A stretch of DNA of 29,971 nt, from assembly GCA_021781655.1 (NCBI GenBank), contig JAJXWJ010000040.1, positions 1 through 29,971 of the forward strand. The letters are read 5' to 3'. The notes beneath the pieces were generated by a model that saw only the letters and a list, made by a program, of their open reading frames with translations, made no database searches and was not told where the DNA came from. This document shows positions 1-29,971 of the stretch, piece after piece. Numbering within the stretch: position 1 is the stretch's first letter; each line of letters begins with the position of its first letter. Made by a program: the position numbers and the translations under genes. The stretch is from Bacillota bacterium. GTDB taxonomy: Bacteria; Bacillota; Clostridia; Clostridiales; Clostridiaceae.

Positions 1-1
1 C

Positions 2-52
2 AAAGGATGGATTAATTCCCTATATTAGTAATTAATCCATCCTTTATTTTTT
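2..52 (+). terminator. Rho-independent terminator hairpin (aaaggatggattaat...attaatccatccttt) followed by a T-tract; terminates a + strand gene upstream of the window
   Basis: A perfect 15-bp inverted repeat at 2-16 and 31-45 is followed by tttatttttt. Confidence 0.55.
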
Positions 53-121
53 ACCACTTCATAGTGTATTTATGAAAGTTTAATCGCTTACAATAATTGG
101 TATTATTAGCTTGATGGCTAT

Positions 122-424
122 GGGGCACAGCCCAAACCCCTATAAGAGTGTAAAATAAAATTAAGAGACTGCCACCATCTGATTAGCGTGCTTAATTATG
201 GTTCAAGAGGAAACATGGGCACAGCCCAAACCCCTATAAGAGTGTAGGATAAAATTAAGAGACTGCCACCATCTGATTAGCGTGTTTAATTATAGTTCAA
301 GAGGAAACATGGGCACAGCCCAAACCCCTATAAGAGTGTAAAATAAAATTAAGAGACTGCCACCATCTGATTAGCATGCTTAATTATAGTTCAAGAGGAA
401 ACATGGGCACAGCCCAAACCCCTA
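122..424. repeat. Tandem direct repeat with a ~94-bp unit and 3.2 near-identical copies (units begin at about 122, 217, 311 and 405)
   Basis: The unit gggcacagcccaaacccctataagagtgtaaaataaaattaagagactgccaccatctgattagcgtgcttaattatggttcaagaggaaacat repeats head-to-tail with 2-3 SNPs per copy. There are no spacers, so it is not CRISPR. Confidence 0.9.
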
Positions 425-841
425 GTAGGTTTCCTTGTTAAGGTCTATTTTTTCGGTGGTTTTGTCATCATTTTCTTTATGAAATTTGAACTTATAACCA
501 TAATGCATTGCTACAATTACAAGAATTAGAATTGGAACAATAGGAATGTGGTGAAATAATATGACGGCTAATACTATTAGTGTTATAGGTAAAGCGGCTA
601 CTACATGGTTGTCCTTTTTTATTAATAGCTTAGTTTTGTTACCTTTATCGATAGCTTTTTTTACGCCATCAGCAAATTCTTTTCCAGAAAAATCTTCTCC
701 TTTAGTTTTATCTTGTTTTTCTAGATAGATTAAAGCCTCAACAATATCGCCATTACATTTTTCTAAAGCATTTTTAGCATCTTCATAGTTTACGTTAGCT
801 CTTTTTCTTAACTCATCGATTAATTCTAATTTAATATTCAT
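422..841 (-). CDS. DUF4342-like protein with an N-terminal UBA/NAC-like domain and a C-terminal hydrophobic region
   Basis: The ORF and its architecture suggest this call. The likely start is the internal ATG (MNIKLE...), which has a GGAGG RBS 8 nt upstream. The 5' ATG in the ORF track overlaps that RBS. Confidence 0.5.
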   Translation of the reverse strand: MNIKLELIDELRKRANVNYEDAKNALEKCNGDIVEALIYLEKQDKTKGEDFSGKEFADGVKKAIDKGNKTKLLIKKDNHVVAALPITLIVLAVILFHHIPIVPILILVIVAMHYGYKFKFHKENDDKTTEKIDLNKETY

Positions 842-1018
842 AATGAAAACCTCCAATTTGTTTTTTGTTTTATTTCATGTTTTTATTATAAAAAAATTAT
901 ATTAGAGAAAAATTAATAAAAGATTAGAATTTGATTAGAAAATTTAAAGTATTATATAGAGACAATATATTTGCAAAGTCATATACTATAATGTAATCAA
1001 AATGCAGGAGTTTAATAT

Positions 1019-1438
1019 ATGTACCTTTGTGATTATTTTAGAGATGATGGATGCTATGGTGAAGAAATACAACCTTGCTGTCCATTAATTTGTAATGATT
1101 ATATGGATAGAATTCAACCGCCAATAATACCACATATGATGCCCCCAAATTTAGAAGTACCAGATAGTAAGGGCTTGCCGCCAGGTCCTCCACCGCCATC
1201 AGCACCAACTAAACAAGCACAAGTAGCTGGAGGTTATCAGACATATGCTGTTGACCAAGGTTCCATAAGACGATGTGTGAATAGATACATTTATATATGG
1301 CCAAGGAGGGGACGTGGATTTTGGGCATGGCTAAATTATATAGGAAGAAAGTCAGTATCAGGATATAAATGGAATGGTTATAGGTGGATATATTTTGGAA
1401 TGGATTTAAGGGAAATTGATAGTTTTGAATGTTATTAA
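1019..1438 (+). CDS. Hypothetical Cys- and Pro-rich protein (N-terminal CxxC/CC cluster, PPGPPPP stretch, W/Y-rich C-terminus)
   Basis: It has an AGGAG RBS 8 nt upstream and a terminator hairpin downstream. It has no recognisable family. Confidence 0.5.
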   Translation: MYLCDYFRDDGCYGEEIQPCCPLICNDYMDRIQPPIIPHMMPPNLEVPDSKGLPPGPPPPSAPTKQAQVAGGYQTYAVDQGSIRRCVNRYIYIWPRRGRGFWAWLNYIGRKSVSGYKWNGYRWIYFGMDLREIDSFECY

Positions 1439-1446
1439 CTATTTAG

Positions 1447-1488
1447 GATTGTTGCATAATTTTCTGTTTTGCAACAATCTTATTTTTT
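1447..1488 (+). terminator. Rho-independent terminator (gattgttgc...gcaacaatc + T-run)
   Basis: A 9-bp stem is followed by ttattttttt. Confidence 0.6.
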
Positions 1489-1606
1489 AGCTTTTGCAAC
1501 CAGTTGAGATGTTGTCAAATAATGAAATTTAGTGTAAAGTAGTGTAAGATGTATACGATAACAAAATATTAGGTATTATGTTCATGAATACGGGGGAGAT
1601 GGTTTT

Positions 1607-2758
1607 ATGATTTCTATTAATGCTTTAGATTATTTAGAATCTGTAGCGGATTTGCAAGTTGATACTATTCCTGGTGGTGTAATATATTTAATTGCTGAAG
1701 GCAATTCATATATTTGGAGAAAACCATCAAAAATCTTTGATATAGATTATTTTCAAGTCGGAGATACTATAGAAGAAGATAGTATAGTAGCAAAAGCTAT
1801 GAGGGAAATGACAACTTTAACGGAAGACATACAAAAAGCTACTTATGGTACCAGACTTAGAATTACTGCTGATCCCGTAGTAGATGATGATGGAAATGTT
1901 GTAGGGGCTTTTTGCATAGTTTATCCTAGGCAGCATCCAGTTGCAAAAGCTTTTTCTGATTTTGCACCGATAGTATCTGAAGTGTTTCCAGAAGGCTCTC
2001 AAATTGTAATGACAGATTTAGAAAAAGTAATATATTCACAATCTTCAACTAAATTTAATATACCAAGTATAGGAGTTGGTTATAAATTAGATGAAAACTC
2101 TAATGCAACTAGAGTAATTAATACAAGAAAACTTGAGATAGTTGAAGATGATGGAAAAAGATTTGGAGTGCCTGTTATGATTGCTACATATCCATTATTT
2201 GATGAAGAAAATTCAAGTCAAATCATTGGCACTTTTGGAGTGATTACACCTAGGACTGTAGCTATTAGTCTTAAGAATATGTCCAATAATCTTTCTGAAG
2301 GCATTGGTGGGATTTCAAAAGCTATTGAACAGTTGTCTTCATCAGCTTCAAATATTCATGGAAATGAACAAAAATTAAACTCAGATATTAGTGAAGTTAT
2401 ATCATTATCAGATAAAATAAATCAAATTTCATCTTTTATTAAAGATATAGCAGATCAAACTAAAATGTTAGGACTTAATGCAGCTATAGAAGCAGCAAGA
2501 GCTGGTGAGGCAGGAAAAGGTTTTGGGGTTGTGGCAGATCAAATAAGAAAGTTGTCTGAACAATCCAAGAGTACAGTACCTCAAATTAAAGGGCTTACAG
2601 ATGATATTAAAAATAAAATCGATGAATCGAGTAAAATTAGTACTGATTCCTTAGCTTCAAGTGAAGCCCAAGTTTCAGCAACTCAAGAAATTACATCTAA
2701 TATTGAAGAGCTAAGTGCACTATCAGAAGAACTAAATGAAATAGCTTTAAAATTATGA
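1607..2758 (+). CDS. Soluble methyl-accepting chemotaxis protein with no TM segment and an MCP signalling domain
   Basis: It contains the MCP signalling-domain signature [34 protein letters not shown]. It has a GGGGGAGA RBS. Confidence 0.8.
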
Positions 2759-2760
2759 TA

Positions 2761-2800
2761 AAAAGACCTTCGAGATTATATTTCTCGAAGATCTTTTTCA
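2761..2800. terminator. Bidirectional terminator hairpin between the convergent MCP and degV genes
   Basis: Arms agaccttcgaga/tctcgaagatct are flanked by A-run and T-run. Confidence 0.55.
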
Positions 2801-3639
2801 GTATAGTAAACTATTCCTATGGCACCTGGTCCTACATGTAATCCGATAACCGCACCTATATCACATATGTTTACAGCTATATTTAATTTTTCAGATATCA
2901 TATTAGCAAGAGCTTTTGCTTCATCATAACAGTTGATATGATGGACAACCACTTCTCCTAATCCGTAATTTTTAACATCTTGAAGAAATTTATCAAGCAT
3001 AGCTAGGGTTGCTTTCTTTTTAGTTCGCACTTTACTAAAAATAGTAGTAACTCCCTTTTCAACAGTTAAAATAGGTATTATTTTTAGGATATTTCCTATT
3101 AAAGCACCTGCACCGCCTATTCTGCCACCTTTTTTTAAATATACCAAATTATCTGGAATAAATAAAAAGCGGCTTCTTTTCATATTATCCAGTGCTATTT
3201 GTTTAACTGTTTCAATACTTTTGTTTTGCAGAGCAGCTCTAGCAGCTACAATGGCAGCAAAGCCAAGCTGCATGGAATTTGACATAGAATCTATTATTTC
3301 TATTTTCGCATCGTTAAAACGTTCTAAAATCATATTTTTAGCTATGTGTGCTGTTGCAAAGGTGCCGCTCATTTTAGAAGAAAGAAATATACATAACATA
3401 CTACTATTAGATTTAACAGCGGCTTCCATCTGCTTGTATATATCATCTATAGATGGTTGAGAAGATATAGGAATCCCCTGCTTTTCCATAAGATCATAAA
3501 AAGTAGTGTTATCTATTTCATTTTCCTTGAAACTCTGATTTTCGAAGGAAACGTTAAGAGAAACTACATGAATATTTAAATTACTTTTTGTAGCCTCATC
3601 AATATAGCTTGTGCTATCTGTTAATATTTGTACAGACAT
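2776..3639 (-). CDS. DegV family fatty-acid-binding protein
   Basis: DegV-type sequence is present throughout. The start is set at MSVQILTDS, which has an AGGGGA RBS. The ORF track's upstream ATG has no RBS. Confidence 0.85.
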   Translation of the reverse strand: MSVQILTDSTSYIDEATKSNLNIHVVSLNVSFENQSFKENEIDNTTFYDLMEKQGIPISSQPSIDDIYKQMEAAVKSNSSMLCIFLSSKMSGTFATAHIAKNMILERFNDAKIEIIDSMSNSMQLGFAAIVAARAALQNKSIETVKQIALDNMKRSRFLFIPDNLVYLKKGGRIGGAGALIGNILKIIPILTVEKGVTTIFSKVRTKKKATLAMLDKFLQDVKNYGLGEVVVHHINCYDEAKALANMISEKLNIAVNICDIGAVIGLHVGPGAIGIVYYTEKDLREI

Positions 3640-3881
3640 AAATTCATCCCCTATCAAGTATGGCATATATTATTGATTATAGCATTTTTATGAAATTTTA
3701 TAAATGATAAGTTCATAATAGGTAAAATAAAAGTGTAAGCAACAAACAGATTACAAATTTTTCAAAGTGTATATCTAATATATTAATAATGTGTGAATTT
3801 TAATGTTTTTAAATATAATCAATGATAAAATAGTGGTAAATAATCGAAAATAATGTTTTAAAGAGAGAGGCGAATTTTTTA

Positions 3882-4709
3882 ATGACAATCATTCAAACCA
3901 TAATATTAGCAATAGTACAAGGAATAACCGAGTTGTTTCCAATTAGTAGTGTAGGTCATTCGGTAATAACGCCATATGTTTTTGGCTGGAAGTTAGATCC
4001 ACTATTTTTGAAGGAAAATTTTTTACCCTTTGTAGTTATGATGCATTTAGGAACTTCTATAGCACTTATAGTATATTTTAGGAAGGATTGGGCAGAAGTT
4101 ATTACATCAGTTTTTGGTAGTGGTAAAAACTCAAAAAAAATTGTCATGCTAATAATTATTGGAACACTTCCAGCAGCTATAATTGGATTTGTATTTGAAA
4201 AAAAGTTTTTAGATATATTTAGCAATGTTAGATACGCAGCAATATTTTTAATTATTAATGGTATATTGCTTTATGTGGGTGAAAATTCTACAAGAAGAGG
4301 ACGTAAAAGTATAGAAAATTTAAATTATAGACAAGCAGCAGTAATTGGCTTGTTTCAATCCTTAGCGCTTATACCTGGCTTTTCAAGGTCTGGAGCAAGT
4401 ATGACAGCTGGTTTTTGGATGGGACTTAAACATGAAGCTTCTGCAAAGTTTTCAATGCTTTTAGCTACGCCTATTATAGCTGGTGCTGGTATATTAGAGG
4501 TACCAAAGTTATTTAAGCCTGCAAATAGAGCTATATTAGGTTATTCCATAATAGGTGGTATTGTTGCAGCTATAGTAGCATCAATTAGCATTACGCTAAT
4601 GATGAAATGGTTTCATAAAAAAGAAGTTAATGCAATGAGACCTTTTTCTTATTATTGCGCTGGTTTAGGAGTAGTAGTTTTAGTTTCAAGCTTTTTTATA
4701 GCTCACTAA
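3882..4709 (+). CDS. uppP: Undecaprenyl-diphosphate phosphatase (UppP/BacA)
   Basis: The N-terminus QGITELFPISSVGHS and the multi-TM architecture are typical of UppP. Confidence 0.9.
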   Translation: MTIIQTIILAIVQGITELFPISSVGHSVITPYVFGWKLDPLFLKENFLPFVVMMHLGTSIALIVYFRKDWAEVITSVFGSGKNSKKIVMLIIIGTLPAAIIGFVFEKKFLDIFSNVRYAAIFLIINGILLYVGENSTRRGRKSIENLNYRQAAVIGLFQSLALIPGFSRSGASMTAGFWMGLKHEASAKFSMLLATPIIAGAGILEVPKLFKPANRAILGYSIIGGIVAAIVASISITLMMKWFHKKEVNAMRPFSYYCAGLGVVVLVSSFFIAH

Positions 4710-4741
4710 AAGGTTAAAATTCACAATTATAAGGTGATAAA

Positions 4742-5341
4742 ATGAGAGAAAAAATTGATATAAAGTATTTAAAGATTTACCTTTTTATTTTAATAGTTGT
4801 TATTGTAGGAACAAGTGGCTTAACTTTATATTTTAGTAAATTAAGTGAAGCTAGTAATGAAACCTACAGTTCTAGTCTTACGCTTAATGAGATTAAAGAT
4901 GTTGCTAAGCTAGGTACTGTAGAATATTTAATGGAATCAAGGGTACTTATAGATGATAAAGGAAAAGTTATATTTTCATTAACTATTCCTGGAACAGAAA
5001 AAACTTATATTGCAGTAGCACAAGGACAAGTAACAGCAGGCATAGATTTAAATAAAATAAGTTACTTTAAAGTTAATAATGGTAAGGCAGAAATAAAGCT
5101 ACCTAAATCTGAAATTTTATACAAAAGTGTAGACCCATCTACTAAATGGGAAAAGGAAATGTCTGGCATATTTGCTCATATTACACCCGAGGAAATTACA
5201 AAAGCTGAAGTACAGGCACAAAACGATATGGTAAATAGAGCTATAAAAGAAGGGATTTTAGACAAAGCTGATAGCAATGCTAAAAAACTTATAACAAATT
5301 ATTTAAATGCAGCTGGGGTTAAAGAAGTTGTATTTGAATGA
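4742..5341 (+). CDS. Membrane-anchored protein with an N-terminal TM segment, possibly DUF4230-like
   Basis: It has a single N-terminal TM segment and an RBS. The family assignment is tentative. Confidence 0.5.
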   Translation: MREKIDIKYLKIYLFILIVVIVGTSGLTLYFSKLSEASNETYSSSLTLNEIKDVAKLGTVEYLMESRVLIDDKGKVIFSLTIPGTEKTYIAVAQGQVTAGIDLNKISYFKVNNGKAEIKLPKSEILYKSVDPSTKWEKEMSGIFAHITPEEITKAEVQAQNDMVNRAIKEGILDKADSNAKKLITNYLNAAGVKEVVFE

Positions 5342-5360
5342 TGAGGAAGAATAAAATAAA

Positions 5361-5460
5361 GATGTGACGCAAGTTGCCTCTATAAAAATCCTAAGAAAGT
5401 GCAACGCATTGAGTTTTAATTGACAAATGTCAATTAAAACTCCCTTTGTTTCACTTTTAA
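5361..5460. repeat. Copy A of a MITE-like inverted-repeat element family (collapsed short form with a perfect ttaattgacaaatgtcaattaa palindrome)
   Basis: Bases 5361-5413 are the reverse complement of 16168-16220. The ends gtgcaacgcatt...gtttcac are shared with copies B and C. Confidence 0.8.
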
Positions 5461-5501
5461 TCTTTTTATAGCTTAACAATATGCGTCGAATCTTCTATTT
5501 A

Positions 5502-6245
5502 TCACTGTAAAACAGGAATATTCATTTCTACAGTTGCTTCAGGCAATTTACCTTCCATTCCTAAATAATAATGAGTTATTGGGATTACGTCATCATTTAA
5601 TTCGTATACAAGTGGGGTTCCAGTAGGTATATTTAAGTTTACAATTCCGTTACTTGGGATATTGTCTAAATACCGTACTAGAGCCCTTATTGTATTTCCG
5701 TGAGCACATATTATAACTTTTTTATTTGCTTTTATTGATGGACATATGAATTCCATCCAATATTGTAGAACCCTTTTTTCGGTATCTTCTAAGTTTTCCG
5801 TAAGAGGTATATCATCTTCTATTAAATCATGATATTTATATTCCTTGCCTGCATATCTAGGATCATCTTTTGTTAATGCAGGAGGACGTACATCTACATA
5901 CCTTCTCCATTTATGAACTTGTTCTTCACCGTATTTTTTTATAGTTTCTGATTTATTTAAACCTTGAAGAGCTCCGTAATGACGTTCGTTTAATTTCCAA
6001 CATTTGTTTACTGGAATCCACATTATATCCATTTCATGAAGTATAATATTTAAAGTTCTTATAGCTCTTTTTAGTACAGAAGTATATCCTATATCAAAAG
6101 TGTATCCATTGTTTTTTAAAATTTTACCTGCATCTCTTGCTTCTGTTAGCCCATCAAAGGATAAATCTACATCTGTCCAACCAGTAAATTTATTTTCTTT
6201 ATTCCATTCACTTTCACCGTGTCTTACTAAAACAAGTTTATACAT
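5502..6245 (-). CDS. gpmA: 2,3-bisphosphoglycerate-dependent phosphoglycerate mutase
   Basis: It carries the [12 protein letters not shown] histidine-phosphatase motif. The start is MYKLVL, which has a GAGGTG RBS. The upstream GTG in the ORF track overlaps that RBS. Confidence 0.9.
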
Positions 6246-6331
6246 AAAATCCACCTCGATTAATTTAACTGTTTATTATTATTAGTAATTTTAAGATAAT
6301 TTATTCACAATATTTTTCTAATACCTATCTA

Positions 6332-6360
6332 TTTACACAGAACAGATGTTCGTATATAAT
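6332..6360 (+). promoter_or_regulatory. Sigma-A promoter (TTTACA-17-TATAAT) with a LexA/Cheo SOS box aGAACagatGTTCg in the spacer
   Basis: The -35 is at 6332-6337 and the -10 at 6355-6360. GAAC-N4-GTTC lies at 6340-6351. Confidence 0.7.
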
Positions 6361-6395
6361 TAAGGTAATATTATTATGGAATAGAAGGTAAGTTT

Positions 6396-7652
6396 ATGAA
6401 TAAGAAGAGAATTATATTTCATATCGATGTAAACTCGGCATTTTTGTCTTGGACTGCGGCATATAGGCTTCAGCAAGGAGAAATTTTAGATTTACGAACA
6501 ATACCAGCTGTGGTTGGTGGAAATCCTTTAGAGAGACATGGAATAGTTTTAGCAAAATCTATACCAGCAAAAAAATACAAAATAGAAACTGGGGAACCAT
6601 TATTTTCAGCAGTGCAAAAATGTCCAGAGCTTACGATAGTTAAACCTCAATATGATTTATATATAAAATGCAGTAATGCTATGGTTGAGGTTTTAAAGGA
6701 ATATACGCCTAAAGTGCAAAGATTTTCTGTGGATGAGTGTTTTTTAGAGTTCACTGGTATGGAAAATGTATACGGGGATTACATACAATTAGCAAAGGAT
6801 ATAAAGGAAAGGATAAAAAAGGAACTTGGTTTTACTGTGAATATAGGAATATCATCAAATAAACTTCTAGCAAAGGTAGCTTCTGATTTTACAAAGCCAG
6901 ACATGGTTCATACTTTATTCAAGGAAGAAATAAAATATAAAATGTGGCCCCTTCCAGTAGGTGACCTATTTATGGTTGGAAGAAAAACGGTGTCAAAATT
7001 AAATAAGCTTAATATAAGAACGATAGGAGACTTAGCAAACTTTGACCTAAGTGTTTTGAAGGCGGTTCTTAAAAGTCATGGAGTGCTTATATGGAACTAT
7101 GCAAATGGTGTTGAAGATTCAGAAGTTAGGTGTGGTAATTTTATCAACATGAAGGGACTAGGAAATTCTACTACAATATCTTTTGATGTAGAGGATATAA
7201 GAACAGCTCATATGATTTTATTGTCCTTATGTGAAACAGTAGGAATGAGACTTAGAGATTCAGAAAATTTATGTAGTTTGGTTTCTGTGGTAATAAAAAA
7301 TAGCGATTTTTTAATGTATAGAAGACAAAGGAAAATTTACTATGCTACAGATAGCACAAAAGAAATATCAAAAATAGCATGTGAGTTGTTCGATGAAATT
7401 TGGAAAGGGGAAGCTTTACGACTTATTGGAGTGTCTGTTTCTGAGCTTTGCACAAATGAAATGTATCAGATATCGATTTTTGAAGAGGAAAATATAGAAA
7501 AGGAAAGAGCCTTAGATAGCACTATTGATAAAATAAGAAGGAAATATGGCTCAAAAGCTATTTTAAGGGGAAGTTTTTTACATTCCGGAATAAATCCCAT
7601 AAATGGAGGCATTTCTGAAGAAAATTATCCTATTATGAGTAGTATTTTGTAA
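6396..7652 (+). CDS. Y-family translesion DNA polymerase (UmuC/DinB/UvrX-like)
   Basis: ImpB/MucB/SamB-type motifs are present (HIDVNSAFLS, SVDECFLEFTG). It is predicted to be SOS-regulated. Confidence 0.85.
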   Translation: MNKKRIIFHIDVNSAFLSWTAAYRLQQGEILDLRTIPAVVGGNPLERHGIVLAKSIPAKKYKIETGEPLFSAVQKCPELTIVKPQYDLYIKCSNAMVEVLKEYTPKVQRFSVDECFLEFTGMENVYGDYIQLAKDIKERIKKELGFTVNIGISSNKLLAKVASDFTKPDMVHTLFKEEIKYKMWPLPVGDLFMVGRKTVSKLNKLNIRTIGDLANFDLSVLKAVLKSHGVLIWNYANGVEDSEVRCGNFINMKGLGNSTTISFDVEDIRTAHMILLSLCETVGMRLRDSENLCSLVSVVIKNSDFLMYRRQRKIYYATDSTKEISKIACELFDEIWKGEALRLIGVSVSELCTNEMYQISIFEEENIEKERALDSTIDKIRRKYGSKAILRGSFLHSGINPINGGISEENYPIMSSIL

Positions 7653-7664
7653 GGGGTGTATGAA

Positions 7665-7928
7665 ATGAAAATTGTGGCAAAGTCTATAGAAATGGTGGCA
7701 TGGTTTTCAAAGGACGGAATTCCTCATCCTGTTAGATTTAGAATATCTAACGAAGATGAGACTGTTTCAGTTATTAAAGTTGATAAGGTAATATTTAGAG
7801 AAAAGGAAAAAATAGCAGGAAATAATATGCTTGTGTTTAGATGCCAAAGTAGAATATATGGCGAGGAAAAAATTTATGAAATAAAATATGATATTATAAC
7901 TTGTAAATGGATATTATTTAAAATATAA
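7665..7928 (+). CDS. Small hypothetical protein that appears to be co-transcribed with the Y-family polymerase
   Basis: It starts 13 nt after the polymerase stop and has an AAGGGG RBS 8 nt before the ATG at 7665. The ORF-track start at 7656 is a GTG inside that RBS. Confidence 0.5.
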   Translation: MKIVAKSIEMVAWFSKDGIPHPVRFRISNEDETVSVIKVDKVIFREKEKIAGNNMLVFRCQSRIYGEEKIYEIKYDIITCKWILFKI

Positions 7929-7929
7929 A

Positions 7930-7961
7930 GGCTTCTAAAAATAAATTTATTTTTAGAAGCC
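7930..7961. terminator. Bidirectional terminator formed by a perfect 32-bp palindrome (ggcttctaaaaataaa|tttatttttagaagcc)
   Basis: It lies between the convergent polymerase operon and the crp-like gene. Confidence 0.6.
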
Positions 7962-8636
7962 CATAATAATGCTTTCTAATCTTTCTACATCTAATATTTT
8001 AAAACTATTTTTGTGAAAGTCTACAATGCCTTCATTTTGCATATTAATGAGTTCTCTTGAAAGTGAAGGCCTTAAAACTCCAAGTTCTTCTGCCATTTCT
8101 TTTCTTGAAGCATTGATAGTAAAGGTAAGGTTTTTATTTATCTTATAATTATCTAAAAGAAAGCTTGCAATTTTTTGCCTTAAAGTATCATAGGAAAGAT
8201 TTGTTAGCTTTTTGTTTAACATCAATATTTTGTTGGATAATAGCCCCATAAAGTTATTTAAAAGCGTGGCATTGTTTGAACAAAGAGTTATTATATTTTG
8301 CTTTGAAATAAAAAGTATAGATACATTTGAGGCTGCGACAATAGTTGAAGGATATTTGCTCATTTTAGAAAATACTATTACTTCTCCAAATATATTTCCT
8401 TCTGAAAGCTTTGCAAGAGTAACGTTTTTACCAGAGGCAAAAATTTTTTTTATCTCTACTTCTCCAGCTATAACTATACCCAGACTATTACAATTATCAC
8501 CTTCAATAGCTATATATTGATCTTTTGAAAAGTCACAAATTGTAAGTTCGATTTTACTTAATATTTCTTCAATAGAATTATCATTAAAGCCTTTAAAAAT
8601 AATACAATTTTTAAGTATAGGTATTATGTCTCTCAT
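7953..8636 (-). CDS. Crp/Fnr family transcriptional regulator (cNMP-binding domain plus C-terminal HTH)
   Basis: The C-terminal HTH RKEMAEELGVLRPSLSRELINMQNEGIV is typical of Crp/Fnr. Confidence 0.8.
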   Translation of the reverse strand: MRDIIPILKNCIIFKGFNDNSIEEILSKIELTICDFSKDQYIAIEGDNCNSLGIVIAGEVEIKKIFASGKNVTLAKLSEGNIFGEVIVFSKMSKYPSTIVAASNVSILFISKQNIITLCSNNATLLNNFMGLLSNKILMLNKKLTNLSYDTLRQKIASFLLDNYKINKNLTFTINASRKEMAEELGVLRPSLSRELINMQNEGIVDFHKNSFKILDVERLESIIMGF

Positions 8637-8817
8637 ACATATCTCCTTTTTTAAAACTTAACGTAATGATTTTATTATATGTTACTACAATTAGTATATA
8701 AACACAATATAAGATGAAAAAGTGGGATAGTAGGTATATATCTAGATGCTTATGAAGTATACAAAAATAATAAAAGCTGTTATATTAAAAATAGTAAAAC
8801 AACAATGGAGGTAAATA

Positions 8818-9759
8818 ATGGATAGGATTATAAAATTAAAACCGGTATTTCAAGAAAGAATATGGGGAGGTACAAATTTAAATAGTTATTTTGGATATGA
8901 GTTGCCTTCAGAAAACACAGGAGAATGTTGGGCGATTTCTGCTCATAAAAATGGGGATTGTGAAATAGTGAATACTGAATATAAGGGTAAAACCTTATCT
9001 TGGTTATATAAAAATCATCGTGAACTATTTGGAAACATATCAAATGATGAATTTCCACTATTAGTAAAGTTAATAGATGCTAAAGATAATTTATCTATTC
9101 AAGTGCATCCTGATGACAACTATGCAAAAGATATAGAGGGAGAGGCTTTTGGAAAAACGGAAGCTTGGTATATAGTAGATTGTAATGAAGATACCTTATT
9201 AGAAATAGGACATAATGGAGAAACAAAAGAACAAGTTAAAAAGATGATAGAAGATGGAAAATGGGACGAACTACTGAATTATATTCCAATTAAAAAAGGA
9301 GACTTTTTCTTTATACCTTCAGGAACAGTTCATGCAATTTGTAAAAACACTTTGATATATGAGATACAGCAGTCATCAGATATAACTTATCGTTTATATG
9401 ATTACAACAGAGTAGATAGTAAAACAGGAAAAGAAAGAGAGCTGCATACAAAAAAATCTATAGATGTAATAAAGGTGCCACAAAAAATAGATGAGACAAT
9501 TAAGCCTAAGATGGAGGTCATAAACAATTCAAAAGTAACTATATATGCTGATACTGAGTATTTTAAAACAATTAAATACGATATAGATGGAAGCTTTGAA
9601 ATTATGAATAAAGCACCATTTATGCTTTGTACTATATTAGATGGTGAGGCTACAATTAATGAAGAAAAGTTTTTAAAAGGAGATAATTTTATTGTACCAA
9701 CACAACTAAAAGAAATAAAAATTTTCGGAAAAATAACAATAATAGTGTCTACACTGTAA
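8818..9759 (+). CDS. manA: Mannose-6-phosphate isomerase, class I (Bacillus-type)
   Basis: The protein is about 313 aa with QVHPDD, EAWYIV and cupin motifs. A GGAGG RBS precedes it. Confidence 0.85.
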   Translation: MDRIIKLKPVFQERIWGGTNLNSYFGYELPSENTGECWAISAHKNGDCEIVNTEYKGKTLSWLYKNHRELFGNISNDEFPLLVKLIDAKDNLSIQVHPDDNYAKDIEGEAFGKTEAWYIVDCNEDTLLEIGHNGETKEQVKKMIEDGKWDELLNYIPIKKGDFFFIPSGTVHAICKNTLIYEIQQSSDITYRLYDYNRVDSKTGKERELHTKKSIDVIKVPQKIDETIKPKMEVINNSKVTIYADTEYFKTIKYDIDGSFEIMNKAPFMLCTILDGEATINEEKFLKGDNFIVPTQLKEIKIFGKITIIVSTL

Positions 9760-9784
9760 CCATATTGTATTAATAAAAAACTAT

Positions 9785-9830
9785 AGCACAACCATTTGCA
9801 AAAGTATATACTTTTGCAAATGGTTGTGCT
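9785..9830. repeat. Perfect 46-bp palindrome (agcacaaccatttgcaaaagtat|atacttttgcaaatggttgtgct). It could be a terminator or attenuator after manA, or an operator.
   Basis: It is a perfect inverted repeat with no loop and only a weak U-tract after it. Confidence 0.6.
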
Positions 9831-9868
9831 ATTATGTTGCTAATAAATAAGAGTAGAGGAGTATGATT

Positions 9869-11392
9869 ATGTTTAAATTAGCACCTATTTTTACAAACAA
9901 TATGGTTCTACAAAGGGAATGTGAAATTCTTATATGGGGTGAAGCAGAAGAAAACAGTAATATAACAGCAGAAATATGTGGAAATAGATCACATTGCGTA
10001 GCACTTGAAGGGAAGTTTGAACTTATTTTGCCTAGGCTGAGTGCTGGTGGACCATTTGAATTAAAGGTATATACTAAAGAACAAGAAGTAAAACTAGAAA
10101 ATATACTCATAGGAGAAGTATGGATTGCAGGAGGACAATCAAATATGGAGTTTAAGCTAAAGGACTCTATTAAAGGTAAATTATATATTTCCAACTCTAA
10201 CTATAATGAAATAAGATATTTTAATGTTCCTCAAGTAGAATTTGAGGATGAAAAGGGGAAAATACCCCAGCTTGATTTTGAGGAGTGGAAAATTTCATCA
10301 CCTGAAAACTCTGGAGATTTTTCAGCAGTAGCTTACCATTTTGCAAAAAACTTACATAATGATTTGAATGTACCAATAGGAATAATTAATTGTAATAAAG
10401 GTGGAACCTCAGCTTCTTGCTGGCTTTCAGAAAAATATTTGAGTGAAGATGAGGAACTTAAAAATGCATATTTAGATACATACTATAATATTATAGAGAA
10501 TTTGAATGATGATGAAGCTGATAAAATGACAGCTGAGTTTTTAAAATCTCAAGAAGATTACGTTAAAAAAGAAGAACAATATAAAAAACTTTATCCAGAG
10601 AGAGGAGCAGAAGAGGTTCGTAGAGACATTGGTCTTTATCCTTGGCCACCTCCAGTAAATAGAAAGGCATATGGAAGACCAAATGGACTTTATAATACTA
10701 TGCTGAAAAAAGTTATTCCATATAGAGTAAAAGGGGTGATTTGGTACCAAGGGGAAGAGGATTCTCAAAAACCGCATTTGTATAGAAAACTATTTAAGAA
10801 ATTAATAGAAAATTGGAGAGAAGCTTTTAGAAATGAAAATTTACCATTTTCATTTGTTCAGTTGCCTATGTTTGATGATGATAGACCTGAAAGTTGGGCA
10901 ATTGTTAGGGATGCACAGCTTTCTACATTTAGAAATGTGAAAAATACATCTATGATTGTAGCAGCAGACTGTGGTGAAGAAAAAGATGTTCATCCAAAGG
11001 ACAAAAAACCTATAGGTGAAAGACTAGCAATTATTACCCTTGAAGATGTGTATAAAAAGTCTGTTAATGGACATTCTCCAATGTACAGTGGTTATGAGAT
11101 TAAAGATAATAAAATAATAATTTCCTTTGATTACATAAAAGATGGAGAATTATGTACTATTGATGGAAGTCCTTTAAAGGGTTTTGAAATATGTGCACAA
11201 GATAAAAAGTACGTTGAAGCTCAGGCTGAAATAGCAGGAGATAAGGTTATAGTTTGGAATGAAAAAGTAGCTAATCCTGTAGCGGTAAGGTATGGCTGGA
11301 AAAATTATATTGAGGTAAATCTATGTAATGAAAATAAACTTCCAGCAGCAACATTTAATACAGAAATAAATTATTATAATATAAATAAATGA
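9869..11392 (+). CDS. SASA-family (sialate O-acetylesterase-like, SGNH) carbohydrate acetylesterase
   Basis: It carries the IAGGQSNME catalytic motif. The start is at MFKLAPIF with an AGGAG RBS. The upstream ATG is only 1 nt after the RBS. Confidence 0.7.
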   Translation: MFKLAPIFTNNMVLQRECEILIWGEAEENSNITAEICGNRSHCVALEGKFELILPRLSAGGPFELKVYTKEQEVKLENILIGEVWIAGGQSNMEFKLKDSIKGKLYISNSNYNEIRYFNVPQVEFEDEKGKIPQLDFEEWKISSPENSGDFSAVAYHFAKNLHNDLNVPIGIINCNKGGTSASCWLSEKYLSEDEELKNAYLDTYYNIIENLNDDEADKMTAEFLKSQEDYVKKEEQYKKLYPERGAEEVRRDIGLYPWPPPVNRKAYGRPNGLYNTMLKKVIPYRVKGVIWYQGEEDSQKPHLYRKLFKKLIENWREAFRNENLPFSFVQLPMFDDDRPESWAIVRDAQLSTFRNVKNTSMIVAADCGEEKDVHPKDKKPIGERLAIITLEDVYKKSVNGHSPMYSGYEIKDNKIIISFDYIKDGELCTIDGSPLKGFEICAQDKKYVEAQAEIAGDKVIVWNEKVANPVAVRYGWKNYIEVNLCNENKLPAATFNTEINYYNINK

Positions 11393-11402
11393 GGTATTAA
11401 TA

Positions 11403-12791
11403 ATGAATTATAAATTTCCAGAAAATTTTTGGTGGGGAGCTGCAACGTCAGGACCACAAGCAGAAGGAAGATTTAATAAAAAGCACAGAAGTGTTTTTGA
11501 CTACTGGTACGATATAGAGCCAGATGCTTTTTTTGATAAGGTGGGACCGGATATAGCTTCTAATTTTTATAATAGCTACAAAGAAGATATAGCAATGATG
11601 AAAAGCATTGGTTTTAATTCCTTTAGAACCTCAATACAGTGGACAAGACTTATAGATGATTTTGAAACTGCTTCAGTAGATGAAGATGGCGTTAGATATT
11701 ATAATTCAGTTATTGATGAAGCAATAAAAAATGGAGTAACACCAGTAATGTGTCTTCATCACTTTGATTTACCTATAGAGTTATATGAAAAATATGGAGG
11801 CTGGGAAAGTAAGCATGTATCTTATTTATTCTCCAAATTTGCTAAAGTATGTTTTGAGCTTTTTGGAGATAGAGTAAAGTATTGGGCAACTTTTAACGAA
11901 CCTATAGTAGTAATAGAGGGTCAATATATTAATGAGTTTCACTACCCTAAAGTAGTAGATGGTAAAAAAGCAGTTCAAGCAGCCTTCAATATAAATCTTG
12001 CTTCTGCAAAAGCTATAGAGGAGTTTAGAAAATGTGAATGTAGTAAGACTGCTAAGATAGGAATAATTTTAAACTTAACACCAGCATATCCAAGATCGAA
12101 TTCAAAAGAAGATATAAAAGCTGCAGAGTTTGCTAATAAATTTAATAATAGAATATTTCTTGATCCAGCAGTACACGGAAGATTTCCAGATGGAATAGAA
12201 GAAATTCTTGAAAGAGAAGGTGTTTTGTGGGAAAATACAGAAGAGGAAATGAAAACTATAGAAAATAATAAAATAGATTTCTTAGGTGTAAACTATTATC
12301 AGCCACTTAGAGTTAAGAAAAGAGAATCTGAATTTGATAATTCTAAAGGATGGCTTCCATATAAACATTTTGAAGGCTACGATATGCCAGGGAAAAAAAT
12401 CAATCCACATAGGGGTTGGGAAATTTACCCTGAAGCAATGTATGATATAGCAATAAACATAAGAGATAACTATAACAATATTCCATGGTATGTTTCTGAA
12501 AATGGAATGGGTGTATATGGAGAAGAAAAATTCTTAAATGAAGAAGGAATGATTGTAGATGATTACAGAATAGAATTTGCAACAGATCATTTAAAATTTC
12601 TTCATAAAGGGATTACTGAAGGAAGTAATTGTTTCGGATATCATCTTTGGACACCTATAGATTGCTGGTCTTGGTCAAATGCCTATAGAAATAGATATGG
12701 TTTTATTTCACTCGATTTAAATACTCAGAAAAAGACGATAAAAAAATCAGGCTACTGGTATAAGAGAGTAACAGAAAACAATGGATTTTAA
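11403..12791 (+). CDS. Glycoside hydrolase family 1 (beta-glucosidase, 6-phospho-beta-glucosidase or beta-mannosidase)
   Basis: GH1 motifs are present: N-terminal FPENFWWGAATSGPQAEG, TFNEP at the acid/base position and SENG at the nucleophile position. Confidence 0.85.
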   Translation: MNYKFPENFWWGAATSGPQAEGRFNKKHRSVFDYWYDIEPDAFFDKVGPDIASNFYNSYKEDIAMMKSIGFNSFRTSIQWTRLIDDFETASVDEDGVRYYNSVIDEAIKNGVTPVMCLHHFDLPIELYEKYGGWESKHVSYLFSKFAKVCFELFGDRVKYWATFNEPIVVIEGQYINEFHYPKVVDGKKAVQAAFNINLASAKAIEEFRKCECSKTAKIGIILNLTPAYPRSNSKEDIKAAEFANKFNNRIFLDPAVHGRFPDGIEEILEREGVLWENTEEEMKTIENNKIDFLGVNYYQPLRVKKRESEFDNSKGWLPYKHFEGYDMPGKKINPHRGWEIYPEAMYDIAINIRDNYNNIPWYVSENGMGVYGEEKFLNEEGMIVDDYRIEFATDHLKFLHKGITEGSNCFGYHLWTPIDCWSWSNAYRNRYGFISLDLNTQKKTIKKSGYWYKRVTENNGF

Positions 12792-12811
12792 AGAATAGGA
12801 GTGAAACAAAA

Positions 12812-13684
12812 ATGTATATACTAACATTTGATATTGGCGGAACAAGCGTAAAATATGGAGTTCTAGATGACAACGGAAAAATATATGAAAGTGGAAAATT
12901 CACAACACCAAAAGAAGATATCGATAAGTTGCTAGAAGAAGTTGTAGCTGTAAAGAATAAATATAGTGATAAATATGAGCTTGGTGGAATAGCTTTGAGT
13001 GCACCTGGAGCAGTAGATAATAAAACAGGAGTAATTGGAGGATATTCAGCTGTTCCATGTATTCATGGTTTTGATTTAAGGGAAAAGCTTAGAAATGCAA
13101 CAGGATTAGAAAGAATATCTATGGAAAATGATGCAAACTGTGCTGCTCTAGCGGAGGTTTGGCTCGGTGCTGCAAAAGACAATAAAGATTCTATATTTAT
13201 GGTTTTAGGTTCTGGAGTTGGTGGAGCTGTAATAAAGGATAGAAAAATTCATACAGGTGCTCATCTTAATGGGGGAGAATTTGGATATATGGTTTTGAAC
13301 GAAAACTGTGAAAATTTAAGTAAGTTAGCGTCTCCTGTTGAAATAGCTAAAAAAGTAGCAAATAGAAAAGGTATAGAGGAAATTAACGGAGAACAGCTTT
13401 TTGCAATGGCTGAAGAGGGGGATAGCATAGCAAAAGAAGAAATTAATAAATTTTATTTTTATATAGCAGCTGCAGCGTATAATCTTCAGTATGCATATGA
13501 TCCGGAAGTAATAGTAATAGGTGGAGGCATAAGCGTAAGAAGAGATTTGATAGAAAATATAGAAAAATCATTAGATTATGTATATGAAAAAATAAAGTTT
13601 GCAAAAGTAAGACCACAATTAAAAACATGTATGTTTATGAATGATTCAAATTTAATTGGTGCGGTATATAATTTTATAAATTAA
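12812..13684 (+). CDS. ROK family sugar kinase (glucokinase, fructokinase or mannokinase-like)
   Basis: It has the ROK N-terminus ILTFDIGGTSVKYG and Gly-rich motifs. Confidence 0.8.
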   Translation: MYILTFDIGGTSVKYGVLDDNGKIYESGKFTTPKEDIDKLLEEVVAVKNKYSDKYELGGIALSAPGAVDNKTGVIGGYSAVPCIHGFDLREKLRNATGLERISMENDANCAALAEVWLGAAKDNKDSIFMVLGSGVGGAVIKDRKIHTGAHLNGGEFGYMVLNENCENLSKLASPVEIAKKVANRKGIEEINGEQLFAMAEEGDSIAKEEINKFYFYIAAAAYNLQYAYDPEVIVIGGGISVRRDLIENIEKSLDYVYEKIKFAKVRPQLKTCMFMNDSNLIGAVYNFIN

Positions 13685-13697
13685 TTAGGAGAAAACT

Positions 13698-15893
13698 ATG
13701 GCGATAAAATATAACGAAAAATCAAGAACTTTCAAATTAGATGCCAAAGATACAAGCTATATTATAGCAATTGTAGATGAAGAGCAATTTATAGGACATG
13801 TTTATTTTGGTGAAAAGCTTCCAGATGAAAATGTAAATTATTTAATGCGACTAGAAGAGGCACCTTTTGTACCGTCTAAAAATAATAGAAATAGATTGCC
13901 GTTTTTAGATTCATTTCCTACAGAATATTCTACTAGTGGCTTAGGTGATTTTAGAGAGCCTTGTCTTAAGGTTACCACTTTGTCAGGTGCAGCAGTCTCA
14001 GGAATATCATATTTATCCCATAAAATCTACAGCGGTAAACCTAAATTAAAAGGTATGCCAGCCACTTTTGGAGAAGAAGACGAATGCACAACTTTAGAAA
14101 TTACTTGTGTAGATAAGCACTTAAATTTGGAAGTTATTTTAGTTTATTCTGTTTTTGAAAATTTGGATGTTATTACAAGAAGTGTGAAAGTTAAAAACAA
14201 TTGCGAAGAAAGTATTATGTTAAACAGAGTTTTATCTTGTTGTGTAGATTTTGATAGGATAGATTTTGATGTTGTTACTCTTCATGGTGCTTGGTCTAGA
14301 GAAAGGCACATAAACAGAAGAACAGTGACTTTAGGAAAACAAGGCTGCTCTTCCTTTAGAGGAGAATCGAGTCATCAAGATAATCCATTTATAGCTGTAA
14401 TGGATAAAACAGCTACAGAGGACAGTGGTAGGGTTTATGGTTTTAACTTTGTGTACTCAGGCAACTTTATAGCACAGGCTGAGGGCTGCCAATTTGATAC
14501 TACCCGTGTAGTAATGGGAATCCATCCTATGGATTTTAGCTGGAAGCTTGAAAATGGTGAAGAATTTACGGCACCAGAAGTAGTAATGGTTTATTCTAAT
14601 GAGGGAATTGGAAAGATGTCAAGAACCCTTCATGATCTATACAGAAATAACCTTATCCGTGGAGAATACAAGGATAAAAAACGTCCAATACTAATTAATA
14701 ACTGGGAAGCTACCTACTTCGATTTCAATACTGATAAATTAATTAGTATTGCAAAGGAAGCCTCAAAGCTTGGAATAGAAATGCTTGTTATGGATGATGG
14801 ATGGTTTGGTAATAGAAGCAGTGATAATTGTTCCCTTGGTGATTGGGTAGTGAACGAAGAAAAGCTTAAGGGTGGGCTAAAATATTTAGTAGATGAAGTT
14901 AATAAGTTAAATATGAAATTTGGAATATGGTTTGAGCCAGAAATGATTTCTCCTGATTCGAAGCTATATAGAGTTCATCCAGATTGGTGCATACATATCG
15001 AAGGAAGAGTTGGAACCCTTTGCAGAAATCAGTATGTATTAGATATAACAAGAGAAGAAGTTAGAGAATATATATATCAAAGTATGAAAAAAGTTTTATT
15101 AAGTGCCAATATCGAATATATTAAGTGGGATATGAATCGTCAGCTAAGCGACTTAGGCAGCAGTGCTCTTCCTTATGATAGGCAGGGAGAATTGTCTCAT
15201 AGATATGTACTTGCAGTATATGACCTTATGGAAAGATTAACGTCAGAGTTTCCACATATTCTTCTTGAAAACTGTTCTGGTGGAGGAGCTAGATTTGATG
15301 CTGGTATGCTTTATTACAGTCCTCAAATTTGGGCTTCAGACGATACTGATGCCATAGAAAGATTAAAGATTCAGCATGGTACGTCTTTGGTATATCCTTC
15401 TTCTGCCATAGGTGCACATGTAAGTGATTGTCCAAATCATACTGTTGGAAGAATAACACCGTTTGAAACTAGAGGACATGTAGCTCTTGCTGGAACCTTT
15501 GGTTATGAATTAGATGTTACCAAAATTTCCAAGGAAGATCGTGATATGATACCAAAACAAGTTAGAATGTATCATAAATATAATGACTTAATTAGAACTG
15601 GTGACTTATACCGTATAAATAGCCTTTTTGAAAATTCAGAGTATAACTGTATAGGTTATGTTTCAAAGGATAAAGCGGAAGCTCTTTTCATATATGTTCA
15701 AGTTTTGGCTAGACCCAATTATCATAGTAGAAGGGTATGTTTAAAAGGATTAGATAAAAATACATACTATCGTAATGAAGAGACTGGAGAAGTTTATTCC
15801 GGTGCAGCTCTTATGAATGGTGGGATTTTAATAAAGGATTTATGGGGAGATTTTAAGAGTAAACTTGTTCATTTTGTTAGAGAAGGGGAATAG
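13698..15893 (+). CDS. Alpha-galactosidase, glycoside hydrolase family 36
   Basis: GH36 motifs are present (LVMDDGWFG, KWDMN, N-terminal MAIKYNEK...). The protein is about 731 aa. Confidence 0.85.
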   Translation: MAIKYNEKSRTFKLDAKDTSYIIAIVDEEQFIGHVYFGEKLPDENVNYLMRLEEAPFVPSKNNRNRLPFLDSFPTEYSTSGLGDFREPCLKVTTLSGAAVSGISYLSHKIYSGKPKLKGMPATFGEEDECTTLEITCVDKHLNLEVILVYSVFENLDVITRSVKVKNNCEESIMLNRVLSCCVDFDRIDFDVVTLHGAWSRERHINRRTVTLGKQGCSSFRGESSHQDNPFIAVMDKTATEDSGRVYGFNFVYSGNFIAQAEGCQFDTTRVVMGIHPMDFSWKLENGEEFTAPEVVMVYSNEGIGKMSRTLHDLYRNNLIRGEYKDKKRPILINNWEATYFDFNTDKLISIAKEASKLGIEMLVMDDGWFGNRSSDNCSLGDWVVNEEKLKGGLKYLVDEVNKLNMKFGIWFEPEMISPDSKLYRVHPDWCIHIEGRVGTLCRNQYVLDITREEVREYIYQSMKKVLLSANIEYIKWDMNRQLSDLGSSALPYDRQGELSHRYVLAVYDLMERLTSEFPHILLENCSGGGARFDAGMLYYSPQIWASDDTDAIERLKIQHGTSLVYPSSAIGAHVSDCPNHTVGRITPFETRGHVALAGTFGYELDVTKISKEDRDMIPKQVRMYHKYNDLIRTGDLYRINSLFENSEYNCIGYVSKDKAEALFIYVQVLARPNYHSRRVCLKGLDKNTYYRNEETGEVYSGAALMNGGILIKDLWGDFKSKLVHFVREGE

Positions 15894-15932
15894 AAACATA
15901 ATGCGAACTAAGTTGAAACTATAAAATGTGTA

Positions 15933-16220
15933 AAAGCAAATCGCAGGTCGTTTTAATTGACAGTTGACAGTTGACAATGGACAATGATGGTTGATTTTCC
16001 TATGCTAAGCTACGGAAAATCTGTAATTTATTTAAATTGGCTAAAGCCAATGGAAACTGATGGTTTTGCTATGCAAAACCTAAAAATAATAATTTGTAGT
16101 TTTTCTGACTGAAAGGAAGAAAAACATCCTTCATTGTCAACTGTCAATTGTCCATTGTCAATTAAAACTCAATGCGTTGCACTTTCTTAGGATTTTTAAA
16201 GAGGCAACTTGCGTCGCATC
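15933..16220. repeat. Copy B (full-length, ~290 bp) of the MITE-like element. It has ~40-bp terminal inverted repeats carrying TTGACA arrays and three internal hairpins.
   Basis: The left end ttaattgacagttgacagttgacaatggacaatgatgg is the inverse of the right end ccttcattgtcaactgtcaattgtccattgtcaattaa. The right flank is the reverse complement of copy A's left part. Confidence 0.85.
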
Positions 16221-16233
16221 TTTATTAAAATTC

Positions 16234-16944
16234 TTATCTTATTATTACAGTTTCAAAAGAAAAGTAATTATAACTATGAACAGATATAGAATATTCAAAA
16301 GCAGTACCATTCTCAAGGTAGGCTACTTGTTCGGCTATAGCCACAGGATCATACGCCTCAAGATGAAGATGTTCTTGTTCAAAACTATTAGATTTTCGAA
16401 CAGAAATTTTTCTATGTGAACTTTGAATTTTAAGACCTAAGTCTTCTTCTATATAAGAATATATAGAAGAATTAGCATGGGCTTTTTTTAAACCTTGAAT
16501 TATATTAATGGGCATATAAGTATTTTCTATTACATAAGGGACATTGTTTACTGATCGAACCCTTACGATATTATAAACAAATTGCTCCTCATCTAAATTA
16601 AGTTTAGTTCTTATTTTTTCGTCACAATTGATTACTTGAAACACTAAAACCTCAGTATCAATTTTTTTACCAGAATATAGAGCAGAGAAGCCTCTAAATT
16701 GATTAGATACAATTAATTTATCCATTTCCGAGGAATTAATACTTTTCACAAAAGTTCCAGAACCTCTTCTTTTAACTATTAATCCTTCAGCTACTAATAT
16801 ATCTAAAGCTTTTTTTATAGTCATTTTACTAGAAGAATATACTTTCGATAAATCTTTTTCAAAAAGAAGTTGTTCATTTGGTTTAAGAATACCCTTAACT
16901 ATTTGGTTTCGTATATCATTTGCAATTTCCATGTATTTTATCAT
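16234..16944 (-). CDS. GntR family transcriptional regulator, HutC subfamily (wHTH plus UTRA)
   Basis: The N-terminal wHTH region is IANDIRNQIVKGILKPNEQLLFEKDLSKVYSSSKMTIKKALDIL. A GAGGAG RBS precedes it. Confidence 0.8.
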   Translation of the reverse strand: MIKYMEIANDIRNQIVKGILKPNEQLLFEKDLSKVYSSSKMTIKKALDILVAEGLIVKRRGSGTFVKSINSSEMDKLIVSNQFRGFSALYSGKKIDTEVLVFQVINCDEKIRTKLNLDEEQFVYNIVRVRSVNNVPYVIENTYMPINIIQGLKKAHANSSIYSYIEEDLGLKIQSSHRKISVRKSNSFEQEHLHLEAYDPVAIAEQVAYLENGTAFEYSISVHSYNYFSFETVIIR

Positions 16945-17174
16945 AATATGCTCCTCGTAAATTAAGTTTTAATATAATGATATTAGCATATTATCATTAT
17001 AAAATATATACTATTAAAAAATAAAAAAGATACTTTATTAAGAATAGTATTATGACATTTCAGCGTAAAGTTTGTATATTTTAAACATGAAATATTTACA
17101 AAAAAAATATATATAGTATTATATGAAGTATATATGTTAACAATTTCATAGTAAAAACAAGGGGTGATAGGATC

Positions 17175-18437
17175 GTGGGTGTATACAAATTTGCATTAAG
17201 GATGATGAATATATTTGCCAGTGAATGTATTTTTTATTTTATCTCGATAATAATATCCATAGCTTTAATTTTTAATTGTCTAAATGTTGTTACAATGAGC
17301 AATTTTATAGGTATGAATGAAACTCAAAATCGAATATTAACTGGAATTCCTTTCTTTTTAGCGTTGATAATTTGCTTGTTTACCTTTTATGCTAATTCTT
17401 ATTTTGTAATAAATAAAACTAAGGAAATGGCTATAGAAGCACTTTGTGGTGTTTCAGAGAGAAAGCTATCTAATTACTTACTGCTTCAAAACTTAATTAT
17501 TGAACTTTCAGGTTTTGTAATTGGTTTAGTCATCGGTATTATGATTCAGCCTATAACGTTAACCTTAGTATACAAAAGTCTTAATAGTAATGGGAATATA
17601 TGGTCGTTGAACATGACTAGCATAGGTGGCACCGTTGCAATTTTAATTATTCAATTATTGTATGTGACTGCAGGTGACTATGCGTTTATTTCTACAAAAG
17701 AGATTAAAGACTTAATGGTATTAGAAAAAGAAATTTATGCTCCAGATAATAGAACAATACGGTTTCCAGGCTTTATGTATGTAATAATTTATTTTATGCC
17801 TGTTGTAATATTATTTAAAGTTTCAGGAAAGACCACAGATTTATTATCCGTTTATGTAATATGTTCACTCATAAGTATAAATGGAATATTGCAGTTTTAT
17901 ATTCCTAAAAAAATAGCTAATATAAAAGAAAAAAGATTTTCTGATAATAAAATAATGATGATATCTTTAAGCAACCTACAGTATTCCTTCAAAAAACTAA
18001 ATTTTCTTATGCTTATGATATCTTCAATAATAGCTTTTGTGCTTGGTCTTTTAGGTTCATTTGCAGACAATCAATATATTAAAATTATGAGTGTAATTGC
18101 TTATTTTAGTATAGTAATTTTAATATCTATAAGCTTAATATATAAGCTTCGTATTGAAGTTCAAAAAAGAAAAGATTCCTTTAGAAATCTCTTACTCATT
18201 GGATATACAAAAGCAGAGGTTAAAAAGATTATTTTAGTAGAAGTATTAATATTTTATGTAATCGCTATAACAATTCCATTAGGCCATATTTTGTTTTATA
18301 TATACACATTTTTATTAGGTGGTATAATTTCTATTTCAGTAGCAATAGCACTTCCTGCTACATATGCTTTAATGTTTACTGCAACAGGGTTAATAGCATA
18401 TCAATCTTATAAAAATATGATAATAAAAGATAAATAA
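17175..18437 (+). CDS. ABC transporter permease, FtsX-like family (copy 1)
   Basis: It is a multi-TM protein with a C-terminal FtsX-like segment (LLIGYTKAEVKKIIL...). It is a paralog of 20844-22094 and uses a GTG start (MGVYKF). Confidence 0.7.
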   Translation: MGVYKFALRMMNIFASECIFYFISIIISIALIFNCLNVVTMSNFIGMNETQNRILTGIPFFLALIICLFTFYANSYFVINKTKEMAIEALCGVSERKLSNYLLLQNLIIELSGFVIGLVIGIMIQPITLTLVYKSLNSNGNIWSLNMTSIGGTVAILIIQLLYVTAGDYAFISTKEIKDLMVLEKEIYAPDNRTIRFPGFMYVIIYFMPVVILFKVSGKTTDLLSVYVICSLISINGILQFYIPKKIANIKEKRFSDNKIMMISLSNLQYSFKKLNFLMLMISSIIAFVLGLLGSFADNQYIKIMSVIAYFSIVILISISLIYKLRIEVQKRKDSFRNLLLIGYTKAEVKKIILVEVLIFYVIAITIPLGHILFYIYTFLLGGIISISVAIALPATYALMFTATGLIAYQSYKNMIIKDK

Positions 18438-18455
18438 TTATAAAGGGGTGCAAAA

Positions 18456-19859
18456 ATGGAAGTATATAAATTAACATTAAAAACAATTAGTATATTTATC
18501 ATAAAATGCATTTTAAATTTTGCATTAATAATAGTATCAACAGCTTTAATTTTCAATTGTTTAAATGTTATTATAATAAAGAATATAATAGGTAGTAATG
18601 GAATTGGAAATCAGACGCATGTAGTAATTCTTTTTTTATTATTGTTAATAATATGTTTAATTTCTTTTTATTGTAATGCTTATTTTTTAGTGAGGAAGAC
18701 AGATAAGCTAGTAAAATCTAAACTTATTAATGCTTCGGAAAAGAAACTATTTGATTACTTATTGATTAAAAATTTTATTATTGAAATTACAGGTTTTGCA
18801 ATTGGTTTTGTTATTGGAATTAAAATGCAGCCAATAATTTTAAATTTTGTGTACAGAATTATTGGTACTAATGGAGATATAAGTAGTTTGAATAATGTTA
18901 GTGTAAGTACATCAATTGCAGTTCTAATTATTCAATTGTATTGCACGATTGTTTATGAGAAAGGGATTATATTAATAAATAAGGCTAAACCTTTAATAAA
19001 AGACAATGTAGTTTATACAAAAAATGTAACAAAAATATATAAACAAATAATTAGAACAAAAAAGTTTGATCCACTTTCTGCTTTTGCTGGCTTGGGAATA
19101 AGTGTTGGAAATAAGGAAATAAAAATTAAAGATAAGAAAAAGAGTGTGCAATTTAAAGCTTTAGATAAGGTTAGCCTCTCTATAAAGAGTGGAGAATTTG
19201 TTTGTATAATGGGACCATCAGGCTCTGGAAAATCAACCTTTTTAAATATATTATCTACAATAGATATGCCTAATGTTGGTATTGTTAAAGTTAATGGTGA
19301 AGATGTTCCTGTTATGCCTCAGAAAAAATTAAGCAGATTTAGATATGAAAATATAGGCTATGTATTTCAAGATTTTAATTTGTTAGAACAATTAACAATA
19401 AGAGAAAATATAAGTGTTCCACTTAAATTAGCGGATATACCTATTAACATAATAGATGAAAAGGTAGTTGAACTAGCAGAGAAGTTAAATATAACTAATA
19501 TTTTAGATAAATTTCCTTATGATTGCTCAGGTGGAGAGAAGCAAAGAGCAGCCTGTGCAAGAGCACTTGTTACAGAACCAAGAATTATAGTAGCAGATGA
19601 ACCAACAGGAAATTTGGATACAAAAAATTCTCATGAGATTTTAAGTATTTTAAGAGAAAGAAATGAAAAGGATGGAATATCTATACTTATGGTTACCCAT
19701 GACGCGCTGCTTGCAAGTTATTCAAAAAAACTCATATTTCTAAGGGATGGTAAAATTGATGAGGTTGTAGAAAGAGGACAATTATCGCAAAAAGAATTTT
19801 ATTATAAAATTGTAGATATCACTTCAAAAGAATCGCAAAGTCTTTTTGATGCTATGTAA
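18456..19859 (+). CDS. Fusion protein with an N-terminal 4-TM fragment homologous to the FtsX-like permease N-terminus joined to a MacB/FtsE-type ABC ATPase domain
   Basis: The N-terminal ~180 aa align to the permeases' first ~180 aa. The remainder has Walker A GPSGSGKST, signature CSGGEKQRAA and Walker B IVADEPTGNLD. The two parts are in one continuous frame. Confidence 0.7.
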   Translation: MEVYKLTLKTISIFIIKCILNFALIIVSTALIFNCLNVIIIKNIIGSNGIGNQTHVVILFLLLLIICLISFYCNAYFLVRKTDKLVKSKLINASEKKLFDYLLIKNFIIEITGFAIGFVIGIKMQPIILNFVYRIIGTNGDISSLNNVSVSTSIAVLIIQLYCTIVYEKGIILINKAKPLIKDNVVYTKNVTKIYKQIIRTKKFDPLSAFAGLGISVGNKEIKIKDKKKSVQFKALDKVSLSIKSGEFVCIMGPSGSGKSTFLNILSTIDMPNVGIVKVNGEDVPVMPQKKLSRFRYENIGYVFQDFNLLEQLTIRENISVPLKLADIPINIIDEKVVELAEKLNITNILDKFPYDCSGGEKQRAACARALVTEPRIIVADEPTGNLDTKNSHEILSILRERNEKDGISILMVTHDALLASYSKKLIFLRDGKIDEVVERGQLSQKEFYYKIVDITSKESQSLFDAM

Positions 19860-19869
19860 TGCAAAACAG

Positions 19870-19900
19870 AAGGCTTAGGTAAACAATTTACCTAAGCCTT
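19870..19900 (+). terminator. Strong hairpin (aaggcttaggtaaa-caa-tttacctaagcctt) separating the two transporter units
   Basis: It has a 14-bp perfect stem but only a weak T-tract. Confidence 0.5.
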
Positions 19901-19909
19901 TAACATATG

Positions 19910-19938
19910 TTGCATTAGAAAAATTATAGATTTATAAT
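19910..19938 (+). promoter_or_regulatory. Near-consensus sigma-A promoter TTGCAT-17-TATAAT for the second transporter unit
   Basis: It reads ttgcat tagaaaaattatagatt tataat, about 40 nt upstream of the TTG start and RBS. Confidence 0.6.
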
Positions 19939-19977
19939 AATGTTATTGTTTACATATACTTTAAAGGGGATGTCAAG

Positions 19978-20829
19978 TTGAAAAAAATAATAGATGCAAA
20001 AAATATTATAAAAACTTACGATATAGCTGTCAGAGGAAGTAAATTCAAAAATAGCATTAAATATTCTTCTGCAGATAATGGTATGCTTAATATTGAAGTT
20101 GTTAAAGGAGAAACAAGTAAATTTAAAGCTTTAGACAAAGTAAGTTTGTCTATTATGGAGGGGGAATTTACATGTGTAATGGGTCCATCAGGATCTGGTA
20201 AGTCCACATTAATAAGTATTTTATCCACAATAGACAGTCCAACCATCGGTAAAATTAAAGTTAATGGAGAAAATGTTATAGAGATGTCAGAAAGAAAATT
20301 AAGCCGATTCAGATATGAAAATATTGGTTATATTTTTCAGGAGTTTAACCTTTTGGATAATATAACCATTAGAGATAATATAGCACTTCCTCTTTTGCTT
20401 AAAAATGTAAATAAAAAAGAAATATATAAAAGAGTAGAAGCTTTAGCGGAAAAGCTTGATATAGTAGGTACTTTGGATAAGCTTCCCTCAGAGTGCTCTG
20501 GAGGACAAAAGCAAAGGGCAGCCTCAGCTAGGGCACTTATTTCTGAGCCTAAAATAATTATTGCAGATGAGCCAACAGGAAATTTAGATTCAAAAAATTC
20601 CCATGAACTTTTGAAAATATTAAAGGAACGAAATGAAAAACAAGGTACATCTGTATTAATGGTTACTCATGATGCAATGATAGCTAGCTACTCAAAAAAA
20701 CTTGTATTCATACGAGATGGAAAAATAGAAACAGAGCTTATAAGAGGAGATTTATCACAAAAGGAATTTTTTTATAAAATAGTCGATATCACTTCAAAAG
20801 AATCTCAAAATTTATTCAATGAAATATAG
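19978..20829 (+). CDS. ABC transporter ATP-binding protein (MacB/LolD/FtsE-like, copy 2)
   Basis: It has Walker A GPSGSGKST, signature CSGGQKQRAA and Walker B IIADEPTGNLD. It uses a TTG start with an AAGGGGA RBS. Confidence 0.85.
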   Translation: MKKIIDAKNIIKTYDIAVRGSKFKNSIKYSSADNGMLNIEVVKGETSKFKALDKVSLSIMEGEFTCVMGPSGSGKSTLISILSTIDSPTIGKIKVNGENVIEMSERKLSRFRYENIGYIFQEFNLLDNITIRDNIALPLLLKNVNKKEIYKRVEALAEKLDIVGTLDKLPSECSGGQKQRAASARALISEPKIIIADEPTGNLDSKNSHELLKILKERNEKQGTSVLMVTHDAMIASYSKKLVFIRDGKIETELIRGDLSQKEFFYKIVDITSKESQNLFNEI

Positions 20830-20843
20830 ATAAGGAGTTAACA

Positions 20844-22094
20844 ATGGGGGTATTAAAATTTTCTATAAAAATGTTAAATTTAGTTGCTAAAGAAAGTATT
20901 TTTTATTTTGTATCAATAATTATTTCAATGGCAATAATATATAATAGTTTAAATATTGTTGTAAGCGATAACATCTTGGGAGCAAGAGGTATAGACAATC
21001 AAGTAATAACTAATATACCATTTTTTTTAGCTCTACTGATATGTGTTTTCACATTTTATGCTAATTCATATTTTGTAATAAATAAAACTAAAGAATTAGC
21101 TATAGCAGCACTTTGTGGTATTTCAAGCGGCGAATTGACTGGCTATTTTTTGGTGCAAAATTTTGTTATTGAAATACTTGGAGGTTTTTTTGGAATAATA
21201 CTAGGAATTCTAATTCAACCTATATATATAGAAATTTTGTACAAATATTTAAGCATAAATGGCAGCGTCTGGCTTATAAATAAGGAGACTATATTTGGAG
21301 CTTTAGGTATTTTGCTTTTACAGCTGTTATATATTACAGCTGGAGATTTTGCTTATATTTCTTCCAAAGAAATCAAGTTTCTAATGACTTTAGAAAAACA
21401 GGTTTATACGCCAGATACAAGAAAAATAAAAGTTAATAACAAGCTATATTTAATTGTATACTGCATTCCTTTTGTGACGGTATTTTTAGGCGTTAATATT
21501 ATTCCATTAGATATGGCATGTTCTATTTACAGCATATATGGGATAGTGAGGTATTATATTCCTAATAAGCTTCTAGATATTAAAGAAAAAAAGTATAGTG
21601 GAAATAAAATATATTTAGTTTCATTAAGTAATTTATACTATTCTTTAAAAAGGCTAACTTTTCTGATTTTAATATTATCATCAGTTATACCTGTAGTTTT
21701 AGGACTGTTAATGATAAATAAAGGAAGCTCAGTTATAAAAATTATGAGCATATTCACATATTGCAGTATTATAGTTTTAATTGCTGTTTGCATGGTGTAT
21801 AAGCTGTTGATAGAAGCTAACAATAGGATGTCTTCATTTAAAAATCTTCTGCTTATAGGATATACAAAAGCTGAGGTTAAAAAGGTAATATTTTCGGAAA
21901 TTATTTTGTTTTATTGTATAGCAGCTATTATGCCGCTCCTTCATGTGCTAGTGTATGTATTTATTTTTAAAGCTGCTAATTACATTACAATATCAATTGG
22001 ATTGGGTTTAATATTATCCTTTGTTTTAATGTTTGGAATAACAGAGTTAATTTCATATAGAGCATATAAAAATTGTGTATTTTCCACCATATAA
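20844..22094 (+). CDS. ABC transporter permease, FtsX-like family (copy 2)
   Basis: It is a paralog of 17175-18437 (MGVLKF... and conserved FYANSYFVINKTKE). An AAGGAG RBS precedes it. Confidence 0.7.
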   Translation: MGVLKFSIKMLNLVAKESIFYFVSIIISMAIIYNSLNIVVSDNILGARGIDNQVITNIPFFLALLICVFTFYANSYFVINKTKELAIAALCGISSGELTGYFLVQNFVIEILGGFFGIILGILIQPIYIEILYKYLSINGSVWLINKETIFGALGILLLQLLYITAGDFAYISSKEIKFLMTLEKQVYTPDTRKIKVNNKLYLIVYCIPFVTVFLGVNIIPLDMACSIYSIYGIVRYYIPNKLLDIKEKKYSGNKIYLVSLSNLYYSLKRLTFLILILSSVIPVVLGLLMINKGSSVIKIMSIFTYCSIIVLIAVCMVYKLLIEANNRMSSFKNLLLIGYTKAEVKKVIFSEIILFYCIAAIMPLLHVLVYVFIFKAANYITISIGLGLILSFVLMFGITELISYRAYKNCVFSTI

Positions 22095-22256
22095 AATGAC
22101 ATTATAAGTTAAAATTTGTATAATTAAAGCAATATGTATTTACTGCTAACAATAGACGTATTATTATTAGTGTAAATAAAAAATATACTTTAATTACTGC
22201 AAAGAAAGGAGATTTATAATTAATAAAACAAATAAAAATATATGGGGGAAGTTTAA

Positions 22257-24299
22257 ATGATTTACAACTTAATTTTAGTAGCAATAATAATCGTAGCAAT
22301 AATAATCGTAGTAAATTTGATTGGTTTGAGAATAATTCCAAATAACAAAATAGGTATTGTTGAAAAATGGTGGTCATCAAAAGGTTCACTAAATTCTCAA
22401 ATTATTGCTCTTAATGGGGAAGCAGGATACCAGCCAGAGGTTTTAAGAGGAGGTATTCATTTTAAAACGCCATTTATTTATAAGGTTCATATTGCACCTC
22501 TTGTAACTATTCCTCAAGGTCAAATGGCATATGTGTTTGCAAGAGATGGAGAAGCACTTGAACCTATGCAGACTTTAGGTAATGTAATCCAAGAAGCTAA
22601 CAATTTTCAAGATGTTCGAGCTTTTATTAAAAATGGTGGGCAAAAAGGTCCTCAAAGAGGAATTGTTCGTGAAGGTACTTACGCCTTTAATCTTGCACAA
22701 TTTATAGTAATAACAGAGGATAGAACGTATTTTCTTCCAATGGGTACAAAAAATGAAGATGCAACAATAAACAAAATGGCAGATGTTTTAAAACAACGCG
22801 AAGCATTTATGCCTATAGTAATAAAAGGTTCTGATGATAAAGCAGGAATTGTAACAGTTCACGATGGACCTTCTCTTCAAAGTGGAGATATTATTGCACC
22901 AATAGTAGGAGAAGATCCTAAAAATAACGAAACATATCATAATAATTTTCAAGACCCAGAAAAGTTTTTAAAAGCAGGAGGCTTTAGAGGTAGACAGTAT
23001 CAAGTGCTTGTAGATGGTACTTACTTTATAAACAGACTTTTTGCCACTGTAGAGTTAATTAATAAAACAGTTATCGATGTTGGATATGTTGGAGTAGTAG
23101 TATCTTATACAGGAGCTAAAGGAAAAGATTCCTCAGGTGATGAATACAAACATGGAGAACTAGTTCCAAATGGGTTTAGAGGAGTTTGGGAGACACCTCT
23201 AATGCCAGGTAAGTATGGTTTTAATACTTATGCAGGTAAGGTTATTATGATTCCAACAACAAATATAATTTTAAAATGGATAAGCAATCAAACAGGAAGC
23301 CATATGTATGATCAAAACTTGAAAGAGGTAGGACTTATAACTAAAGATGCATTTGAGCCTGTACTTCCACTTTCTGTAGTAATGCATATTGACTATAAAA
23401 AGGCACCTCTTGTAATTCAAAGATTCGGTGATATAAAAATGCTTGTTGATCAAACATTAGACCCTATGATTTCAGCATATTTTAAAAATGTAGGACAAAA
23501 CAAGACTTTAATAGATTTAATTCAACAAAGGAATGAAATACAAGAACAAGCGTCGGAAGAAATGAAGGCGAAATTTCAGCACTATAGCTTAGAACTTGAA
23601 GAAGTTTTAATTGGAACGCCATCATCTTCTGCAAATGATAACAAGATTGAATTTATTTTAGCACAGCTTAGAGATAGACAAATTGCTACAGAGCAAATAG
23701 CAACTTATTCTACACAGCAAAAAGCTGCAGAAAAGGAAAAAGAACTTAGAGAAGCAGAATCTAGAGCTTCCCAACAAAAATTCTTAACAGAATCAGAAAT
23801 AAACATTCAAATTGAAAGTAATCAAGGTAAAGCAGAGTATCAAAGATCTTTACAAGAAGCTTCAAAGATTAAAGCTTTAGCAGAAGCAGATGCGGAAAGA
23901 GAAGCAAGGGTTGGTATAGGTAAAGCTATAGCTATAGATGAGCAGGTTAAGGCTTATGGTGGACCACAATATCAAGTACTTCAAGATGTTATGAATAAAT
24001 TTACACAGGCTATTGAAAAGTCAGGAATAGATATTGTTCCAAAAACTGTTATTTCAATGGGTAATAATGAAAATGGTGGAGATGGTGCAAATGCTTTCAA
24101 CATGCTTTTAACTCTTTTATTAGGAGAAAAGCTAGGAGTGAATTTTGATGGTTCTAGGGAAGAAAGCGAAAATGTAAAGAGAATTAAAACGGCTATTTTA
24201 AAATCTATGAATGAAGAAAAATTTAAAGAAGAGGAAATACAGGATGCAATTAAATTAACAAAGGAAACTGAGGAGCAGAGCGCTTCCTCAAAAGAATAA
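22257..24299 (+). CDS. Flotillin-like SPFH/band-7 family protein (FloT/YqiK-like)
   Basis: It has an N-terminal TM segment, an SPFH domain and a long E/A/K-rich coiled-coil flotillin region. The protein is 680 aa. Confidence 0.75.
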   Translation: MIYNLILVAIIIVAIIIVVNLIGLRIIPNNKIGIVEKWWSSKGSLNSQIIALNGEAGYQPEVLRGGIHFKTPFIYKVHIAPLVTIPQGQMAYVFARDGEALEPMQTLGNVIQEANNFQDVRAFIKNGGQKGPQRGIVREGTYAFNLAQFIVITEDRTYFLPMGTKNEDATINKMADVLKQREAFMPIVIKGSDDKAGIVTVHDGPSLQSGDIIAPIVGEDPKNNETYHNNFQDPEKFLKAGGFRGRQYQVLVDGTYFINRLFATVELINKTVIDVGYVGVVVSYTGAKGKDSSGDEYKHGELVPNGFRGVWETPLMPGKYGFNTYAGKVIMIPTTNIILKWISNQTGSHMYDQNLKEVGLITKDAFEPVLPLSVVMHIDYKKAPLVIQRFGDIKMLVDQTLDPMISAYFKNVGQNKTLIDLIQQRNEIQEQASEEMKAKFQHYSLELEEVLIGTPSSSANDNKIEFILAQLRDRQIATEQIATYSTQQKAAEKEKELREAESRASQQKFLTESEINIQIESNQGKAEYQRSLQEASKIKALAEADAEREARVGIGKAIAIDEQVKAYGGPQYQVLQDVMNKFTQAIEKSGIDIVPKTVISMGNNENGGDGANAFNMLLTLLLGEKLGVNFDGSREESENVKRIKTAILKSMNEEKFKEEEIQDAIKLTKETEEQSASSKE

Positions 24300-24300
24300 A

Positions 24301-24343
24301 AAAAGCTACCTTTTAGCAAAACACTAAAAGGTAGCTTTTTTTC
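24301..24343 (+). terminator. Rho-independent terminator (aaaagctaccttttag...ctaaaaggtagctttt + T-run)
   Basis: It has 16-bp perfect arms, a 7-nt loop and a T7 run. Confidence 0.7.
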
Positions 24344-24429
24344 ATTTATAAATATATAATTGAAGTAAGCTAATTCCTAATTATAGCAAAAGATTCAACA
24401 AAACTTTATAGGTTACTTGTGGAGGACAA

Positions 24430-26478
24430 ATGAAACATTCGAAAAAGTTAAAGTATACACTTATTATATCTATATTTTTGATGATTATAATATTTTCAAT
24501 AAGTTTATTTATTACTACAGATAATTTATTTATCCAAAGTAACAAGAAAGAAATAGAAGCAAATTTAAATTTATTTGGAGAAAAAGAAGCTGTAATAATA
24601 GATGACAAAATTAAGAATAATAGCGATATTTTTAGCTATGTACAAAATTTAAAAATTGATAAAACAGGTTATGCATATATTATATCTTCACAAGGAATAA
24701 TGGGTAAAGTTGGTTTGAAAAAGGTTATACAAAATTATAATGAAATAAGAAATTATAACTTTGTAGGAAGTGGTGGGTTTGTTGATTTGACAAGTGAAGT
24801 TGTTACTTATAATTCCATAGGTAACACAAGTTTCAAACTAATTGTGGTCCATAATAAAAGTGAAATTTACAAGGCTATAAACGACGATATAACATATTTG
24901 GTGTTGTTTGCAATAATTAGAATTATTGGATCCTTTATATTTGTAAGTTTGATATATAAATTTTTAGTTGAAAATCCATTAAATATATTAATAAAAAAAG
25001 TAAATAAAATATTTAATAACGATTATAGTAAAGATGATATTTTAAATAGTGTCATTGAAAGTAAAAATGAATTTAGCGTTTTAGCTATATCTATTAATGA
25101 TATGGTAAAAAGTATAAATGAATATATAGAAAAGCTTAATGGTAAAAATAAAGAATTAGAAGAAAGCAAAAGGCATATAAGTAACTTAGCATATTATGAT
25201 AGGGTTACAAAGCTTCCTAATAGATTAAATTTTAGTGAGAAGGTACAGAAAGGAATAGAAGAGTTCAACAATAAAGGTACTAGTTTTGCAATATTATTTA
25301 TGGATTTAGACAACTTTAAATTTGTTAATGATTTTTACGGTCACTCCATTGGTGATAAAATTTTGTATAATTTTGCAAATGAATTAAATAAACTTTCACA
25401 TAAATACGATTTAATAATATCTCGATTTGGAGGAGATGAATTTACAATCTTAATTAAAAATCCTATAGAAAATATGATTGAAAAGATTACAGATGAAATT
25501 CATCGATTGCTTAGTAAGCCTTTTTATATAGAAGCTCAACAATTTTTTATAAGTGTAAGTATAGGAGTAACATTTTGCCCTAAAGATGGAATAACAATAG
25601 ATGAGCTGTTAAAAAATGCAGATACAGCTATGTATAAGGCAAAAGAAGATGGGAAAAATCAAACTGTTTTATTCAACAAAGAAATGAAGGATAAGCTTGT
25701 TAAAAAAACGGAACTTAAATTAAAAATGAGAGAAGCTATAGATTGTGAGCAGTTTAGTTTGAATTATCAGCCATTATACCATATTAATAAGGATAAAATA
25801 TTTGGGTTTGAAGCGCTTATAAGATGGAAAGACAATGGCATAACAATATCACCTTTAGACTTTATCCCTATTGCGGAAGAAACAAAATTAATTATACCAC
25901 TAGGCTACTATATATTTAAAGAAGTATGCAAATTTATAAAGAATATAAGAAACTTAGGCTATTATGATATCAAGGTTGCAGTTAACGTTTCGGTAATTCA
26001 GCTAACGGAGAAAGGTTTTAGCGATAATGTACTAACTATTTTGGAGAAAGAAAACATACCTTATGAATGCATAGAAATAGAAATAACAGAAAGTAAGTTA
26101 ATGGAATCATATGACTTTTGCAAACATAACATTGAGAAGCTTACAAAAAAAGGTATAGAATTTGCTATAGATGATTTTGGTACAGGCTATTCTTCATTAA
26201 ATTATTTAAAGAAGCTTCCACTATCTATAATTAAAATTGACAAAAGCTTTATAGATGATTTACTTGAAGCTAAGAGTAGAAGTTTTGCAGAGGCTATAAT
26301 AGTTCTTTCACATACCATTAACCTAAAGGTAATTGCTGAAGGCGTTGAAAAAAAAGAACAGTTTGAGGTTTTAAAAGGTTTAAAATGCGATATAATTCAA
26401 GGGTATTATATAAGTAAGCCATTAAAAGAGGAAGAAGCAATAAAAATGCTTATGAAAAATAAAGGGACTGCTCTTTAA
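24430..26478 (+). CDS. Membrane sensor with an extracytoplasmic domain between two TM segments, followed by GGDEF (diguanylate cyclase) and EAL (phosphodiesterase) domains
   Basis: The GGDEF motif is RFGGDEF and the EAL motif is FEALIRW. TM segments lie near residues 10-30 and 150-175. Confidence 0.85.
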   Translation: MKHSKKLKYTLIISIFLMIIIFSISLFITTDNLFIQSNKKEIEANLNLFGEKEAVIIDDKIKNNSDIFSYVQNLKIDKTGYAYIISSQGIMGKVGLKKVIQNYNEIRNYNFVGSGGFVDLTSEVVTYNSIGNTSFKLIVVHNKSEIYKAINDDITYLVLFAIIRIIGSFIFVSLIYKFLVENPLNILIKKVNKIFNNDYSKDDILNSVIESKNEFSVLAISINDMVKSINEYIEKLNGKNKELEESKRHISNLAYYDRVTKLPNRLNFSEKVQKGIEEFNNKGTSFAILFMDLDNFKFVNDFYGHSIGDKILYNFANELNKLSHKYDLIISRFGGDEFTILIKNPIENMIEKITDEIHRLLSKPFYIEAQQFFISVSIGVTFCPKDGITIDELLKNADTAMYKAKEDGKNQTVLFNKEMKDKLVKKTELKLKMREAIDCEQFSLNYQPLYHINKDKIFGFEALIRWKDNGITISPLDFIPIAEETKLIIPLGYYIFKEVCKFIKNIRNLGYYDIKVAVNVSVIQLTEKGFSDNVLTILEKENIPYECIEIEITESKLMESYDFCKHNIEKLTKKGIEFAIDDFGTGYSSLNYLKKLPLSIIKIDKSFIDDLLEAKSRSFAEAIIVLSHTINLKVIAEGVEKKEQFEVLKGLKCDIIQGYYISKPLKEEEAIKMLMKNKGTAL

Positions 26479-26497
26479 ACAAGAGACAGTCCTTTAT

Positions 26498-27247
26498 TTA
26501 TAGTCTAGCTTGGATAATACCTAAATATTCTTTAATAGAAATACTCAAATTATCGATTGCACTGCTGGAAGGAATTAAATCATTAATATTAAAGTGTGGA
26601 TTTACGTTAGTTTGATAGTCTGTAGGAAAAGGTGTTACTTTAATATCATATTTATTAAATTGAATCACGGAACGCTCCATATGGAAAGCAGAAGTAACAA
26701 GTATCGGTTTAGTAAAAGAATACATGTTTAATAGTTTTTTTGTGTTTTTAGCATTTTCTTCTGTGGTAAGACTTTTATCGTCGATAATGATTTTATCTCT
26801 AGGAATTCCCATGTTTATAAGAATTGTTTTAGCAATGTCTGCTTCACTTCCCGTAAAGGAATATACTTTTCCACCAGAAAAAATAATTGGAACTTTTAAT
26901 TTGTTATAAAGTTCCACAGCGGTAATGAGCCTATTTGCAGCAGAACCAGACAAGTGCCCCTTTGTACCTATGTTTGGAGTATCCAAGGTTGCACCCCCAC
27001 CTAAAACTACAATTACATCTCCACTAATTTTTGAGGGAGGTGTATATTTATTTTCTAAGCTTCTTATAAGAGCATTATCTATTAGTGAAGTTGATGATAA
27101 ATAAAATAAAAAAATAAATATAAAAAATATAGGGGCAAATTTATTTTTTTTCTTTAGCAAATAGAAAAATAAAATAAGCATTAAAAATATATAGATTCCA
27201 GGTGGCAATAAAAAAGTTTCATATAGAAATTTAATTATATAAATCAA
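26498..27247 (-). CDS. DUF218 (YdcF/ElyC/SanA-like) membrane-anchored protein
   Basis: It has the VIVVLGGGAT and IIFSGGK motifs. The probable start is a TTG at 27247, 7 nt after an AAGGAGG. The ORF-track ATG at 27280 has no RBS. Confidence 0.65.
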   Translation of the reverse strand: MIYIIKFLYETFLLPPGIYIFLMLILFFYLLKKKNKFAPIFFIFIFLFYLSSTSLIDNALIRSLENKYTPPSKISGDVIVVLGGGATLDTPNIGTKGHLSGSAANRLITAVELYNKLKVPIIFSGGKVYSFTGSEADIAKTILINMGIPRDKIIIDDKSLTTEENAKNTKKLLNMYSFTKPILVTSAFHMERSVIQFNKYDIKVTPFPTDYQTNVNPHFNINDLIPSSSAIDNLSISIKEYLGIIQARL

Positions 27248-27344
27248 AAGGCTTCCTCCTTGTAATAATTTTGGTAACATAAATTTATCATATAATGAAA
27301 ATTAAAAAAAGACATATTTTGAAATGTGTCAAATGAAAATAGAA

Positions 27345-27366
27345 AGAATAATATATACTAAGGTAA
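27345..27366 (+). promoter_or_regulatory. Conserved upstream motif AGAATAwTATATAsTAnGG found before Cys-rich genes. It is possibly the -10 region of an alternative (sporulation-type) sigma promoter.
   Basis: The same ~20-nt motif recurs at 28853-28878 and 29774-29793, each 50-90 nt upstream of a paralog start. Confidence 0.4.
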
Positions 27367-27405
27367 CAAAAGCTTAAAAATCGTTCAATGAAGGAAGTGA
27401 TAAGA

Positions 27406-27735
27406 ATGGATTTAGCTTCAAAAGAAATGGCTGCAACCGGTCTTTTTGGAGGTAATGGGCCTGAAAATTGGTATATATTGATTGCAATTTTCTTCTTCTT
27501 TTTTTGCTGCTGTGGGAGAGGTAATTTTGGAGGCTTTGATGAATGCTGTGCTGGTTCAGGAAGATGCTGCAGAAGACGAAGAAGAGGTGGTGGAGGGTTA
27601 TTTGTAAATAGTTATATAATTTGGATTGTTGTTATATTAGCATTACTCGGAAACTTTGGAGGAAACAGAAATACAAATATTATAAATGTAAATTCTGAAG
27701 ATGATAATGAATTTGATGAAACTACTGGTTTCTAA
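27406..27735 (+). CDS. Cys/Gly/Arg-rich small double-TM protein (module 1a). It is possibly related to YjcZ-family tiny TM sporulation proteins.
   Basis: The core reads FFFFFCCCGRGNFGGFDECCAGSGRCCRRRRRGGGG with two hydrophobic helices. An AAGGAAG RBS lies 8 nt before the ATG at 27406. Confidence 0.6.
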   Translation: MDLASKEMAATGLFGGNGPENWYILIAIFFFFFCCCGRGNFGGFDECCAGSGRCCRRRRRGGGGLFVNSYIIWIVVILALLGNFGGNRNTNIINVNSEDDNEFDETTGF

Positions 27736-27752
27736 AATAAAGTCAAATTTAG

Positions 27753-27780
27753 AGAGGGTAGAATGCCCTCTTTATTTATT
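27753..27780 (+). terminator. Short GC-stem hairpin (agaggg-tagaatg-ccctct) followed by ttatttatt. It may be an attenuator or terminator.
   Basis: The sequence shows this hairpin and T-tract directly. Confidence 0.45.
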
Positions 27781-27793
27781 GGAGGAGTGAATG

Positions 27794-28111
27794 ATGGAAA
27801 AGGAGAATGGACCAATAGAAGGTGAAGAGGTATTAGAAAATCCCTTTGCAAATTTAGATTTGAGCAATTTATCTGGCTTATTAAAAAATGTTGACATAAA
27901 TCAAATATTAAATTTATTGAATACTGTGGATTTGGGAAGCTTATCTGGCATTTTAGGAGGCGCAGGTGGAGGTTTAAATAATGGGGCTATTGGAAAAAGA
28001 GCTAGAGAGATAGAAGTTTTAAGTGCTATTAAGCCTATGTTAAGTGCAGATAGAGCAGGGATTATAGATATAATTTTGCAGGTTTATACCATTAGCAAGT
28101 TTTTAAAATAA
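27794..28111 (+). CDS. Small hydrophilic protein with 12-residue xLDxxQIxxLLN repeats (module 1b)
   Basis: Repeats are NLDLSNLSGLLK, NVDINQILNLLN and TVDLGSLSGILG. A GGAGGAG RBS precedes it. Confidence 0.55.
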   Translation: MEKENGPIEGEEVLENPFANLDLSNLSGLLKNVDINQILNLLNTVDLGSLSGILGGAGGGLNNGAIGKRAREIEVLSAIKPMLSADRAGIIDIILQVYTISKFLK

Positions 28112-28131
28112 CATTATACAAGGAGGGATTG

Positions 28132-28494
28132 ATGGTGTTAGACGATTTGCTGGGAGCCAACGGTATTGGTGGAAGTAATAACAATTTGATAATATGGGTA
28201 GTTGTTTTAGTTTTAATATTTGGTTTTGGAAATGGAAGAAATATGTTTAATCTAAATTTTAGTCAATGTGAGCCTAAGGAAGGATGCTGTAGTTCCCATG
28301 GTAAGCATAAGAGAAGATATTCCTCAGATTGCTCTTGCAGTGATAACCTCAATATGGGGCAAAATGGTATAAATAATGGCTTTGGTTTTGGAAGAATAAT
28401 AGGGAATAATGGTTTGTTTATTGCAGCAGTAGTATTGCTTTTATTTTTGTGTAGAGAAAAGGAAAGTGAACCTGAAAGTTCAAATGAGCAATAA
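28132..28494 (+). CDS. Cys/Gly-rich small double-TM protein (module 2a), paralog of 27406-27735
   Basis: The central region reads LIIWVVVLVLIFGFGNG ... CEPKEGCCSSHGKHKRRYSSDCSCSD ... GFGFGRIIGNNGLFIAAVVLLLFLC. An AGGAGGG RBS precedes it. Confidence 0.6.
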   Translation: MVLDDLLGANGIGGSNNNLIIWVVVLVLIFGFGNGRNMFNLNFSQCEPKEGCCSSHGKHKRRYSSDCSCSDNLNMGQNGINNGFGFGRIIGNNGLFIAAVVLLLFLCREKESEPESSNEQ

Positions 28495-28511
28495 TATAAA
28501 GGAGCTAAATC

Positions 28512-28796
28512 ATGCCGAGAAGAAAGCATCATCATAAGAAAAATATATCAAATGACTATAGTACTCTAGATTTTAGTAGAGTTGCGGAATTAATTAGTGC
28601 ATTAAATCTAGACAAATTATCTTCAGTAGTTAATAGCATGGAAGATAGCGAAGTGGCGGCAGAAAAAAAAGAAGAAGACTTTTCGGAAAGAGAACAGATT
28701 ATTTCATCTATTAGAAATTTAGTCAATGCAAATAAGGTAGAATTAGTAAAGGTTTTTATAGATTTGTATGCAGCAAGTAAAACAAAAGCTAATTAG
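28512..28796 (+). CDS. Small hydrophilic protein (module 2b) with a basic His-rich N-terminus and an LxxLNLDKLSSVV repeat
   Basis: An AAGGAG RBS lies 7 nt upstream. Confidence 0.5.
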   Translation: MPRRKHHHKKNISNDYSTLDFSRVAELISALNLDKLSSVVNSMEDSEVAAEKKEEDFSEREQIISSIRNLVNANKVELVKVFIDLYAASKTKAN

Positions 28797-28929
28797 GGTT
28801 AGCTATATTGATAAAAAATTGTAAGTAAGTATTATCACAACTTTAAAATGATTGAATAAAATATAGTATGAACAAAGGATGGAAAATAATAAAATAGTGA
28901 ATAATTAGCCAAGAGGAGGGCTTAAAAAA

Positions 28930-29217
28930 ATGAGTAAAAGAAGAGAAAGTAGTTGCTGCTGTGTAAATAATCAGATTCCAAGTGGAATGCCACTTAATAG
29001 AAGCTGCTGCTGCAGCTTACCAACACTAATTATTTTAATATTAATAATATTACAATTTGGAAGAAGAAGAGGTTCAAGTTATGAAGGAACAGATGAAGGT
29101 AGTAGTGGAGGAAGATTAATTGATAATAGCTTATTGTTCATAATAGCTTTATTCTATCTATCCTGCTGTAATTCTTGTAATAGAGGTTCAGGCATGGGCA
29201 TGGGTATGGGCTTTTAA
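28930..29217 (+). CDS. Cys-rich small double-TM protein (module 3a)
   Basis: It reads SSCCCVNNQ...SCCCSLPTLIILILIILQFGRRRG ... LSCCNSCNRGSGMGMGMGF. A GAGGAGGG RBS precedes it. Confidence 0.6.
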   Translation: MSKRRESSCCCVNNQIPSGMPLNRSCCCSLPTLIILILIILQFGRRRGSSYEGTDEGSSGGRLIDNSLLFIIALFYLSCCNSCNRGSGMGMGMGF

Positions 29218-29235
29218 AAAAATATAGTACAATAG

Positions 29236-29418
29236 AAAAAAATTACGCACTAACTCTTAAGCTTAAATTGTTAAAAAGTGAAACGCATTATATATTAATT
29301 GACATTTGACAATGGACAATTGACAATGATTGTGGATTTTTCTACGCTACTCTACGAAAAATCTTTAAACAATTTAATTGCCTAAAGGCAATTAAAACTT
29401 CCTACGTTTCACTTTATA
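29236..29418. repeat. Copy C (~180 bp) of the MITE-like element, inserted between modules 3a and 3b
   Basis: Its ends gtgaaacgcatt...cgtttcac match the family. It carries a TTGACA array and hairpins gatttttc-N13-gaaaaatc and ttaattgcc-taaa-ggcaattaa homologous to copy B. Confidence 0.85.
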
Positions 29419-29487
29419 ACTATTTTTAAAAGTAACTTAGTTCGTAATATTATTTTATTGTACCGAAAAAATATTGAGGTGTTTATT

Positions 29488-29736
29488 ATGTCTGGCAGCA
29501 AAAAGAGAGATTCTAAAGTGGAAAATGGAAAAACATCTAAAAATGAAGTGAATGTAAAACCAAATAAGCTCAATGTTAATGAAGCTATGGATATGTTAAA
29601 GAATGTAGATAGTAATCAAATACAGCAAATGTTAAACAATATAGATGTTAATGAAATTCAAAATGCTTTGAAAAATATAGATTTAAAACAGTTATCCATG
29701 CTTGTAAATATAATAAATTTGCTAAGTAGAAAATAA
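29488..29736 (+). CDS. Small hydrophilic protein with 12-residue N[VI]DxNQIQxxLxN repeats (module 3b)
   Basis: Repeats are MLKNVDSNQIQQ, MLNNIDVNEIQN and ALKNIDLKQLSM. A GAGGTG RBS lies 6 nt before the ATG at 29488. The ORF-track TTG at 29458 has no RBS. Confidence 0.5.
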   Translation: MSGSKKRDSKVENGKTSKNEVNVKPNKLNVNEAMDMLKNVDSNQIQQMLNNIDVNEIQNALKNIDLKQLSMLVNIINLLSRK

Positions 29737-29868
29737 TTAATAATTTTAGTTAAAAGCACAAATTAAAGAAATAAGAATATTATATAGTAGGTGTCTAGTA
29801 AATAGATATCGAGACAAAAGATGCAAAATGATACATCATGTAGGCTATAAAAAAGGGGGAAAGAACAA

Positions 29869-29971
29869 TGAGTTGTTGTGCAGATACAGTAAATTACGGC
29901 GGATATGCTGGCCTTGGAAACTTGGGAGGAAATTGTTGCTGCAATTTACCAAGCTTAGTAATATTAATATT
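29869..29971 (+). CDS. 5' part of another Cys-rich small TM protein (module 4a), truncated by the window end
   Basis: MSCCADTVNYGGYAGLGNLGGNCCCNLPSLVILI parallels the CCCSLPTLIILILI of 28930-29217. An AAGGGGGAAAG RBS precedes it. Confidence 0.55.

Follow-up and report, generated by a model that had tools for sequence, protein, structure and literature searches.

A 94-bp intergenic tandem repeat in an uncultured Clostridium lineage, probably a minisatellite, interrupted by an element that is most likely of the IS231 type

In the tandem sRNA genes LhrC1-4 of Listeria, every unit comes with a promoter and a strong terminator of its own, and conservation extends to the structure. The insertion sequences (IS) IS1397 and ISKpn1 target repeated palindromes, namely, the enterobacterial REP/BIME elements. 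In mycobacteria, the MIRUs form a dispersed family, with about 40 loci in one genome. These MIRUs are bacterial intergenic minisatellites, or VNTR loci (PMC3635867). Members of the IS231 subgroup of the IS4 family have ends of the form CAT-------AA--TAA--- and direct repeats of 10 to 12 bp (PMC2266710 Table 1, De Palmenaer et al. 2008), and Table 1 of PMC2577343, citing Hallet et al. 1994, gives an 11-bp target site duplication for IS231A at the target GGGNNNNNCCC. Elements of this subgroup are 1450 to 5400 bp long and have a single DDE transposase with a YREK motif. The cmr switch of C. difficile is an invertible segment upstream of cmrRST (PMC6837544, PMC8844915).

We examined a tandem repeat that shares features with each of these systems. 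As in the MIRUs, its unit is tens of base pairs long, lies head to tail without spacers, is non-coding and intergenic, and begins with the stop codon of the gene upstream; close relatives differ in copy number, which is consistent with slippage or unequal crossing-over. Unlike the MIRUs, the unit was found at one locus and in one uncultured Clostridium lineage only. The units resemble the LhrC genes in being about 100 nt long, tandem, and nearly identical, and a C/U-rich stretch on the minus strand (UUUCCUCUU) could pair with Shine-Dalgarno sequences, but the array lacks promoters and covariation, its hairpin is weak, and the C/U stretch varies between lineages. A repeated intergenic hairpin became the landing site of an IS, as happens with IS1397 and ISKpn1; here, however, the ordinary sequence preference of IS231 would account for the choice, and the hairpins belong to one tandem array instead of a genome-wide REP family. 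We favor, at a probability of about 0.6, the reading that the array is a lineage-specific, non-coding minisatellite of the VNTR type, generated by slippage or unequal recombination, most likely without a dedicated function, and later cut by an IS231-type insertion. It would then be one more lineage-specific intergenic minisatellite in uncultured Clostridium, with a small biological weight.

Layout and copy number of the array

The window (the whole stretch of DNA analyzed, 29,971 bp) contains a single strong tandem array, located by Tandem Repeats Finder at 123 to 424 (period, 94; copies, 3.2; score, 569; matches, 96%; indels, 0%), and a repeat search of the window recovered three in-register copies with a mutual identity of 96 to 98%. 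The 94-bp tandem repeat is beyond chance. An initial annotation, made from the sequence alone, had described 3.2 copies of a 94-bp repeat here, which our analysis bears out, but the 2 to 3 SNPs that it assigned to each unit are in fact 1, 3, and 1 differences from the consensus. It was also right that this is no CRISPR array, as the units abut without unique spacers between them. This head-to-tail arrangement without spacers, with a unit of at least 10 bp, is that of a VNTR. Each unit starts with TAG, continues with a two-tier G+C-rich hairpin (core, GGGCTGTGCCC), and otherwise consists of 30%-GC DNA. The hairpin core at 123 to 133 is repeated at 217 to 227, 311 to 321, and 405 to 415, and the window has no further copy of it. 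The TAG of the minus-strand DUF4342 gene (424 to 422) forms the opening 3 nt of unit 1 on that strand; thus, the array does meet the stop codon of this gene, as had been annotated, but it does so with a complete unit, and the partial unit (123 to 142) is the distal, IS-cut end.

The same array, with the same SNPs between units base for base, was present in two public contigs (L001 and L002) from k141 assemblies of different samples. Because the array is identical in two independent assemblies, and because a k-mer of 141 is longer than the 94-bp period, it is real DNA and not an assembly artefact. The features of the locus are listed in Table 1.

Table 1. Coordinates of the array, the inserted element, and the adjoining gene in the window
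Feature	Position	Strand	Remarks
Outer 122 nt of inserted element	1..122	-	public contigs run 14 nt further, then end
16-bp-stem hairpin with T-runs on both sides, within element end	2..45		predicted -30.2 kcal/mol including tail
17-bp terminal inverted repeat CATAGCCATCAAGCTAA	106..122	-	perfect inverted match at L015 121-137
Left copy of 11-bp target site duplication, GGGCACAGCCC (GGGCTGTGCCC on minus strand)	123..133		fits GGG(N)5CCC
Unit 4, first 20 nt, TAGGGGTTTGGGCTGTGCCC	123..142	-	truncated by insertion
Repeat unit 3	143..236	-	Tandem Repeats Finder and unit alignment
Repeat unit 2	237..330	-	3 differences from consensus
Repeat unit 1	331..424	-	on the gene's strand, TAGGGGTTTGGGCTGTGCCCATGTTTCCTCTTGAAC...CTCTTA
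Mini-ORF MGTAQTPIRV, after AAGAGGAAAC	215..247	+	again at 309-341
Variant mini-ORF MGTAQTPSRFPC, 12 aa	403-441	+	extends into 3' end of DUF4342 gene
DUF4342 gene, 139 aa	422..841	-	Pfam PF14242, E=1.8e-13; ORF list

The exact DUF4342 protein was present on 7 public contigs. Among 5.8 billion proteins, it had just two close relatives (94% and 77% identity), and the further matches were at most 55% identical and came from Clostridium species in all cases. Judged by sequence, the host is an uncultured Clostridium lineage. All of the material consists of short metagenomic contigs. In the window lineage (the window together with the L015-type contigs), 3.5 units follow the stop codon, of which 3.2 are visible in the window. 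The sister lineage (L005 and L006; 93.8% nucleotide identity over 1.7 kb) has 1.5 units (94 plus 47 nt), although its locus may be either that of a co-occurring strain or a paralog within the same genome. The relative with 77% protein identity (L007 and L008) has no unit, and an unrelated long hairpin lies in its place. Copy number thus differs between related genomes, as in a VNTR locus. Inside the window lineage, no copy-number polymorphism was seen, and the number was equal in every array-spanning contig.

The first units of the window and the sister lineage were 87 to 91% identical, so that similarity within the window's array exceeds that between lineages, again as in a VNTR. Among the options raised in the initial annotation, slippage amplification is the one favored by these data, both by this difference in identity and by the 3.5, 1.5, and 0 units found in ever more distant relatives. 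Identity between the window and the sister lineage was 85% (119/140) at the third codon positions of the DUF4342 gene and 96.6% in the intergenic region upstream. Because the divergence of the unit is similar to that of third codon positions and greater than that of the upstream intergenic region, most of the unit drifts at an approximately neutral rate, which argues against strong constraint on most of it. While other parts vary, no copy in either lineage (5 full and 3 half units) differed in the hairpin region, which covers the first 25 nt, or in the 18-mer GCTAATCAGATGGTGGCA, and this invariance could reflect constraint.

The terminal half-unit of the window, rebuilt across the inserted element, matched that of the sister lineage at 46/47 positions, and the two have CTAAATTT in common. 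The three full internal units of the window share a derived CTATAATT signature. The near identity of the terminal half-units indicates that the common ancestor had at least 1.5 units, and the shared derived CTATAATT, together with the mutual identity of 96 to 98%, indicates that the internal units were expanded or homogenized in the window lineage after the split. In both lineages the array stops at the same phase, 47 nt into the unit, against the left inverted repeat of an invertible segment (described below), which hints at a structural relationship between the two.

A 21-mer from the unit core was absent from 185,579 species-representative genomes, bar chance matches, and scans of JGI metagenomes with a 26-mer and a 19-mer from the core likewise gave chance matches only. 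These chance matches of 19 to 21 nt lay on unrelated G+C-richer contigs (40 to 54% GC where measured) and did not extend past the motif. The whole array had no match in plasmid and phage collections (blastn), a second copy of the unit was not found elsewhere in the 30-kb window, and the orthologous spacers of L007/L008 and L021/L022, where an origin of the unit was sought, showed no similarity to it. The initial annotation had proposed a BLASTN search for the unit; in the collections covered by these scans and comparisons, the unit was located at one locus only, that of the window and the sister lineage. A dispersed family would occupy several unlinked loci, whereas we found a single one in the window and the collections searched; we therefore rejected a dispersed element, given that the core scans of genomes and metagenomes produced only chance, non-extending matches.

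Insertion at the far end of the array and the separated operon

We retrieved four further contigs (L015, L016, L018, and L019) via the response-regulator gene that lies downstream of the DUF4342 gene in relatives. On the gene's strand, the array in the window ends with ...TAGGGGTTT, then GGGCTGTGCCC, and then CATAGCCATCAAGCTAA..., while upstream of the response regulator the L015-type contigs read ...CTAACTTAGCTTGATGGCTATG, GGGCTGTGCCC, ATGTTTCCTCTTGAACTAAATTTAAGC, and TTTCATCAAAATC... in this order. The 11-mer GGGCTGTGCCC is present in the same orientation at both junctions (window, 133 to 123; L015, 138 to 148), and the outer flanks of the two junctions combine into exactly the 47-nt half-unit, of which the 27 nt that follow unit 4's first 20 nt lie across the element on contig L015 (149 to 175). 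The 11-mer direct repeat, the 17-bp inverted repeat, and the rejoined half-unit together form the signature of a transposable element with terminal inverted repeats (TIR) and an 11-bp target site duplication (TSD). Site-specific inversion at the palindromic hairpin GGGC(NNN)GCCC was considered and rejected, as the loop, TGT, is not flipped between the two junctions. Direct repeats at the junctions with inverted repeats inside them point to a transposon insertion and not to an inversion. The "0.2 copy" at 123 to 142 is thus no natural end of the array, since an IS inserted there, and the intact array had 3.5 units. The initial annotation had no means of recognizing positions 1 to 122, left of the array, as the IS end that interrupts it.

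The window and the L015-type contigs would represent the two sides of one IS copy; this link is based on the fit of TIR and TSD and on a shared sample (L001 and L019 are both in ERZ27236897). Two contigs end 136 nt inside the element (L001 and L002), and three begin 137 nt inside its other end (L015, L016, and L019). When the CCC or GGG shared with the target is counted, these stops correspond to k-1 for k141 assemblies, as expected of a multicopy repeat. That the window begins inside a multicopy IS231-like element explains why every public contig ends there.

Both element ends, CATAGCCATCAAGCTAA, match the IS231-subgroup consensus at 8/8 bases: as in IS231A and its subgroup, they start with CAT and have AA at 11 to 12 and TAA at 15 to 17. 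The duplicated GGGCTGTGCCC is 11 bp long, which is within the 10 to 12 bp of the subgroup and equal to the 11 bp of IS231A, and it fits GGG(N)5CCC exactly. The 11-bp direct repeat at a GGG(N)5CCC target in AT-rich surroundings is likewise shared with IS231A and its subgroup (PMC2577343, PMC2266710). In the window, GGG(N)5CCC occurs at 4 sites, against an expectation of 0.31 from base composition (30.1% GC); all four are repeat hairpins, and there are none outside the array. The element, known here from 136 to 137 nt per end, is most likely of the IS231 type within the IS4 family, based on its ends, the length of the duplication, and the target. It differs from IS231A in that its host is a Clostridium and not a member of the Bacillus cereus group, in that only 136 to 137 nt of each end are available here, and in that its ends lack extended similarity to plasmid-borne elements (against plasmids, the left end had no match and the right end had one insignificant 75% match, to a Priestia plasmid). 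The only demonstrable consequence of the array is that it supplies the sole IS231 target motifs in 30 kb of 30%-GC DNA, and with the assignment above, the insertion would be a clear natural case, in a host outside the Bacillus cereus group, of how IS231-type elements choose their targets.

The strong hairpin inside the element end (Table 1) is likely a bidirectional intrinsic terminator, at which the DUF4342 transcripts of this genome would probably end; its minus-strand T-run is visible in L001. Separately, the first 190 nt of contig L017 (ERZ27236866) form a long palindrome centered on the hairpin of the IS right end, in which the half-unit and the switch are mirrored and the loop is flipped. 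This palindrome is either real, as an inverted duplication, or a fold-back artefact of assembly or library preparation.

In the sister lineage, the array adjoins a 100-nt segment between inverted repeats of 12 to 13 bp (TTTCATCAAAATC and GATTTTGATGAA), and the segment is also present on L015 (176 to 300). It lies in opposite orientations in L005 (1719 to 1819) and L006 (665 to 789), with 100% identity, and these two contigs encode an identical DUF4342 protein. Inverted repeats at both ends and the occurrence of both orientations in natural populations give the segment the makeup of an inverton. The segment contains a GGGAGG ribosome-binding site (RBS) and a palindromic TATAAT box, and the right inverted repeat includes the ATG of an OmpR-type response regulator, with a histidine kinase gene next. 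The arrangement suggests a probable phase-variable switch for this two-component system. No recombinase gene was found in the 4 kb downstream, and the recombinase may act in trans. The 77% relative shares this operon but has neither the inverted repeats nor the 94-nt unit. On one of its contigs (L007, 1253 to 4310), two short ORFs take the place of each of three genes (response regulator, histidine kinase, and ROK), probably through indel errors of a long-read assembly and not because these are real pseudogenes.

The segment shares with the cmr switch of C. difficile its small size, its flanking inverted repeats, its clostridial host, and its place directly upstream of an operon for signal transduction that includes an OmpR-family regulator. 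In contrast to cmr, the inverted repeats have a different sequence, the start codon of the regulator lies in the right repeat and the RBS lies on the segment itself, and no c-di-GMP riboswitch was detected at the related loci. The insertion uncouples the DUF4342 gene from the two-component operon, which in the sister lineage sits behind the invertible promoter/RBS segment. The invertible switch probably deserves experimental attention more than the repeat does.

Under the minisatellite reading, the array would have arisen in the spacer between the DUF4342 gene and the operon that originally followed it (the OmpR-type response regulator and the histidine kinase), with that operon behind its small invertible promoter/RBS segment. 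Unequal recombination or replication slippage between units would have changed the copy number: from a common ancestor with at least 1.5 units, the sister lineage would have remained at 1.5, and the internal units of the window lineage would have increased to a total of 3.5. The IS231-type element would then have entered the hairpin of the last half-unit, duplicating the 11-bp GGG(N)5CCC target and leaving the window with 3.2 units followed by the IS end (1 to 122). The array would be transcribed, probably being carried as a 3' untranslated region (UTR) of ∼440 nt on the DUF4342 mRNA that ends at the hairpin in the IS end.

Function of the repeat unit

At gathering thresholds, Rfam gave 0 hits for the entire window; at a permissive E<=10, positions 1 to 1100 yielded noise only (E>0.5), and nothing was found on the related loci. 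Single units folded no better than dinucleotide shuffles on either strand (z, -0.3 to +1.4). The consensus fold predicted for the five full units from the two lineages (RNAalifold) opens, 5', with a two-tier hairpin and has a smaller one besides; compensatory changes were seen in 0/17 pairs. The minus-strand fold of 1 to 440 had a z of -2.3, which is largely due to the IS-end hairpin (-30.2 kcal/mol alone) and to pairing between repeat copies. A sigma-70-like promoter was not found in the array on either strand. The units do not have a promoter and terminator of their own; the one signal that recurs in them is, on the gene's strand, the 5-bp hairpin TGGGCTGTGCCCA and the interrupted T-tail behind it. 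Two of the roles suggested in the initial annotation thus find no support, namely, an sRNA cassette (no Rfam family, folding at the level of shuffles, no promoter) and a structured 3'-UTR array (no compensatory pairs, folds no better than shuffles). Both of the checks it had suggested for the unit, RNA folding and Rfam, came out against a structured RNA.

This hairpin raises the alternative that the units are weak terminator or insulator hairpins in the DUF4342 3' UTR that limit read-through into the downstream, originally phase-variable two-component operon, with copy number tuning the leakage. On the gene's strand, each unit has TGGGCTGTGCCCA followed by TGTTTCCTCT, and a crude terminator screen counted 3 such sites where 0.4 were expected. 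The extended two-tier stem is kept in both lineages (-12 to -13.5 kcal/mol), and a terminator of some kind would be expected here, given that a long hairpin and its T-rich tail occupy the corresponding place in the 77% relative. However, the extended stem consumes the T-rich tail, with CUUGAAC remaining after it, and although the same screen registered the second half-unit of the sister lineage, it missed the first-unit tail, TGTTCCCTCA. Together with the absence of compensatory changes and a folding energy no better than that of shuffles, this makes the terminator role unlikely.

Alternatively, the units may be binding sites for the OmpR-type regulator or for the recombinase of the switch or an accessory protein, forming a copy-number-tunable region of a phase-variable promoter. 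At the sister locus, which is not interrupted, the array does adjoin the invertible segment at its left inverted repeat; array and segment are both missing from the 77% relative; and no full unit deviates from the 18-mer GCTAATCAGATGGTGGCA. Yet BLAST found no motif of the unit in the invertible segment or its inverted repeats, and in the window lineage the IS parts the array from the promoter while the array has stayed unchanged in several samples. A period of 94 bp is also far longer than that of any array of response-regulator or recombinase sites known to us. We regard binding sites of this kind as quite unlikely.

A broader version would make the unit a module of the switch, in which the flipped promoter/RBS fires into the array to produce antisense RNA to the DUF4342 3' end and to have one mini-cistron translated per unit, or in which the unit binds the regulator or the recombinase, with repeat number setting the strength of a second output of the phase-variable two-component system. 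We give such a module very little credence.

The plus strand might by itself be functional, with the flipped segment driving, in each unit, a mini-cistron (an SD-like AAGAGGAAAC, an ATG, and ∼10 codons) or an antisense RNA. Every unit indeed has an RBS-like sequence followed by ATG, and in the flipped state seen in L005, the GGGAGG RBS and the palindromic TATAAT box of the segment point toward the array. The initial annotation had the decapeptide MGTAQTPIRV encoded three times; the exact peptide follows two of the start codons (ATG at 215 and 309), but the ATG at 403 yields MGTAQTPSRFPC. A further ATG, at 120, belongs to the terminal repeat of the IS; it is out of frame with the others and lacks an RBS. 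In the sister lineage the products are MGTAQTSIRVQDKIKRVPPSD, MGTAQTPSKD, and MGTAQTPSMFPCL, so that the peptides of the two lineages vary in length (10, 12, 13, and 21 aa) and differ at the C terminus; conservation of the mini-peptide was sought in the sister lineage and not found. The part shared by both lineages is only that which overlaps the conserved hairpin DNA, of which the common N terminus MGTAQT is merely a reflection. The SD-to-ATG spacing is just 4 nt, and the SD is degraded to GAAGGAAC in one sister copy. On the plus strand of the window no promoter-like site was found upstream, and in the window lineage the predicted bidirectional terminator in the IS end separates outside promoters from the array. 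Apart from the mini-ORF, sequence inspection found stop codons in all frames of the units on both strands. We judged the mini-ORF to be no conserved coding feature; the leader-peptide cassette once proposed is unsupported because the mini-peptide is not conserved in the sister lineage, and a functional plus strand appears highly improbable.

Finally, the idea that assemblers collapsed or expanded reads of a single-copy sequence, to which the breaks of L003 and L004 within the first unit lend some color as signs that assemblers struggle here, can be practically dismissed, because independent assemblies of different samples agree on 3.2 units and their SNPs at a k-mer above the period and the 1.5-unit version was assembled independently in the sister lineage.

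Other features of the window

Divergent from the DUF4342 gene, the plus strand encodes a Cys- and Pro-rich protein of 139 aa with no Pfam match (1019 to 1438). This divergent pair is kept in all close relatives (L001 to L008), and its conservation suggests a functional pairing of the two proteins.

A perfect 50-bp palindrome (9783 to 9832; 25-nt arms, 100% complementary, no loop) lies between a mannose-6-phosphate isomerase-like gene and a gene for a SASA-family esterase. It could be an operator or a cruciform-prone site. At 17175 to 22094, a set of FtsX-permease and ABC-ATPase genes is present as a tandem duplicate, with DNA repeats that are 65 to 82% identical at offsets of 970 to 3669 bp, which points to an old segmental duplication of a transporter module.

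A palindromic MITE-like element, which had no match in Rfam, is present in three copies in spacers after gene ends (5383 to 5470, 15916 to 16226, and 29262 to 29430). Its inverted arms are roughly 45 nt long, with the consensus TAAAAAT..TAAAAAGTGAAACGCATTGAGTTTTAATTGACA, and the interiors are variable; in two of the three, the heptamer AATTGAC is repeated in a run, 4.4 times in each case. The arms at 5355 to 5435 and 16146 to 16226 are 94% complementary.

Follow-up and report, generated by a model that had tools for sequence, protein, structure and literature searches.

A contig from an uncultured Clostridium-like bacterium carries, between several of its genes, a repeated sequence with arrays of TTGACA, and the question raised by this locus is whether such repeats are mobile DNA, carriers of a promoter or genes for a small structured RNA. 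A first-pass annotation had placed three copies at 5361-5460, 15933-16220 and 29236-29418, and had read paired changes between their hairpins as a sign of selection on a structured RNA or a cruciform-forming DNA. Here, we delimited the copies in the window (the whole stretch of 29,971 nt that was analysed, a complete contig of a metagenome-assembled genome) and compared their parts with other DNA.

Results

Three copies of a composite inverted repeat

Related non-coding repeats are found three times in the window, as element A at 5350-5501 (152 nt), element B at 15889-16232 (344 nt) and element C at 29230-29460 (231 nt). The existence of three related intergenic copies was borne out by a 27-nt arm pattern, which matched 5 of the 6 arms with two mismatches or fewer, against 0.02 matches expected by chance in the window. 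The limits given earlier were too narrow though, since the arms run about 70 nt past the TTGACA arrays; in the same way, the terminal inverted repeats of about 40 bp with TTGACA units exist as inverted repeats and as arrays, but the arms are longer than proposed, with pairing over 67 nt in B. The parts of the elements are as follows, with strand given for arms and arrays:

5350-5501, element A: arms only, meeting at a central palindrome; fills the gap between convergent DUF4230 and histidine-phosphatase genes
5350-5419, + strand, A left arm: 'GACGCAAGTTG' subtype; 94% identical to the B right arm over 81 nt
5411-5442, A central palindrome: gagttttaa-TTGACAA-a-TGTCAA-ttaaaactc; one heptad remnant per side
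5434-5501, - strand, A right arm: more diverged; its end adjoins the stop codon of the minus-strand phosphatase gene
15889-16232, element B: full-length copy between convergent alpha-galactosidase and GntR genes
15889-15956, + strand, B left arm: 'GCGAACTAAGTTG' subtype, C-arm-like; its first bases include the alpha-galactosidase TAG stop (15891-15893)
15957-15984, + strand, B left heptad array: TTGACAG TTGACAG TTGACAA TGGACAA; TTAA before, TG after
15993-16021, B hairpin H3: gattttcc-N13-ggaaaatc; one compensatory pair relative to C
16036-16051, B hairpin H2: attggc-taaa-gccaat; one compensatory pair relative to C and D
16062-16080, B hairpin H1: ggttttgc-tat-gcaaaacc
16099-16125, B hairpin H0: gtttttct-N11-agaaaaac; absent from the earlier annotation
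16134-16161, - strand, B right heptad array: minus-strand TTGACAA TGGACAA TTGACAG TTGACAA, then TTAA on the + strand
16162-16232, - strand, B right arm: 2 nt separate its end from the minus-strand GntR stop codon
29230-29460, element C: left arm, left array, H3, H2 and right arm, without right array, H1 and H0
29299-29326, + strand, C heptad array: TTGACAT TTGACAA TGGACAA TTGACAA
29335-29363, C hairpin H3: gatttttc-N13-gaaaaatc
29373-29396, C hairpin H2: tttaattgcc-taaa-ggcaattaaa

Two inverted arms of about 70 nt are present in every copy, and alignment of all six arms revealed conserved blocks common to them. The arms belong to two sequence subtypes, one seen in the left arm of A and the other in the left arm of B and the arms of C. 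Between different loci arm identity reaches 94-96%, and the left region of C is 96% identical over 167 nt to a copy in another contig (L051). Identity of this order over 81-167 nt at unrelated loci makes convergence impossible. Within one element the two arms are complementary over 32 nt at 84% in B (extendable to 67 nt at 76%), over 49 nt at 76% in C and, in A, over 30 nt at 83% (BLAST gives 72% over 152 nt). B and C also contain T(T/G)GACAN heptad arrays and short perfect hairpins, four in B and two in C, and every array in the window, three in all, is made up of exactly four heptads. At the site in C where a right array would be expected, the spacer end AAAGGCA joins the inner arm end (ATTAAAAC) directly.

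All three elements lie in intergenic DNA: the genes around A and B converge, those around C are in tandem, and stop codons adjoin the element ends in all copies. Only short ORFs, not conserved between copies, were found in them; a small peptide was considered for a 42-aa ORF in B and rejected, since C has no conserved counterpart of it. The window contains no tRNA gene. These results support A, B and C as a family of miniature non-coding inverted-repeat elements.

Hairpins and covariation

Each element folds strongly as a whole: A as a single long imperfect hairpin (z = -10), B as a long hairpin that encloses four smaller ones (z = -9) and C as a long hairpin (z = -7). The inner 145 nt of B fold into H0-H3 on either strand, with z = -4.5 and -5.5. 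The three hairpins previously named in B are real, and H0 (16099-16125) was found in addition to them. Perfect 8-bp hairpins of the form G-N-TTTT-N-N number five in the window against 0.1 expected, four of the five lying inside elements. Hairpin content varies between copies, as A has none of H0-H3, C has only H3 and H2, and B has all four.

The two compensatory differences between B and C are exactly as first described. They represent 2 of 14 stem pairs, and with three sequences available 101 of 500 shuffles reach an equal score, so the covariation is not beyond chance. A copy from another contig holds a one-step mismatch intermediate, and copy D has two single-sided changes that lead to wobble pairs, on opposite strands. 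Searches with Rfam 15 gave no match in the window at the gathering score and only chance-level matches at relaxed thresholds (E >= 0.28), and the H1 and H3 sequences are absent from IMG/VR. The step from covariation to a structured RNA was therefore not sustained: with non-significant covariation, no Rfam family, equal folding of both strands and variable hairpin content, a dedicated structured-RNA gene is unlikely.

Promoter-like, terminator-like and regulator sites

As to the suggestion that TTGACA and TAyGCT could form promoters, consensus-like sites do exist. Each of the three arrays has TTGACA-17-GACAAT (10/12), B has TGGACA-17-TATGCT (9/12) as well, and the region has 7 promoter-like sites against 3.0 +/- 1.6 expected, but no position-specific bias of the kind that promoter selection would leave was observed across 231 related arrays among the matches listed, and the promoter idea is weak. 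Intrinsic terminator-like sites were predicted once in A (+ strand, the central palindrome), once in C (- strand, hairpin H2) and not in B. Sites for cre, CodY, Spo0A, Rex and IHF were compared by eye and dropped, as none matched. By resemblance only, the DnaA box begins with the 7 nt of the unit TTATCCA, and TTAAAGGCA corresponds to the P2 Cox box.

Mobility and distribution of the arms

The proposal of a mobile miniature element agrees with a non-coding inverted-repeat family whose arms are 94-96% identical and occur with extra flanks, but consistent target-site duplications, empty sites and a cognate transposase were not found. At least three additional flank contexts were observed in other assemblies of the same species: in L051 the GntR side of B is joined to a PTS-EIIA gene, and in L082 and L084 the C site is joined to other flanks, L084 also containing an arms-only variant of the element. 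These extra flanks could be mis-joins across repeats in short-read metagenome assemblies. Contigs of such assemblies end inside an element in 5 of 6 cases for GntR, in both cases for alpha-galactosidase and in one for DUF4230, and in this genome the elements account for the assembly breaks and re-joins at these points. Independent assemblies in ENA, NCBI and Logan, made from different samples, contain the same elements with the same flanks.

Every assembly in which an exact-protein look-up located the flanking genes also carries the element, including A and C, so that no empty site was seen; two of the look-ups returned no record. Reading of the flanks showed TA on both sides in C only and no match in A, B, D or E. 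No arm match adjoins a transposase in the sequence fetched, no arm-like ends lie near the DUF772 transposase of L051, and there is no Y1 transposase in the window.

Judging by the collections searched, the arms appear restricted to this species. Only chance matches to the arm sequence were obtained in 185,579 GTDB species genomes, and only chance matches to the arm pattern in JGI metagenomes and IMG/VR. Two related Clostridium genomes, whose alpha-galactosidase is 81% identical, have neither arms nor synteny. When element B was compared by BLAST with plasmid and phage collections, the sole match was a 34-nt heptad stretch. Literature on MITEs and Clostridium repeats held nothing specific to these elements.

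The heptad array in other DNA

The inner part of the element proved to have a different distribution. The module consists of TTAA, four heptads, a spacer, four inverted heptads and TTAA, with the unit T(T/G)GA(C/T)A(A/G), or T(T/G)GAYAR; for comparison it was defined as T(T/C)AA, 3-5 units, T(G/T), a spacer, an inverted array and TTAA. B fits with both arrays, TTAA outside and TG inside, and C with one array and the spacer end AAAGGCA. The central palindrome of A reads as a collapsed version of the module. The wide spread of TTGACA arrays beyond this genome is absent from the first-pass annotation.

The TTAA-plus-array pattern matched 7 viral stretches and a more general three-heptad pattern matched at least 120 viral contig stretches, of 30-69% GC. 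About 24 of the viral stretches belong to low-GC phages that are related to one another and have just one unpaired array of three units, and these may be an unrelated coincidence. Among the matches listed there are 231 distinct arrays, four units being the commonest size and the architecture being that of the B left array, and paired arrays are convergent in 40 cases and outward in 0. The arrays have conserved boundaries, T(T/C)AA on the outside and T(G/T) on the inside, and the spacer ends are conserved across phyla. Identically bounded arrays of 28 nt are present in DNA from at least three phyla, at 30-69% GC. An Annamia dubia plasmid carries a canonical array pair; plasmids of Nostoc and Bacteroides uniformis gave weaker matches, and the B. 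uniformis copy inspected was degenerate. In cultured collections the module is rare, with 3 matches among 72,556 plasmids and 2 among 50,697 phage records. More may be hidden by the low-complexity filter of BLAST, which is also the probable reason why a query made of heptads alone gave no match. Text searches of the literature with heptad strings returned unrelated primer matches or nothing.

At variable heptad positions one arm matched the other at 0.662 against 0.646 when permuted, a value reached by 291 of 2000 permutations. Since the match is no better than permuted, sequence and not pairing appears to matter. Units are homogenised within an arm in some copies, as in L128, where TTGACAA x4 stands opposite TGGACAA x4, and in some foreign spacers a T run comes after a GC hairpin.

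The density of arrays can differ sharply between related phages. L172, a Porphyromonas-type phage fragment, has more than 20 arrays in 10 kb, scattered between unrelated genes, while its relative Porphyromonas phage005b (terminase 78% identical) has 0, and between the two the terL-portal gap goes from 18 nt to 1.86 kb in L172, where array elements bracket accessory ORFs. Many arrays in one phage lineage and none in a close relative suggest a mobile or recombinogenic module smaller than the usual transposable elements. For a partner protein, about 1 Mb of viral DNA with arrays was examined, and all-against-all clustering of its 2,011 ORFs returned lineage-specific phage genes only; no transposase or other candidate partner recurs near the arrays. 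A TnpB beside one L172 array was rejected as partner because it does not recur elsewhere. Array pairs 3.5 kb apart in L116 enclose ordinary capsid genes and no transposase.

Discussion

With a probability of roughly 0.6, our results indicate that A-C are species-restricted, MITE-like composite palindromic repeats built around a cross-phylum invasive heptad-array palindrome. Such an element would have three layers. The outermost would be the two inverted arms of about 70 nt, confined to the species and of two subtypes; inside them would lie the TTAA-flanked heptad module, a member of a phylogenetically scattered class of invasive palindromes; and the spacer would hold up to four short perfect hairpins with a common G-N-TTTT stem, specific to the lineage. 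B would then be complete, C would have lost one array and two hairpins, and A would have collapsed to its arms with one heptad remnant per side. Mobility and a trans-acting protein are what we infer from these patterns. The elements would have spread or been exchanged as DNA and would survive only at harmless sites directly behind stop codons. The heptads would most likely act by their sequence, as repeated putative binding sites for a trans-acting protein of the transposase or recombinase kind, action through stem pairing not being apparent, and the small hairpins may be kept palindromic through selection or hairpin-templated repair. As a side effect, a very stable hairpin would close any transcript that reads through from either neighbour, and this hairpin could lead to attenuation or protect the 3' end; the elements mark 3' gene ends where long hairpins may influence read-through and mRNA stability.

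Selfish repeat DNA fits better than a dedicated RNA gene. According to the latter explanation, a small structured RNA with covarying hairpins would be transcribed inward from a sigma-70 promoter supplied by the TTGACA array and would be spread by the inverted repeats. This agrees with the promoter-like pairs in the three arrays and in B, with the good folding of the inner region of B and with the two compensatory pairs, and four heptads, the commonest array size among the matches listed, would together with the next T provide the exact length for a -35 and a -10 at 17-bp spacing. We nonetheless regard it as unlikely: covariation is matched by 101 of 500 shuffles, the strands fold equally well and the wobbles of copy D fall on opposite strands, B has no predicted intrinsic terminator, no Rfam family matches, A is missing all the hairpins and C two of them, and the hairpin sequences are absent from IMG/VR. 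Across the 231 arrays listed, moreover, TTGACA is not enriched at unit 1 nor GATAAT at unit 4, and the same arrays are present in Bacteroidota phage, and Bacteroidota promoters differ. It is equally doubtful that the arrays are operator- or centromere-like sites, bound cooperatively by a small DNA-binding protein, that regulate or organise neighbouring DNA and are not mobile. A period of 7 bp, a fixed number of units in direct runs placed head-to-head, arms that are not kept complementary (as expected where sequence matters and not pairing) and the precedent of established heptad operators all speak for such sites, but the arrays of the window lie at the 3' ends of convergent genes and not at promoters, up to 20 copies per 10 kb stand between unrelated genes in L172, no small DNA-binding gene recurs beside the arrays, and the heptad is unlike the omega site WATCACW.

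The position of every copy just past stop codons, two of them between convergent genes, could also be explained if the elements were bidirectional terminators or 3'-UTR stabilisers that evolved locally and are alike through shared constraint. Strong folding of the whole elements on either strand, terminator-like scores for the centre of A and for H2 of C, and GC hairpins with T runs in some foreign spacers are in line with this. The identity of 94-96% between unrelated loci is not convergence, however; B lacks a predicted terminator, the stems are AT-rich and have no T tails, and other phyla carry the same module in DNA of very different GC, all of which makes local origin improbable. The intergenic DNA of bacteria is enriched in heptameric repeats, which in some cases form inverted pairs (PMC4692102), and units homogenised within an arm, as in L128, would be expected of plain heptameric microsatellites that, like the heptamers of Nostoc or Xanthomonas, arose by replication slippage and came to lie by chance in an ordinary palindrome. 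This is very improbable in view of the tight array length (four units in 3 of 3 arrays in the window and as the mode of the 231 listed), the 40 convergent and 0 outward pairs among the matches listed, the TTAA and TG boundaries and spacer ends conserved across phyla, and the same heptad in genomes of 30-69% GC. We give almost no credence to an assembly artefact, in which the repeats would be chimeric joins in a metagenome-assembled contig. The window is a complete contig of this kind, and assemblies of the species break and re-join at these repeats, but the same sequences of element plus flank come independently from three sources of assemblies and different samples, and heptad modules exist in finished plasmids of cultured strains.

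Beyond the composite repeats of this species, the heptad module could tentatively be taken as a class of invasive DNA elements that is new to description, spans several phyla and combines very small size with a dedicated trans-acting protein, although we hold this at less than even odds. Such a module would settle between genes and at the borders of cassettes, in phage and plasmid DNA as well as in chromosomes, across Bacillota, Bacteroidota, Cyanobacteriota and high-GC hosts, with outer arms and inner hairpins acquired per lineage. A protein that reads the heptads could reveal a new system of mobilisation or recombination and could explain the shuffling of accessory genes between phages.

Comparison with known systems

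Bacterial MITEs are non-autonomous derivatives of insertion sequences. A-C share with them a length of 150-345 nt (below about 600 bp), the absence of coding capacity, inverted-repeat ends, apparently dispersed copies of high identity in intergenic DNA, and breaks in short-read contigs at these sites. They differ in having no consistent target-site duplication, no parent insertion sequence with matching ends in the sequence and collections searched and a modular inner part, and in that the arms within one element are about 76% complementary while those of different elements are 94-96% identical. Correia elements, known only from Neisseria, are co-transcribed as a hairpin and are marked by inverted repeats of 26 nt, a TA duplication and an IHF site. 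Both are palindromic repeats near genes (Correia of about 100-150 nt) with promoter-like hexamers near the ends and with full and internally deleted forms, but the 26-nt repeats, TA duplication and IHF site of Correia were not seen in A-C, and the heptad arrays have no known Correia counterpart.

The pneumococcal BOX element consists of two different end modules around a variable number of hairpin-forming boxB units. It is likewise modular, non-coding and intergenic with a stable RNA structure; we know of no sequence relation between it and A-C, and BOX is not known to have heptad arrays and repeats one boxB where B has four different inner hairpins. REP, BIME and REPIN sequences measure 20-40 nt, reach hundreds of copies, are associated with a RAYT gene flanked by REPs and typically maintain their stems by compensatory changes. 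Short hairpin palindromes, inverted pairing and location after genes are common to both, but A-C are larger and composite (arms of about 70 nt plus cores), apparently of low copy number and without a Y1 transposase in the window, and are not assigned to this group. Cyanobacterial STRR and the GGGAATC repeats of Xanthomonas are tandem 7-nt intergenic units, sometimes in inverted stem-loop pairs, whose arrays vary widely in length and are each found in one genus (PMC4692102). In contrast, T(T/G)GAYAR arrays have about four units, form convergent pairs with conserved boundaries and cross phyla among the matches listed. With their fixed copy number and convergent pairing they do not behave as STRR-like heptameric simple repeats.

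The omega repressor of pSM19035 binds contiguous 7-bp WATCACW heptads, direct and inverted, at three promoters of this plasmid. Both systems have adjoining units of 7 bp in the two orientations, apparently read by sequence and not by pairing, but in our case the heptad differs, the arrays are at gene 3' ends and no ribbon-helix-helix or other small repressor gene was found linked to them, which sets them apart from operators of the omega type. PeSL cassettes, known from T4-type phages only, are conserved sequences between genes that combine a true early promoter with a stem-loop; they flank accessory ORFs and probably serve modular exchange. The array elements of L172, whose own role as promoters or in recombination is putative, likewise bracket accessory ORFs.

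Three palindromic elements

The first-pass annotation had described three copies of one intergenic element, and reading of the sequence confirmed all three as real; the interpretation given to them there was supported in part only.

A, 5350-5501, fills the gap between convergent genes
B, 15889-16232, full-length copy, fills the gap between convergent genes
C, 29230-29460, lies between tandem genes

The elements abut stop codons at their ends, and B takes in the TAG that closes the alpha-galactosidase gene. Alignment of the six ends defined arms of ~70 nt with conserved blocks in the order AATA(G/A)AA, GATGCGACGCAAGTTG or ATTACGMACTAA, AAAGTGMAACGCATTGAG and then TTTTAATTGACA, and a 27-nt arm pattern matched five arms at 2 or fewer mismatches, against 0.02 expected. 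A-left shares 94% identity with B-right across 81 nt, but the two arms within one element are only ~76% complementary. Arrays of exactly four heptads, T(T/G)GACAN units, are present as two inverted copies in B and as one in C. Whichever strand is folded, the 145 nt between the B arrays form four perfect hairpins (z = -4.5 and -5.5), three of them with a common G-N-TTTT stem; the window has 5 hairpins with this stem, against 0.1 expected, and 4 of the 5 are inside elements. Hairpin content ranges from none in A and two in C to four in B, and each whole element folds into a long imperfect hairpin (z = -7 to -10).

Copies elsewhere in the species

In other samples, contigs coding for the identical GntR protein break off within B, 176 nt or ~38 nt beyond the gene. 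Alpha-galactosidase contigs, too, stop inside B. One contig with this GntR protein, L051, spans an entire element, the far half of which has 96% identity to C-left, and beyond it carries a PTS-EIIA gene in place of the alpha-galactosidase gene. Other flanks were found in two assemblies past the 95-aa ORF adjoining C, and an arms-only variant lies downstream of this ORF in contig L084. On contig L082 (676-5367), the C element is followed not by the window's downstream genes but by hydrolase, DUF2397, DUF2398 and SbcC-like genes, a domain set that resembles a Wadjet-type defence operon; right at the C junction a hairpin, cttttgc-aaa-gcaaaac, resembles H1, one of the small hairpins of B. The species assemblies show at least three additional flank contexts, which may instead be repeat-mediated mis-joins, although such mis-joins would themselves need extra near-identical copies. 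No further copies were found in ~20 kb of extra flanking DNA, and every assembly with the flanking genes carried A and C. Scans of 185,579 species genomes, JGI metagenomes and IMG/VR with the arm pattern yielded isolated matches only, evidently random ones, and the two relatives searched showed neither arms nor conserved synteny.

Host and gene setting

The window has a GC content of ~30% and ordinary Clostridium-type chromosomal genes, including sugar hydrolases, a ROK kinase, a GntR regulator, ABC/FtsX transporters, a chemotaxis receptor and DinB. The host is a Clostridium-like species, uncultured and rather isolated, since the next best relatives of its alpha-galactosidase, in Clostridium sp. 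19966, C. thermarum and Clostridiales oral taxon 876, are only 81% identical. Two FtsX-like permease and two ABC ATPase genes (17175-22094) look like diverged paralogous pairs, with 65-80% DNA identity over long stretches. At the head of the run of sugar-utilisation genes, a perfect palindrome of 25+25 nt, lacking a spacer (9783-9832), precedes the SASA-esterase gene by 30 nt and could be an operator or terminator. Just downstream of a minus-strand DUF4342 gene, a 94-nt unit is repeated in 3.2 tandem copies (123-424; 96-98% identical, GC above the surroundings), and this repeat also breaks assemblies, because all assemblies of the locus begin at about this position; an end motif resembling it (aaacatgggcac..ccc) adjoins the arms-only element of L084 (~3640-3680). 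The small ORFs on either side of C (28930-29217 and 29458-29736) have no Pfam match, the upstream one ending in a Gly-Met repeat, and a short Cys-rich ORF (MSCCADTVNYGG...) starts near 29868 and is truncated by the end of the contig.

The heptad module in other genomes

The arrays extend beyond this genome, in patchy abundance, as a module of TTAA, four heptads, spacer, four inverted heptads and TTAA. In IMG/VR, a query made of the array and the inner end of the arm (TTAATTGACANTTGACANTKGAYAA) matched 7 stretches, where well under one match is expected by chance, and a general three-heptad pattern matched at least 120. Among the matches listed there were at least 231 distinct arrays (at least 83 of 3 units, 117 of 4 and 22 of 5) in loci of 30 to 69% GC, with at least 40 convergent pairs 2-94 nt apart and no outward pairs. 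The arrays have conserved edges, T(T/C)AA on the outer and T(G/T) on the inner side, and the spacer end AAAGGCA is found in many foreign modules and in C. The module is rare in cultured collections. The cyanobacterium Annamia dubia has a canonical array pair on one plasmid, a Nostoc plasmid gave a BLAST match, and the copy on a plasmid from Bacteroides uniformis is degenerate; there were also matches in two uncultured faecal phages. About 24 viral stretches are related low-GC phages with a single unpaired three-unit array each, which may be unrelated to the module. In the viral locus L099 (2680-2780) a different heptamer microsatellite, (AATTCAT/AATTCAG)n of ~14 units, adjoins the heptad array, so several kinds of 7-nt repeat coexist in that genome.

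L172 is a 10-kb Porphyromonas-type phage fragment; its terminase and the one in Porphyromonas gingivalis phage005b are 78% identical. More than 20 arrays are present in L172 against none in the complete phage005b genome, which points to an invasive module. Where phage005b has a terL-portal gap of 18 nt, that of L172 measures 1.86 kb and contains two accessory ORFs, both of them flanked on either side by array elements; an IS605-type TnpB gene and an ADP-ribosylglycohydrolase gene are likewise bracketed. The accessory ORFs and the TnpB gene fall within 4204-6062 and 7497-9620. The L172 copies, which occur in both orientations, have a further short end in common (CTTATTTAA ... TTAAATAAG). Outer ends that differ from lineage to lineage, as the Clostridial arms also do, thus seem to be the general pattern.

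Structured RNA, promoter or protein-binding arrays

Covariation had been taken to imply a structured RNA or cruciform. In an alignment of only three sequences (B, C and the copy on L051), both sides had changed in 2 of the 14 stem pairs, as claimed, but 101 of 500 shuffles did as well, and the L051 copy has a single-step mismatch at one of the two compensatory pairs. A rough estimate makes it improbable that chance alone placed all four altered stem bases in two compensating pairs, so the palindromy of the hairpins is probably maintained, a result that fits RNA and DNA hairpins equally. With no Rfam family match, covariation at shuffle level and variable hairpin content, the structured-RNA claim was not supported, and a dedicated RNA gene explains the elements poorly. 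Promoter-like sites exist, in that every array contains TTGACA-17-GACAAT. Such sites are not strongly above background (7 observed, 3.0 ± 1.6 expected), and the related arrays (at least 231, among the matches listed) showed no position-specific sequence preference. Terminator-like sites are present in A and C and none were found in B. The elements may affect transcripts.

At variable heptad positions the two arms of a pair match at 66.2%, against 64.6% after unit permutation (291 of 2000 permutations reach the observed value; 41 distinct pairs), and some pairs set TTGACAA x4 opposite TGGACAA x4. The arrays are thus not kept complementary, which speaks against selection for a perfect stem and for heptad sequence recognition, or slippage within each arm. 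The heptads may serve as protein-binding sites. No recurrent neighbouring protein was found beside the arrays.

Comparison with known repeats

The best-supported reading is that A, B and C form a composite, MITE-like repeat family: the copies are repeated, non-coding, palindromic in folding and of recent common origin. A heptad-array palindrome found across phyla would have acquired, in this species, ~70-nt arms and a set of small hairpins, with A and C as probable deletion derivatives of the full form. That the module itself is an invasive cross-phylum element is the more novel reading, and moderately probable. The suggestion of a mobile miniature element stands as regards a repeated, non-coding palindromic family, which may be mobile, but a classical MITE has a target duplication and these elements show no consistent one. 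In behaviour they are like MITE, Correia or BOX-type repeats, yet they belong to no named family; the comparison covered Correia, BOX, REP/RAYT, PeSL and omega operators. Text search of the freely accessible literature found no description of the heptad strings, and ordinary heptamer microsatellites (PMC4692102) differ from the fixed-length, paired heptad arrays found here.

What the first reader, a model, noticed from the sequence alone, without database searches (positions are those of the whole stretch)
17175..22094. Duplicated FtsX-like permease / MacB-type ATPase locus with an in-frame permease-fragment::ATPase fusion
The gene order is permease1, then [4-TM permease N-fragment fused to ATPase1], then ATPase2, then permease2. 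Both permeases and both ATPase domains are clear paralogs. The 467-aa middle ORF keeps ~180 aa homologous to the permease N-terminus, continuous in frame with a complete ATPase domain. No internal ATG is available for the ATPase part. The fusion is either a functional novel half-transporter-like subunit or a fresh rearrangement scar from tandem duplication. The second unit has its own near-consensus promoter and a separating hairpin. Such short FtsX-type transporters often mediate antimicrobial-peptide resistance or export.
Basis: partly seen in the sequence, partly recalled or inferred. Interest (0 to 1): 0.55.

Follow-up and report, generated by a model that had tools for sequence, protein, structure and literature searches.

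The report
Permease relic fused to ABC ATPase
Two neighbouring copies of a small bacitracin-transporter-like ABC pump sit side by side in a Clostridium-like genome, and in one copy the ATPase gene has lost its own start and is read as one protein with a decaying four-helix leftover of a duplicated permease gene; this is a real rearrangement confined to one lineage, not a new kind of transporter.

Summary
The gene order is P1 (17175-18437), a 467-aa chimera (18456-19859), ATPase A2 (19978-20829) and P2 (20844-22094). P1 and P2 are 51% identical, and the A1 domain and A2 are 61% identical. Chimera residues 1-~180 match the first four TM helices of P1.

The chimera is not an assembly error: the identical protein occurs on independently assembled contigs with different flanks. 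It is unique to this lineage: two billion-scale protein searches found no other fused homologue. Relatives carry single permease+ATPase units in either order.

The N-terminal piece is a copy of P1, not P2. It has:
- changed about 6x faster than P1 (51 vs 8 unique changes, p=2e-8);
- lost the conserved TM2-TM3 cytoplasmic-loop motif;
- a flat codon-position profile and omega ~0.5, against ~0.02 for P1;
- a 7-bp frameshift in a 95%-identical sister lineage.

It has nevertheless stayed open and hydrophobic far beyond neutral expectation. The ATPase part keeps its catalytic motifs and is under purifying selection.

Best reading: an old in-frame deletion scar. The ATPase is translated from the relic's start codon, and the relic survives as a tolerated membrane tether. 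The transporters are BceAB relatives that lack the extracellular domain and the two-component system. Interest is modest.

The parts
16234..16944 (-). GntR/HutC-type regulator (GntR HTH + UTRA domain), divergently transcribed from P1. It stays linked to the ABC locus in a strain whose left flank is different.
   Evidence: Pfam UTRA E=3.3e-33, GntR E=1.5e-13. Linked to P1 in L001-L004, L015 and L017, although L001 has a different left flank.
17175..18437 (+). P1: 420-aa, 10-TM permease with two FtsX domains, BceB-like but without an extracellular domain. GTG start with a strong SD.
   Evidence: BceB 7tcg_A, E=4.6e-7; 10 TM; TM7-TM8 loop ~10 aa; SD -10.5 kcal/mol. The start is ATG in L003. The C-terminal third has 14 synonymous and 1 non-synonymous difference vs L007, omega ~0.02.
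18456..19859 (+). Chimeric 467-aa ORF: permease relic (codons 1-~180) fused in frame to the complete ATPase A1.
   Evidence: Identical protein on at least 4 independent contigs. No other full-length homologue in 5.8e9 protein clusters. None fused among 1.84e9 representatives.
18456..19004 (+). Relic of a P1 duplicate (TM1-TM4, that is the first FtsX domain). It evolves fast, and the TM2-TM3 loop motif is degraded (K83D, E84K, A86V, I87K, G92N).
   Evidence: - 45.7% identity to P1, against 33.7% to P2 and 21-31% to other family members.
- Relative-rate test: 51 vs 8 unique changes, p=2e-8.
- 18 of 30 family-conserved positions kept, against 20 of 21 for P1.
- Codon-position divergence 0.30/0.32/0.40.
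- 5 synonymous and 10 non-synonymous differences vs L007.
- Staying free of stops has probability <5e-5 under a neutral simulation, and TM hydrophobicity is retained.
18836..18842 (+). Site of a 7-bp deletion (one unit of an AATTTTA/AATTTTG direct repeat) in sister lineage L007. The deletion frameshifts the relic, so the ORF ends at 139 aa.
   Evidence: The window version is colinear with P1 and P2, so the deletion is the derived state.
18942..19007 (+). Junction zone (codons ~163-184). Permease homology fades here and ATPase homology begins at V185. It contains an SD-like GAGAAAGGGA (18957-18966) 8 nt upstream of an in-frame ATA (18975), possibly the fossil of A1's own ribosome-binding site and start.
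   Evidence: Alignments. SD duplex energies -7.2/-7.7 kcal/mol. Sequence.
19008..19859 (+). ATPase A1 domain (BceA/PsdA-like NBD). It has Walker A, Q-loop, a signature SGGE (Q->E, also seen in P0016), Walker B and H-loop. It also carries a ~30-aa insertion after strand 1 that it shares with A2 and P0002.
   Evidence: 5 synonymous and 1 non-synonymous difference vs L014. Its rate equals that of A2 (30/20, 21/26, 24/23, all not significant).
19870..19900 (+). Perfect 14-15-bp hairpin 10 nt after the chimera's stop codon. It is terminator-like but has no U-tract on the + strand. It separates unit 1 from unit 2.
   Evidence: -27.2 kcal/mol, z=-6.7. Unchanged in L001-L004 and L014.
19910..19938 (+). 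Candidate promoter for unit 2: TTGCAT-17 nt-TATAAT. This is a consensus match only.
   Evidence: Read from the sequence. Not among the stronger sites of the scan.
19978..20829 (+). A2: free-standing 283-aa ATPase, TTG start with SD.
   Evidence: (PsdA E=2.6e-64, BceA E=6.3e-63).
20844..22094 (+). P2: 416-aa, 10-TM permease, paralogue of P1.

Best explanation
The locus holds two paralogous BceAB-like (type VII / MacB-fold) ABC transporters whose permeases lack an extracellular domain. Unit 1 is P1 plus ATPase A1, in permease->ATPase order. Unit 2 is A2 plus P2, in ATPase->permease order. The only regulator in the window adjacent to the locus is a divergent GntR-family gene.

Origin of the chimera (inferred):
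- In unit 1, P1 was duplicated.
- An in-frame deletion then removed the distal ~240 codons of the duplicate, the spacer, and A1's ribosome-binding site and start.
- A1 can now be made only as a 467-aa chimera, translated from the relic's start codon.

Function (inferred):
- The ATPase moiety remains functional and most likely energises P1. The 2 ATPase : 1 permease ratio is assumed by analogy with BceAB.
- The 4-TM relic no longer works as an FtsX transport or coupling domain.
- It persists as an in-frame, hydrophobic, membrane-inserted tether. Selection acts only against stop codons, frameshifts and loss of hydrophobicity.

Shown here: the anatomy, the lineage restriction, fixation in the species, the relic's relaxed constraint, and the ATPase's constraint.
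Inferred: the order of events, translation as one protein, and the partnership with P1.
For: Real and fixed in the species:
- The identical chimera occurs on at least 4 independent assemblies. One has a different left flank, and another contig has a different right flank.
- The fragment ORF is intact on the parts covered by two further partial contigs.

Restricted to this lineage:
- No other full-coverage homologue in the 5.8e9-cluster search.
- A HMMER scan of 1.84e9 representatives with the fragment gave only 20 hits. All are permeases of 152-471 aa, and the eight sequences read, including the shortest and the two longest, have no ATPase part.
- Relatives in C. akagii, C. acidisoli, C. hydrogenum and a Clostridiaceae MAG, and the closest relative of A1 (L005), have separate P and A genes in either order.

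The relic derives from P1 and is degenerate:
- It is closest to P1 (45.7% vs 33.7% to P2).
- Tajima relative-rate test: 51 vs 8 unique changes, p=2e-8.
- It keeps only 18 of 30 family-conserved positions. The losses cluster in the TM2-TM3 cytoplasmic loop, where MacB has its major coupling helix (PMC5985334).
- Codon-position divergence is flat at 0.30/0.32/0.40. P1-P2 gives 0.36/0.19/0.53 and A1-A2 gives 0.23/0.15/0.48.
- Against L007 the relic plus junction has 8 synonymous and 15 non-synonymous differences. The adjacent P1 has 14 and 1 (Fisher p=5e-4).
- A 7-bp frameshifting deletion sits in the relic in L007.

The relic is still translated or selected:
- None of 20,000 neutral simulations stayed stop-free, and TM hydropathy is retained.
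- There are no indels relative to P1 over 183 codons.
- The relic's start has a strong SD, at -10.6 kcal/mol.

The ATPase is constrained:
- The catalytic motifs are intact; the signature is SGGE rather than SGGQ.
- 5 synonymous vs 1 non-synonymous difference.
- Its rate equals that of A2.

N-terminal additions are tolerated in this ATPase clade: several relatives of 325-404 aa carry unrelated N-terminal extensions.
Against: - The omega estimates rest on few substitutions (15 and 8 events) and on short metagenomic contigs.
- The L007 frameshift is a single 1,087-bp contig. It shows that at least one lineage tolerates breaking the ORF, which also fits a fully dead gene.
- L015 carries a P1 truncated at about codon 231, which suggests unit 1 is dispensable (the contig could also be chimeric).
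- There are no expression or protein data.
- Retained hydrophobicity and conservative replacements are also what a functional, neofunctionalised membrane domain would show.
- Independent initiation at TTG145, or at the SD-like site followed by ATA174, cannot be excluded.
- The organism and the substrate are unknown.
Confidence: 0.58

Rival explanations
1. Functional new subunit. The 4-TM FtsX domain fused N-terminally to the NBD is a working 'reverse-order MacB-like' half-transporter. It would act either as a homodimer or as an added membrane module that docks onto P1. On this view, its fast evolution reflects neofunctionalisation.
For: - The ORF has stayed open and the four TM segments have stayed hydrophobic far beyond neutral expectation.
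- The topology places the junction in the cytoplasm, so the NBD is on the correct side of the membrane.
- Many replacements are conservative: F->L, R->K, I->V.
- The chimera is fixed in every strain of the window lineage.
- The G117, G121, P126, N37, N74 and N106 positions are retained.
Against: - The most conserved family motif, the TM2-TM3 loop K-x-K-E-x-A-I...G, is lost. This loop is the coupling-helix position in MacB.
- Omega is ~0.5 and the codon-position profile is flat.
- A sister lineage carries a frameshift.
- No second example of this fusion exists in billions of proteins.
- The 10-TM permease P1 already supplies both FtsX bundles, as in BceB with its 2:1 complex (PMC9169098).
Confidence: 0.15
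2. Dead gene. The chimera, and perhaps the whole of unit 1, is a non-functional pseudogene on its way out. P1, if still used, borrows A2.
For: - L007 has a frameshift in the relic.
- L015 has P1 truncated at about codon 231 next to an unrelated methyltransferase gene.
- P1(1-231) has omega 0.175 vs L015, higher than the neighbouring sugar genes at 0.06-0.08.
- A hairpin lies directly after the chimera, and unit 2 is complete on its own.
Against: - The A1 domain keeps every catalytic motif and has 5 synonymous vs 1 non-synonymous difference.
- A1's rate equals that of A2.
- The C-terminal part of P1 has omega ~0.02.
- 467 codons remain open in a genome region of ~25% G+C, and 184 of them are highly diverged.
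- Both P1 and the chimera have strong SD sequences.
Confidence: 0.2
3. Assembly or sequencing artefact. On this view a missing base or a chimeric contig falsely joins a permease fragment to an ATPase gene.
For: The window is metagenome-like, and related contigs are short.
Against: - The same 467-aa protein is recovered from an NCBI MAG and three ENA assemblies of different samples. The surrounding SNPs and flanks differ between them.
- The fragment has no indel relative to P1 over 183 codons, and it lacks the remaining 240 codons altogether. No single-base error could undo the fusion.
Confidence: 0.01

Closest known systems
BceAB-type antimicrobial-peptide sensing/resistance transporters (B. 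subtilis BceAB, PsdAB; PDB 7tcg, 9ugg)
   Same: - The ATPases are closest to PsdA and BceA among solved structures (E=2.6e-64 and 6.3e-63).
- P1 matches BceB over residues 14-295 (E=4.6e-7).
- The permease is a single polypeptide of 10 TM helices with two FtsX bundles and two linking helices.
- The ATPase is encoded separately in the standard unit.
   Different: - There is no extracellular domain. The TM7-TM8 loop is ~10 aa, and the permease is 416-420 aa against 646 aa for BceB.
- No BceRS-type two-component system lies nearby. The locus and its relatives have one-component regulators instead: GntR here, HTH_59 or MarR elsewhere.
- One ATPase copy is fused to a permease relic.
- The substrate is unknown.
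MacB (fused NBD-4TM type VII ABC half-transporter)
   Same: One polypeptide combines a MacB-family NBD with a 4-TM FtsX-type bundle, and both termini of the bundle are cytoplasmic (PMC5985334).
   Different: - The domain order is reversed: TMD then NBD here, NBD then TMD in MacB.
- There is no periplasmic domain.
- The coupling-helix loop is degenerate.
- The chimera arose by deletion and is confined to one lineage.
Compact 10-TM FtsX-type permease family of Clostridium (uncharacterised; C. akagii, C. acidisoli, C. neuense, C. hydrogenum)
   Same: P1 and P2 are full members of this family, at 34-43% identity with the same length and topology. The paired ATPases are 59-63% identical to A2.
   Different: The relatives examined have one permease and one free ATPase per unit; two of the six genome loci (L008, L010) had no ATPase match among neighbouring ORFs of at least 100 aa. 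Only this lineage has two units in tandem and the relic::ATPase chimera. One distant relative (L019) has a different chimera, a permease C-terminal half fused to its ATPase.

Membership tests
Type VII (MacB/FtsX-fold) ABC transporter superfamily | Permease with FtsX-type 4-TM bundle(s) | tested here: met
   Pfam PF02687 FtsX matches P1 (E=3.7e-13, two stretches) and P2 (E=9.2e-7, two stretches). P1 matches BceB in the PDB.
Type VII (MacB/FtsX-fold) ABC transporter superfamily | MacB/LolD/FtsE-class nucleotide-binding domain with intact Walker A/B, signature and H-loop | tested here: met
   ABC_tran E~1e-31. The best NCBIfam models are the L_ocin_972, DarD, FtsE and LolD classes, all below their equivalog cut-offs. 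The motifs are read from the alignment.
BceAB-type transporters | 10-TM permease encoded as a single polypeptide | tested here: met
   The hydropathy profile gives 10 TM helices, with K/R-rich loops on the cytoplasmic side. This is a prediction only, not a structure.
BceAB-type transporters | Large (~200 aa) extracellular domain between TM7 and TM8 | tested here: not met
   The TM7-TM8 loop is ~10 aa (GSFADNQYIK). The protein is 420 aa against 646 aa for BceB. The definition is taken from PMC5985334.
BceAB-type transporters | Genetic and functional coupling to a BceRS-like two-component system | tested here: not met
   No histidine kinase or response regulator is present among the window ORFs scanned, which cover ~8.0-28.5 kb except one 106-aa ORF. 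The regulator is GntR/UTRA. Relatives have HTH_59 or MarR regulators. Genome regions outside the window could not be examined.
BceAB-type transporters | 2 ATPase : 1 permease stoichiometry and antimicrobial-peptide resistance function | not testable with these tools
   This needs biochemistry or genetics. The stoichiometry for BceAB is from PMC9169098.
MacB-like fused half-transporter | NBD fused N-terminally to a 4-TM bundle that carries a periplasmic domain between TM1 and TM2 | tested here: not met
   The order here is 4-TM then NBD, and the TM1-TM2 loop is ~13 aa.
MacB-like fused half-transporter | Conserved cytoplasmic TM2-TM3 coupling helix that engages the NBD | tested here: inconclusive
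   The loop is present, but five family-conserved residues are replaced: K83D, E84K, A86V, I87K, G92N. Whether it still contacts the NBD cannot be decided without a structure.

The most novel reading that the evidence does not exclude
The chimera is a working membrane-integral ATPase subunit with the domain order 4-TM FtsX bundle -> NBD. The MacB-family review read here describes the fused NBD as N-terminal, and says that where two permease units are fused the NBD is always separate (PMC5985334). Either two such chimeras form a minimal 'reverse MacB' transporter, or they surround the 10-TM P1 with two extra TM bundles. The fast evolution of the TM part would then reflect adaptation to that new role.
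Probability: 0.15. Interest if true: 0.55.

Novelty: new variant of a known kind. Interest (0 to 1): 0.3.

Why it matters
It is a cleanly dated natural example of how ABC-transporter domain fusions can arise. An in-frame deletion removed an ATPase's own start codon, so the gene now depends on a leftover membrane domain to be translated. Selection then keeps that leftover open and hydrophobic while its original functional motif decays.

If the tether were shown to matter, it would be a TMD->NBD arrangement not among those described for the MacB/FtsX superfamily in the review read here.

The locus also points to a rare, uncharacterised Clostridium family of BceB-like 10-TM permeases. They have no extracellular domain and no partner two-component system. 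Their function cannot simply be copied from BceAB, where the extracellular domain and the kinase are central.

As it stands, this is a rearrangement confined to one lineage, of modest general importance.

Tried and rejected
Searches that found nothing or failed:
- A JGI metagenome scan with fragment-derived peptide patterns and one with an exact 32-mer found no further variants. The dN/dS estimates therefore rest on L007, L014, L015 and L017.
- A genome scan with a 16-sequence family alignment failed because it was too divergent. It was repeated with 5 sequences. The low G+C and the Clostridium relatives suggest Clostridiaceae.
- The word-index protein search with the fragment alone returned only P0121 and missed even P1. 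It was replaced by the exhaustive HMMER scan.
- Rfam at gathering threshold found no RNA family in the window. The hairpin is therefore not a known riboswitch or leader.

Structure prediction was not run. The mixed alignment made for it placed the permease fragments wrongly (P1 N-part at 24% instead of 46% identity), and a single-chain model would not decide function anyway.

Models rejected:
- Origin by one tandem duplication. A tandem-duplication junction joins a downstream point to an upstream point. In a P->A unit, permease codon ~183 joined to ATPase codon ~3 is the opposite, a deletion. In an A->P unit it would give A - frag::A - P, not the observed P1 - frag::A1 - A2 - P2.
- 'The fragment derives from P2.' Identity to P2 is 33.7% against 45.7% to P1.
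- 'Fresh scar.' Nucleotide divergence from P1 is 34%.

Full report
**Observation.**
- P1, 17175-18437, 420 aa, GTG start.
- A 467-aa ORF, 18456-19859.
- A2, 19978-20829, 283 aa, TTG start.
- P2, 20844-22094, 416 aa.

Pfam finds FtsX in P1 and P2. It finds ABC_tran in residues 236-384 of the 467-aa ORF and in A2. Pairwise comparisons:
- P1 and P2 are 51% identical over their whole length (E=9e-147).
- Residues 1-161 of the middle ORF are 50% identical to P1 residues 1-161 (E=1e-39).
- Residues 185-465 of the middle ORF are 61% identical to A2 (E=1e-123).

A hydropathy scan gives ten TM segments in P1 and P2 and four in the first ~175 residues of the chimera. The K/R-rich loops indicate an N-in topology, so the junction lies in the cytoplasm. 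The only in-frame ATGs before the Walker A region are M124, which has no Shine-Dalgarno (SD) sequence, and M252.

The hairpin after the chimera is also real: 19870-19900, -27.2 kcal/mol, z=-6.7. It has no U-tract on the + strand. The 'near-consensus promoter' is TTGCAT-17-TATAAT (sequence). That is an ordinary match in DNA where promoter-like sites are barely above shuffled expectation (73 vs 54+/-6.6).

**Not an artefact, and fixed in the species.** The exact 467-aa protein is encoded on an NCBI MAG contig (GCA_027350465.1) and on three ENA contigs from different samples.
- These contigs are 99.0-100% identical to the window across the locus.
- They differ in SNPs elsewhere, and L001 has a different left flank: PTS EIIA and chemotaxis receptors instead of the melibiase operon.
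- A JGI contig (L014) has a different right flank from window position 22248 on.
- Two more partial contigs (L017, L018) also carry an intact fragment ORF.

**Restricted to this lineage.**
- A search of 5.8 billion protein clusters with the chimera found only itself at full coverage. Every other hit was a free ATPase covering about half of the query.
- An exhaustive HMMER scan of 1.84 billion representatives with the fragment gave only 20 hits. All are permeases of 152-471 aa, and the eight sequences read have no ATPase part. The permease family itself is therefore rare.
- The closest relative of A1 (P0002, 65%) sits in an ordinary ATPase->permease unit (L005).
- Six loci were found in Clostridium akagii (two), C. 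acidisoli, C. neuense, C. hydrogenum and a Clostridiaceae MAG. Four of them show one permease next to one free ATPase, in either order; the other two (L008, L010) had no ATPase match among neighbouring ORFs of at least 100 aa.
It is essentially met.

**What the transporters are.** Among solved structures, A2 is closest to the BceAB-type ATPases PsdA and BceA (E~1e-63). P1 matches BceB (E=4.6e-7, residues 14-295). BceB has ten TM helices, a ~200-aa extracellular domain between TM7 and TM8, and a partner two-component system (PMC5985334). BceAB is a 2:1 complex (PMC9169098). Here the ten helices are present, but two defining features are missing:
- The TM7-TM8 loop is about ten residues.
- No kinase or response regulator is among the window ORFs scanned. 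The adjacent regulator is a divergent GntR/UTRA protein.

Relatives have HTH_59 or MarR regulators. These are therefore BceAB relatives without an extracellular domain, not members of the BceAB type in the strict sense.

**Origin of the fragment.**
- The fragment is closest to P1: 45.7% identity, against 33.7% to P2 and 21-31% to other family members.
- Third-codon-position divergence is 0.40 for P1-fragment, 0.53 for P1-P2 and 0.48 for A1-A2. The P1/fragment split is therefore younger than the duplication of the two units.
- Permease homology fades between residues ~163 and ~183, and ATPase homology begins at V185. There is no foreign linker.
- In a permease->ATPase unit, this junction is of the deletion type. 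One tandem duplication cannot make it and still leave a full P1 upstream.
- The simplest history (inference) is a duplication of P1, followed by an in-frame deletion of about 240 codons, the spacer and A1's start.
- An SD-like GAGAAAGGGA lies 8 nt before an in-frame ATA at codon 174. It may be the fossil of A1's own ribosome-binding site and start.

**State of the fragment: four lines of evidence for strongly relaxed constraint.**
1. Relative rate. With P2 as outgroup, the fragment has 51 unique amino-acid changes and P1 has 8 (chi-square 31.3, p=2e-8).
2. Conserved positions. The fragment keeps 18 of 30 positions that are at least 80% conserved in the family, whereas P1 keeps 20 of 21. The losses K83D, E84K, A86V, I87K and G92N cluster in the TM2-TM3 cytoplasmic loop. 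That is where MacB has its major coupling helix.
3. Codon positions. Divergence from P1 is nearly flat at 0.30/0.32/0.40. P1-P2 gives 0.36/0.19/0.53.
4. Sister lineage. Against the 95%-identical contig L007, the fragment has 5 synonymous and 10 non-synonymous differences, and the TM4-junction stretch has 3 and 5. The adjacent C-terminal third of P1 has 14 and 1 (omega ~0.5 vs ~0.02; Fisher p=5e-4).

L007 also has a 7-bp deletion at window 18836-18842, within a short direct repeat. It frameshifts the fragment, so the ORF ends at 139 aa. The window version is colinear with P1 and P2, so the deletion is the derived state.

**The fragment is not neutral, however.** I simulated neutral change from P1 with the observed 187 differences in 549 nt and the local base composition. 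None of 20,000 runs stayed free of stop codons. Simulated TM hydropathy dropped to 0.4-0.8, against the observed 1.3-2.3. There is also no indel over 183 codons. Selection has therefore kept the frame open and the helices hydrophobic, which implies the region is translated.

**State of the ATPase part.**
- The catalytic motifs are present; the signature is SGGE rather than SGGQ, a variant also seen in relative P0016.
- Against L014 it has five synonymous differences and one non-synonymous one, S230I. That change lies in a variable insertion.
- Its core evolves at the same rate as A2: 30/20, 21/26 and 24/23 unique changes with three outgroups, all non-significant.
- Several relatives of this ATPase clade carry unrelated N-terminal extensions (325-404 aa). 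N-terminal additions seem to be tolerated.

**Best explanation (confidence ~0.58).** The chimera is an old deletion scar that is still in use. A1 is made from the fragment's start codon, which has a strong SD of -10.6 kcal/mol. It is produced as a membrane-tethered ATPase and most likely serves P1. The fragment has lost its FtsX coupling function and persists as a hydrophobic leader.

**Rivals.**
- A truly functional TMD->NBD half-transporter (~0.15). The retained hydrophobicity and fixation support it. The degraded coupling loop, omega ~0.5, the L007 frameshift and its uniqueness count against it.
- A dead gene, with P1 borrowing A2 (~0.2). The L007 frameshift supports it. So does L015, where P1 is truncated at about codon 231 beside an unrelated methyltransferase gene. 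P1(1-231) also has omega 0.175 against 0.06-0.08 for the neighbouring sugar genes. Constraint on A1 and on the C-terminal third of P1 counts against it.
- An assembly artefact (~0.01).

**Caveats.** The substitution counts are small, and they come from short metagenomic contigs. The L015 contig could be chimeric. There are no expression data.

**Verdict.** This is a real, well-described chimeric gene confined to one lineage, inside a tandem pair of BceAB-like transporters that lack the extracellular domain. It is a new variant of a known kind and of modest interest (0.3).

Noticed in passing
window 5355-5474, 15916-16226, 29227-29415: A family of palindromic intergenic repeats (arms of 40-81 nt, 74-94% alike), MITE/REP-like. 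The copy at 15916-16226 has its own internal inverted repeat (15933-15999 / 16119-16185). It sits exactly where synteny with strain L001 breaks, at the left edge of the GntR-ABC module. L001's copy resembles the window's 29227-29395 copy more closely (95%). There is no Rfam match.
   Followed up: partly
window ~15889-22248: The GntR + P1 + chimera + A2 + P2 block behaves as a cassette with variable flanks. L001 has a different left flank (PTS EIIA, MCPs). L014 has a different right flank (MerR-like protein and serine resolvase) starting 9 bp before the SPFH gene's start codon. G+C is lower in the block (23-29%) than in the flanks (30-35%).
   Followed up: partly
window 16999-17170: The GntR-P1 intergenic or promoter region is hypervariable in strain L003: 28 differences including indels in ~170 bp. 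The flanking genes are almost identical. L003 also has ATG instead of GTG as the P1 start. This may be a recombined regulatory region.
   Followed up: no
L019 1384-4717 (ENA ERZ1303574): A distant relative shows a different chimera. After a MarR gene come three ORFs: a 219-aa ORF holding only the first FtsX domain; a 468-aa ORF that overlaps it by ATGA and joins the permease C-terminal half in frame to an ATPase that keeps its own Met; and a second full 423-aa permease. Permease-piece::ATPase read-throughs may recur in this family.
   Followed up: partly
window 19050-19150 and 20020-20115; P0002: A1, A2 and their closest relative P0002 share a ~25-30-aa, K-rich, poorly conserved insertion between the first beta strand (..KIY) and the FKALD strand of the NBD. 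Other close ATPases (P0012, P0013, P0016) lack it. Its function is unknown.
   Followed up: no
proteins P0034, P0048, P0066, P0078 (relatives, not in window): Several Clostridium ATPases of this clade (325-404 aa, one annotated as 'BceA' in C. vincentii) carry an uncharacterised N-terminal domain of up to ~145 aa with no Pfam hit on record.
   Followed up: no
L015 5990-7027 (ENA ERZ27236847): In a 92-93%-identical lineage from the same sample as L002, synteny with the window runs from 9501 to 17866 with two short gaps. It ends inside P1 at about codon 231, next to a minus-strand SAM-methyltransferase gene that is absent from the window. This could be a deletion, an insertion or a chimeric contig.
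   Followed up: partly
window 123-424: Three tandem copies of a 114-nt unit overlapping at a 94-nt spacing, 96-98% identical, at the left end of the window.
   Followed up: no
window 22257-24299 and 24430-26478: Directly downstream of the locus lie a 680-aa SPFH/Band-7 membrane protein and a GGDEF-EAL c-di-GMP protein with an N-terminal TM/sensor region. No link to the transporter was established.
   Followed up: no

What the first reader, a model, noticed from the sequence alone, without database searches (positions are those of the whole stretch)
27345..29971. Tandemly iterated two-gene module of Cys/Gly-rich double-TM mini-proteins plus 12-residue-repeat mini-proteins
At least 3.5 consecutive copies of a module are visible here. 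Gene a encodes a ~95-120 aa protein with two hydrophobic helices. Between them lie extraordinary Cys runs (CCC, CC, CxC, e.g. FFFFFCCCGRGNFGGFDECCAGSGRCCRRRRRGGGG) and Gly-rich FG/GNFGG tracts. Gene b encodes a ~90-105 aa hydrophilic protein built from 12-residue repeats (NVDxNQIxxLLN). All seven genes have strong RBSs, so none looks like a spurious ORF. The a-type proteins weakly resemble the tiny Gly/Cys-rich TM proteins of the YjcZ sporulation family, but here they are double-length and partnered. The iterated pairing, the conserved upstream motif and the cluster running off the window suggest an uncharacterised system. Candidate roles are spore or envelope structure, metal or redox chemistry, or a membrane-embedded Cys-cross-linked assembly.
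Basis: partly seen in the sequence, partly recalled or inferred. Interest (0 to 1): 0.8.

Follow-up and report, generated by a model that had tools for sequence, protein, structure and literature searches.

The report
Clostridial spore-envelope mini-protein gene cluster
The window ends in a conserved, uncharacterised Clostridium gene cluster that encodes cysteine-rich two-helix hydrophobic mini-proteins and cysteine-free helical-repeat partners, has promoters of the late-sporulation (sigma-K) type, and has one relative that was detected in purified spore exosporium.

Summary
Seven small genes alternate a1-b1-a2-b2-a3-b3-a4 from 27406 to just past the window end, where the array stops. The a proteins have two short hydrophobic helices and 5-10.5% Cys, against 1.2% in neighbouring ORFs. 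The b proteins have no Cys, a basic N-terminus, 12-residue LLxNhDxNQh repeats and, in b1 and b2 but not b3, a conserved C-terminal helix pair.

This is not a recent tandem duplication. C. pasteurianum and relatives carry the same genes in the same order. Most Clostridium species, C. botulinum and C. sporogenes included, carry a three- or four-gene core (a1, a3, b, sometimes a further a3). All four distant b-seeded loci also had a-type genes next door.

No member hits any Pfam or NCBIfam model, so YjcZ membership is not supported.

Two things link the cluster to sporulation. A promoter-like motif, (A/T)C-N16-(C/A)ATAnnnTA, precedes 23 of 24 a1 genes against 10% of control ORFs, and it is canonical sigma-K in some orthologues. 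The C. sporogenes a3 orthologue is identical to G9EWH5, which was found by mass spectrometry in washed exosporium.

Best reading: late mother-cell spore-envelope components, function untested.

The parts
27325..27355 (+). Promoter-like site before a1: -35 TGTGTCA (TC at 27329-27330), 16-nt spacer, -10 AATAATATA (27347-27355). Sigma-K type except A for C at the first -10 base and TC for AC at -35.
   Evidence: Read from the sequence. The same motif with the same spacing lies upstream of a1 orthologues in 23 of 24 loci, against 49 of 473 control ORFs.
27406..27735 (+). a1: 109 aa, two hydrophobic helices (residues 22-37 and 70-82), 7 Cys, an RRRRR loop, and C-terminal NTNIINV.
   Evidence: Orthologues with a poly-Arg or poly-His loop and an NTNIINVDTDD tail appear in 24 loci.
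27750..27774 (+). Terminator-like hairpin (11-bp stem followed by a T run) between a1 and b1. It may act as an attenuator that sets the a1:downstream ratio.
   Evidence: Function is inferred only.
27794..28111 (+). b1: 105 aa, no Cys, three 12-residue repeats (LDLSNLSGLLKN / VDINQILNLLNT / VDLGSLSGILGG), a Gly-rich linker, and conserved C-terminal EVLSAIKPML...IIDIILQVYTISKFLK.
   Evidence: It is the orthologue of the core b gene found in most clusters. The AF2 model is all-helical but low confidence.
28132..28494 (+). a2: 120 aa, two hydrophobic helices (residues 19-33 and 94-107), 6 Cys.
   Evidence: Orthologues occur in the eight-gene clusters.
28512..28796 (+). b2: 94 aa, no Cys, basic N-terminus MPRRKHHHKK, degenerate repeats, C-terminal helix pair.
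28837..28863 (+). Promoter-like site before a3: AC (28837-28838), 16-nt spacer, AATAAAATA (28855-28863).
   Evidence: The orthologous TATCACA...GAATAnTATATA motif lies before a3 genes in other loci.
28930..29217 (+). a3: 95 aa, 9 Cys, with the family signature CCCSLPTLIILILIILQF ... IDNSLLFIIALFYLSCCNSC.
   Evidence: AF2 predicts two helices, residues 30-46 and 62-80, with pLDDT about 70-75. The C. sporogenes orthologue is the exosporium proteome entry G9EWH5.
29227..29463 (.). Inserted nested inverted-repeat element (MITE/REP-like) in the a3-b3 spacer. It is not part of the system.
   Evidence: Related copies lie at window 15953-16189 and 5415-5468. It is absent from the 51-nt a3-b3 spacer of C. 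pasteurianum.
29488..29736 (+). b3: 82 aa, no Cys, four 12-residue repeats (MLKNVDSNQIQQ / MLNNIDVNEIQN / ALKNIDLKQLSM ...). It lacks the long C-terminal domain.
   Evidence: Orthologues appear in the eight-gene clusters.
29758..29784 (+). Promoter-like site before a4: AC (29758-29759), 16-nt spacer, AATATTATA (29776-29784).
   Evidence: The orthologous site in C. pasteurianum L007 is near position 6582.
29868..29971 (+). a4, 5' part only. The full protein is 76 aa with 8 Cys, is of the a3 type, and is the last gene of the array.
   Evidence: L001:10939-11169.

Best explanation
The region holds three sporulation-type transcription units, a1-b1-a2-b2, a3-b3 and a4. They are most likely read by the late mother-cell sigma factor sigma-K and encode components of the outer spore envelope, in or near the exosporium. 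The a proteins are short hydrophobic helical hairpins, usually flanked by Cys clusters, with a basic poly-Arg or poly-His loop. They would sit in a membrane or lipid-containing or hydrophobic layer around the forespore, and where Cys is abundant they would be locked in by disulfides to the Cys-rich envelope lattice. The Cys-free b proteins are soluble helical-repeat partners made alongside them, acting as adaptors or assembly factors on the mother-cell side. Shown here: gene reality, a-b linkage, conservation, the promoter motif, and the presence of one a3 orthologue in washed exosporium. Inferred: sigma-K dependence, location of the window's own proteins, a-b contact, and disulfide or membrane anchoring.
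For: (1) Conservation. An a3 search gave 108 relatives, all from Clostridium-like sources. A genome scan gave 47 loci in Clostridium, Hathewaya and Caloramator. Local HMMs found b genes beside a genes in 27 of those loci, in three recurrent architectures. C. pasteurianum matches the window gene for gene.
(2) Reverse test. An exhaustive profile search found 110 b-family cluster representatives. All four distant ones whose contigs I fetched have a-type genes adjacent.
(3) Promoter. A motif with fixed spacing, (A/T)C-N16-(C/A)ATAnnnTA, lies 43-73 nt upstream of the start codon of 23 of 24 a1 genes, against 49 of 473 control ORFs. Several orthologues have the canonical AC-N16/17-CATAnnnTA (L017, L059, L060, L030, L038). 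In C. difficile the -35 is AC for sigma-K and ATA for sigma-E, with a shared CATA -10 (PMC3789822).
(4) Protein evidence. The C. sporogenes a3 orthologue P0248 (76 aa, 12 Cys, 8458 Da) is identical to protein ID 55, G9EWH5, found by LC-MS/MS in bulk washed exosporium (PMC4942563 Table 1 and SI-2).
(5) Anatomy. There are two predicted helices in a3. Cys is 5-10.5% in a proteins and 0% in b proteins.
Against: There are no expression data for this organism or for any orthologue. In the window all three -10 elements start with A instead of the conserved C, and the a1 -35 is TC rather than AC, so sigma-K recognition may need an activator or another sigma factor may be involved. The exosporium identification rests on a single peptide with a modest score (unused 1.70, 13.2% coverage), and that list also contains cytoplasmic contaminants. 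Neither b nor a1 sequences were found in the sequences shown in that paper's supplement. The hydrophobic cores are short (13-16 residues), so true membrane spanning is uncertain. The a-types in L060 are Cys-poor, so disulfide cross-linking cannot be the universal mechanism. The AF2 models are low confidence (pLDDT 53 and 55).
Confidence: 0.6

Rival explanations
1. The a proteins are double-length members of the YjcZ / tiny_TM_bacill sporulation family and share its (unknown) role. The b genes are incidental neighbours.
For: The composition is similar: Gly/Cys-rich tails around a single very hydrophobic helix. UniRef labels the C. pasteurianum a3 orthologue 'Sporulation protein YjcZ'. The a3 gene occurs naturally split into two single-helix genes of 46-56 aa, which is YjcZ-sized.
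Against: No window a protein, and none of 28 diverse a-type proteins including the split halves, hits the YjcZ models in NCBIfam or Pfam even at E<=10. The b genes are not incidental: 27 of 47 a3-seeded loci and 4 of 4 b-seeded loci pair them with a genes.
Confidence: 0.12
2. The a proteins are holin-like or membrane-perturbing small proteins made late in the mother cell to permeabilise or lyse it for spore release. The b proteins are their cytoplasmic regulators, acting like antiholins.
For: The a proteins are small two-helix membrane proteins with charged termini, which is the general holin format. The late mother-cell type promoter fits the timing of lysis. A soluble partner gene lies directly adjacent.
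Against: No endolysin or autolysin gene is linked in any locus. The only holin Pfam match is a single member at E=0.09. Three to five paralogues per cluster and extreme Cys content are not holin features. One a3 orthologue persists in washed exosporium of mature spores, which suggests a structural fate.
Confidence: 0.1
3. The cluster encodes Cys-rich ribosomal peptides (bacteriocin, lanthipeptide or sactipeptide-like precursors) with immunity or accessory proteins, or membrane metallothionein-like metal buffers unrelated to sporulation.
For: The proteins have dense Cys runs, and a1 orthologues have poly-His loops of H9-H10. b1 gives a weak Type-A lantibiotic match (E=0.067, 13.5 bits against a cut-off of 21.7).
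Against: No modification enzyme, radical-SAM maturase, ABC exporter or peptidase is consistently linked. Neighbours vary (DUF218 here; lon-engB-CPBP in most species). The proteins have no leader-core architecture, the lantibiotic hit is below threshold, and the Cys-poor members in L060 keep the helices. A metal-binding role for the Cys/His loops within a spore context is not excluded.
Confidence: 0.08

Closest known systems
YjcZ / tiny_TM_bacill family (NCBIfam TIGR01732) small sporulation proteins of Bacillus and Clostridium
   Same: Both are very small proteins with an extremely hydrophobic helix flanked by Gly/Cys-rich tails. Both are restricted to endospore formers. One source even labels an a3 orthologue YjcZ.
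   Different: No HMM match at any threshold. The a proteins have two helices and a family-specific signature (LILILIILQF ... DNxILFIIALFYLSCC). They have a dedicated partner gene (b) and occur in multi-paralogue operons.
Cysteine-rich clostridial spore-envelope proteins CsxA, CsxB and CsxC (C. sporogenes / C. botulinum) and CdeC (C. difficile)
   Same: They are Cys-rich, and an a3 orthologue was found in the same purified exosporium preparation as CsxA, CsxB and CsxC (PMC4942563). Disulfide-stabilised assembly is the proposed principle for those proteins (bioRxiv 10.64898/2026.09.03.749163).
   Different: Csx and CdeC proteins are larger soluble lattice-forming proteins of 151-299 aa or more, described as SPOCS-domain proteins for CsxA and CsxC. 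The a proteins are 60-160 aa hydrophobic hairpins with no detectable domain. Neither later paper on the C. sporogenes envelope that I checked (PMC7333573 and the 2026 preprint) contains the terms G9EWH5 or transmembrane.
SpoVM-type small membrane-embedded coat anchors (B. subtilis SpoVM with SpoIVA). This comparison rests on my own knowledge, not on a tool result.
   Same: The working analogy is a tiny hydrophobic protein made in the mother cell that marks the forespore surface, paired with a soluble partner that builds on it.
   Different: There is no sequence relationship. SpoVM is a single 26-aa amphipathic helix under sigma-E. Here there are two-helix Cys-rich proteins with sigma-K-like promoters, and no ATPase partner.
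YlbD putative coat protein (Pfam PF14071)
   Same: The b repeats (LLxNhDxNQhQ) give recurrent weak matches to the same region of the YlbD_coat profile in four b proteins (E 0.07-9).
   Different: All matches are far below the gathering score (13.8 bits at best, against 27). None of 61 diverse b-family members reaches E<=0.01.

Membership tests
YjcZ / tiny_TM_bacill (TIGR01732; Pfam YjcZ-like) | Sequence match to the family HMM at or above the curated cut-off | tested here: not met
   No hit at E<=10 for the seven window proteins, for C. botulinum, C. sporogenes and C. rhizosphaerae members, or for 28 diverse a-type proteins including the split single-helix halves.
YjcZ / tiny_TM_bacill (TIGR01732; Pfam YjcZ-like) | Tiny size (about 25-50 aa) with one hydrophobic helix | tested here: not met
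   The window a proteins are 76-120 aa with two hydrophobic segments. Only the naturally split a3 halves in L021 and L030 are 46-56 aa.
Sigma-K regulon (late mother-cell genes) | Promoter AC-N16/17-CATAnnnTA upstream of the transcription unit | tested here: inconclusive
   The window sites have the right spacing and ATAnnnTA, but A replaces C at the first -10 base and P(a1) has TC at -35. Canonical versions occur in orthologues L017, L059, L060, L030 and L038. The relaxed motif is present before 23 of 24 a1 genes against 10% of controls. The consensus is taken from PMC3789822.
Sigma-K regulon (late mother-cell genes) | Transcription lost in a sigK mutant, with expression late in sporulation | not testable with these tools
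   No expression data were found. Searches for C. pasteurianum locus tags returned no paper.
Exosporium / spore-envelope structural proteins | Physical presence in purified spore outer layers | tested here: met
   This is met for the C. sporogenes a3 orthologue only. P0248 is identical to G9EWH5, protein ID 55 in washed exosporium, identified by the peptide GFHNECHGGR (PMC4942563 SI-2). It rests on a single peptide. It was not tested for the window's own proteins or for a1, a2 or b.
YlbD_coat (PF14071) | Match to the Pfam model above the gathering score of 27 bits | tested here: not met
   The best match is 13.8 bits at E=0.072. There were no hits among 61 b-family members at E<=0.01.
Lanthipeptide or bacteriocin precursor cluster | Precursor family match plus linked modification and export genes | tested here: not met
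   L_biotic_typeA gives 13.5 bits against a cut-off of 21.7. No maturase or exporter is consistently adjacent in any locus.

The most novel reading that the evidence does not exclude
The a and b families form a previously unrecognised assembly system. Hydrophobic hairpin proteins provide the membrane or lipid-embedded anchoring and nucleation layer for the crystalline, Cys-rich clostridial exosporium or interspace. Dedicated Cys-free helical-repeat b proteins chaperone them or bridge them to the lattice. Lineage-specific paralogue expansion, as in this window, would then tune envelope architecture.
Probability: 0.25. Interest if true: 0.75.

Novelty: new variant of a known kind. Interest (0 to 1): 0.55.

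Why it matters
How the clostridial exosporium and interspace are attached, nucleated and kept around the spore is still largely open. Only the soluble lattice proteins CsxA, CsxB, CsxC and BclA have been dissected. This cluster supplies two conserved protein families with no curated annotation. One is hydrophobic and usually Cys-rich. The other is its soluble partner. Both are present in C. botulinum Group I and C. sporogenes as a simple three-gene locus downstream of lon-engB. It carries a recognisable sporulation-type promoter, and one member is already visible in exosporium proteomics. That makes a concrete hypothesis testable by knockout in a genetically tractable surrogate. The result would bear on spore adhesion, resistance and decontamination. 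If the genes prove unrelated to the envelope, they would still define a new small-membrane-protein family specific to endospore-forming Clostridia.

Tried and rejected
- The word-indexed homologue search with b1 alone found only 2 hits. With a 20-sequence b alignment it found 24, all b2-like and unnamed. That tool was too insensitive for these low-complexity proteins, so I replaced it with local HMMs on fetched loci and the exhaustive profile search.
- A profile search of the b alignment against PDB sequences gave nothing below E=0.13.
- Rfam found no family in 27000-29971.
- AF2 models of b1 and a3 were low confidence (pLDDT 53 and 55), so I ran no fold searches because the matches would be meaningless.
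- Cluster look-ups of ten distant b hits returned no names or taxa.
- Literature searches for YjcZ and for C. pasteurianum locus tags gave nothing relevant. G9EWH5 is cited only in the 2016 proteomics paper.
- I considered a sigma-G reading of the GAATA block and rejected it. The block sits at a fixed 13-14 nt from the upstream TGTGTCA element, but at a variable distance from the downstream AACAAAAG block, which does not match CATnnTA.
- A sigma-70 consensus scan was not enriched over shuffles: 16 sites found against 14.0 ± 3.5 expected.
- I considered pseudogenes or spurious ORFs and rejected them because of cross-species conservation and the mass-spectrometry detection.
Full report
**What is in the window**

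From 27406 to the window end there are seven small same-strand genes, each preceded by a Shine-Dalgarno-like sequence.
- a1 27406-27735, 109 aa
- b1 27794-28111, 105 aa
- a2 28132-28494, 120 aa
- b2 28512-28796, 94 aa
- a3 28930-29217, 95 aa
- b3 29488-29736, 82 aa
- a4 from 29868, cut by the window end

An exact-protein look-up of a3 recovered the same locus on a longer contig, L001 (GCA_027420975.1). There a4 is complete (76 aa) and is the last member. The next gene is a convergent RusA gene, followed by NERD and TsaD genes. The array therefore has seven genes and does not continue. Upstream lie a divergent DUF218 gene and a GGDEF-EAL gene.

**Anatomy of the a proteins**

- Each has two hydrophobic segments with apolar cores of about 13-16 residues. 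Cys clusters flank them, and a charged loop lies between them (RRRRR in a1).
- Cys content is 5.0-10.5%, against 1.17% in the other long ORFs of the window.
- AF2 predicts two helices for a3, residues 30-46 and 62-80. Confidence is moderate on the helices and low elsewhere.
- The four a proteins belong to three subfamilies. a3 and a4 share the signature CCCxLPxLxILILIILQF ... DNxxLFIIALFYLSCCNxC.

**Anatomy of the b proteins**

- They contain no Cys at all.
- They have a basic N-terminus, often MSKHKKHxK in relatives.
- They carry one to four 12-residue repeats of the form LLxNhDxNQhxx.
- Except for b3, they have a conserved C-terminal segment, xxLNAIKPhhxxxRxxhIDxIIQxYxISKILK.
- The AF2 model of b1 is all-helical but has low confidence.

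**It is an old, conserved cluster, not a recent tandem duplication**

- An a3 search returned 108 relatives. Every hit that carries a source name is from Clostridium, Hathewaya or an unclassified Clostridia/Bacillota bin, and none has a Pfam domain.
- A genome scan with the a3 alignment gave 47 loci in Clostridium sensu stricto, Hathewaya and Caloramator, including C. sporogenes and C. botulinum.
- HMMs built locally from the window and C. pasteurianum proteins classified the small ORFs in those loci. They fall into four patterns.
  - An eight-gene form, a1-a3-b-a2-b-a3-b-a3, in C. pasteurianum, C. acidisoli, C. akagii, C. arbusti and three MAGs.
  - A four-gene form, a1-a3-b-a3, in at least ten species.
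  - A three-gene form, a1-like-a3-b, in C. botulinum, C. sporogenes, C. tepidum and relatives.
  - Solitary a3 paralogues or a3-only arrays.
- The window is the eight-gene form minus the small a3 after a1. Each of its genes has a positional orthologue in C. pasteurianum, which is also next to DUF218.
- In most other species the cluster follows lon-engB-CPBP protease.

**The a-b linkage holds in both directions**

- 27 of the 47 a3-seeded loci contain b genes.
- An exhaustive profile search with a b alignment found 110 cluster representatives among 1.84 billion proteins. With one exception (a 1099-aa protein that matches only through its repeats), they are short and share the same architecture.
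- All four distant representatives whose contigs I fetched have a-type genes adjacent.
- In L060 the a-types keep the helix signatures but have only 1-3 Cys. The hydrophobic hairpin, not the Cys runs, is therefore the conserved core.
- In C. sp. 19966 and C. oryzae the a3 gene occurs three times as two adjacent single-helix genes of 46-56 aa. This shows the two halves are modular.

**Known families**

- None of the seven window proteins has a significant Pfam or NCBIfam hit. The same holds for seven members from C. sporogenes, C. rhizosphaerae, Caloramator and C. tepidiprofundi, for 28 diverse a-types and for 61 diverse b-types.
- The YjcZ/tiny_TM_bacill model is never hit, even at E<=10.
- The b repeats give recurrent sub-threshold matches to YlbD_coat, at best 13.8 bits against a cut-off of 27. 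I treat this as a lead only.
- PDB sequence profiles and Rfam gave nothing.

**Link to sporulation, first line: the promoter motif**

- A strikingly conserved promoter-like motif lies upstream of a1 in every species from C. botulinum to C. pasteurianum: TGTGTCAA, 13-14 nt, GAATAnTATATAnTA, in otherwise unalignable AT-rich DNA.
- The a3-type units carry TATCACA, the same spacing, then GAATAnTATATA.
- In register this reads (A/T)C-N16-(C/A)ATAnnnTA.
- Several orthologues have the fully canonical mother-cell form AC-N16/17-CATAnnnTA: L017, L059, L060, L030, L038, L020/L032 and L041.
- The relaxed pattern occurs within 150 nt upstream of 23 of 24 a1 genes, 30 of 66 a3 unit heads and 7 of 12 a2 heads. 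It occurs before 49 of 473 control ORFs in the same loci.
[quoted passage not shown] The motif here fits sigma-K better.
- In the window the three sites are at 27325-27355, 28837-28863 and 29758-29784. This defines the units a1-b1-a2-b2, a3-b3 and a4.
- All three window sites have A instead of C at the first -10 base, and P(a1) has TC at -35. Sigma-K dependence is therefore an inference, not a demonstration.

**Link to sporulation, second line: protein evidence**

- The common C. sporogenes a3 orthologue, P0248, has 76 aa, 12 Cys and a mass of 8458 Da.
- It is identical in sequence to 'Protein ID 55, G9EWH5, uncharacterised (12 cys), 8.4 kDa'. Janganan et al. 2016 identified that protein by LC-MS/MS in bulk washed exosporium of C. 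sporogenes (PMC4942563, Table 1 and SI-2).
- The identified peptide, GFHNECHGGR, is the only one of its three tryptic peptides of six or more residues that does not contain a hydrophobic helix. A single-peptide identification is therefore what one would expect.
- It is still weak evidence, and that list also contains cytoplasmic proteins.
- Neither later paper on the C. sporogenes envelope that I checked contains the terms G9EWH5 or transmembrane.

**Best explanation and its limits**

The cluster most likely encodes late mother-cell spore-envelope components. The a proteins would be hydrophobic hairpins embedded in a membrane, lipid or hydrophobic layer at the spore periphery. In most lineages Cys clusters could lock them into the disulfide-stabilised envelope. 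The b proteins would be soluble helical-repeat partners on the mother-cell side.

- Confidence is about 0.6 that these are sporulation-specific spore-envelope genes.
- Confidence is much lower, about 0.25-0.3, for the specific anchoring and adaptor mechanism.

Three rivals are less well supported, for the reasons given in their entries: divergent YjcZ proteins, holin-like mother-cell lysis factors with regulators, and Cys-rich ribosomal peptides or metal buffers.

**Novelty**

The two families are uncurated and functionally unstudied. One member has appeared, unremarked, in a proteome table. The general kinds (Cys-rich spore envelope proteins and tiny hydrophobic sporulation proteins) are known. 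A paired hairpin-plus-repeat-protein system with its own promoter type is a new variant, and it is directly testable in C. sporogenes.

Noticed in passing
window 29227-29463; also 15953-16058, 16131-16189 and 5415-5468: A dispersed nested inverted-repeat element (27-nt terminal inverted repeats, MITE/REP-like) is inserted in the a3-b3 spacer. Related copies lie in two other intergenic regions of the window. It is absent from the 51-nt a3-b3 spacer of C. pasteurianum.
   Followed up: partly
L002 1-10367 (matches window 28851-29448, then diverges): In another sample, a contig identical to the window through a3 switches context inside the repeat element. It continues into a Hydrolase_3 gene and a DUF2397/DUF2398/SbcC_Walker_B/DUF2399 (Wadjet-like) operon. 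This is either a repeat-mediated rearrangement or an assembly branch. L006 also diverges 36 nt after a3.
   Followed up: partly
L021 8854-8475 and 6489-6121 (minus strand); L030 6491-6836: The a3-type gene occurs three times as two adjacent separate genes, one per hydrophobic helix (46-56 aa each), each with its own start codon. This looks like a natural split of the hairpin.
   Followed up: partly
L011 4617-4967, L015 6563-6916, L019 6567-6920, L034 6688-7020: The a1 orthologues replace the poly-Arg loop between the helices with a run of 9-10 histidines. This suggests metal binding or a purely charge-based role.
   Followed up: no
window 27750-27774: A terminator-like hairpin (11-bp stem followed by a T run) sits between a1 and b1. 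It could attenuate read-through and set the a1:b1 stoichiometry.
   Followed up: no
L011 6279-6650, L059 6460-7959, L060 2109-3412: Bactofilin genes, twice together with a Peptidase_M23 gene, lie directly beside the a/b cluster in three unrelated loci.
   Followed up: no
window about 27365-27374 and 28871-28879; orthologous promoters: A third conserved block, AACAAAAG(A/C)T, lies 5-12 nt downstream of the -10 element at variable spacing. It is probably at or just after the transcription start. Its role is unknown.
   Followed up: no
L009 4904-5392 and 6345-7409 (Hathewaya histolytica): The cluster here has an extremely Cys-rich 162-aa protein with CCCC runs and a 354-aa Asn/Met-rich b-like protein. 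This shows large lineage-specific elaboration of both partners.
   Followed up: no
L008 7091-8601 compared with L007: One C. pasteurianum strain carries an IS91-family (Y2_Tnp) insertion immediately downstream of the cluster. The other strain lacks it.
   Followed up: no
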